From Rhynchopus sp. YZ270_cl-10 (lineage: Eukaryota), in assembly GCA_964035575.1 (NCBI GenBank), contig OZ037835.1, forward strand, positions 62,001-126,000: a DNA stretch of 64,000 nt, given 5' to 3'. A program made the translations under genes and the position numbers. Below the pieces are notes generated by a model. That model was not told where the DNA came from, searched no databases, and saw only the letters and a program-made list of their open reading frames with translations. Positions 1 through 64,000 of this stretch are shown here, piece by piece (position 1 is the stretch's first letter; every line of letters starts with the position of its first letter).

Positions 1-2600
1 CTCCTCCAAAGCAGGGTCCAAGCCCGCCCCTTGAGCAGCTCGGTACACCGAATCCCGCAAGGCGTTGTGGCGGGCGACGCGGTGTTTGGAGTAGGGGCAG
101 CCAAAGGTGTGGTCGCCAAAGGAGTCCATGACAACCCTTTTCTGCCCCCCCTGACATGCCGAGCAAGTCGTTCCCTCCGCATGGATGGCCACCCCTAGTC
201 GGAAACGGGTCACAACCGCAAAATCCGCTGAAGACATCTGGTTCCTTGCTGAGGGTGTCGCCGTGAGGTACGTCCCGGAAAGCGGCAGGAGAAGGGACTT
301 CATCCGTGCTCGGTCTCGCATGCAGAGCTGTTGCATCAACTTGTCTGCCTGGGCGTCAATCACCGCAGATGACAGACTCTGCTGCTCCAGGATCTTCTTC
401 GGCTGGGCCCTGTCCACGTGAAACGCCACCGGTACCCTGGAGTTGTACTCCTCAGCCGCGCTGTTCCATCTCTCCTCATCCCAGGTGAAGGCAGGGTCCA
501 AGGCCTGCGACAGTTGCAGGTTCCCTGACTGAGAGGCGAGGGACGCAGCTGTCCGATGGTCCACGGTGCGACGGATACCCAGCCCCCCAAGCGCCACAGG
601 AAGCGCCGCCTGCGCCCTTGCCAACTCCGGCAGCGCCCCATCCGGGTCATGCAGAAGCGCAGCCAGGCACCTGTCGATCAGGTCGTCAAAGGCCGTCAGG
701 TACTCCGCGCACTGTGGGATCCCCCGCATGTAGAACACCATGCGGCAGTAGCCTTCGCAGTATCTCAGTACGTAGAAGGCTGCCTGGGAGTCCCCGAGGT
801 CCACAAGGGCTTCCAGGTTGCGGCGGGAATCGTCCACCTTCTGGGCCATGTACTCCTCGCAGAAAGCCGCAGACCCAATGGGGATGCCCAAGAAGTCGAA
901 CCCATCCACATCCAACAGCCGGAACCCGCCTTCACCCATGGCGTCCTGTCCACCCTCGTTCAACGTGAACCCCACGGCCTCGAGATCCTCCTTGGAGACG
1001 CCACCAGTGGAGATGAGCTCACACTTGTTCGCGTTCACCTCCAACCCCAGTTCGGAACTACGAGTGCACAGAACCTGGTACGCCTCAAAAACCGCCTTAG
1101 GGGACCCCCGCAGAGAGCCGTCATCGAGGTACCACAAAGTCCCATCCAGGCCTGGGTGCCCCTTCAGCTCTAGCGCCATCTGGTGGATGGTCAGGGAGAA
1201 GAGAAGCGGGCCCAAGGGATCTCCTTGTTGAGCTCCGCGCTGTGACCTTATGGTATCTCCACCATAATACAGGCTGGAGGGCTCCAGGTAACACCATCGC
1301 ACCCATGGGGCCAGCTCGGGGAGGTTCGCGTCGACCGCTCTTAGCATCGACAGGCGGTCTACGCAGTTGAACGCGTTACGGTAGTCAATTTTCAAAATGA
1401 CTTTACCTTTTCCGCGGTTGCGCACGGCGTACTGCGAGATAACATCAGTCGCCACTGCCGCCCCCCTTGCCGTTGCCACCCCCACCTGGTTCCCTCGAAG
1501 AAGAAGCGTCCTAGCAGGCACCCGCACTCGCGCCGACAGAATCTTTCCCACCAGTCTGCGGAGAGTGTCCCCAACCGCAATCGGTCGCACGTCCTCCTCC
1601 AGGCCCGGCCCCTTTGCAGGCTTCCGGAGAGCCACCAAGTTAGCGCCGGCGAAGAACTCAGCCACCTCCACTGGAGCATTTCCTCGTGCCAAAGACGTCA
1701 ACACTGCGGCCAGCGCTGCCAAAGTGCCCTTAGCCCGCCTCTGTAGGCAAAGTGTACGAAGGTGCGCGCCCGTCACGTTCGAGGGACCCGCCGCCGATGA
1801 CTTCGGCATGCTCCGCAGGGCCTTCATCACCTCCACCACTGTCACCGGTGGGACCTCCTGAGGCTGGGGCCAATCCGCCTGCTCCAGGGCCTTGGAGTCG
1901 GCAGCGGCTGGGTGCTTCGTCTGAAGCTTTTCCAGCGTCGCCGGTGTCTGTGGGGCGAGGCCGTCGCTGGTAGCGCAAGACATGGCCTGGCTCGGGAGTC
2001 CTGCTCTCGCTTTGGCGATGGTGCGCTTCCGTCTCCCTTCGTCAGTGTCCTCATCCGACCACCCAGAGGGCCTTGGCTTCCGCTCCTCTACCGTTTGCTC
2101 CCACAGGGCGACATACTGGCCAGCCTTCCAAGCCTCCAAGTCCTTCCCCCAAGTGCTCGTCAAACGTCGCTCCTGGTCCTTGCCCCCTCGTTCTGTCCGT
2201 GTCCGGTGCAACACAGTGAAGAACAGTGCAAGGCGCTTCCAGGCCACCTCGTCTTGGTACTCAAGGATGTCCATAAGAACCCTCAGGAAGAGCTCGCTGT
2301 ACAGCTGCAGGTGTTTGTCTGGGCACCCGCCCTTCAGCTGGATCCTGGTGGTCCCCATGACTTCAAAGGAGGGGAGGTCATCCTGATCTGTCAGCATTCC
2401 TCGACTGGAGGGAGACGGAGCGGTGAAGCCTTCTTCGCCAAAGTGCACCGTACAGGTGTTGCAGACCTCCTTGCTCTGCGGCAATAGCATGTCGCACTGA
2501 TCGTTCGCACAGCGCGACATGCCCAAGTGGCCCAACAGCTCGTCGGGGATGTACGCTCCATCCGCCTGGTGGCGACGCATGTGCTGCAGCAAGCCCTTAC

Positions 2601-2603
<3 letters not shown>
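1..2603 (-). mobile_element. CRE-like non-LTR retrotransposon family 1, partial copy (RT and RLE-proximal region), runs off the window edge
   Basis: Matches 20418-23020 of the intact copy (offset 20417) with only a handful of substitutions. Ends abruptly at the poly(T) tail of the family-2 element. Confidence 0.95.
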
Positions 2604-2638
<35 letters not shown>

Positions 2639-2646
2639 CCCGGTGG

Positions 2647-3376
2647 CAGGGCGTTCGCTATCGCCATCGTTTTTTCCTGATCGTGGCGAAATGCCAAAAA
2701 ACCCGAAATTTTTGCTTTTTTACTAGTGCTTAAAATAGGTCAAAAAAAATTTTCCCGCCGGAGAGAAGCTAGTTCGTGGGGGTGAATCCCCGGTACTGAG
2801 TGGTCGAAAAAAAATTGCGATTTGCGCGTGATCCCTTCCCCAGCACTAAAACCAGCAAAACGATGGAGAATTTCATCAATCCCCCCCTCACTGAGGGTCT
2901 CTTTGTGCTGTTTAATCAAACAGATGTACAAGAGAGAGGCATCTGTCATATGAGACTTCATCCTTAGTTTGATTATTTTCAATCAACTAAAACGTCTCTC
3001 TGCCGTTGAAGGTAGAGTTGACACGAGTAGTGACACCTTCTATAACAGGGGGTACGGGACACCTTCAGCAGACTGCAGGATTGAGGAGCGAGCGGGAGTG
3101 CTGGGGAAACTTACTTTCACGGCAGGCGGGTTTGCGGATGATTTTGAGTACAGTGGACACCCCCTCTGCGACCCCCCCTCCGGGGGGGTCGACAGGTTGG
3201 GGGGGAGAAATCTCTCTCTCATTTTTTTTTTCCCCCCCTTTTTTTATTTATTTATTTATTTATACAGGGTTTCGCCCCGGTGGGGCGAAGCCCTGGGGCG
3301 AAATAAAATGTCATTTTTTCAGGAAAAGATTTTTTTAACGAAAAAAAATATTTTTCGCCCCGGGGCGAACGCCCTG
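2647..3376. mobile_element. Non-autonomous hAT-like DNA transposon (MITE, 730 bp)
   Basis: 12 bp TIR CAGGGCGTTCGC...GCGAACGCCCTG and 8 bp TSD CCCGGTGG (2639-2646, 3377-3384). The empty site is visible at 43478. Confidence 0.9.
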
Positions 3377-4406
3377 CCCGGTGGTCCGGGTTTTGAGTGT
3401 TTTTAGTGTTTTCTTTTTCCCTGAGAGGGTTGGGGGGAGGTGATCAGGGGTCTCAGGGACCTCGAATCAAAACAGAGGTGTCTTGACAAAAAAGGCTCAA
3501 AGGTGCAGAGGTCTGTTTAGCCTTACAGCAAATCCTTTAAAAAGGAAAGGCCTTGAGACATAACATAAGAGGGTTTTGAGACAGACAGAGGGGCTCAACA
3601 AATAAGACCTTCCAGGACCCAAGTTTTTTCTAGCCCACAGCAACATAGGTAGAAAGAACATGAGAGGAAGAAGGGACTTACCTGCATGTGAGATGAAGAG
3701 GGAAATAGGCAGAGGAGAAGGAGGGGCTTTTGCACTTCAGGGGTTCTTGATGGTCAGGGCTGGGTTTCTTCTAGGTGGAGATTCCCATGGGTAGACCGAA
3801 AAGAGAGAGAGTAGGTTGAAGTGGAAAAGTTTGGGAGGACAATAAAGACAATAAAGACAATAAAGACAATGTAAAACAGTTGAAAAACAATGACAATAAC
3901 ATACAGACAGACCAAGTGATGACCTCCCATGCCTCAGGGGCAAGGATGTTCAGCTGGTTCTGGATTAGTTTCCTGAATCTGGAGGGGGGGTGAGCGAATC
4001 ATACAACCCTTCAGTATGGAAACGGAGTCTTGGGCAGGCCTGTGAAAAAGAGGAATAATGGAACAAAAGGACAAAGGTAGACAATATTAACAAGGGGGTG
4101 AATAAAATAAAATATAGAAAATATTAACAAACTAGACAAGGGGGTGAGGGGTGTGGATTAAAAATGGGGGTTGTGTTTTTGAATTTTCTGTACAAAATTG
4201 GATCTGTGCACAGGGGGCATTACCCCTCTAACAGCAAGGGTAAAGTTGAAAATAAAGGAAAGGAAAGTGCTTCTTTGAGGCACTATGACACTTTGACAAT
4301 CTATTTTTTGAAAGTAAAGTAAAAAGAAGTGCATCCTGGTGGCACTTTGACACTGGCAGACATTCTATTCTATTGTGTCTACTGTTTCTATTCTAAATTC
4401 TAAAAC

Positions 4407-4434
4407 ACTGGCTGGGCGACCTCCTGGGAACACC
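4407..4434 (+). other. 5S rRNA-like (box C region) fragment inside the family-2 3' UTR
   Basis: ACTGGCTGGGCGACCTCCTGGGAACACC resembles the conserved eukaryotic 5S segment (ACT..GG.TGGG.GACC.CCTGGGAA.ACC). The rest of the 5S sequence is absent. Confidence 0.5.
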
Positions 4435-4566
4435 TCACACAAAAATCAAAATGATAAATGACAAAATAAAAATGGGGAAAACCACGTTTTCGTACACATA
4501 TTCTTTGCTTTGCTTTGCATTGTTTTGGTTTGCTTAGTTTGGTGTTGTTTTCTTTGTATCTCTTGT

Positions 4567-7500
4567 TTATTGAAAGTCCTCATCAACCGCGTCGACATCG
4601 ATGGAGCAAGCCGCAGCACAGGAAGTGGCAGACGGGTGGGCGGAGGGTGCGGTGTGGCCACTTCCTGTCTGGGCGTTCATTGCTGCTGGTGCGGTGGAGG
4701 AGTCAGAGGTGGACTGTGCGGCGGCGATGGGGGACTCGTCATCGCTCTCCATCATCACCTCTGCGGCAGTGTAGCGTCGTCCGAAGGGGGATGTGGGCTC
4801 AGCAGAACAGGAAGTGGCAGACTGGTGGGCGGAGGGTGCTGTGTGGCCACTTCCTGTCTGCGATGTTGTAGTGGGTGCCGTGGTGGAATCGACCCCATCT
4901 GGGTCTCGCCCTCGAGATCCTGGATCCAAAGCCAGCGTCACCGTCACCGTAGGGTCCCAAAGATTCGCCCTATCCCGAAAGCTCGTGTCGCCCATTGCCC
5001 TGTTGAGGCAATCCAGTGTGGACCGGATCTTCTTCTGTGCCGCCTCGGGAGCCTCCCAATTCAACGCCTTCCAGGTGTGGAGCCATTCCCGATAGGCCCA
5101 AAAGCACGCCACTGTGCCTAGCCGCGTATCCACCGCCCCTTGCCTGTGGTGGAATGCCTCCACCCACTGCTGGACGTTCCGCATCACCGGCTGCCCCATT
5201 GACAGGCAGGGGTAGCAACCCCCTTTCGACACCTGGTACCCCCACTGCAGCTTCCGCGCGATCTCCTCCACCCTCTGCCGCGCTTCGCCCTCCACATCAT
5301 CTAGGCGGAAGGAGTCCGGCGGGGTCTCAGCGTCCGTCGGGTTCTCGACCGCGGGGGTGGCCTGCCTGGCATTACGCACCCTGTTCTCCCGTCCTGTCGT
5401 CACCCTGGCCTGGGAGACCCCCTTCCTACGATTCTGTGTGTCTACGAGCTCGATACCCTGCTTCGCGGTTCCCGGCTTCTTGTCCTCCCCTGTGGACGGT
5501 GCAGATCGCGGCAGGAAGGCCTGAGCTAAGAGACAAGACGCAGTGCGAAGCTTGGAGAAAGCCATGTCCTCCTCATCCCTCAAATCGCCATGCGAGCGTT
5601 CAGCGTCCCTCAGCAGCAAAAGACACCGCTCAGACGTGGCGTGCAGGAGGATGGTCTCCCGTCCCTGTATGGACTCTTCGTTGCCGATGTTGCGGCGCCC
5701 CTCAGCCTCCTGTTCCTCGCACGAGGCAAACCCTAACCGGAACCTCTGACGGCTCTCCTCTCTCCTCTGCGATGCAGTGAGGCTCTGGGCTTGCCTTCGG
5801 TTCAAGGCACCTGCCTTCGTCAGCTCACTCGTCTTCGCCGATCCAGGCTGCGCTCCAGCGGGGCTGCGGACACCCATCGCCTTCTCCTGCATCGTCTCAC
5901 GTCGCTGCTCCGACGATTTGACCTTAGCAGAAACGAAGCGAGATGCACTCTCGGATCTGGCCCGGCGCAAGAGGACCTCCGCAGCCTCCCGTTCCTGCCT
6001 CTGGCGTTCCTCCGACAACCTCCTCCGCTCTGCCGACCGCCGGCGTAACTCTTTCCCCTCCTCTGGTGGGACTTCACCCTCAACCCCACCCTCGAAGCCC
6101 GATTCCCTATCCTCAGGTTCCTCGGCAAAGCGGGGTGGCGTCACCGGCTGGGGAGAAGCGTCAGTCTGGTGCAGGTCTTGCATCGTAGCGCCAGCCTGCT
6201 CCCAATCTCCTTGAGAAGAGGGCGGCATAGGAGGAGTCTCATCAGGGTGTGCAGGGTGACGGACCGGTGTCGCTCCTGTCTGAGTCTGATCCACATCCAT
6301 CTCCTCCTCCTTGACCCCGGCTTGGCGCATCTCAGCCTCATGGCGCTTCACCATCTCAGCTACCTCCAGTTCCTCTTCCCTTTCCCATTGGTCTTTCAGG
6401 GCACCCTCATGAACCCCCGCTCGTACACACCACCAAAGCCGCAGGAGACCCCTCTCAGTTTCATGGAACCGCATAAGGTCACGAACATGGGGAGCACCGT
6501 TGTCAATCGGGTCCTCATTCCCACGCCTGGTCCCTCTGGGCCCGTCTGGCTGGTCATCCATAGGGACCGGGGGCCCAGCACAAGTCACTTGGTCCTGGCT
6601 GACTCGGCACGCCACGCAACAGCTCGTGCAGCAAGTCGTACAGAAATGTGACTCTGCTTCCGCTCCTTCGCTGTGCCCATCGCATCCCCTGCAAATGAAC
6701 GGGCCTGTCGTAGGCTCCCAAAGGCATGTGTCGGCACGTAGAGGCTTCGCTGCGCAGAGGATCTTGACTGCATCGACGTTCAGCGAGAGGGTCTCAAAGT
6801 GCCCGGCGATTACTCCAGTAAAAACCAGTCCCAGGGCTCCGTGGGGGGCACATAGGCGAGGGACATAGATTTTGGGCACGGCGCCCGGGGAGACAAGGAT
6901 TATGGTCATCTCGAGTACCTCACATAAGCCCATGATCATCGTTTCATCCGCCCACGTGGTGTCGTCTCTGCATCCTTCTCGCAATTTCCGTTCCATCCAC
7001 GATCGACGGTCTCCAGTGCGTGCAGCCAGCTTAGCGTCACGAAGAACTTGGGCAACTGCCAGTTTCCGGAGGAGCGATGACGAATGGTAGGGTGTATTCG
7101 GAGCGAAGTTCGCGGCCAAGGCGTCAAACAGGCAGTCACCCACAGTGAAGCTGTTCCTCGTACGCGAGCCAAGAAATTCTGCCTGCCTGTCCACCGCCCA
7201 AGACTTGAAGACATTCATATCTGTCAGAGAGTGGGTCGGGGAGAGGACCAGCTTCTCTAAGTTGTGTAGAAAAGATGAGGCCTCCTGATCGTCCTCCCTC
7301 GGTGTCGCCTGCGGGAATGTGGGTGACCTGGCTCTCTCAGCGCCCTTCATGTGCGTGTCGTGGGAAGTGTGCGGAGTAGGGGACGGAGCCGATGAGCGCA
7401 CGTTACCACTGAGGATGTCAGCTAAGCCGTTCTGAGACGCCGGACAAAAGGGGGAGTCCCTTGAGCACAAATCGCACACCAACCTCTCGCACCCCTCAGC

Positions 7501-10500
7501 ACATTTGAAGTGCGCCTCGCAACCGTCGATGGGGCGAACGCAACGCCTACACTGGTACACCGTCCCCACCGGTGCAGACTGTGCTGCGGGGATACGCTTC
7601 ATCATCGCCACAGACTTGCAGAAACGCTTCGACTTCGGCGCAGGTATCGGTTCCATGCCGAGGATTTCTCCCTTGAGGTGCGAGTCTGTGAAGGAGAGGG
7701 GGCTGAGGAACCAGTCCTGTGAATCGTCATCAACCGGACCTGCGAAAACGAAGAGCGCCTCCCGGGCCCTTTTGGTCGGCACCAGAATTTGGGGACGCAT
7801 GCGATCACAGATGATCACAATGGTGCACTCTAAAGCCTCTCCCGCGCCAGCAAGTGCCACCATATCCATCCAAGTGCGGGCGTCCGATCGGTCGCTGCTC
7901 TTTGTGCCCATGTACTCCAGCCAGTTCTTCACAGGAATGGAGATGCAATCCGCGAGGTCCGGTCGGTCATTTTTTACAATCTCCACAGCACGTCTCCGGA
8001 GTTCCTTATGACTCGTCTCTCCGTTGATGTCTTCAATCAAAAGATCCTTCTTGAGATCCACCGAGCATGCGGTCAGCAGTGCATCGAACCCGCTGTCACC
8101 TCTCAGGATTTTGTAACGCTGGGGGTGTGTGAGCCCCAGTCGTGCAGCCTGCGTCTCTGCGTCAGGGCATGCGCCATCTGCCATCATGCGGAGGATGTTC
8201 CAATACGCAGCAGGTGTCTCCCCCCCGGCCTGACGCCCCGCTCGGAAAGGATTGTGTCGGAAGACCGTTCCACCCACCTTCTTCTCTGGCATTGAGAAGT
8301 AGTCGCGCGGTTCACGCGCTATTTCGGCTTCCTCGACCTCCACAGACGGTTCACGCTCCGGTAAGTTGCTGACAGGGTTGCTGAGGTATGTGGAATCCAT
8401 CTGCCTGAGATCTTCTTCCGCGGGACGCTGAACTGAGTCGGCGCTGTGGGGCAAGTGTTCATTGATGTCTGTGCAAAGCACGCCTCGGGCAACAAAGGAC
8501 TTACCCACGGCTGCTTGGTATGCGCACGACATATGCTCCCGTAGCCTCGCCTCAGTCGGTGCATCGCCGCCAGGGTCCTTTGTGCACGCAAGCCCGGCCA
8601 CCTGGCTGATGACCCGGTTGCACTCTTCCGATGCCCCACCGAAGGCCTCAAACACCATGGGGGAGAAGAGCACGTCCGCACCTCTGCAATCCTCCAGGTG
8701 TTTCTTCCGCTTCTCCTCCCCGGCCACTTTGGCTGCGTACTCGCTATGTTGTGCCGCTCGATGCACGTAAGTGGGGAGGGTCGGAGCTACTACTGTGAAA
8801 TCCAAAGCTCTTCGCCGGGTCTCCATGATGCCAGATGGGAGGAACACGTCTGCCGGCCTCTTCCCAGACTCAAAACCCAAGTCTTTCTCCAAAGAGGGGT
8901 TGAGCCCCGCCGCATCCGCTGCCAAGAAAAAGGAGTGCTTCAGGGCGTCATGCCGTTCGGTTCTGTGACCCATGTAGCCGCAAGAGAAAGTGTGGTCCCC
9001 GAAAGCATCCATGCACACCCCATCTCTGCTACATCCGTTGCACTCACTCTTAGGCTTGTGCACTGCCACACCCAGACGAAATCGGGCTGCCCCCGCGAAG
9101 TATGCAGAGGGGATGGAATTGGGGGGCGAGGGCGTGGCGGTCAGCCAGGTGCCAGACATAGGGAGTTGCAGAGAAAGCAGGCGTGCTCGATCCCGGTCGC
9201 TGGTGGCCACTCGCTTCAGCTCTGCTGCTTGTTCGTCCACGATGGCTGATGACAGCTGCTGTTGCACCACAGCCTTGGAAGGCATCCTATCCCCATCGAT
9301 GTGCTGCGACGCAGGTACTCTGGTGTTGTACGCCTCGGCTGCATTCTTCCACCTTGCCTTGTCCCATTCGAACTTCGGGTCCAGCTGCTGGGCAAGCTTG
9401 AAAGACCCAGCTTGCGATGCCAGGGCTGCAGCGGGCCAATGGTCGACTGTGCGACGAATGCCTAAACCCCCTATGGCGATGGGGAGGGCAGCCTGCAGGC
9501 GGGCCTGTGCTGGCAAGGCCCCGTGCTCATCATGCAGGATCGTCGCCAAACACCTGTCCACCTCCGCATCAAAATCCCGGAGGTAGCCCTCCCCTAGGTC
9601 CACACATGATATTCCACGCATGTAGAATACCATTTTGCAAAATCCCTCACAAAAGCGCAAGATGTAGTACGCATGCTGTGAGTCTTTGAGGTTTCTGAGG
9701 GCGTTCAAGTTCAACTTCGACTTATCTAGCTTGCTCTGCATGTACTTCCTGCAGTGCTCTGCTGTGCCGATGGGGATGCCCAGGAAGTCGAAGTTCTGGT
9801 TGTGGAGGGAGAAGCCGTCGTTGTGCCCGTCAGACGCATCCCGGATGGTGAACCCCCTATTACGCAGATCTTCCGCAGAGTCGCCCGCCAACGTCACAAG
9901 TTCGCATTTTGAACGGTTGACTTTTAGACCAAGGCGGCTGCTCGAATCCACTAGGGCATCGTAAGCGGCCAGGACTGCCTCAGGATCCCCCCGAATGCAA
10001 CCATCGTCCAGGTACCAAATAGACCCGTCGAGGCCCCTGTTCGCGCTCAACCTTTCTGTCATCTCAGCAATCGCCAAAGAGAAGAGGATAGGGCCTAGTG
10101 GGTCACCTTGTTGGACCCCACATTGGGACTCAAGTGTAGCCTCACCATAAAATAGGGAGGTGTGGCCGGCGTAGCACCACCTCACCCACGTGGAGATCTC
10201 AGGGATGTGCCGTTCAACTGCACTGATGAAGGTGGCCCTATCTACAGTGTTGAAAGCATTGTGATAGTCCACCTTCAGGATCACCTTGTCCATCCCCAGG
10301 TACTTCCGTGCATACTGTGCCACCACTGCAGTGGCAGCCTCCGAGCCCCGCGGCGTTTGCCAGAATCTTGCCAATCAACCGGCGAGTCACGTCTCCCACT
10401 GCGATCGGACGCACATCCTCAGGCTTGTCTTTTGAGACCTTCCTGAGGGCTACCAGCTTGGCTCCGGCAAAGAAAGGCGCGACCTCTCGGTGAGCTTTGC

Positions 10501-13500
10501 CTTGTGCCAATGAGGACAACACCTTCGTTAGAGCAGCGAGCGTGCCAGGGGTATGCTTCTGGTTGCACAGGACACGGAGGAGTGATCCTGTCAGGTTTGA
10601 CGGACCACCTGCAGTGGCTCGCGGCATGCTGCTGATTGCTTCCATAACCTCCTTGGTGGTGAAATCGGCGGGCCCAGAGGGGTTCCTCACATTCTCATGC
10701 ATAACCGATCGGATCTCCGTGGGGTGTTTGCCCTTCAGCTTCTCCAGAGTTGCGGGTCCATGTGGTGCGAGTCCGTCACTGGTGAGGGCTGTCAGGGCCT
10801 GGCCCGGAAGTCCCGTTGCTGCCTTCAAACGGGAGCGTTTCTGGCGCGCCTCCAAAGTGTCCCCTGGTGTCCACACAGGCTGGTCCTGTACCTCATCCAA
10901 AGCGTTGGACCAAAGCTCCCCCCAGCTCCCAGCGTCCCACCTATCCAGGTCCTTTTTCCAGGAGTTGAAACAACGTCGATCTGTTACCTTCGTCCTGCGT
11001 CCGTGCGCACGGTCCCTGTGTAAGACAGTGAAGAACAGGGCAAACTTCGTCCAGGCACAAGGGTCCTGATGCACCAGGATCTCCTGCAGTACCCTCTGGA
11101 AGATGAGGGTGTAGCGGTGGGCCAGGTCAGGTGGGCAGGTTCCTTTCAGCTTGAACCGTGTGGTCCCAATCTCCTGCAAAGAGGGCATGCCAGCGGGGCG
11201 GGCGCCGCGGAGGCGGTTGTCTATGGATGGGGCTGGTACCTCTTTCATTATAGCCGAACACGCCTGGCACGCGCTCTGTGAACGTTGTAGGAGGGCCGTG
11301 CACTCGTCTCCGACGCATCTCCTAAAACCGAAGTAGGACAAGATGTGATCTGGAATGTACTCAGCCGCTCTCGTATGGAGCTTCAAATGATTTAGGAGGC
11401 CGGACCGTGTGAACGACTTCACATCTGATTGTGAAACTATGCCACCCTTGCAACCCTCCACTGGGCAAAAGCAGAAGTCCTCCTCCGGTTTACCAAGACA
11501 GGATTCCAGATCCTCACCCGAGGGGTCCGATGTAGACAACGGGCACTGGTCCAGGGCCAAGGGGTTCAGCTTCGCTCTGACCGCTTTCTTCAGCAAGGCC
11601 GACGATATGTCCCGAAAGTCCCTCTCATCTACCGGACGGATAGCCTCGTAGTGGCCATTGCACAGCGCCACGGCTACCGTCGTGCGACCCATCAACTCCT
11701 TGGCGCGCTTTTCCTCGTTCTTTATGTTCCCCTCACCTGGCGCGATCAGGACGATCGGGGTCGCTCCAGCCTGAACGATGACGATGTTGAGGTTGCGCCT
11801 CACCGCGAAGAGACGCAGGGCAAGGTGGTCCAACTTTGCAGATCCTCTGACCCCATCAATCCAACGAGTGAGCGCATCGCCGGACTTGAGGACACTCCTC
11901 ATCGCACGTTCTAGCGTTACCGCCAAGTCGCCGATGTCTTTCCGGTCGGTGGAGTAGGACGGCGGAGCGGAGCGCCAACCCGATGCGTGAATGGCCGCTA
12001 GGCTGCAGTCGTGTACAAAATTATTTGGTACACGTTGGGCATGGGCTTCCCCCAGGATTCTATCCACTTCCAGAGCATGATCTCCGTATGTCGCGGACAG
12101 CGTTGCATCGGCACATCCACCAACTAACTGGTCGTGCGGGATGTATTCCTCAGGGAACTCCCAGTCGTCAACCTCATCGCGCAATCCCCAAGCCCAGTCG
12201 TCGTCACCTTCCACGAACTCATCATCCCATACAGCGACCTCCTCATCACCCACATCCTCTGCCAGGTGAGCAACCTCGTCATCCCAATGGGCGGCCTCCT
12301 CAACTTTCACAAATCGAGGTGTTGGTGGGCGCAGGTCCCAGGGCGTCACCGCTCGCCACAACAGCGACAGCAAGACCAGTAGGGACATCCCGATCCAGAG
12401 TAGCGGGCCATCAGCCTGGATCGCAGATCCGACCAGCGACACCGCAAGCCTCAACAGGCGCCACTCCCTTCGCACTCGGCACAGTGCGCTCAGAAAAAGG
12501 CGTGCAACCGGAGAGGACGGACGAGTGTGCACCTTGCGCCGATGGAGCTTGCCTGCCTGCGTCTTGATCCAGTTCAAGGACCTGTACCCCCGTCGCGTCT
12601 TCCTGGTCCTCCTACGCATCAGCCACAAAATGTAATGACTGAGGGTAGGGGCACGTCTGTCCTTCCACAGATCGAGGACTGCAAACGACACAAACACACC
12701 CCACTCAGGTGCCTCGGCTACCCAGCGGGGGTCTGGTCGGCGAAGAGAAGAAAGGCGTTCCCAGAGGATGCTCCACCAGTCAAACCCAAGCCCATGTTCT
12801 GCACGCCCCATGTGAACATTGGGGGTGAGAACAGTACTCCACATACGCATCGACACACAGCCACCTAAAGTTTCAGGCCCCACAAGGCTGCCCCAGAACA
12901 CCAGCATACCTCCGCTGTCACCATGTGGGCTGTTGTTGGAGTTGCTGCTGTTGTAGTCTCTGAAGGTGTTGCTGTTGTTGCGGTTGCAGCTGCTGCTGTT
13001 GTTGCTGCTGTTGTAGCCTCTGATGGTGTTGCTGCTGGTGTTGCTGCTGGTGCTGCCGCTGGTGCTGCTGTTGTTGCATTTGCTGCTACTGCTGCTGCTA
13101 TCACTGGTGCTGCTGTTGTAGCTGTTACTGCCGTTACTGCTAATGTTGTTGTTGTTGCTGCTGTTGTGGCCTCTGATGGTGTTGCTGCTGGTGCTGCTGC
13201 TGGTGCTGCTGTTGTTGCAGTTGCTGCTGCTGCTGCTGCTATCACTGGTGCTGCTGTTGTTGCTGTTACTGTAGCTACTGCTAAAGTTGCTGTTGATGCT
13301 GCTGTTGTAGCCTCTGATGGTGTTGCTGCCGGTGTTGTTGCTGGTGCTGCTGCTGTTGCGGTTGCTGCTGCTGCTGCTGCTATCGCTGCTGCTGCTGTTG
13401 CTGGGACTGTTGTAATTGTGGCTTCTGCTGTGTTGTACGTCTAAATAGCTGCATACACCCGTATCACATCGCACATCTGGCTCTCCACCTCTACACCAGT

Positions 13501-14290
13501 GTCTGCTGTTGTTGCTGGAGTTGTTGTTGTTGCTGCTATCAAAGCTGCAGCCGCTTAGGTTGTTGGGCACCAAAGGCCTCTTTTTGGGGTAATAATGGGG
13601 GGGAATGGGGGGACTGTTTCTGCTGGCGCTGCAGAAGTTGCTGTTGCAGCAGTTGCTGTTGCTGTTGGTGTTGGTGTTGCCATTGCTGTATTTGATGATG
13701 AAGCTCTTGTTGCAGCCGTTGCAGTTGCAGTAGTTGGAGCTGTTGCTGCTGCTCTTGCTGCTGTTGCTGAGGCAGTTGCTGTTGTTGTTGCTGTGGCAGT
13801 TGCCATTGCTGTTGTTGCTGTTGATGTTACTCTTGTTGCAGCTGTTGCATTTGCTGTAGGTGGAGCTGATGCTGTTGCTCTTGTTGCTGTTGCTGAGGCA
13901 GATGCTGTTGCTGTTGCTGTTGCTGTAGTAGTTGCCATTGCTGTAGTTGCTGATGTTGTAGCTCTTGTTGCGACCGTTGCAGTTGCTGTAGGTGGAGCTG
14001 ATACTGTTGCTCTTGCTGCTGTTGTTGCTGTTACTGCAGTAGTTGCCATTGCTGTTGTTGCTGTTGCTGTTGCTCTTGCTGCTGTTGCTGTAGCAGTTGC
14101 TGTTGTTGTTGCTGTTACTGCAGTAGCTGCCATTGCTGTTGTTGCTGTTGATGTTGCTCTTGTTGCAACCGTTGCAGTTGCTGTAGGTGGAGCTGATGCT
14201 GTTGTTCTTGCTGCTGTTGCTGTAGCAGTTGCTGTTGTTGCTGCCCACCACCAACACACATAGCACCCCCAGAAGGGCCTTCCTCCGCAT
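4567..14290 (-). pseudogene. Family-2 polyprotein (Ser/Asn-rich N-terminus, hydrophobic segment, OTU-like, Zn fingers, RT, CCHC-RLE, two further OTU-like + Cys-rich units), broken by a frameshifting deletion near 10357
   Basis: ORFs 10238-14290 and 4567-10374 join at GKILA|TPRGSE. Versus family 1 (GKILSARVRVPARTLLLRGNQVGVATARG), about 19-20 codons including the QxGV motif are missing. Confidence 0.85.
12930..14245 (-). repeat. CAG/CAA/AAC-rich low-complexity repeats encoding the Ser/Asn-rich N-terminus of family 2
   Basis: Degenerate trinucleotide repeats, in frame with the RT ORF. Confidence 0.9.
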
Positions 14291-14432
14291 ATTTTTTTTT
14301 CTCCTTTGTGAAAAAGGAAAACAAGTTGGAAAATAAAGGGCAAGAAAAAGGAGAAAAAAGCACTCAGACTGAACTGGCTTCTAAGCTCAGAGTGAGCAAA
14401 AATAAGCCTCAGAAACTGAGACCAGGTCTGCA

Positions 14433-14628
14433 CGTTCTTCTGTGCTGCTTCGTGGTGACAGGGACGCCTCGTGTAGGCGAGCACAGGAACTACCTGGGAA
14501 GAAAGCAGAACCGTTCCAGGGGTTCGTCTGGGTCTTCTAGCTCTTTCACAAGAGAATGCCTAGACGGCTTCTGGGGGAGGGGTAAAAAGAAAGGACAAGT
14601 GTGTTGTAATGTGTAAAAAATGGTCCCC
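14433..14628 (-). ncRNA. HDV-like self-cleaving ribozyme (minimal, no obvious P4) at the 5' end of family 2
   Basis: P1 GGGGAC/GUCCCU; P2 CUGUGCU/AGCACAG; P3 GCC/GGC; L3 UACACGA; P1.1 AC/GU; J4/2 CGAA; long J1/2. Confidence 0.7.
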
Positions 14629-14718
14629 TTGTAAAAAATGGTCCCCTTGTAAAAAATGGTCCCCTTGTAAAAAATGGTCCCCTTGTAAAAAATGGTCCCC
14701 TTGTAAAAAATGGTCCCC
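14613..14718 (-). repeat. Tandem array, 6 copies of GGGGACCATTTTTTACA(A) (18 nt period), at the element 5' end
   Basis: TGGTCCCC at 14621, 14639, 14657, 14675, 14693 and 14711. Confidence 0.95.
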
Positions 14719-14720
14719 AT

Positions 14721-15505
14721 AAAGTGAGAGTCACAGAGAGCGATGACGACCGTGGGAAGTTTCGCTTGGAAGCTCTCCGCGTACGACTTGGCGACTCTTT
14801 TGCTACCAGGGGTGATGCGCACGAGGGGGTTCTCTTCCGACGCCTGCACCACCACGATGTTGATGCGGGATGCTGTCGCGGTGAGCTGAAGCCCCAAGTG
14901 GTTGAGGTGGGCCTCGCCGGTCACACCATTGGCAAACTCCGTCATGGCCTCCTGCGACCCCAGCACCTGCACCAGGCGGTTCGACACCTCCACTGCTGTG
15001 TCATACAGCTGCTTGCGCATTGCCCTCACGTCCGGCTGCGTGTCGTGGTCCCAGAGGTGTAGTGCCACATAACCACAATCATTTGTGGACACGTTGGGGA
15101 TGCGTTTAGCTCCAAACTTCGCCAGAGTCGCGTCCACAGACACCGCTTGCTCTGTATACGCAGGAGCGTTCACGTTTGCGCACCCACCGGTCAACGCAAA
15201 CGGGGACAAGCTGATCGGGTGCTCCGGATCAGCAGGGGCAGGGCGCAGGTCCCAGGGCGTCACCGCTCGCCACAACAACGACAGCAAGACCAGTAGGGAC
15301 ACCACCAGCATGCCAAATGCCATCCCGATCCTACGAGTCCACCTGCGTGCTGCCACACGGCGCACCTCCAAGAGAAGAACCCAGCCAAGTGGGCGCGCGA
15401 CGCCGACCAGTGCCACAAAACCCGCCAAACAACCACCTGCGGACCATGCAACCCACACCCACTCGGCTGCACACACCGACAACTGACCCACCCCCATCAC
15501 ACTGG
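14721..15505 (-). mobile_element. 5' part of the interrupted, 5'-truncated family-1 copy
   Basis: Matches 23265-24049 (offset 8544). Joins the satellite through a TGG microhomology. Confidence 0.93.
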
Positions 15506-15965
15506 ATGAGCAACTATTTATTTAAAAAAATCGATTTTTTGGTCAAATCCCCCTGGTGGTGAGGGGGTGTGTGTGTGTGTGTGTGTGGGTGTGTGTGGGT
15601 GTGCTGTGTGTGGGTGTGTAGTGTGTGTGGTGTGGGTGGCGCACATCTCTATAGTAAAGACTAAAAAACTAAGGTTTTTTAGGATTTGGTGACGGGCTAA
15701 AAAACCTGTCGTTCTTGTGTGACACTTCCATGGAAACGTGATGAGGACCACACTTTTTTTACAGGTGGTTTTTTTTGTAAGGACCTCACACACTGGGCAG
15801 GCGGTCAGCTATTCGCTTCCCGCGGGGCGTTCGCGTGCGCGCTTCGCGCGCCCGCTCACGGTAACGCATCACAAAAAAACCTCACTCATGCCTTCATGAA
15901 CTGGCTTTTCAGGTGAAAAGTGCCCTGTTAAAAAGTGGTGTTTTTGTGGTACATGACAGATGGTC

Positions 15966-15969
<4 letters not shown>
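15503..15969. repeat. Modular satellite (modules A, B and start of C)
   Basis: Same modules recur at 28267-31660, 39837-41203 and 43782-44490. Confidence 0.9.
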
Positions 15970-16005
<36 letters not shown>

Positions 16006-16991
16006 TGTTGTTCAACTTAGCCCTAGGCTCGCTTTTTTTATCTACATCCAGTGACAGAGGGGGTACTTACTAGTCAAGCGAGTATGTAAACAGCTAGATG
16101 TCCAGACAAGGGCACTTTACTATTGTACTGGCAAGACAGTGCCTGAAAACACAGTTAGTGGCACTAAAATAGAAAGCATGTGGGACAACTACAACCAACA
16201 CTTCCCTGCAAATAAGCAAAAGGGTCGTATGTGAGTGCAATTTTTCCCAAAAGGAAAAGGGGAGGGGATGGGACGGGAGGGTTGCTCTGTCTACCGGTGT
16301 AGTTTTATTTTGCTTTGTCTTGGGGAGGGGAGGGGAGGAGAAGGAGGGGATTGAGTGAGCCGTTTCCTCTGTAACACACAAACAAATAAAAAGGAAGTTC
16401 CATAATCTTTTTAGTAGTTTTCTTTTTGGTGAAAATTTTTGAGAACTTCAGTAAGTGTGACCTGACCCGACTGACTGACACCCAAAGGGGAAAACAACAA
16501 TAACGCACAACAAAATCAACAACAACAATGGTGGGTCTCGTGCTTACCTGTGGTGGTTTTGAAAAATGAAAAATTGAAATTGACCTTCACAAGGTAAAAA
16601 TGAAAAACTAAAGGAGTGAAAAAAGGAACTCAAAGGACAAGAGTTCTGTACAAACTCTACTCTACTGCACAATCTATAAAAGTGGCCCAATGGCTCCTGA
16701 TGCCACTGGCCTGGCTCTTAGACAGGTCTTACTCCGAGACTGCCCTCTACCCTCAGAGCCTCGTCCAAGGGGTACGGGCCGTCGCTGGGGTAGACCCGTC
16801 CTAGCCAGCAGCCAACCAAAAATATTAACAAATAGGAAGGGGGGCGGAAAGGGGGGAAAGGGGGGGCAAACCCCAAAGGATGAAAAGAACAAAAAACACA
16901 AAATAAAAAGGGTTAAAAATAAACATGGGGCAAACTGTCATTCTCTACACGCTTCTACACACACACTCTCACCCTCTAACTCTCTAGCTCT

Positions 16992-19900
16992 CTAATTCTT
17001 TTTATTCCCCTTTTTCCCCTTCCTTCCTCCGCTCTGTCTCCCCTTCTGTCCACCACCGCGACCATTGCGCCCTCTCTGCACCTCCTGTGGCGAGAGCACA
17101 TGCTGCGTCGCTTGTGCCACTGCGTCGGTGAACACGTTCGACGTGTTGGACCTACCCTGAGCTGCATGGCGCTGGGGTCCTTTGGGAGCTGGGGAAGGAG
17201 CAGGTTGGGCGGAGGAGGTTGCATTGCCACGGCCTGCCGATGAGGAGGAGGAAGAAGTGGAGACTGCAGGTTGGGCGATGGAGGTTGTAGTGCCACGGCC
17301 TGCAGAGGTGGAGGAAGAAGAAGAAGAAGAGGAGGCTTGAGGTTGTCGGCCTATTCCCTCTCGAGCCGCTCGTGCCTCATTCTCCCTCCTTGTACTCTCC
17401 GCTGCAAAGGCCTGCCCCCTACTGCTCCGGTTGTCCGTCAGGGCATGCAACGTCGACTTTGCCTTGCACTTTTCCTTAACCGACCACTCATGCAAACCCA
17501 CCACCTTCATCACCTCATACCACTGAGTGAAAGTAGCGGTAGAGAGGGGGAGTGACAACAAGGGTCTGCCATCCTGTTTCTCTCCCTGACGGTAGTGGAA
17601 CAGGGAGATCCACTTCGTCACAGAAGAAGGCACCGGCGACCCCATGGTGAGGCACGGGAAAAGACCCCCCCTCTCCGTCCGCTCCTCCTCCGTCCACATC
17701 CAAGCCTCGCTCTGCGCCCTCAGCAATTCCCTCACCCTCGCTTGCTTCTTCTGGTCAGGGATGCCTTCCACTGACAGAGAATGCGAGCGATCCGCCCCCT
17801 CCCTCGCGGTGTCGAGGTCCTCCTCCTGCTCCTGCTCAGCATCATCCATCTCCTCCACCTTCACACGCACCTCGGTGTCTGCCGCCTCGGCCTGTCGCCC
17901 CACCTCCTCCTCCAGCTGATCCCGAGAAGGGGTTCCCCAGCTGACCCTGCCTTCCCGAACGACGATGACCGCGCTGGTCTTGCCCCAGGTGTCGCAATAT
18001 CCGGCCTCCCCTGCTATCTTCCTAACCGCCTGACGGGCGACCACCGACTCCGGGCAATCACCGTCCCCCTCCCCGTTCCCACTCCACGGCTGCTGTGTCG
18101 CCCAGCAGTACAGGAACTCGCCCGGGCACGGAGAAGCACCTTGAGGACCAAAGAGAGCCATCCAGTCGCCGACACAGTCAGGTTCGAGTCCTTCAGGGTC
18201 GTCGCCCACCGCTCTCCGCACCGCATGGCAGGGGAGGAATAGCCGCCCTTCGCACACCACCCCAAAGCACCGCCCGTATGCCACCATGCGTTCTGCCTCC
18301 AGCTGTCGGGAGAGGTTCACCGCCGTCAACAACAGAGTGGTCGCCTTCTGCTCCGACTCATGCTTAGCTGCGATGGCGTAATGCCTCTCGCAGCGTTGCC
18401 TGTCATACTCCGCCCGGAGCGACTCTCCTGCTTCGGGGTGCCGATCGCAGTCTTCCAAGTACTGCGCATGCATCTTCTTCGCGTCCTCTGCGAGTTCCCG
18501 CTTGTGCCTGGCGGTCAGCTCCTCCACACGATGCCTGTCCGCCGCCTTCGCCTGGTCCAGACGCACATTCTGTTCCTCCAGGAAACGACTCAACTCCTGC
18601 TGGCGGTCGCCAAAAGTGCCCCGAAGCGCGGCCAAATCCGGTCCCCACGACCGACGATGCTCCCGCCGTACCTCCAGGGCTTGCTGCCACGCGTCCGACG
18701 CACGCTGCAACGCTTCCTTCTTCTCCTGGTCCGCCTTTTGTTGTTGCTGCTTCTGCTGTTTCCGTTGCTTCTCGTGCTTCTGCTGCTTCTGTTCTGCCTG
18801 CTGCCCCTCTTCGCCCGCCATTGGCGTGTCTACCTCCTCGACGTCCTCGCCCTCGGGAGCTGGCACTGCTGGAGAAGGAGCCCGTTTAGGTGGTGGGTCT
18901 CCGCTCCCCTCCGCAGAGGCAGCCTGAGCCGGAACATTCGAGTGCAAAAAAGACAGGGCACTGAAGTATTCCGCCCTGCCAATTTGCGACAGAGGGCAGT
19001 GCTTGGACCCCTGAGCGCAGTGCAGACATGCCAAGCCACCACACGTGTGACAGCAGAAGTGTGCGTCCGACGCATCGAAGAGCTTGCTGCATTGTTCGCA
19101 CTGCAGGAAAGTGTTCGACGCCTCCGCCTCCCTCGCTCCCACAAAAGCCATGGGGCGCTCTGACTGGCACTCCCCCTTACCACCTGTGGCCTCAAAAGAC
19201 AGGATGTGCTGCTGCAGAGCCGGGTCCATGGTGAGGGGCTCGTAGTGTCCCGGGATACTGCCGGATCCATCTGCCGCATCCTGATCACCCGAGTGGAGGA
19301 GAAGGACCACTGCCTTAGGCCGTTTTCTTGGCACCATCAGAGAAGGGCGGGCGAACTCGTTGAGGATGACCACAGATACCTCAAGAGCCTCCCCTGCCCC
19401 CGCCACTGCAATGGCATCCGCCCACGTACGCTCGTCTCCTCTGTCCCCACTCGTCATCAGCCGCTGCCAGACCCCAAAATTAGGGACAGCCGCACTCGAC
19501 AGATCAGCGCGGCCCTGGACCTTCTTCACTGCCGCCTGGCGCAGACCCTCCACCGACAAATCCGTGCGCCCAGTGGCGAAGAGCAAAGCCTCAAAAGCAC
19601 AGTCCCCCGCCACAAACGACCAAGTCACCTTCGAGGCTCCCAGCTTGGCCGCCTGTTCCGTCGCCCGAGGCCTCTGCGCTGCCGGGCACTCACGCAAAAA
19701 CTCCCACTCACGCACCACATCGAGACCCGGCCCTTCCGGAATCACGGTAGCCGAATCGAACCTCCCGGTCCGCTTCCTCGGTGGCTCCACGTGGTCCGGC
19801 TTCACGTCCCTCTTGCGCTTCCCCTGCTGCTCCTCCGACCGGTCTGGAGCAGGACGACTCATATCGTCGTCAGGGTTCGCATCATCACAGAGAGGTTCCA

Positions 19901-22900
19901 CGGCCCCTGCACTGCGGCGTCCAAACCGGTCCATGTCCTCTGCAGACGGTGCCACATCTACCTCCACACACGGCTCCCGCTTCAGGGTGGCAATCCCTAC
20001 ACACATAGCACCCCGCTCCAGAAAGGAAGATGCGACCTTTTTCTGGTACGCCACCGCAATGCTCTCCCGGATGCGCAACTCTGCCGACCCTGTCAGGTGC
20101 GACGTCTGTCCCGTCGTCAGGCCTCCAAGCTGCGCAATCAAGAGGTTCGCCTCGTCGCCTGCACCCCCGAAGGCTTCAAACACAATAGGGGAGAACTTGG
20201 TATTGATCTTGTTCAAATCCCGCTCGTGCTTCTCCCGTTTGACCTGGCCCTGGTTCTTCGCCGACCAGCCCACAAACTTCGAGGCCCCTGTTCTGTAGGA
20301 AGGCAAGGTGGGGCACACGTGGGTGATGTCCAAACAACGAGGTCCATTTTCCGCCACTCCTACTGGGAGGTAGACGTCGCCTGGCCGCTTCTTCGACTCC
20401 AACTCCACTCGCACGGTCTCCTCCAAAGCAGGGTCCAAGCCCGCCCCTTGAGCAGCTCGGTACACCGAATCCCGCAAGGCGTTGTGGCGGGCGACGCGGT
20501 GTTTGGAGTAGGGGCAGCCAAAGGTGTGGTCGCCAAAGGAGTCCATGACAACCCTTTTCTGCCCCCCCTGACATGCCGAGCAAGTCGTTCCCTCCGCATG
20601 GATGGCCACCCCTAGTCGGAAACGGGTCACAACCGCAAAATCCGCTGAAGACATCTGGTTCCTTGCTGAGGGTGTCGCCGTGAGGTACGTCCCGGAAAGC
20701 GGCAGGAGAAGGGACTTCATCCGTGCTCGGTCTCGCATGCAGAGCTGTTGCATCAACTTGTCTGCCTGGGCGTCAATCACCGCAGATGACAGACTCTGCT
20801 GCTCCAGGATCTTCTTCGGCTGGGCCCTGTCCACGTGAAACGCCACCGGTACCCTGGAGTTGTACTCCTCAGCCGCGCTGTTCCATCTCTCCTCATCCCA
20901 GGTGAAGGCAGGGTCCAAGGCCTGCGACAGTTGCAGGTTCCCTGACTGAGAGGCGAGGGACGCAGCTGTCCGATGGTCCACGGTGCGACGGATACCCAGC
21001 CCCCCAAGCGCCACAGGAAGCGCCGCCTGCGCCCTTGCCAACTCCGGCAGCGCCCCATCCGGGTCATGCAGAAGCGCAGCCAGGCACCTGTCGATCAGGT
21101 CGTCAAAGGCCGTCAGGTACTCCGCGCACTGTGGGATCCCCCGCATGTAGAACACCATGCGGCAGTAGCCTTCGCAGTATCTCAGTACGTAGAAGGCTGC
21201 CTGGGAGTCCCCGAGGTCCACAAGGGCTTCCAGGTTGCGGCGGGAATCGTCCACCTTCTGGGCCATGTACTCCTCGCAGAAAGCCGCAGACCCAATGGGG
21301 ATGCCCAAGAAGTCGAACCCATCCACATCCAACAGCCGGAACCCGCCTTCACCCATGGCGTCCTGTCCACCCTCGTTCAACGTGAACCCCACGGCCTCGA
21401 GATCCTCCTTGGAGACGCCACCAGTGGAGATGAGCTCACACTTGTTCGCGTTCACCTCCAACCCCAGTTCGGAACTACGAGTGCACAGAACCTGGTACGC
21501 CTCAAAAACCGCCTTAGGGGACCCCCGCAGAGAGCCGTCATCGAGGTACCACAAAGTCCCATCCAGGCCTGGGTGCCCCTTCAGCTCTAGCGCCATCTGG
21601 TGGATGGTCAGGGAGAAGAGAAGCGGGCCCAAGGGATCTCCTTGTTGAGCTCCGCGCTGTGACCTTATGGTATCCCCACCATAAAACAGGCTGGAGGGCT
21701 CCAGGTAACACCATCGCACCCATGGGGCCAGCTCGGGGAGGTTGGCGTCGACCGCTCTTAGCATCGACAGGCGGTCTACGCAGTTGAACGCGTTACGGTA
21801 GTCAATTTTCAAAATGACTTTACCTTTTCCGCGGTTGCGCACGGCGTACTGCGAGATAACATCAGTCGCCACTGCCGCCCCCCTTGCCGTTGCCACCCCC
21901 ACCTGGTTCCCTCGAAGAAGAAGCGTCCTAGCAGGCACCCGCACTCGCGCCGACAGAATCTTTCCCACCAGTCTGCGGAGAGTGTCCCCAACCGCAATCG
22001 GACGCACGTCCTCCTCCAGGCCCGGCCCCTTTGCAGGCTTCCGGAGAGCCACCAAGTTAGCGCCGGCGAAGAACTCAGCCACCTCCACTGGAGCATTTCC
22101 TCGTGCCAAAGACGTCAACACTGCGGCCAGCGCTGCCAAAGTGCCCTTAGCCCGCCTCTGTAGGCAAAGTGTACGAAGGTGCGCGCCCGTCACGTTCGAG
22201 GGACCCGCCGCCGATGACTTCGGCATGCTCCGCAGGGCCTTCATCACCTCCACCACTGTCACCGGTGGGACCTCCTGAGGCTGGGGCCAATCCGCCTGCT
22301 CCAGGGCCTTGGAGTCGGCAGCGGCTGGGTGCTTCGTCTGAAGCTTTTCCAGCGTCGCCGGTGTCTGTGGGGCGAGGCCGTCGCTGGTAGCGCAAGACAT
22401 GGCCTGGCTCGGGAGTCCTGCTCTCGCTTTGGCGATGGTGCGCTTCCGTCTCCCTTCGTCAGTGTCCTCATCCGACCACCCAGAGGGCCTTGGCTTCCGC
22501 TCCTCTACCGTTTGCTCCCACAGGGCGACATACTGGCCAGCCTTCCAAGCCTCCAAGTCCTTCCCCCAGGTGCTCGTCAAACGTCGCTCCTGGTCCTTGC
22601 CCCCTCGTTCTGTCCGTGTCCGGTGCAACACAGTGAAGAACAGTGCAAGGCGCTTCCATGCCACCTCGTCTTGGTACTCAAGGATGTCCATAAGAACCCT
22701 CAGGAAGAGCTCGCTGTACAGCTGCAGGTGTTTGTCTGGGCACCCGCCCTTCAGCTGGATCCTGGTGGTCCCCATGACTTCAAAGGAGGGGAGGTCATCC
22801 TGATCTGTCAGCATTCCTCGACTGGAGGGAGACGGAGCGGTGAAGCCTTCTTCGCCAAAGTGCACCGTACAGGTGTTGCAGACCTCCTTGCTCTGCGGCA

Positions 22901-25900
22901 ATAGCATGTCGCACTGATCGTTCGCACAGCGCGACATGCCCAAGTGGCCCAACAGCTCGTCGGGGATGTACGCTCCATCCGCCTGGTGGCGACGCATATG
23001 CTGCAGCAAGCCCTTACGAGACAGGCCCCCGACCGCATCACTCGAAGACAAAATTCCCGCTCTGCATCCATCAAAGGGGCAGAACACCCGATCCGCATTG
23101 ATGTGCCCCAGCTTGGTAGCCAGGGGGGCGGTGGTGGTGGTGTTGGTGGGGATGATGCCATCCAAATGCGCTGTGTCCAGCACTGCCTGCCGAGCCTCCT
23201 TCCTCATCTTCTCTGCCATCCCCTCCTTGGTCTTCCCCACCACCGGGACAAGCTCCACTGCCTCAAAGTGAGAGTCACAGAGAGCGATGACGACCGTGGG
23301 AAGCTTCGCTTGGAAGCTCTCCGCGTACGACTTGGCGACTCTTTTGCTACCAGGGGTGATGCGCACGAGGGGGTTCTCTTCCGACGCCTGCACCACCACG
23401 ATGTTGATGCGGGATGCTGTCGCGGTGAGCTGAAGCCCCAAGTGGTTGAGGTGGGCCTCGCCGGTCACACCATTGGCAAACTCCGTCATGGCCTCCTGCG
23501 ACCCCAGCACCTGCACCAGGCGGTTCGACACCTCCACTGCTGTGTCATACAGCTGCTTGCGCATTGCCCTCACGTCCGGCTGCGTGTCGTGGTCCCAGAG
23601 GTGTAGTGCCACATAACCACAATCATTTGTGGACACGTTGGGGATGCGTTTAGCTCCAAACTTCGCCAGAGTCGCGTCCACAGACACCGCTTGCTCTGTA
23701 TACGCAGGAGCGTTCACGTTTGCGCACCCACCGGTCAACGCAAACGGGGACAAGCTGATCGGGTGCTCCGGATCCGCAGGGGCAGGGCGCAGGTCCCAGG
23801 GCGTCACCGCTCGCCACAACAGCGACAGCAAGACCAGTAGGGACACCACCAGCATGCCAAATGCCATCCCGATCCTACGAGTCCACCTGCGTGCTGCCAC
23901 ACGGCGCACCTCCAAGAGAAGAACCCAGCCAAGTGGGCGCGCGACGCCGACCAGTGCCACAAAACCCGCCAAACAACCACCTGCGGACCATGCAACCCAC
24001 ACCCACTCGGCTGCACACACCGACAACTGACCCACCCCCATCACACTGGCCCTCACCAAGCTGGCAGCCACTCGGATCCCTCCGGTCCATCGGCGCACTC
24101 GCTCGCTCGCCCCTTCCAGCCACCGCCATCCTCTCCGAACGCGGCACAGTCCCCGCAGCACACCCACCCCCAGCACCTCCGCGTCCCGAAAAAGCGCGCA
24201 ACCCAAAACATGTGGCGCTGACCTCCCAAGCTCAGACCCCACAAAAACCAGAACCCAGATGGCCACACACTGCAAAGCACCTCTCAACGCATCGGCGACC
24301 CTGATCCTGCGGAAAACTGGGTGCGCTGCCGGAGAGGGCGGACGATTGCAGGGCGCCTTGCGCCGACGGAGCCTGCCCGCCTGTGACTTGGTCCAGTTCA
24401 AGGACCGGTGTCCTCGTCGCGTCCTCCTGGTCCTCCTGCCCACTAGCCACAAAATGAGATGACTGAGGGTAGGGGCGCGTCTGTCCTTCCACAGATCCAG
24501 GACCGCGAACGACACAAACACTCCCCACTCAGGTGCCTCGACTACCCAGCAGGGGTCAGGTTGACGCAAGGAGGTGAAGACCTCCCAGAGGTTGCACCAC
24601 CAGTCGAACCAAAACTCTATCTGTACACACCCCTTTTGCCACACCCGCATCATCACACAGCCACTCTGTCCTTCTCGCCCCTCAAGGCTGACCCCGAACA
24701 CCAGCATACCTCGCTCACCACCCCCTAAGTTGTTGTTGCTGCGTCTGCTGTTGATGTTGGTGCTGCTGTTGGACCTGCTGTTGGAACTGCTGCTGCAGAA
24801 GTCTATGGAACTGCAGTTGAAACTGCTGTTGTGCCTGCTGTTGGAACTGCTGCTGGAACTGCTTTTGGAGACGCTGTTGGACCTGCTGTTGGAACCGCTG
24901 CTGCAGAAGTCTTTGGAACTGCTGTTAAAACTGCTGTTAAGCCTGCTGTTGGAACTGCTGTTGGACCTGCCGTTAGAGCTGCTGCCGCGGAAGTCCTTGG
25001 AACTGCTGATGAAACTGCTGTTGTGCCTGCTGTTGTGCCTGTTGCTGGAACTGCTTTTGGAAACGCTGTTGGAACTGCTGCCGCAGAAGCCATTGGAACT
25101 GCTGTTTAAACTGCTGTTGTGCCTGCTGCTGGAACTGCTTTTGGAAACGCTGTTGGAACCGCTGCTGCAGAAGTCTTTGGAACTGCTGTTAAAACTGCTG
25201 TTAAGCCTGCTGTTGGAACTGCTGTTGGACCTGCCGTTAGAGCTGCTGCCGCAGAAGTCCTTGGAACTGCTGATGAAACTGCTGTTGTGCCTGCTGTTGT
25301 GCCTGTTGCTGGAACTGCTTTTGGAAACGCTGTTGGAACTGCTGCCGCAGAAGCCATTGGAACTGCTGTTTAAACTGCTGTTGTGCCTGCTGCTGGAACT
25401 GCTTTTGGAAACGCTGTTGGAACCGCTGCTGCAGAAGTCTTTGGAACTGCTGTTAAAACTGCTGTTAAGCCTGCTGTTGGAACTGCTGTTGGACCTGCCG
25501 TTAGAGCTGCTGCCGCAGAAGTCCTTGGAACTGCTGATGAAACTGCTGTTGTGCCTGCTGTTGTGCCTGTTGCTGGAACTGCTTTTGGAAACGCTGTTGG
25601 AACTGCTGCCGCAGAAGCCATTGGAACTGCTGTTTAAACTGCTGTTGTGCCTGCTGCTGGAACTGCTTTTGGAAACGCTGTTGGAACCGCTGCTGCAGAA
25701 GTCTTTGGAACTGCTGTTAAAACTGCTGTTAAGCCTGCTGTTGGAACTGCTGTTGGACCTGCCGTTAGAGCTGCTGCCGCAGAAGTCCTTGGAACTGCTG
25801 ATGAAACTGCTGTTGTGCCTGTTGCTGGAACTGCTTTTGGAAACGCTGTTGGAACTGCTGCTGCAGAAGCCATTGGAACTGCTGTTTAAACTGCTGTTGT

Positions 25901-27515
25901 GCCTGCTGTTGGAACTGCTGTTGGACCTGCCGTTAGAGCTGCTGCCGCAGAAGTCCTTGGAACTGCTGATGAAACTGCTGTTGTGCCTGTTGCTGGAACT
26001 GCTTTTGGAAACGCTGTTGGAACTGCTGCTGGAACTGCTGTTGGAGACGCTGCTGGACCCGCCGTTGGAGCTGCTGCCGCAGAAGCCATTGGAACTGCTG
26101 TTGAAACTGCTGTTGTGCCTGCTGTTGGACCTGCTGTTGGAGCTGCTGCTGCAGAAGTCTTTGGAACTGCAGTTGAAACTGCTGTTGTGCCTGCTGTTGG
26201 AACTGCTGCTGGAACTGCTTTTGGAAACGCTCTTGCTGCTGCAGAAGCCGTTGGAACTGCTGTTTAAACTGCTGTTGTGCCTGCTGTTGGACCTGCTGTT
26301 GGAACCGCTGCTGCTGAAGCCTTTGGAACTGCTGGTGAAAGAGCTGTAGAGCCTGCTGTTGGAACTGCTGCAGTAAAGGCCTTTGGAACTGCTGCTGCTG
26401 CACACCAGGGGTGATACTGGGACCCCACCCAGGACTCCGAAGATTTCGTTTTTGCTGCTATCACAGTTGCAGCCACTGATGTGGTTGGGCATACATTGCC
26501 TCTTTTTGGGGATATCATGGGGGGAAGGGGGGTGTGGGTTGTTATGACAACAGTTCTTTACTTTGTTGCCTCCACACACGTTTTTGTTGCTGCTATCAAA
26601 GCTGCAGCTGCTTGGGTTGTTGGGCTCAAGAGGCCTCTTTTTGGGGTAAAAAAGGGGGGGAATGGGGCTCCTGCCACTGATGAGGAAGCTGTTGTAGCAT
26701 AGGAAGCTGCCGCTCCTGCTGTTGGTGCTCCTGCTACTGCTGTTGATGCAGCTTATGTTGTTGCTGCTGTTGCTGCTGTTGCTGCTGTTGCTGCTGTTGC
26801 TGCTGTTGCTGCTGTTGCTGCTGTTGCTGCTGTTGCTGCTGTTGCTGCTGTTGCTGCTGTTGCTGCTGTTGCTGCTGTTGCTGCTGTTGCTGCTGTTGCT
26901 GCAGTTGCTGCTGTTGCTGCTCTTGTTGCTACCGTTGTTGCTTCTGCTGCAGTTGCAGCTGGTGTAGCATATGCTGCTGTTGCAGCTGGTGTAGCATATG
27001 CTGCTGTTGCTGCTGTTGCTGCTGTTGCTGCTGTTGCTGCTGTTGCTGCTGTTGCTGCTGTTGCTGCTGTTGCTGCTGTTGCTGCTGTTGCTGCTGTTGC
27101 TGCTCTTGTTGCTACCGTTGTTGCTTCTGCTGCAGTTGCAGCTGGTGTAGCATATGCTGCTGTTGCTGCTGTTGCTGCTGTTGCTGCTGTTGCTGCTGTT
27201 GCTGCTGTTGCTGCTGTTGCTGCTGTTGCTGCTGTTGCTGCTGTTGCTGCTGTTGCTGCTGTTGCTGCTGTTGCTGCTGTTGCTGCTGTTGCTGCTGTTG
27301 CTGCTGTTGCTGCTGTTGCTGCTGTTGCTGCTGTTGCTGCTGTTGCTGCTGTTGCTGCTGTTGCTGCTGTTGCTGCTGTTGCTGCTGTTGCTGCTGTTGC
27401 TGCTGTTGCTGCTGTTGCTGCTGTTGCTGCTGCTGTTGGTGTAGCACCTGCTGCTGCTGCTGATGCAGACATGCAGCACCACCCACAACGCCCCCAAAAG
27501 GGCCTTCCTCCTCAT
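16992..27515 (-). CDS. Family-1 polyprotein, ~3507 aa: signal-like N-terminus, SNS repeats, hydrophobic segments, OTU-like, C2H2/C4 Zn fingers, RT, CCHC + RLE, OTU, Cys-rich domain, coiled coil
   Basis: ATG of MRRKALLG is shared with family 2. Motifs: RPIAVG, DYRNAFN, QQGDPLGP, WYLDDG, GGLG, CSAC..DHTFGC..RHN, KRPGDV..LDIT..PIVFEAFGG, VAGDCAFEAL..WAD..GHYEP. Confidence 0.93.
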   Translation of the reverse strand: MRRKALLGALWVVLHVCISSSSRCYTNSSSNSSNSSNSSNSSNSSNSSNSSNSSNSSNSSNSSNSSNSSNSSNSSNSSNSSNSSNSSNSSNSSNSSNSSNSSNSSNSSNSSNSSNSSNSSICYTSCNCSRSNNGSNKSSNSSNSSNSSNSSNSSNSSNSSNSSNSSNSSNSSICYTSCNSSICYTSCNCSRSNNGSNKSSNSSNCSNSSNSSNSSNSSNSSNSSNSSNSSNSSNSSNSSNSSNSSNSSNSSNNISCINSSSRSTNSRSGSFLCYNSFLISGRSPIPPLFYPKKRPLEPNNPSSCSFDSSNKNVCGGNKVKNCCHNNPHPPSPHDIPKKRQCMPNHISGCNCDSSKNEIFGVLGGVPVSPLVCSSSSSKGLYCSSSNSRLYSSFTSSSKGFSSSGSNSRSNSRHNSSLNSSSNGFCSSKSVSKSSSSSSSNSRHNSSFNCSSKDFCSSSSNSRSNSRHNSSFNSSSNGFCGSSSNGGSSSVSNSSSSSSSNSVSKSSSSNRHNSSFISSSKDFCGSSSNGRSNSSSNSRHNSSLNSSSNGFCSSSSNSVSKSSSSNRHNSSFISSSKDFCGSSSNGRSNSSSNSRLNSSFNSSSKDFCSSGSNSVSKSSSSSRHNSSLNSSSNGFCGSSSNSVSKSSSSNRHNSRHNSSFISSSKDFCGSSSNGRSNSSSNSRLNSSFNSSSKDFCSSGSNSVSKSSSSSRHNSSLNSSSNGFCGSSSNSVSKSSSSNRHNSRHNSSFISSSKDFCGSSSNGRSNSSSNSRLNSSFNSSSKDFCSSGSNSVSKSSSSSRHNSSLNSSSNGFCGSSSNSVSKSSSSNRHNSRHNSSFISSSKDFRGSSSNGRSNSSSNSRLNSSFNSSSKDFCSSGSNSRSNSVSKSSSSSSSNSRHNSSFNCSSIDFCSSSSNSRSNSSTNINSRRSNNNLGGGERGMLVFGVSLEGREGQSGCVMMRVWQKGCVQIEFWFDWWCNLWEVFTSLRQPDPCWVVEAPEWGVFVSFAVLDLWKDRRAPTLSHLILWLVGRRTRRTRRGHRSLNWTKSQAGRLRRRKAPCNRPPSPAAHPVFRRIRVADALRGALQCVAIWVLVFVGSELGRSAPHVLGCALFRDAEVLGVGVLRGLCRVRRGWRWLEGASERVRRWTGGIRVAASLVRASVMGVGQLSVCAAEWVWVAWSAGGCLAGFVALVGVARPLGWVLLLEVRRVAARRWTRRIGMAFGMLVVSLLVLLSLLWRAVTPWDLRPAPADPEHPISLSPFALTGGCANVNAPAYTEQAVSVDATLAKFGAKRIPNVSTNDCGYVALHLWDHDTQPDVRAMRKQLYDTAVEVSNRLVQVLGSQEAMTEFANGVTGEAHLNHLGLQLTATASRINIVVVQASEENPLVRITPGSKRVAKSYAESFQAKLPTVVIALCDSHFEAVELVPVVGKTKEGMAEKMRKEARQAVLDTAHLDGIIPTNTTTTAPLATKLGHINADRVFCPFDGCRAGILSSSDAVGGLSRKGLLQHMRRHQADGAYIPDELLGHLGMSRCANDQCDMLLPQSKEVCNTCTVHFGEEGFTAPSPSSRGMLTDQDDLPSFEVMGTTRIQLKGGCPDKHLQLYSELFLRVLMDILEYQDEVAWKRLALFFTVLHRTRTERGGKDQERRLTSTWGKDLEAWKAGQYVALWEQTVEERKPRPSGWSDEDTDEGRRKRTIAKARAGLPSQAMSCATSDGLAPQTPATLEKLQTKHPAAADSKALEQADWPQPQEVPPVTVVEVMKALRSMPKSSAAGPSNVTGAHLRTLCLQRRAKGTLAALAAVLTSLARGNAPVEVAEFFAGANLVALRKPAKGPGLEEDVRPIAVGDTLRRLVGKILSARVRVPARTLLLRGNQVGVATARGAAVATDVISQYAVRNRGKGKVILKIDYRNAFNCVDRLSMLRAVDANLPELAPWVRWCYLEPSSLFYGGDTIRSQRGAQQGDPLGPLLFSLTIHQMALELKGHPGLDGTLWYLDDGSLRGSPKAVFEAYQVLCTRSSELGLEVNANKCELISTGGVSKEDLEAVGFTLNEGGQDAMGEGGFRLLDVDGFDFLGIPIGSAAFCEEYMAQKVDDSRRNLEALVDLGDSQAAFYVLRYCEGYCRMVFYMRGIPQCAEYLTAFDDLIDRCLAALLHDPDGALPELARAQAALPVALGGLGIRRTVDHRTAASLASQSGNLQLSQALDPAFTWDEERWNSAAEEYNSRVPVAFHVDRAQPKKILEQQSLSSAVIDAQADKLMQQLCMRDRARMKSLLLPLSGTYLTATPSARNQMSSADFAVVTRFRLGVAIHAEGTTCSACQGGQKRVVMDSFGDHTFGCPYSKHRVARHNALRDSVYRAAQGAGLDPALEETVRVELESKKRPGDVYLPVGVAENGPRCLDITHVCPTLPSYRTGASKFVGWSAKNQGQVKREKHERDLNKINTKFSPIVFEAFGGAGDEANLLIAQLGGLTTGQTSHLTGSAELRIRESIAVAYQKKVASSFLERGAMCVGIATLKREPCVEVDVAPSAEDMDRFGRRSAGAVEPLCDDANPDDDMSRPAPDRSEEQQGKRKRDVKPDHVEPPRKRTGRFDSATVIPEGPGLDVVREWEFLRECPAAQRPRATEQAAKLGASKVTWSFVAGDCAFEALLFATGRTDLSVEGLRQAAVKKVQGRADLSSAAVPNFGVWQRLMTSGDRGDERTWADAIAVAGAGEALEVSVVILNEFARPSLMVPRKRPKAVVLLLHSGDQDAADGSGSIPGHYEPLTMDPALQQHILSFEATGGKGECQSERPMAFVGAREAEASNTFLQCEQCSKLFDASDAHFCCHTCGGLACLHCAQGSKHCPLSQIGRAEYFSALSFLHSNVPAQAASAEGSGDPPPKRAPSPAVPAPEGEDVEEVDTPMAGEEGQQAEQKQQKHEKQRKQQKQQQQKADQEKKEALQRASDAWQQALEVRREHRRSWGPDLAALRGTFGDRQQELSRFLEEQNVRLDQAKAADRHRVEELTARHKRELAEDAKKMHAQYLEDCDRHPEAGESLRAEYDRQRCERHYAIAAKHESEQKATTLLLTAVNLSRQLEAERMVAYGRCFGVVCEGRLFLPCHAVRRAVGDDPEGLEPDCVGDWMALFGPQGASPCPGEFLYCWATQQPWSGNGEGDGDCPESVVARQAVRKIAGEAGYCDTWGKTSAVIVVREGRVSWGTPSRDQLEEEVGRQAEAADTEVRVKVEEMDDAEQEQEEDLDTAREGADRSHSLSVEGIPDQKKQARVRELLRAQSEAWMWTEEERTERGGLFPCLTMGSPVPSSVTKWISLFHYRQGEKQDGRPLLSLPLSTATFTQWYEVMKVVGLHEWSVKEKCKAKSTLHALTDNRSSRGQAFAAESTRRENEARAAREGIGRQPQASSSSSSSSTSAGRGTTTSIAQPAVSTSSSSSSAGRGNATSSAQPAPSPAPKGPQRHAAQGRSNTSNVFTDAVAQATQHVLSPQEVQRGRNGRGGGQKGRQSGGRKGKKGNKKN
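24730..27460 (-). repeat. Coding tandem repeats: (AGCAGCAAC)n 9-mer tracts and a 264 bp higher-order repeat (~3 copies)
   Basis: Perfect GCTGCTGTT runs at 26760-27430. 264 bp period seen at 25106, 25370 and 25634. Confidence 0.93.
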
Positions 27516-27580
27516 TTTAAAAAAGACTTTAAAAAAGCAAAAACCAAAAAACGAAAACAAAGAAGGACAAGACACACTAC

Positions 27581-27728
27581 GCCTTGCGCTTCGCCGGCCT
27601 GCACCCTCTACCGTTGCCCAGGGACCGCCCCGTGGAGGCGTACAAGGCTCACAATAAAACAAAGGAAAGGGGGAGGGAGGGTAAAAAGAAAGGACAAGTG
27701 TGTTGTAATGTGTAAAAAAATGGTCCCC
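27581..27728 (-). ncRNA. HDV-like self-cleaving ribozyme at the 5' end of family 1
   Basis: P1 GGGGACC/GGUCCCU (G1-U wobble); P2 GCCUUGU/GCAAGGC; P3 GCC/GGC; L3 UCCACGG; P1.1 CC/GG; GCAA; P4 CGGU/GCCG; J4/2 GCGAA. Confidence 0.88.
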
Positions 27729-28266
27729 TGTGTAAAAAAATGGTCCCCTGTGTAAAAAAATGGTCCCCTGTGTAAAAAAATGGTCCCCTGTGTAAAAAAA
27801 TGGTCCCCTGTGTAAAAAAATGGTCCCCTGTGTAAAAAAATGGTCCCCTGTGTAAAAAAATGGTCCCCTGTAAAAAAATGGTCCCCTGTAAAAAAATGGT
27901 CCCCTGTAAAAAAATGGTCCCCTGTAAAAAAATGGTCCCCTGTAAAAAAATGGTCCCCTGTAAAAAAATGGTCCCCTGTAAAAAAATGGTCCCCTGTAAA
28001 AAAATGGTCCCCTGTAAAAAAATGGTCCCCTTGTAAAAAAATGGTCCCCTTGTAAAAAAATGGTCCCCTTGTAAAAAAATGGTCCCCTTGTAAAAAAATG
28101 GTCCCCTTGTAAAAAAATGGTCCCCTTGTAAAAAAATGGTCCCCTTGTAAAAAAATGGTCCCCTTGTAAAAAAATGGTCCCCTTGTAAAAAAATGGTCCC
28201 CTTGTAAAAAAATGGTCCCCTTGTAAAAAAATGGTCCCCTTGTAAAAAAATGGTCCCCTTTGTAAA
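27711..28266 (-). repeat. Tandem array, 29 copies of GGGGACCATTTTTTTACA, in blocks of 20 nt (x7), 18 nt (x9) and 19 nt (x12) plus a terminal copy
   Basis: Counted directly: 27721-27860, 27861-28022, 28023-28250 and 28251-28266. Confidence 0.96.
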
Positions 28267-31200
28267 ACAGATGGTCAAAAGAGTGATCTGACCATATTCC
28301 CCAGGTATAACTGGTACTCAAAAAGTTCATTAACGAAGGAATCTTGCACTTTTGACCATCACATATTACATGTGTTTTTTCAGGTTTTTCAATGCACTTT
28401 CCTGTACTGGGAAGCATGCCACAAGTGTCATGTTTTACAAGGTAAAAATGACCAAAAAAGCTGATTTGGTGACGGGCTAAAAAACCTGTCGTTCTTGTGT
28501 GACACTTCCATGGAAACGTGATGAGGACCACACTTTTTTTACAGGTGGTTTTTTTTGTATGGACCTCACACACTGGGCAGGCGGTCAGCTATTCGCTTCC
28601 CGCGGGGCGTTCGCGTGCGCGCTTCGCGCGCCCGCTCACGGTAACGTGTACAAAAAAACCTCACTCATGCCTTCATGAACTGCTTTAAAGGTGGCCTGTA
28701 AAAAGTGGTGTTTTTGTGGTAAACTCCAGCTGGTCTGAAGAGTGATCTGACCATATTCCCCAGGTATAACTGGTACTCAAAAAGTTCATTAACGAAGGAA
28801 TCTTGCACTTTTGACCATCACATATTACATGTGTTTTTTCAGGTTTTTCAATACACTTTTGTGTACTGGGAAGCATGCCACAAGTGTCATGTTTTACAAG
28901 GTAAAAATGACCAAAAAAGCTGATTTTTGGCCGAATGCCACATGTCATTTGGCAGTCCATTTTTTGAACAGGACTGTCTTAAATTTTTTTTTTGGGCCTC
29001 AATGCCCCCAAACAACACGTTAAGCCCAAAATATTCACTTTTGGATGAGCAACTATTTATTTAAAAAAATCGATTTTTTGGTCAAATCCCCTCTGGATGG
29101 TGAGGGGGTGTGTGTGTGTGTGTGTGTGGGTGTGTGTGGGTGTGCTGTGTGTGGGTGTGTAGTGTGTGTGGTGTGGGTGGCGCACATCTCTATAGTAAAG
29201 ACTAAAAAACTAAGGTTTTTTAGGATTTTTGGCCGAATGCCACATGTCATTTGGCAGTCCAATTTCTGAACACGACTGAAAAAAAATTTTTTTTTGGGCC
29301 TCAATACCCCCAAACAACACGTTAAGCCCAAAAAATTCACTTTTGGATGAGCAACTATTTATTTAAAAAAATCGATTTTTTGGTCAAATCCCCCTGGTGG
29401 TGAGGGGGTGTGTGTGTGTGTGTGTGTGGGTGTGTGTGGGTGTGCTGTGTGTGGGTGTGTAGTGTGTGTGGTGTGGGTGGCGCACATCTCTATAGTAAAG
29501 ACTAAAAAACTAAGGTTTTTTAGGATTTGGTGACGGGCTAAAAAACCTGTCGTTCTTGTGTGACACTTCCATGGAAACGTGATGAGGACCTCACTTTTTT
29601 TTACAGGTGGTTTTTTTTGTAAGCACCTCACACACTGGGCAGGCGGTCAGCTATTCGCTTCCCGCGGGGCGTTCGCGTGCGCGCTTCGCGCGCCCGCTCA
29701 CGGTAACGTGTACAAAAAAACCTCACTTGTGCCTGTAAAGTGGCCTGTTAAAAAGTGGTGTTTTTGTCGTAAACTCCAGATGGTCAAAAGAGTGATCTGA
29801 CCATATTCCCCAGGTATAACTGGTACTCAAAAAGTTCATTAACGAAGGAATCTTGCACTTTTGACCATCACATATTAGATGTGTTTTTTCAGGTTTTTCA
29901 ATGCACTTTCCTGTGCTGGGAAGCATGCCACAAGTGTCATGTTTTACAAGGTAAAAATGACCAAAAAAGCTGATTTGGTGACGGGCTAAAAAACCTGTCG
30001 TTCTTGTGTGACACTTCCATGGAAACGTGATGAGGACCTCACTTTTTTTTACAGGTGGTTTTTTTTGTAAGCACCTCACACACTGGGCAGGCGGTCAGCT
30101 ATTCGCTTCCCGCGGGGCGTTCGCGTGCGCGCTTCGCGCGCCCGCTCACGGTAACGTGTACAAAAAAACCTCACTTGTGCCTGTAAAGTGGCCTGTTAAA
30201 AAGTGGTGTTTTTGTCGTAAACGCCAGATGGTCAAAAAAGTGATCTGACCATATTCCCCAGGTATAACTTGTACTCAAAAAGTTCATTAACGAAGGAATC
30301 TTGCACTTTTGACCATCACATATTACATGTGTTTTTTCAGGTTTTTCAATGCACTTTCCTGTACTGGGAAGCATGCCACAAGTGTCATGTTTTACAAGGT
30401 AAAAATGACCAAAAAAGCTGATTTTTGGCCGAATGCCACATGTCATTTGGCAGTCCAATTTCTGAACACGACTGAAAAAAAATTTTTTTTTGGGCCTCAA
30501 TACCCCCAAACAACACGTTAAGCCCAAAAAATTCACTTTTGGATGAGCAACTATTTATTTAAAAAAATCGATTTTTTGGTCAAATCCCCCTGGTGGTGAG
30601 GGGGTGTGTGTGTGTGTGTGTGTGGGTGTGCTGTGTGTGGGTGTGTAGTGTGTGTGGTGTGGGTGGCGCACATCTCTATAGTAAAGACTAAAAAACTAAG
30701 GTTTTTTAGGATTTTTGGCCGAATGCCACATGTCATTTGGCAGTCCATTTTCTGAACACGACTGAAAATAAATTTTTTTTTGGGCCTCAATACCCCCAAA
30801 CAACACGTTAAGCCCAAAAAATTCACTTTCTGATGAGCAACTATTTATTTAAAAAAATCGATTTTTTGGTCAAATCCCCTCTGGTGGTGAGGGGGTGTGT
30901 GTGTGTGTGTGTGTGGGTGTGTGTGGGTGTGCTGTGTGTGGGTGTGTAGTGTGTGTGGTGTGGGTGGCGCACATCTCTATAGTAAAGACTAAAAAACTAA
31001 GGTTTTTTAGGATTTGGTGACGGGCTAAAAAACCTGTCGTTCTTGTGTGACACTTCCATGGAAACGTGATGAGGACCTCACTTTTTTTTACAGGTGGTTT
31101 TTTTTGTAAGCACCTCACACACTGGGCAGGCGGTCAGCTATTCGCTTCCCGCGGGGCGTTCGCGTGCGCGCTTCGCGCGCCCGCTCACGGTAACGTGTAC

Positions 31201-31660
31201 AAAAAAACCTCACTTGTGCCTGTAAAGTGGCCTGTTAAAAAGTGGTGTTTTTGTCGTAAACTCCAGATGGTCAAAAGAGTGATCTGACCATATTCCCCAG
31301 GTTTAACTGGTACTCAAAAAGTTCATTAACGAAGGAATCTTGCACTTTTGACCATCACATATTAGATGTGTTTTTTCAGGTTTTTCAATGCACTTTCCTG
31401 TGCTGGGAAGCATGCCACAAGTGTCATGTTTTACAAGGTAAAAATGACCAAAAAAGCTGATTTTTGGCCGAATGCCACATGTCATTTGGCAGTCCAATTT
31501 CTGAACACGACTGAAAAAAAATTTTTTTTTGGGCCTCAATACCCCCAAACAACACGTTAAGCCCAAAAAATTCACTTTTGGATGAGCAACTATTTATTTA
31601 AAAAAATCGATTTTTTGGTCAAATCCCCTCTGGTGGTGAGGGGGTGTGTGTGTGTGTGTG
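28267..31660. repeat. Modular satellite, order C-B-C-D-A-D-A-B-C-B-C-D-A-D-A-B-C-D-A
   Basis: Near-identical modules: A (TG-rich), B (GC hairpin), C and D. B or D follows a shared GATTT junction. Confidence 0.9.
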
Positions 31661-31723
31661 TTTGATAACTAGTAGGGGTAATTCTTGCTCAGAATATGGC
31701 CCCAAAAAGGGGGGGGGGGGTGC

Positions 31724-34700
31724 TCACGTCACGGCAGACGCCCCCGAAGGGTCGTGACGGTGATGCAGTGGTTGAATGCCTTCCTGGGCCGCGTGCTTGA
31801 ATTGCGGGTGGCAGGAGTGGCAGCATTCGTTTAGGCTTTTTCTGTCCAAGTGGCAGGCCCCACAGCGCGTCAATCTGTGGCTCAGGCAGAAGTCCATCAC
31901 AAGCTCAAGGCCATCATCCTCTCTGTGGTGCAGGTTGCAGCAGGTTTCCACTACGGCTCGCACTTTCACACAGGACACACATCTGACTTTTCCGTGGCTC
32001 TCACATGAGATGATTTTGGCGTTCTTGCGGGCCCCCGCGGGGGCAGGTCGCGGGGGTCTGGACCTGAAGGCTGCAGTGTCCACCGCCGCTCTGCCCCGTG
32101 CCTGGCTGGATGCCTCCGTCCAGTTCGCGGCGTAGTGGTCCTGGGGGTAGAACCGTGCTGCCCATGCTTGGCTCTCCTCATACAGGATGGAGCTAGGGCC
32201 ATGCGGCTGTTCGCTGCGGATGTTGTGGGCGTTGAGGTGGCGGAGGACGGCCTCTGTCTTGGCGGAAAGCACAGCCCGTCGGTTTACCCCTTGCACCACT
32301 GTCCCTCCGAGCGCTGTCAGACTGGTGACACCTCCCTCTTTGCCTCTGGTCCAACTGTCGACTTGGACCACACTGCGTAGGTCACGGGTGAGGCTCTGCA
32401 GTGACAGTGCTTTGGCCCATACGCTCTTTTGGAAGAGAGGGTATTCTGCAGCTGCCTGGCTTAGCTGCTCCGCCCTCGCAACTTCGACCGTATCCATCGC
32501 TTCATTGCTGAGAGCGTCAGCGTCAGTGTTGAGGTTCCGCTTGACGTGGCGCCATTCGATGACGTAGCGGGGTTGCAGGTCTCGGATTTGGGCCCTGATG
32601 CGGTGGAGGAATGGCTGGAGGTTCTCTTTGCATGTTGTGTTCCCCTTGATGTGCTCGATGATCAGTTTAGAGTCACCGTATATGGTCGCCTGGCCACACA
32701 CTTCTGGGGGTAGGTCGCGAAGAAGGCAAAGGCCACTGCTAGCCCCTTCGTACTCGGCAACGTTGTTGCTTCTTGCAAATGGCAGGGGCGTAGCTACGGA
32801 TGCTGCCTTCACCCCGTCGATGTAGACAACTGCTCCTGCCCCTGCCCTCGCAAATACCGTACCGTTCTGTCTAGCACCACCATCAAAGAACACCTCTGTG
32901 CCCTGGCGGCCTTCTAGGGTGTTGCGCACAGTGCACACGGTTTGAGACGCACAGTATGGCTGGTATCTACGGTTCTTGATACCCGGCAAGGAAAGTCCCG
33001 TGGTCAGCTCGAAGTCTATTGCGAGCTCAATGTAGCTAACGGAGTGCTCCGATCCGTTATGCGCCCATTGCAGACTGTTTACCCAGTGGTTGGTTGCGTA
33101 CCATAGGTCTTCACTGTGTTTCCATATGGCCCCCACGTCTTGGTAACGCAGTGAAGGGAGTTGCACTCGCATGGGTTGGGGAGAAGACCATCCCCATGGG
33201 TAGTCAACCAGGCGGTGGTGGCGGGCCGACTCTGCTGGGCGGTCATCTCGAATCTGTCTTTGCCTGACTATCTCTATGAATAGCCTTTGCAGATTTCTCA
33301 CTAGTGCGATCCTCTCGTGGTCGTCTCGCGGGAGAACGTTGTCGTGGCAGTCGTGACGGTACCGTGGTGCCACCCCGCAAATGACCAGACAGTTCGGCCA
33401 GTCCGTCCTGTCCGCGGCTGCGACAGGGTGACGGCTGCGTACCTCCTCCCACGCACTGCATTCCCACCACATATGGCGAACTGTTTCGCGGGCTTCGGTC
33501 TCACAGTAAGGGCATCCGTCGGTGATGAGGCCGGATCTACCCGTTGTTGTCATTGCCCCTGCGATGATGGAGCGAAGGATGCCTTTCTGGTACCCGGTTA
33601 AGTTGCTCTCGGGGTCTTCCAGCAGGTGCCTGGTCACTCTGCCGTCAACACCATGTTGGAGTCCGTCGTAGTCGCTCGATCGCTTGTTCGCAAGGGACCT
33701 CATTAGGGCATTCCGCAGTTTGTGACGTGCCTCGGCCTCGACTGACGTGGCTTGCTTTTCGGTGAGGGTGTCAACGTCCAGCAGGGTTTGGTCTCCTGAT
33801 TCGTTGGTGAATCTGACTTGGTTGGGGGCAACCCAGTCCCACCCCAAGGCGTTCAGTGATTCATTGAGGAGGAAGAACGGTCCGTAGGACAGGGAATCTC
33901 TGTGCTGCCACGCCACCGCACATAGATGTCTGCAGTTTTCTCTTCTCATCTGTTTGATCCACGCACGTAGCCTGCGAATGTGGAAGACCATCTCCGGGTC
34001 TAGTCGGTGGCCGTGCTGTAGGATGTGCATGACCGCCACCACAGCACGTCGCGAAGGCCCGGTCCAGACAGCTGCTGTGAAGTTTTTCTGAAGTTTTGCC
34101 CGTTTCTCCGGGGACAGGTAAGTCACGGACGCGCCATAATAGCACTTTGACCCCGCAGTCATTGCCGCTATGTGGTCTCGGTGGTTTACTGGTGTTGGGA
34201 GGGACCGCACCCTTCCCAGGTTCTTCACCGCGTTTGAGGACCTGTTGGAGATGCGATTGGAGACGGGCAAGGAGCTAAGGTTGGTGCCTGGTTGTGCGTG
34301 CTGCATGACCCCTGTGCTGTCGAAGCTGTTCTTGACAGGGAGGAACGTCGGAGGGTTGTGGCACATTAGCTCTCCGGTTTGCACGTTGATCACCTTGATT
34401 TCACATGGGCGCGTGCGGCACGTGGAGAAGGTGAGCGACTTTGAGACGCTGATGTCCATCTGGGTGTGGTGAGAGAAGATCACTGTTCGGTCAACGGCCA
34501 TCTGCTGGAGCTGGTGAGATGGGGCAGTGGCGTAGATGTCGTCAACGAATGATGTGGTCTCAGCCCCCTTGCTGTCGACCTCACGCATCCATACGCTGAT
34601 AACAATGTTTATTAGGATCACACTCAATGGGCACCCCTGCATGATACCATTGGTTGGTGTGAAGGGTTCTCCCACAGACCCGTTGCACCGGAAGTGTCTC

Positions 34701-37564
34701 TTCATCTTCACATAAGCCTCTCTGAGTACCGATAGCACCACTCCATTGAAGCCCAGTCTCGCTGCAAGGCACATCGCGATGTTGATGGGGACGGTATCAA
34801 AGCACTTCTTAAGGTCTATGGCTACTCCAAAGATGTGTTCACCGGTGAGGTGTGCGCATTCTAACTGTGCTGCGAGGTGCCAGTACAAGTCCTCCGTCCC
34901 GTGTTTGGGCCTGCACCCGTGCAATCCTGCAGGTGACAACTTGTCCAACCACGGAAAGGCGGATTGAGCACGTATCGATGCCCATATCCTATAGAGGACC
35001 GCCGTGATGGTGATGGGTCGTTGCGACAGGGGGTCTCCATCACTGTCTGGTTTCGGGATTAGCGGCACCAGTGCTTGCATGAGGGCTTCAGGCCACACGC
35101 CGTCCCGTTCGACGGCATTTAGGCATTCCACAAGGATGGCGATGATAGAGTCAGGTAGCTGTTCCACTTCGTGTGCTCTCCATCCGTGCATGCCTGGTGA
35201 GGTGGTACGCTTCATACGTTTGAGTGCCTTGTGTACATCTTCCACCTTGATGGGTTCACAAGTCATGTCTTCTGCCGCCGGTAGTACATCTTCGTACACT
35301 GCGAGGAAGGAGTCCCAACTTGGCTCGGGTGAGGAGGCGTATTTTTGGAATATACCACCCCATGCCTGGTTGTCTCTGAGGAGGGAGTCAACCTTGGCTG
35401 GGTCAGCCGTGAGAGTGCCATCTTGTTGCTTCATGAACGCTGCCGGCGTGGTGAAGCGGTCAGCCACATAGTCGAAGATGGCACCTTGACCTTTGCTCCC
35501 AACGTTTTGCATGGTGTGCTTCCAATGCAGACTGCGTTGTGCCTTCATGGCGGCAAAGGCTTCTCTCTGGGAGCCTTCGAGTTTCTCTAGGAGGCGGTGC
35601 AGGTAATCCACTCCGGGGTTTGGTACGAAGAGGGCCTCAGTGATCTCATCCCTCAGCGGGCCTCCTCGGAGTCGGGACAGCGCCTCCCACGCGTACCTCT
35701 CCCTGCGGGTCATTGCGTACGGCTTGTCCACAAGCAGTCTGGCCCTTCCTATTTGGAGAAGCGTGCGTAGGTTTCCCATGACAGCGTCCCTCGCCCTTGT
35801 TAGCTTTGAGGACGCCCCATTTTTGCTGCTGTGCTTTGTGGCGTGCCTGGCCGTCTTCACAAGGGATGTCTCGCTTCGCCCGCAGTAATCAGAATGTGGG
35901 GACGCTATGCTGTCCTCATGGAGGAGGAGTAGGAACTTCTCACCCACCTCTGCAAACTCAGCAAGCTTGCTTTCTCCTGATGCCTCGTTCCTGTCGTTTT
36001 TCTCCAGCTGGCTAGCAAATGCCACCGCAGTCTCTGGGGTGTTCCTTGGTCTATCCAGTGGGAAGGGCTTGGGGAGCACGCATCTCCGGGTGCGGCCAGA
36101 ATATACGTTTAGGTCGAGGGTGAAGGTGAGCGGTACATGTGTCGGGAAAGGGCAGTCGTCGAAGCTGGAGTCAACTGTCACTTTATAGATCGCTGGTGCT
36201 GCCGTCGCATTCGCCAGGCACATATCAATCCGCGTTCCGTTCGAGTTGGCCGTTCTGCAGGTGAAAGGTGGAGGGGTCCGTTGGGCAGCGGCTAGGCTCT
36301 CCGCCACATCAACCCATCTTCCAGATCTCTGCGCTGCCGCAAGAGTGACGCTATTGGAGGCGTTGCAGTTGAAGTCCCCGATGATGATGACTGGGACTGC
36401 GTGACCCAGGCCAGTTGCCATCTCCAATGCGTCCTTGATGAGTGCTTCTCGTTCGGCCGCCGCCTCCTGGCCTGCGTGTGCGTAGAGGGAGATGACGTGG
36501 AAGGCAGCCCCTGCGCCCACCGCAACAGCTGTGTGGACCACCCTCGTTGAATCGTGACAGCGTTTTTCCACCGGTGATTTAGGCGCGATGGTTTGCGCTA
36601 TCAGGCCACTCTTGGTCATTATCGCCACGCCTCCCGGTGCGATTTGCTGGCGCTCGCCTCCTCCCGTCTTTGCGAGGGCCTTTCCCCAGTGTACCTCCCT
36701 TCCTTTTGCGTGGAAGTATTGCCCATGTGTGCCCATGTGTTCCTTCCCGACCCTTGTCTCCTGTAAGGCAAGGATATCAGCCGGGAGGTCAGCCACGTCA
36801 CGGTGGTGCGTTTGCAGCGACGTTACGTTGATGGTGGTGATGGTTAGGGGTCTGGGTGCGGGTGTAGGCGGAGCTCGGGGTTGCCGTCTGTTCCTGTTCG
36901 CCGGAGACGGTGCCTCGAGGGGGAGAATGCCGTTCTGACAGGCTCGTAGACTTCGGAGGAGAGCCATCGGGATTCTGAGTATGTCATAATGCTCAGGTCT
37001 GTACGTTAGTCCCAGCACACGGTTCCGTTGGGCAGGGCAGCCCTCACGTCGCAGTGTGCCACGACTTCCCGTGCTGGCGTTGAGGACCCATACCTCCGCC
37101 TTGAGGATCGTCGCTGCCGCCTGCAAGCAGAGGTGGTCCCCGTAGGTGCCGTCACGGCTCATGTGGTCCAGGTATATGCTGAACGAGGTCGTGGCTGCTG
37201 CCGGCCCGGCTTCATACAGGTACCTGGACTCTTCGTTTGTGCGCAGGTGGCTGATGACGTCTCTGCGCAAGGAGGCCGCACATATACTCCCGGTGCATTG
37301 TGAGGCGAGCGCCCTAAAGAGGCAGTTGCCGTCCCCAGGGATCACGTGACGGGAGGTGTGCAAGCTCGCTGCTGTCCGGTCCAGCCACACATTATTCTCT
37401 GCTCTCTCTGCAATAGGGTCATCCCCCCCGCCTCTCATATTTGTACGATGCTTCCCGCACGCGGACGCGTATCCAATCTTTGAGTCGATGCTCATCTCTG
37501 GAGATGCTGGCGTTGTCACAAGCGGGAGATATACTTTCGGAGGGACTGCTAGGGTCGCCGTCAT
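31724..37564 (-). CDS. ORF2: OTU protease, AP endonuclease, reverse transcriptase, CCHC knuckle, RNase HI, Cys/His-rich C-terminus (frame open from 37708; first ATG at 37564)
   Basis: GDGNCLFRAL..YG..HYD; NVTSL..LQET..GDFN..RID..THVP; QRPI..DLKKCFD..QGCPLS..FVDD; CPYC..HMWWEC; FFDGGAR..NNVAEY..GDSKL..HVKRNLNTDADAL. Confidence 0.93.
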   Translation of the reverse strand: MTATLAVPPKVYLPLVTTPASPEMSIDSKIGYASACGKHRTNMRGGGDDPIAERAENNVWLDRTAASLHTSRHVIPGDGNCLFRALASQCTGSICAASLRRDVISHLRTNEESRYLYEAGPAAATTSFSIYLDHMSRDGTYGDHLCLQAAATILKAEVWVLNASTGSRGTLRREGCPAQRNRVLGLTYRPEHYDILRIPMALLRSLRACQNGILPLEAPSPANRNRRQPRAPPTPAPRPLTITTINVTSLQTHHRDVADLPADILALQETRVGKEHMGTHGQYFHAKGREVHWGKALAKTGGGERQQIAPGGVAIMTKSGLIAQTIAPKSPVEKRCHDSTRVVHTAVAVGAGAAFHVISLYAHAGQEAAAEREALIKDALEMATGLGHAVPVIIIGDFNCNASNSVTLAAAQRSGRWVDVAESLAAAQRTPPPFTCRTANSNGTRIDMCLANATAAPAIYKVTVDSSFDDCPFPTHVPLTFTLDLNVYSGRTRRCVLPKPFPLDRPRNTPETAVAFASQLEKNDRNEASGESKLAEFAEVGEKFLLLLHEDSIASPHSDYCGRSETSLVKTARHATKHSSKNGASSKLTRARDAVMGNLRTLLQIGRARLLVDKPYAMTRRERYAWEALSRLRGGPLRDEITEALFVPNPGVDYLHRLLEKLEGSQREAFAAMKAQRSLHWKHTMQNVGSKGQGAIFDYVADRFTTPAAFMKQQDGTLTADPAKVDSLLRDNQAWGGIFQKYASSPEPSWDSFLAVYEDVLPAAEDMTCEPIKVEDVHKALKRMKRTTSPGMHGWRAHEVEQLPDSIIAILVECLNAVERDGVWPEALMQALVPLIPKPDSDGDPLSQRPITITAVLYRIWASIRAQSAFPWLDKLSPAGLHGCRPKHGTEDLYWHLAAQLECAHLTGEHIFGVAIDLKKCFDTVPINIAMCLAARLGFNGVVLSVLREAYVKMKRHFRCNGSVGEPFTPTNGIMQGCPLSVILINIVISVWMREVDSKGAETTSFVDDIYATAPSHQLQQMAVDRTVIFSHHTQMDISVSKSLTFSTCRTRPCEIKVINVQTGELMCHNPPTFLPVKNSFDSTGVMQHAQPGTNLSSLPVSNRISNRSSNAVKNLGRVRSLPTPVNHRDHIAAMTAGSKCYYGASVTYLSPEKRAKLQKNFTAAVWTGPSRRAVVAVMHILQHGHRLDPEMVFHIRRLRAWIKQMRRENCRHLCAVAWQHRDSLSYGPFFLLNESLNALGWDWVAPNQVRFTNESGDQTLLDVDTLTEKQATSVEAEARHKLRNALMRSLANKRSSDYDGLQHGVDGRVTRHLLEDPESNLTGYQKGILRSIIAGAMTTTGRSGLITDGCPYCETEARETVRHMWWECSAWEEVRSRHPVAAADRTDWPNCLVICGVAPRYRHDCHDNVLPRDDHERIALVRNLQRLFIEIVRQRQIRDDRPAESARHHRLVDYPWGWSSPQPMRVQLPSLRYQDVGAIWKHSEDLWYATNHWVNSLQWAHNGSEHSVSYIELAIDFELTTGLSLPGIKNRRYQPYCASQTVCTVRNTLEGRQGTEVFFDGGARQNGTVFARAGAGAVVYIDGVKAASVATPLPFARSNNVAEYEGASSGLCLLRDLPPEVCGQATIYGDSKLIIEHIKGNTTCKENLQPFLHRIRAQIRDLQPRYVIEWRHVKRNLNTDADALSNEAMDTVEVARAEQLSQAAAEYPLFQKSVWAKALSLQSLTRDLRSVVQVDSWTRGKEGGVTSLTALGGTVVQGVNRRAVLSAKTEAVLRHLNAHNIRSEQPHGPSSILYEESQAWAARFYPQDHYAANWTEASSQARGRAAVDTAAFRSRPPRPAPAGARKNAKIISCESHGKVRCVSCVKVRAVVETCCNLHHREDDGLELVMDFCLSHRLTRCGACHLDRKSLNECCHSCHPQFKHAAQEGIQPLHHRHDPSGASAVT

Positions 37565-37682
37565 GAGAGGTAGGGGGATGATATGCTGAGGGTGCTGGGG
37601 TTGAAAGGATGGAAGTCGGGATGGAATGGTGATCGTTGGAGAGGGAGGGTTTGAGTTGTGTGAGGGGTTCGTTTGAACAGCC

Positions 37683-39806
37683 TCATTGCCGATCCTGATT
37701 GCGTTCACGGGGGACTGTTGCGAAGCTCGTGATGAGCGGCTGCCCTGCGGACTTGGTCCCCTTTGTCGCCGTCGGTCCCTTCCCTTTCCCTTCCTTCGCT
37801 TGTGGTTTCGGGCCCACGCTGTACGGCCCTGTCACGATCTTCTTAGCCCGGTTGAACGTATCGGCGATCTGTTCCATCCGTGTAGCCCGCGGCATTTCCC
37901 CCGCGCTCCGGGCGATGGACCTATCGTGGTTGTCGCTCGGGGCTGAGGTGGGCTTTTGCTGGGGGAGATTCGGCGGTGCCTCCTGCACCAGTGGCTTCAA
38001 CTGCTGATGCGACGCTGGTGGTTGCTGCTCAGTCCTATCATGTGTGCTGACGACGTGTTCCAGCGCCGCTTCCACCTCACCATTGTGTTTGCACTGGTAA
38101 CGCATCGCCTGCTCCTGGTCCTCCTTTATCCGTTGCGCTTCCCCGTCCACGGCGGCGAACTTGATGGTGGCGGCGTCAACCAGGTTGGCCGTACCCCGCT
38201 GTGTTTGCATCAGGGCCTCCTTCGTTTTGGCTTCGAGAGCGTGGTTGCGCTGCCGGGCCAATGCCGCCTCCTCCTCTGCTTGACTCCGGAGGAGGTTGAC
38301 TTCGTTGCTGAGGCGGTTCGCTGCGGCTGTCAGCCTGTCGTCGGTCTGGTGCGCCTTCTTCAGGGCCTCTTCAGCCATGGCTGATACCACAACAGTATCA
38401 GCTGCCGCCTGCTGCGTGCGCCTGCCCTGTTCTTGCAGCCCTTCCTGGAGGTGGGGAACAGCGGCCTCAGCTCTCTTGTGTGCCTCCACGAGCTGTTCAG
38501 CCGTGCTGCTGGCGGTGGTAGCTTTCGCCGCAACCTCGGTTGTCCACGCGTGCAACTTCACGTACGCGGACTGCAGCTCCTCCGCCTGCTGGGTCTGCTG
38601 GCTTGCGGTTCTGGTTGACGTGTCTTGTGCCTTGTCTTGTGCCTGCGTCACTTGCATCACCCGTTCCTCCAACAGCTCCATTCTGACCGCTAGTTGGGTG
38701 GCAGCGGGTGCGCCGGACTGCACTCCAGAAATGGCTTTGACGATGACCTGCTGCTCCTTCTTTTGGTTGTGGAGTTGAAGGCGGATGTCTTCCATTTCCT
38801 CCCTCTCAAAGGTAACGACCCTCAGATTAGTGGCGGTGGCTGCTTCGAGTGCATTGGTCGCCTGCTTTGCCGCGCGTTCCGCCTTCTTCTTCACTGCCTG
38901 CAGTTCCGTGGACACCCCCACCTGGTCAACGGCCAGCGCCTTGGTGGCCCTCACCTCTTCGCGGAGCTGCTCGAGGAGGAGCTGCGTGCCTTCTGCGTTC
39001 TCCACTGCCTTCTCCGTCATCTGCCTTGTCACGGCAGCTGCCTCCTCTTTCGCCCGCTGCAACGCAGCAGCAAACTCCTGCCGCAGCTGTGCAAGCTCAG
39101 GTGCAGGTGTAGTAGCGGGTGCAGTAGCGGGTGTAGCAGCGGGTGTAGCAGACACAGCAGGTGTAGCAGGCACAGCAGACACAGGTGCAGTAACCTCACT
39201 AGGCGCAGACGCAGCAGCAGTGGTGGTTGTGACTGGAACTGTAGGGGAGGGCAGTGGTGTGGCAGGTGTCGTGGGCGTTTGCTTGGTGCGGTCCTGGGCG
39301 ATGACCTTCAGCACCGCGTGGAGGTGCGCGACGGGGACGACGACGTCCTTCGCGGTGTAGCCCCTACCACCTCCCCGCCCACCTGTTCGCTTGACGCCTT
39401 GCAAGGCCGCCAACAGGGCCGCAATGGCGTCCTCGTGTGCGCGGTGCTCCTTCTTCAGCCGCTTTTCCTCCTCCCTCCTTTTCCGCTCGGCACGGATGGT
39501 GTCCATGTCCTGGATGGACATGCGGTGCCCGTTGATGTCGAGCTCTGTGTTGGGGGGCGGATGCGGGGCGGTGACCTGAAGGACGTCCGCCTTCCTGCCC
39601 GTCACCTCGGCTTCCCACTCCATCTGCTTCAGCATGGCCGTGGCCTGTGCCTGCAGGAAGCTGGAGGGGAAGGGGTGGATGCGGTATTCCCGCGGTGGTT
39701 GGAGTGTCAGCACGAGGGGGCGCACTACCTGCTGTCCGGCTTGTTCGCCGTCGAGAATCTCGACGTTGCCGGGGGATGCCGCATGGAGGCCAGCCGGGTT
39801 TTGCAT
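37683..39806 (-). CDS. ORF1, 707 aa coiled-coil protein (start MQNPAG)
   Basis: First ATG inside the element. Ala/Gln/Glu-rich heptad-like region, in the typical LINE ORF1 position. Confidence 0.8.
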   Translation of the reverse strand: MQNPAGLHAASPGNVEILDGEQAGQQVVRPLVLTLQPPREYRIHPFPSSFLQAQATAMLKQMEWEAEVTGRKADVLQVTAPHPPPNTELDINGHRMSIQDMDTIRAERKRREEEKRLKKEHRAHEDAIAALLAALQGVKRTGGRGGGRGYTAKDVVVPVAHLHAVLKVIAQDRTKQTPTTPATPLPSPTVPVTTTTAAASAPSEVTAPVSAVPATPAVSATPAATPATAPATTPAPELAQLRQEFAAALQRAKEEAAAVTRQMTEKAVENAEGTQLLLEQLREEVRATKALAVDQVGVSTELQAVKKKAERAAKQATNALEAATATNLRVVTFEREEMEDIRLQLHNQKKEQQVIVKAISGVQSGAPAATQLAVRMELLEERVMQVTQAQDKAQDTSTRTASQQTQQAEELQSAYVKLHAWTTEVAAKATTASSTAEQLVEAHKRAEAAVPHLQEGLQEQGRRTQQAAADTVVVSAMAEEALKKAHQTDDRLTAAANRLSNEVNLLRSQAEEEAALARQRNHALEAKTKEALMQTQRGTANLVDAATIKFAAVDGEAQRIKEDQEQAMRYQCKHNGEVEAALEHVVSTHDRTEQQPPASHQQLKPLVQEAPPNLPQQKPTSAPSDNHDRSIARSAGEMPRATRMEQIADTFNRAKKIVTGPYSVGPKPQAKEGKGKGPTATKGTKSAGQPLITSFATVPRERNQDRQ

Positions 39807-39836
39807 TGTGATAGTGTTAATTTCCCTCGTTCCCCC
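39736..39836 (-). ncRNA. HDV-like self-cleaving ribozyme at the 5' end of the APE element
   Basis: P1 GGGGGA/UCCCCC; P2 CCGGCU/AGCCGG; P3 GCC/GGC; L3 UCCAUGC; P1.1 CC/GG; P4 CGUCGAG/CUCGACG; J4/2 GCGAA. G1 coincides exactly with the element boundary. Confidence 0.88.
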
Positions 39837-41201
39837 TGTGTGTGTGTGGGTGTGTGTGTGTGTGGGTGTGTAGTGTGTGTGGTGTGGGTGGCGCACATCT
39901 CTATAGTAAAGACTAAAAAACTAAGGTTTTTTAGGATTTTTTTTTGGGCCTCAATACCCCCAAACAACACGTTAAGCCCAAAAAATTCACTTTTGGATGA
40001 GCAACTATATATTTTAAAAAATCGATTTTTTGGTCAAATCCCCTCTGGTGGTGAGGGGGTGTGTGTGTGTGTGTGTGGGTGTGTGTGTGTGTGGGTGTGT
40101 AGTGTGTGTGGTGTGGGTGGCGCACATCTCTATAGTAAAGACTAAAAAACTAAGGTTTTTTAGGATTCTTTGTAAAAAAAAATGAACCCCTTTGTAAAAA
40201 AAAATGAACCCCTTTGTAAAAAAAAATGAACCCCTGTAAAAAAAAATGATGTTTTTGTGGTAAACTCCAGCTGGTCTGAAGAGTGATCTGACCATATTCC
40301 CCAGGTATAACTGGTACTCAAAAAGTTCATTAACGAAGGAATCTTGCACTTTTGACCATCACATATTACATGTGTTTTTTCAGGTTTTTCAATGCACTTT
40401 CCTGTACTGGGAAGCATGCCACAAGTGTCATGTTTTACAAGGTAAAAATGACCAAAAAAGCTGATTTTTGGCCGAATGCCACATGTCATTTGGCAGTCCA
40501 ATTTCTGAACACGACTGAAAAAAAATTTTTTTTTGGGCCTCAATACCCCCAAACAACACGTTAAGCCCAAAAAATTCACTTTTGGATGAGCAACTATTTA
40601 TTTAAAAAAATCGATTTTTTGGTCAAATCCCCCTGGTGGTGAGGGGGTGTGTGTGTGTGTGTGTGTGGGTGTGTGTGGGTGTGCTGTGTGTGGGTGTGTA
40701 GTGTGTGTGGTGTGGGTGGCGCACATCTCTATAGTAAAGACTAAAAAACTAAGGTTTTTTAGGATTTGGTGACGGGCTAAAAAACCTGTCGTTCTGTGTG
40801 ACACTTCCATGGAAACGTGATGAGGACCACACTTTTTTTACAGGTGGTTTTTTTTGTAAGCACCTCACGCACTGGGCAGGCGGTCAGCTATTCGCTTCCC
40901 GCGGGGCGTTCGCGTGCGCGCTTCGCGCGCCCGCTCACGGTAACGCATCACAAAAAAACCTCACTCATGCCTTCATGATCACATATTACATGTGTTTTTT
41001 CAGGTTTTTCAATGCACTTTCCTGTACTGGGAAGCATGCCACAAGTGTCATGTTTTACAAGGTAAAAATGACCAAAAAAGCTGATTTTTGGCCGAATGCC
41101 ACATGTCATTTGGCAGTCCAATTTCTGAACACGATTTGGTGACGGGCTAAAAAACCTGTCGTTCTTGTGTGACACTTCCATGGAAACGTGATGAGGACCA
41201 C

Positions 41202-41203
<2 letters not shown>
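39837..41203. repeat. Modular satellite
   Basis: Modules A, D, C and B, some truncated. Confidence 0.9.
40169..40249 (-). repeat. Orphan array of GGGGTTCATTTTTTTTTACA(AA), 3 full copies plus 1 partial
   Basis: 22 nt period. Joins module A to the start of module C in place of module B. Confidence 0.9.
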
Positions 41204-41234
<31 letters not shown>

Positions 41235-52390: not shown

Positions 52391-54063
52391 TTCATATTTT
52401 CATTTTCGGTAATATTGTCCCGACGCACAAATCCGCTCGTATTCTGTGTGTCAAAAAACCCCTGTTATGGTACAGTTCTTGTGTGTCAAAATGTGTATGT
52501 TGGTGTGCTGGAAGGAGAGGGGTTCAGATTCATTTATATGATGATATTTACCGACGTGGGGGATGGGGGTAGCTGGAACACTTTGTCACTTTGGGACGTT
52601 GATCGTTATGTGGATGTAGGGTGTTTTTCAGGGGTATGTTAACCACGTGTGTGTCTTAGGGAACAAATTTTTCAGTAACGTGAACCAATCGGGTCGCAAT
52701 GGGTCCTGGGGGCCCGGAGGGCCCCCATGCAGGAAAAATTTTCACCAAGCCTGGGCAATGCTGGGGTGCCTATACATGTGTTTTCACGTGTTTTTGGGCA
52801 CTTTTCAGGATTTTCGAAAAATTTTGCAACACCAAAATCGAAAATTTCGGTCTATTTTTCACTCTGCGACATGGTCAAAAAAAATTTTTTTTTGGCCGAA
52901 AAAATTATAATATTTCTATTTCGGATTTTACCCACGATTTGTGTACATTCTAATATTTCTGTGCCAAATATTATAATATTACCCGGTACATGCAAAATTG
53001 GCTGTAAAGTAGCCGAAAATATAGAACCCATATTTCCAACGTCGCTGTAGGATTTGTGCAGAGGGACAATATTTCCGAAAATAAAAAAAAAAAAAAAAAA
53101 AAAAAAACAAGTAATTGCTATCGGAAAAAAAACGGGGTGTGATGTGGAACTCCATCCTGTAGAAATAATCTACAACACGCCCAGCATTCTGCTCTTCTGC
53201 AGGTATGCTAACGCTCTTCGTAAGCTGCCATACCCACTGGGACGCCAGCATCTGAAACGTTCAAGAAGGGGGGCTGTCCTCTTCGTCCAGCACCATCTGC
53301 TCGATAGCGTTGTTGGAGGTCGGCTCGGCAGGCTCGGCGTGTTCCAGCTCGTTTTTGTCCACAGGGTCCCCACATTGTCGTCATCGTTGGAGCAGTGCGG
53401 AAGGAACACAGAATGCACAGACTACTACACATCGATAACACCAGGCGCATCAGCACCTCCAGCAAATCGCCAGGATGCTACGGTGGTTTCGAAAATTGCG
53501 CGGAGTTTTCCACAGCACACCCGTTTTTCCTTAGCAATTACTTGTCCTTGTTGTTACTGTTGTTTCCAACCACCTTCCTTCAACCCTTGTAGGGATCAGT
53601 TGTAATTTTTTTCGCGAAAACATGAAATTATACATTTCAAGAGAACAAATTAAAAAGGGTCCTTATTTGCGTTTTTGGGCTCCGCCCGTGCAGTGGTGGG
53701 GTCAATCTCGAAAATTGGACAATTTTTTGACTACTTAAATTTTGAGAAATATGAGCCCGGTTGCTTATACGTGGGGCCATTTTCAGCTAAAATATTCCTC
53801 AAAATCTGGTTTTGTAAAATTGACCCTTCCCCCCCCCCCCCACATCGATTTCAATACTATACCTTACTTCACCTACGGTTACCCTTACAGGGGGGGTGAA
53901 GGAAGGTAAGTTGAAAAAAACTAAAACCTAGACCTGTCAACACAAAAATTATGAACGACTTAGCTTCTGTGAGCTCGCAAGGGAGGTGTCGCCACGCACC
54001 TGTCCGAAGACTGCTGCCCTTTTTTTTTCGTTTTCGAGTACTCGATACTCTTCGAGTACTTTG

Positions 54064-56771
54064 CACCACGCTGGATGATAGGGGTCACATGATATAATCA
54101 CATGATATTTCACATGATATAATTATATCATGTGACATGATATATTTTATCATGTGACATGATATAATATATCATGTGAAATATCATGTGGTATATCATG
54201 TGGTATATCATGTGACCTATCATGTGGTATATCATGTGGTATATCATGTGAACCGGAAAATATATCATGTGAAATATCATGTGGTATATCATGTGGCATA
54301 TCATGTGACCTATCATGTGGTTTATCATGTGAACCGGGAAATATATCATGTGACCTATCATGTGGTCTATCATGTGGTATATCATGTGACCTATCATGTG
54401 ACCTAAGTAGCACATGGTAGACTTCCCGGTTCACATGATATACCACATGATATTTCACATGATATACACATGATCATGTGGGCCCATAAGTTACACACGA
54501 AAAAATTCGTGAGCTCAGTTAGTTGTCAAAGACGTCTTCCACCATGCACTGAGGAGATAATGATCCAACAATTTACAAGAAAGATTACTTAACCTACTGC
54601 TGGAAATTGCCAGGTCGTAGTAACACACAAAGTGTGCCTCCGTTCGGGAAGACCGGATATTCTAGAGACCAAAAAGGCCTCAAGAATATCTTCCGGTAGT
54701 CAAGGTAGAACCGAATGAACGGCCCAAGACCCCCGTGGAGAAGTTAAATGTTGTAATGCTATCAAGTAGAAACTGCGAACACTGTCTTACCCTCCTCAAT
54801 ACATGGTGGAATATGTCTTTCACAACAAACCGAGCTCAAGAATTTTTAAACTTCCCTGAGGGAATGCGACACTACGCAAAATTTACCACCAGACCCTGTC
54901 TTCGTACACCTTCGGTGCAACACTGCAGACAGGCCAAACTGCGTTGGACTCAGAGGAATTCCTGCTGTGCAGGTATCAATGAGAACCAAGTCCCAGCAAC
55001 AAGGGGCGCCTTTTGGCGGGCGTTGTTGAGGGTGTTTGGGGTGCAAAGTTTTCCACAATTTTGATGCGCGGGTACAGAAGTGTTATCTTGTTCTTTCATC
55101 TCTAGGAATGTAAATGTCAATCGCGTTTAACTACCACTAGGGCTTGTTCAGTGAACCCACGAGGGGTCGAAGGGGGTTGGTTATCCCATATCTATCAAAG
55201 GTTGTGTCGACCAGGCTAATCCACTATGTTACGCTGTATGATGATAAATCCGAAGAAATAACAGTGCATAGCAACTGCAGGAAGTTTGTTAAAAAGAGTG
55301 CCTCACGCTACACAAACCACCACCCGCGATTGACTTAGATGTTATAACAAAGAGAATTCAGAACAAAACAACACCCTGCCCCATACACACTAAATTGTCA
55401 TGCTTCAAGAGCATGCCTGGGCCAAAATTACTGTGACAAAAAAGGCAACAAGACCACCCACAAGGAGTGTGAAATGTGCACTGGTTTTCTGGGGGAACGC
55501 AATATTTTCTTGTGCCTCGTCCTCCGCAAGCAGAGGACAGACTTTCCGGAAGGTTTCCAAAGTCGAATTTCTTGCACCAGCTATGCTCCCTGGTTAATGG
55601 CTATAGCAGTGACTGACAAAAGGTACCCACCCGGCCCTTCCACCCCCAGAATTTCGTCCGCAATCCGTAGAATTGATACGGGTGCACGCGCGTGAGTTGT
55701 TGAATGTCGGAGACGCGCCGAACCTTATCATCGCAATCGTTGATACAGTCCAGATTTCACGATCCTGTGATGAGTGTAAATGTGGGGTGTGATTAAGTTA
55801 TGGTCGCTTGGAAAAGAAGTTAATTGATGACTTTAAGAAAAATGGCTCCCCTGAATTTGAGGATGTAAAAAGACAGGGATGCAAAAGGTAGTGTAAAACC
55901 CCTATGTTTAGTGAAAATTATATTTTTTTGTGGGGGAGATGAAACCATACCTTGTCTGCACTGATTCGACCGATGCGCACCTCTGGTTCTAAAAGTTTAG
56001 GGGGTGAAATTTTGACTTGTCAAGTTTTTTCACGAACATGTCAATGCGAGGTTTTCTTTGGATTTTTTTGGGTCATTTTATGACCTACCACGCCCGATTT
56101 TTGGTCCAAAATCGACTTGTCTTTCGTAAAAAATCCATGAAAAATCGCGTAACGCAAAACCGCGTTTTAGACCCCCACAGATGCTCAAAAGTGCCAAATT
56201 TTGCTTTTAATGGCCTCAAATCGTCGAAATTAGCCCTACAGAGGGCAAAAAAAAATTTTCGAGAGTCCCTTTCCCTGGGCGGCGATAGCCACCTATCATG
56301 TCACATGATATAATTATATCATGTGACATGATATTTCACATGATATAATTGTATCATGTGAAATATCATGTCACATGATATAATTATATCATGTGAACAT
56401 GATATAATTGTATCATGTGAAATATCATGTGACATGATATTTCCCATGATATATTTGCCGGTTCACATGATACTTCACATGATAGTTTTACCGGTTCACA
56501 TGATAGGTGACATGATAGGCCACATGATATTTCACATGATATATTTCCTGGTTCACATGATAGTTCACATGATAGTTTTACCGGTTCACATGATAGGTGA
56601 CATGATAGGTCACATGATAGTTCACATGATATATTTCCCGGTCCACATGATAGGTCACATGATAGGATTTACCGGTTCATATGATAGGTCACATGATATG
56701 TTCACATGATAAATTCTATCATGTGACATATCATGTGAACCTACCAAATCGCCCTATCATCCAGCGTGGTG
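54064..56771. mobile_element. Non-autonomous CACTA/EnSpm-like DNA transposon (2.7 kb)
   Basis: 20 bp TIR CACCACGCTGGATGATAGGG; 2 bp TSD TG (empty site GTACTTTGTACAACC, reverse strand near 50352-50366); dense ATCATGTG subterminal repeats. Confidence 0.85.
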
Positions 56772-56809
56772 TGTACAACCATGCATAGGGTCCCCCCTAT
56801 GGTTTTTTA

Positions 56810-57472
56810 TACAGTACACAGTACACAGTACACAGTACACAGTACACAGTACACAGTACACAGTACACAGTACACAGTACACAGTACACAGTACACAGTA
56901 CACAGTACACAGTACACAGTACACAGTACACAGTACACAGTACACAGTACACAGTACACAGTACACAGTACACAGTACACAGTACACAGTACACAGTACA
57001 CAGTACACAGTACACAGTACACAGTACACAGTACACAGTACACAGTACACAGTACACAGTACACAGTACACAGTACACAGTACACAGTACACAGTACACA
57101 GTACACAGTACACAGTACACAGTACACAGTACACAGTACACAGTACACAGTACACAGTACACAGTACACAGTACACAGTACACAGTACACAGTACACAGT
57201 ACACAGTACACAGTACACAGTACACAGTACACAGTACACAGTACACAGTACACAGTACACAGTACACAGTACACAGTACACAGTACACAGTACACAGTAC
57301 ACAGTACACAGTACACAGTACACAGTACACAGTACACAGTACACAGTACACAGTACACAGTACACAGTACACAGTACACAGTACACAGTACACAGTACAC
57401 AGTACACAGTACACAGTACACAGTACACAGTACACAGTACACAGTACACAGTACACAGTACACAGTACACAG
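56810..57472 (+). repeat. (ACAGTAC)n, ~95 copies
   Basis: Perfect 7-mer array. Confidence 0.97.
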
Positions 57473-57763
57473 CACTGTACAAGGCAAAAATGACCAAAAC
57501 AGCTGATGTTTTGGCCGAATGCCACCCTATCAGGAATATTTTCATGTATTCACACAAATTTTTTCTGGCCTCAATACCCGCAAACGATTTTCGGTTCCGG
57601 CAAATATTTGGAGCACCAAATATCGCAAAAAATTTCAATTTTTTTGGTGTCGTCCGCACATCCCTTTAGTAAAGACCAAAACACCCAAGGCGTTGTAATT
57701 CATGTGTAATGGGGTGAAAGTGTGTGTAAGTGGGTGATAGTGTGGTACCGCCGGGACACCCCA

Positions 57764-60493
<2,730 letters not shown>

Positions 60494-63400
60494 TGGGGTG
60501 TCCCGGGCACGGCGTAATTCATGTGTAATGGGGTGTAATGGAGGGAATTTAAACTTTTTGCTTTTTTTGCGTTTCCCCCCCGTTTTTTCAACACGAAAAG
60601 TCCTTTTTAAAAAAAGGTGACAACAAAATCTTTTTTGGCGAGTGGAGCCAGTGTCTTATCCAGATTTTAAGTTTGGCGGGGGTCAGTTTGTTTTTTTTGC
60701 CCAAATTATTTTTTCAGCACGACCAGGGAAGACATTGGGAACATAGTGAACTGTATATATTTTTTCTTGCGGAGCAAAAAAAAACAATATGAATGGCGCC
60801 GCAGGCGAAAAATTTTTTGGGTACGGTGTAAATTCATAGCTATTTACACCACGCCGAGGAAACACCTCAAACCCAGCTGAAAAAACTGACCCCCCCCACA
60901 GGCCCAAATTTCCGGAGAAAATTATGGGGGGGTCACTGACCCCCCCCAACCGGCCCAAAAAATACACTGCAGTGGAGCAAAAAAAGTTTTGCCTGGCTGA
61001 CCATTGCCGAAGGAATTTTGCACTTTTGACCACCACAGATTACACGCGCCCATTCTTTTGAAAATGTGCATGTGAGAAAAAATTCTAAACAAGTAACAGA
61101 TGCTCAAAAGTGAAAAATTCTGGCGTTAATGGATCGCTAGGGTGGGTAAACTACCCAATCCAAAAATTATCGAACAGATTCGTATTCCAAAAAACCCAAA
61201 AAAAAATCCAAAAACCATAGGCATGGTTGTACAAAGTACTCGAAGAGTATCGAGTACTCGAAAACGAGAAAAAAAGGCCACTCGACACTCGAGTACTCGC
61301 CCGACCCTTTTTTTTTTTTCTCTTCAATTTACTCGTTCTGGCACTCGAGTACTCGAACGAGTGGAAAAAAGTGGAAAAAAAAAACAGTACTCGGCCGAGT
61401 ACTCGAGACTTTTTTCCACTCGTTCGAGTACTCGAGTGCCAGAACGAGTAAATTGAAGAGAAAAAAAATATGGGTCGGGCGAGTACTCGAGCGTCGAGTG
61501 GCCTTTTTTGTTGTGTCGACAATCACCTGCTAGTGCAGGATCTGTACTCAATGTCGCCCGAAGGCTATTGTACTTAAAAGATATAGACGGAGGTCGTCCT
61601 CAACTCTGGAAAGTCGCTTTTATTTATTGTTTATGCATTCTAGTGCTGTAATATACACAAAAGTTGCATCATCAAAGTTTGGGGGATAGGGTGGGTTAAA
61701 GGGGTCACGTGAGAAAATAAAGTAGTTGGTTAGAAATTCAGTACATCATGTTTCAGTCCTAACTGCATACATTGGTAGTATCAGAGGGGGACATCGTCAG
61801 TGCAAGACCCTCCGAGATGTAAAGAGTTTTAACCACTGTTGCTATTATCAAACAGTCTTTGCGCTCTACTTGTCTTTTCAAAAACTAAAACCTAGACCTG
61901 TCAACACAAAAATTATGAACGACTTAGCTTCTGTGAGCTCGCAAGGGAGGTGTCGCCACGCACCTGTCCGAAGACTGCTGCCCTAGCTGTTGTTTACTCT
62001 TTTAAACTTTTGTTTGTAGCGTCGTTGAGAAAAAGGCTTCTGTAATAGTCGCTTTGATACGTCTGCTTATGTTTCTTTTTAAAACTGCTGTTGTTGTCAT
62101 TGTTTGTAGCAAAAGGGAAGCTTTTCGGCTAAGCGTGTTAACCATCCAAGTCACAATCCCACCAAAAAGGCCGCTGGTTTTCTTAGATGATTAGACCCTT
62201 AGCTCTCAAAAAAACCCATCTTTTGTACAATGGTAACGTTGTTTGTCTTTTGTTGAAAAATTTTGAAAATTTGCTGACATGTGCCACCTCCTCACTGTAA
62301 ACCTCTCACGTTCACAGGAAAAGCATGTTAGCAAGAGGGTTGTTTGTTTACTTATGTAGACTTTGTTTGTTTTGTTTGGCTTCTTTTGGTAGGCTTCTGT
62401 AGGGTAGTTTTGGTGCGTCTCTTTAGTTTTCTTCGTAAAACCGCTGTTGTTTACTCTTTTTAAACTTTTGTTTGTAGCGTCGTTGAGAAAAGGGCTTCTG
62501 TAATAGTCGCTTTGATACGTCTGCTTTTGTTTTCTTTTTAAAACTGCTTTTGTTGTCATTGTTTGTAGCAAAAGGGAAGCTTTTCGGCTAAGCGTGTTAA
62601 CCATCCAAGTCACAATCCCACCAAAAAGGCCGCTGGTTTTCTTAGATGATTAGACCTTTAGCTCTCAAAAACCCATCTTTTGTACAAGGGGGGGCTGTTT
62701 GTTTACTCATTTTAAACTTGTTGGGTTTTTGTTGTGTCGACAATCACCTGCTAGTGCAGGATCTGTACTCAATGTCGCCCGAAGGCTATTGTACTTAAAA
62801 GATATAGACGGAGGTCGTCCTCAACTCTGGAAAGTCGCTTTTATTTGTTGTTTATGCATTCGAGTGCTGTAATATACACAAAAGTTGCATCATCAAAGTT
62901 TGGGGGATAGGGTGGGTTAAAGGTCACGTGAGAAAATAAAGTAGTTGGTTAGAAATTCAGTACATCATGTTTCAGTCCTAACTGCATACATTGGAAGTAT
63001 CAGAGGGGGACATCGTCAGTGCAAGACCCTCCGAGATGTAAAGAGTTTTAACCACTGTTGCTATTATCAAACAGTCTTTGCGCTCTACTTGTCTTTTCAA
63101 AAAAAAAATAGTATATTTTTTCTGGAAATATAGTACTCATATTTCCTGAGGTACCCCCAATGCTGCTGAGGGATACGATTTCCCGAGCCGAAGGCGAGGG
63201 AAATCGTCGAACGAAGCAGCATTGGGGGTACCGAAGGAAATATGGTGCTATATTTCCAGAAAATTCATATTTTCATTTTCGGTAATATTGTCCCGACGCA
63301 CAAATCCGCTCGTATTCTGTGTGTCAAAAAACCCCTGTTATGGTACAGTTCTTGTGTGTCAAAATGTGTATGTTGGTGTGCTGGAAGGAGAGGGGTTCAG

Positions 63401-64000
63401 ATTCATTTATATGATGATATTTACCGACGTGGGGGATGGGGGTAGCTGGAACACTTTGTCACTTTGGGACGTTGATCGTTATGTGGATGTAGGGTGTTTT
63501 TCAGGGGTATGTTAACCACGTGTGTGTCTTAGGGAACAAATTTTTCAGTAACGTGAACCAATCGGGTCGCAATGGGTCCTGGGGGCCCGGAGGGCCCCCA
63601 TGCAGGAAAAATTTTCACCAAGCCTGGGCAATGCTGGGGTGCCTATACATGTGTTTTCACGTGTTTTTGGGCACTTTTCAGGATTTTCGAAAAATTTTGC
63701 AACACCAAAATCGAAAATTTCGGTCTATTTTTCACTCTGCGACATGGTCAAAAAAAATTTTTTTTTGGCCGAAAAAATTATAATATTTCTATTTCGGATT
63801 TTACCCACGATTTGTGTACATTCTAATATTTCTGTGCCAAATATTATAATATTACCCGGTACATGCAAAATTGGCTGTAAAGTAGCCGAAAATATAGAAC
63901 CCATATTTCCAACGTCGCTGTAGGATTTGTGCAGAGGGACAATATTTCCGAAAATAAAAAAAAAAAAAAAAAAAAAAAAACAAGTAATTGCTATCGGAAA
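60494..64000. mobile_element. Second copy of the TG...CA composite element (runs off the window)
   Basis: Essentially identical to 49621 onward at offset 10873. Confidence 0.9.

What the first reader, a model, noticed from the sequence alone, without database searches (positions are those of the whole stretch)
27581..28280. Retrotransposon 5' end is a 29-copy array of the first 18-20 nt of its own ribozyme-cleaved RNA: candidate telomerase-like reiterative reverse transcription
Seen: inside the TSD, the intact CRE-like element starts with 29 tandem units. Each unit begins GGGGACC, exactly the P1 5' strand (cleavage-site G1) of the HDV-like ribozyme just downstream. The 20 nt unit equals leader nt 1-20, the 18 nt unit equals nt 1-18, and the 19 nt unit equals nt 1-18 plus one extra A. 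The three unit types form homogeneous blocks (7/9/12). Established: HDV-like ribozymes define the 5' ends of R2 and L1Tc RNAs, and non-LTR RTs add untemplated nucleotides and jump templates. Inference: cleavage at the proximal G1 would strip the array each cycle, so the RT probably remakes it by repeatedly copying the RNA 5' terminus and resetting to the ACA at +18/+20. Every added unit is also a spare P1 strand and cleavage site. I know of no description of this in CRE elements but cannot search the literature.
Basis: partly seen in the sequence, partly recalled or inferred. Interest (0 to 1): 0.92.

Follow-up and report, generated by a model that had tools for sequence, protein, structure and literature searches.

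The report
Retrotransposon rewrites its own 5' repeats
A jumping gene carries up to 28 exact copies of its own first 17-20 letters in front of the spot where its RNA is predicted to cut itself free, in numbers that differ from insertion to insertion, so its copying enzyme likely re-copies that end over and over, somewhat as telomerase does.

Summary
A CRE/SLACS-like RT-RLE retrotransposon (A, minus strand, 14-bp TSD, poly-A) begins with a partial unit and 28 exact units (12x19, 9x18, 7x20 nt). They copy leader nt 1-18(+A) or 1-20, starting at the predicted HDV-like G1 (27728); the '29th' is the leader. New evidence: a second family in the window (B, 52% identical protein) has its own HDV-like fold and five units with six T, matching its six-T leader. 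A third, orphan array has another unit. Contigs from other runs show leaders with zero, partial or one unit, and about eleven unit types in all. A shared inherited UTR repeat is therefore unlikely, and units are probably made during reverse transcription (about 0.55). 'Telomerase-like' needs correction: an RNA cut at the proximal G1 has no A-B-A' realignment homology. Homogeneous blocks need memory: slide-back on an RNA that keeps one spare unit, re-use of a short RNA, or DNA-level expansion (0.25). Cleavage and repeat synthesis are untested. Ten literature searches found no such 5' arrays; R2 junction duplications and 3'-end slippage are the nearest precedents.

The parts
28267..28280 (.). 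Target-site duplication, 5'-side copy (14 bp), in a satellite-like module
28259..28266 (-). Partial unit at the distal junction: T-tract end, ACA and two extra A
   Evidence: this 8-mer occurs at 3e-5 per position outside the arrays
28031..28258 (-). Block of 12 x 19-nt units (leader nt 1-18 + A)
27869..28030 (-). Block of 9 x 18-nt units (leader nt 1-18)
27729..27868 (-). Block of 7 x 20-nt units (leader nt 1-20)
27581..27728 (-). Leader and predicted HDV-like ribozyme of element A: G1/P1 27728-27722, J1/2 73 nt, P2 27648-27642 with 27587-27581, P3/L3 27639-27627, P1' 27626-27620 (G1-U wobble), P1.1 CC/GG, J4/2 C at 27593
   Evidence: activity untested
16992..27662 (-). Element A single ORF (3556 codons from a TTG; first ATG at 27515): Ser/Asn repeats, RT (YLDD), CCHC, RLE (RPGD)
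15970..16004 (-). Poly(A) tail of element A
15956..15969 (.). Target-site duplication, 3'-side copy
14629..14718 (-). Element B array: 5 x 18-nt units (B leader nt 1-17, six T, plus A), preceded by 2 nt not present in the target
14440..14628 (-). Element B leader (first 49 nt identical to A's apart from one T) and predicted HDV-like fold: 6-bp P1, J1/2 136 nt, P1.1 AC/GU in place of CC/GG, J4/2 C at 14452
   Evidence: no Rfam HDV match
2604..14290 (-). Element B body: paralogous RT-RLE family in two frames (break inside the RT), 52% identical to A over 628 aa; poly(A) 2604-2638; sits in a second copy of A with 244 bp of target missing
40168..40249 (-). Orphan array C: partial unit and 3 x 22-nt units (GGGGTTC start, nine T, ACAAA); the leader is cut off by a satellite module

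Best explanation
This CRE/SLACS-like retrotransposon carries a 5' array of exact copies of its own first 17-20 nucleotides, starting at the predicted cut site of an HDV-like ribozyme, and the element's reverse transcriptase likely writes the array while finishing an insertion. Shown: the array, its register on G1, its match to each family's own leader, and counts from 0 to 28 across insertions. Inferred steps: (1) the ribozyme cuts the co-transcript at a G1, often the proximal one. (2) The RT copies to the RNA 5' end and adds 0-2 untemplated nucleotides, mostly T, seen as the extra A. (3) It re-primes 13-20 nt back by a one-base clamp, which seeds a unit. The weak rU-dA hybrid of the U tract would help release (my inference). 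(4) It repeats until the cDNA end is captured by the target, often inside the T tract, which leaves a partial unit. (5) The blocks need memory. The simplest source is a daughter RNA cut one or more units upstream: any unit lies within R2's known P1-P1' distance. Such an RNA has a full alignment region, so slide-back adds only the terminal unit type. On this reading the blocks are successive rounds, the oldest next to the leader. Likely benefit (speculative): spare P1 strands and expendable sequence, so that incomplete 5' copying does not destroy the ribozyme.
For: Units begin at G1 in both elements with a leader in the window, families only 52% identical in RT-RLE. T-tract length co-varies: 28 of 28 units have seven T on A, 5 of 5 have six T on B; three X5 contigs spanning leader and unit have gap counts that fit six T in both (records 4-6, inferred). 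Leader contigs of other runs pass G1 into unrelated DNA with no unit (X4 record 10), with only a 6-nt unit end (X4 record 9; background 5e-4 per position), with one variant unit (X5, 27731), or with a 13-nt unit that, like its leader, starts at G2 (X5, 27727). Unit ends form a ladder: nt 17/18, 19, 20, with 0-2 extra A. Of the perfect arrays of 5 or more copies with units of 10-30 nt in the window, 4 of 4 blocks (2 loci) abut a G1. Drosophila R2 cleavage erases upstream additions, so junction variation is remade at each insertion (PMC3774820, passage). Non-LTR-type RTs make serial template switches through a 1-nt untemplated overhang (PMC8363836, passages). Distal J1/2 would be 603 nt; R2 tolerates over 700 (PMC3774820, section 17).
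Against: There is no A-A' homology on a proximally cut RNA, and the clamp described for group II intron and R2 RTs needs an RNA 3' end, not an internal site. Perfect homogeneous blocks are also what DNA slippage gives. This window has DNA-level expansions of shorter units: a hexamer at 44 copies against 2 beside a 99.86%-identical duplicate, plus 94x7, 21x8 and 30x9 nt arrays. Junctions from other runs come from partial listings (14 of 27 and 12 of 21 loose ends shown). The run types are not on record, so library artefacts are possible, and the X4 junctions belong to a third leader-sharing family, not to A itself. No second A copy with an intact 5' end was available. None of the 45 distant relatives showed such an array, though many lack a 5' end. 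Ribozyme and RT activity are untested.
Confidence: 0.55

Rival explanations
1. The RT seeds only one or a few units at insertion, as an ordinary junction duplication, and replication slippage or unequal exchange later expands each seed into a homogeneous block.
For: Three perfect blocks. DNA-level expansion of 6-9-nt units is evident in this window. Short R2 junction additions, including three tandem 20-mers of 28S sequence, are on record (PMC3774820, Fig. 5 legend). The other-run junctions I could read have 0-1 unit.
Against: No other unit of 10-30 nt in the 64 kb has 5 or more exact copies. A has an open ORF, an exact TSD and a 99.7%-identical sibling, so there has been little time. Homogeneous cycles of periods 17-20 recur in several runs (contig lengths 47-50, inferred from 31-letter words).
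Confidence: 0.25
2. The array is an inherited 5' UTR repeat like the MoTeR/FoTeR VNTRs, perhaps a promoter array. The ribozyme cuts at any unit's G1, so daughters inherit random lengths, and recombination keeps the units matched to the leader.
For: B's array starts exactly on a G1. Either of two P1 strands can presumably be used in R2 (PMC3774820). 5' VNTRs exist in telomeric RLE elements (PMC12857005, passages). A unit-like motif recurs in the satellite modules, which might be a protein-binding site.
Against: Cutting alone only shortens arrays, and zero-unit copies exist, so loss would be final. About eleven unit types ending at different leader positions point to repeated new origins. A 13-nt unit sharing its leader's G2 start is hard to inherit.
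Confidence: 0.1
3. Ribozyme cuts at successive G1 sites release single-unit RNAs (5'-OH, 2',3'-cyclic phosphate). The RT jumps onto one and re-uses it, linear or ligated into a tiny circle, so each block is one template molecule.
For: It supplies the free RNA end that end-to-end switching needs (PMC8363836). It explains the blocks, and the order 20, 18, 18+A, 18+AA from leader to target as trimming then adenylation of one template.
Against: A shared pool would put 6-T units on 7-T leaders; 2 of 2 window elements match their own. Array C changes in the opposite order. There is no evidence of 17-22-nt RNAs, and reverse transcription of so small a circle is unknown to me.
Confidence: 0.08
4. The long array is an amplification or assembly artefact.
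For: Several very long perfect repeats lie in this window, and how the window was made is unknown.
Against: Unit-to-unit contigs occur in runs of five studies; four remain if the best holder X1, a possible source, is left out. The array lies inside an exact TSD. The exact count of 28 is not independently confirmed.
Confidence: 0.02

Closest known systems
R2 retrotransposons with HDV-like ribozymes (PMC3774820; section 14, first part of section 17 and passages read)
   Same: RLE non-LTR element with an HDV-like fold, long J1/2, and a cut site that defines the RNA 5' end. Junction additions are remade at each insertion. Tandem duplications of 13-28 nt give two usable P1 strands, and one listed junction addition has three tandem 20-mers.
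   Different: R2 duplications are of 28S target sequence and nearly always single. Here the unit is the element's own leader, lies inside a separate TSD, reaches 28 exact copies and recurs in several families.
CRE clade (SLACS, CZAR, CRE1/2; PMC12278014, passages) and MoTeR/FoTeR (PMC12857005, passages)
   Same: Single ORF with RT then RLE, poly(A), TSD, repeat regions. The nearest named protein is a 'SLACS 132 kDa protein' of Diplonema papillatum, 37% identical.
   Different: No spliced-leader target seen here. Their repeats are described as internal or UTR VNTRs ascribed to slippage, not as copies of the RNA 5' end. The FoTeR paper does not contain the word 'ribozyme'.
Telomerase and DRT10 (PMC12632851, passages); DRT2 (PMC12039810, passages)
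   Same: Likely RNA-templated tandem-repeat DNA made by an RT that resets on a short template.
   Different: They use a dedicated ncRNA with an A-B-A' pattern (DRT10) or two flanking ACA motifs (DRT2) and a structural boundary. Here the boundary would be the cut RNA end, and a proximally cut RNA has no alignment region.
3'-end slippage by L1 ORF2p on Alu and by the I factor (PMC3415434, passages); pFOXC slide-back (PMC3035579, passages)
   Same: A retroelement RT lengthens terminal repeats during reverse transcription and offsets their loss.
   Different: Those act at initiation (RNA 3' end) on homopolymers or short repeats (3-5 nt in pFOXC). This one would act at termination (RNA 5' end) on 17-22-nt units.
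Group II intron and R2 RT end-to-end template switching (PMC8363836, passages)
   Same: One untemplated nucleotide pairs with the acceptor, and serial switches give 2x-6x products in vitro.
   Different: It is described for free RNA 3' ends in vitro, not as a regular genomic 5' array.

Membership tests
HDV-like ribozyme | Nested double pseudoknot P1, P2, P3, P1.1, P4 | tested here: met
   Descriptor hits in A and B, 0.2 per shuffle; P1.1 differs compensatorily between A and B; P4 is reduced in B. The descriptor was written after seeing the cores.
HDV-like ribozyme | G1-U wobble at the cut site and a J4/2 cytosine (features recalled) | tested here: met
   P1' ends in U; CGAA in both cores
HDV-like ribozyme | Score at an Rfam HDV-family gathering threshold | tested here: not met
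   A: 24.9 against 44 bits, E 0.032; B: no match; whole window: none
HDV-like ribozyme | Self-cleavage 5' of G1 | not testable with these tools
   needs in vitro cleavage or 5'-end mapping
CRE/SLACS clade non-LTR retrotransposon | Single ORF with RT followed by CCHC and RLE | tested here: met
   (A; RLE motifs recognised from recall); B is broken inside the RT
CRE/SLACS clade non-LTR retrotransposon | Poly(A) tail and TSD | tested here: met
   A has both; B has poly(A), but 244 bp of target are missing instead of a TSD
CRE/SLACS clade non-LTR retrotransposon | Insertion into spliced-leader RNA genes (trypanosomatid members) | tested here: inconclusive
   No match to one recalled SL motif and no Rfam SL family; B sits in another retrotransposon; this host's SL is unknown
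CRE/SLACS clade non-LTR retrotransposon | RT phylogeny inside the CRE clade | not tested
   No curated references fetched; best named hit SLACS-labelled, E 1e-99; L1 and R2 structures E 9e-9 to 7e-4
Telomerase / DRT10 repeat addition | A-B-A' alignment homology in the template | tested here: not met
   0 nt at periods 17-20 in both leaders; it would be met on an RNA that keeps one upstream unit (inference)
Telomerase / DRT10 repeat addition | Separate ncRNA with a stem-loop template boundary | tested here: not met
   The unit is the element's own 5' end, bounded by G1
Telomerase / DRT10 repeat addition | Processive repeat addition by the RT | not testable with these tools
   needs purified RT
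DRT2 template jumping | ACA motifs flanking both ends of the template | tested here: not met
   ACA only at the 3' side; the 5' boundary is GGGG; some units end elsewhere
R2-type junction duplication | The duplicated sequence is target DNA | tested here: not met
   The unit is leader sequence, B's target lacks it, and A's TSD is separate; a loosely similar motif exists in the satellite
Inherited 5' VNTR (MoTeR/FoTeR type) | The same repeat is kept inside the UTR across copies | tested here: not met
   0, partial, 1, 5 and 28 units, different unit types, always at the junction; copies come from several leader-sharing families

The most novel reading that the evidence does not exclude
A non-LTR retrotransposon RT performs processive repeat addition at the end of first-strand synthesis. 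It writes tens of 17-20-nt repeats from the ribozyme-cut 5' end of its own RNA, giving each new copy a self-renewing, telomere-like cap of spare cleavage sites whose blocks record successive retrotransposition rounds. In the boldest form (about 0.08), ribozyme-released units are themselves re-used as linear or circular mini-templates.
Probability: 0.4. Interest if true: 0.9.

Novelty: new variant of a known kind. Interest (0 to 1): 0.72.

Why it matters
How non-LTR elements finish their 5' ends is the least understood step of retrotransposition (PMC3774820 calls second-strand initiation the greatest uncertainty of the R2 model). Here the 5' end leaves a countable record. If the RT writes it, a eukaryotic retrotransposon RT has repeat-addition ability of the kind known for telomerase and bacterial DRTs. 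That bears on the origin of telomerase (PMC12632851 places non-LTR RTs as more distant), and one protein with a 150-nt RNA would test it. It also adds predicted HDV-like ribozymes to CRE-like elements, which my searches did not find described. If the DNA-expansion rival holds, it is an unusual but ordinary junction repeat.

Tried and rejected
No host genome is held, so copies could not be surveyed genome-wide. Minimum-energy folding does not show the pseudoknot (z 0.47 and -0.43) and was not used. The tandem-unit pattern in metagenome contigs gave 12 loci, none with the unit plus leader. The leader pattern in viral contigs gave 0. Protein scans found no relative in viral contigs or, with the single protein, in genome contigs. 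The alignment found 45 distant loci (28-46% identity). None of the 45 showed a 5' array of this kind within up to 6 kb upstream of the RT match; relaxed-descriptor hits were mostly AT-rich and looked like chance, and the one GC-rich candidate, in L022, lies in an unrelated ORF. Many of these loci are short or degenerate, so this is weak. The distant loci were not scanned with Rfam. No RNA holder was listed among the sequencing runs, so nothing is said on expression. X10 gave no cover; X1 and X3 did not cover most of the leader. Three look-ups of earlier findings returned nothing. The ACA link to DRT2 was considered and dropped. Literature: ten searches found no report of leader-copy arrays at a ribozyme cut site. 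The library lacks most subscription papers and Repbase; Ruminski 2011 and the Bibillo and Eickbush papers were not read. No supplements were opened; Fig. S2 of PMC3774820 could bear on the comparison of folds.
Full report
OBSERVATION. On the minus strand the element (A) runs from 28266 to its poly(A) at 16004-15970, between two copies of a 14-bp TSD. From the target inward it has an 8-nt partial unit, 12 units of 19 nt, 9 of 18 nt and 7 of 20 nt, and then the leader at 27728. All 28 units are exact. They equal leader nt 1-18 plus A, nt 1-18 and nt 1-20. The unit's first 13 nt occur 35 times in the window against 0.16 expected. The ORF (3556 codons; RVT_1, YLDD, CCHC, RPGD) is an RT-RLE protein. 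Its nearest named relative is a SLACS-labelled protein of Diplonema papillatum (37%). The host is probably a euglenozoan-like protist, but I did not establish this.

RIBOZYME. The leader folds on paper into an HDV-like double pseudoknot: P1 27728-27722 with 27626-27620, a G1-U wobble, P1.1, P3, P2 and a J4/2 cytosine at 27593. My descriptor finds two such folds on the two strands of the window, against 0.2 per shuffle in 150 shuffles; it was written after I had seen both cores. Rfam support is weak: 24.9 bits against 44 for A, none for B. Cleavage is predicted, not shown.

A SECOND AND THIRD ARRAY. The second fold belongs to element B (5' end 14718), a paralogous family 52% identical to A in RT-RLE, inserted into a second copy of A. 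B shares A's first 49 nt apart from one T, but has a different core with a compensatory P1.1 (AC/GU for CC/GG). It carries five units with six T, like its own leader, whereas all 28 units of A have seven T, like A's leader. An orphan array at 40168-40249 has a third unit (GGGGTTC, nine T, ACAAA); its leader is lost. Of the perfect arrays of five or more copies with units of 10-30 nt in the window, all four blocks lie at the two G1 sites.

OTHER INSERTIONS. No genome is held, so I laid public contigs on the leader plus one unit. laid 5, 1, 6 and 126 contigs from X1, X3, X4 and X8 and showed 14 of 27 loose ends and 20 of 138 pieces. laid 35, 0 and 142 from X8, X10 and X5 and showed 12 of 21 loose ends and 16 of 177 pieces. 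Leader-anchored contigs continue past G1 into unrelated DNA with no unit (X4 record 10, with a few A before G1), with only the last 6 nt of a unit (X4 record 9; background 5e-4), with one variant unit that has a C in the T tract (X5), or with a 13-nt unit that starts at G2 like its leader and ends in the T tract (X5). Two X8 contigs run on for about 800 nt from G2 or G1+3 without matching the adjacent unit; their letters were not shown. Indel tables give units ending at leader nt 17/18, 19 and 20, with or without extra A. With the window, that makes about eleven types by my count. Contigs of 47-50 nt fit homogeneous cycles of periods 17-20 (inferred). Caveats: run types are not on record; X1 may be the window's source; the X4 junctions join, by overlap, a third family that shares only leader nt 1-39; the listings are partial.

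MECHANISM. Array number varies from 0 to 28 and units follow their own leader, so a fixed inherited UTR repeat is unlikely. Cutting at a G1 can only shorten an array, so something rebuilds it. The boundary at G1 (at G2 when the leader copy starts at G2), the ladder of unit ends, the extra A and the partial distal units are what an RT would leave on running off the RNA end, adding a nucleotide and re-priming. Such steps are established for group II intron RT and reported as similar for R2 (PMC8363836, passages). An RNA cut at the proximal G1 has no alignment homology (0 nt at periods 17-20), whereas DRT10 needs A-A' homology (PMC12632851, passages). And free resets would mix unit types (about 19 runs expected, 3 seen). 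I therefore favour seeding by a one-base clamp, followed by slide-back on daughter RNAs cut one or more units upstream. Any unit can reach P1' (603 nt at most; R2 spans over 700, PMC3774820). Such an RNA has a whole unit as alignment region, and adds only its terminal unit type. This is inference (0.55 for RT-written arrays).

AGAINST. Shorter repeats in this window do expand at DNA level: a hexamer stands at 44 copies against 2 beside a 99.86%-identical duplicate. RT seeding with later DNA expansion therefore keeps 0.25. An inherited, randomly cut VNTR (0.1) and re-use of released unit RNAs (0.08) remain. None of 45 distant relatives showed an array, and 12 metagenome pattern hits were unrelated, so the trait is so far confined to this lineage.

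KNOWN SYSTEMS. HDV-like ribozymes at the 5' ends of R2, R4, Dong, L1-clade and RTE elements are known. So are R2 junction duplications of 28S sequence with two usable P1 strands, and one addition of three 20-mers (PMC3774820; section 14, part 1 of section 17 and passages). Also known are RT slippage at 3' ends (PMC3415434, PMC3035579, passages) and 5' VNTRs in FoTeR and MoTeR (PMC12857005, passages). [quoted passage not shown] Passages of PMC2718515, PMC9940879 and PMC4908430 were also read; they added only general context. Ten searches found no leader-copy array at a ribozyme cut site; the library is incomplete and no supplements were read.

VERDICT. A real feature of several CRE-like families: a new variant of a known kind. 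It likely works like repeat-adding RTs but is not a member of the telomerase or DRT families. Interest 0.72; 0.9 if processive repeat addition is shown (probability 0.4).

Noticed in passing
window 28519-28720 and repeats at 15747, 15939, 29759, 30207, 31246, 40826, 43790, 43972: The 448-bp satellite module that A inserted into holds a unit-like motif (ACCA, T run, ACAGG) on both strands, as arms of an imperfect inverted repeat. It may be chance in T-run-rich DNA, a shared binding site, or the origin of the leader.
   Followed up: partly
window 40234-40260: The distal partial unit of orphan array C sits in register with that satellite motif, as if the cDNA had annealed or recombined there.
   Followed up: partly
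runs X5, X8 against X1: Summed contig depth is far higher on the leader than on the unit in X5 (about 500,000 against 158,000) and X8 (85,000 against 39,000), and the reverse in X1. Run types are unknown and depth is a poor measure, so this is unexplained and not used as evidence.
   Followed up: no
window 31724-39920 (-): A second kind of retrotransposon: OTU protease, APE endonuclease, RT and RNase H-like domain in one ORF, plus an upstream ORF; its 5' UTR is cut by satellite modules, and array C lies just upstream.
   Followed up: no
window 4567-10374 (-): Element B has an OTU-like domain downstream of the RLE; A has similar-looking motifs without a Pfam hit.
   Followed up: no
window 1-2603 and 14721-15505: A second copy of A, 99.6-99.7% identical, split by B with 244 bp missing and cut at its 5' side by a satellite module.
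   Followed up: partly
window 58112-58384 against 47477-47520; 56811-57472; 44622-44832; 43105-43189: Perfect microsatellite expansions (44x6, 94x7, 21x8, 10x8 nt); the hexamer has two copies at the matching place of a near-identical duplicate. The 8-mer array directly follows a poly(A) run.
   Followed up: partly
window 48564-48663 and about 59434-59533: A 100-nt LSU rRNA fragment inside a duplicated segment.
   Followed up: no
window 2640-3380 and 41216-43457: Two elements with apparent terminal inverted repeats, seen by eye: one MITE-like in B's 3' UTR, one of 2.2 kb next to a poly-T run.
   Followed up: no
L013-L057: CRE-like eukaryotic RTs in 45 contigs filed under bacterial genomes, probably eukaryotic contamination of those assemblies.
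   Followed up: no
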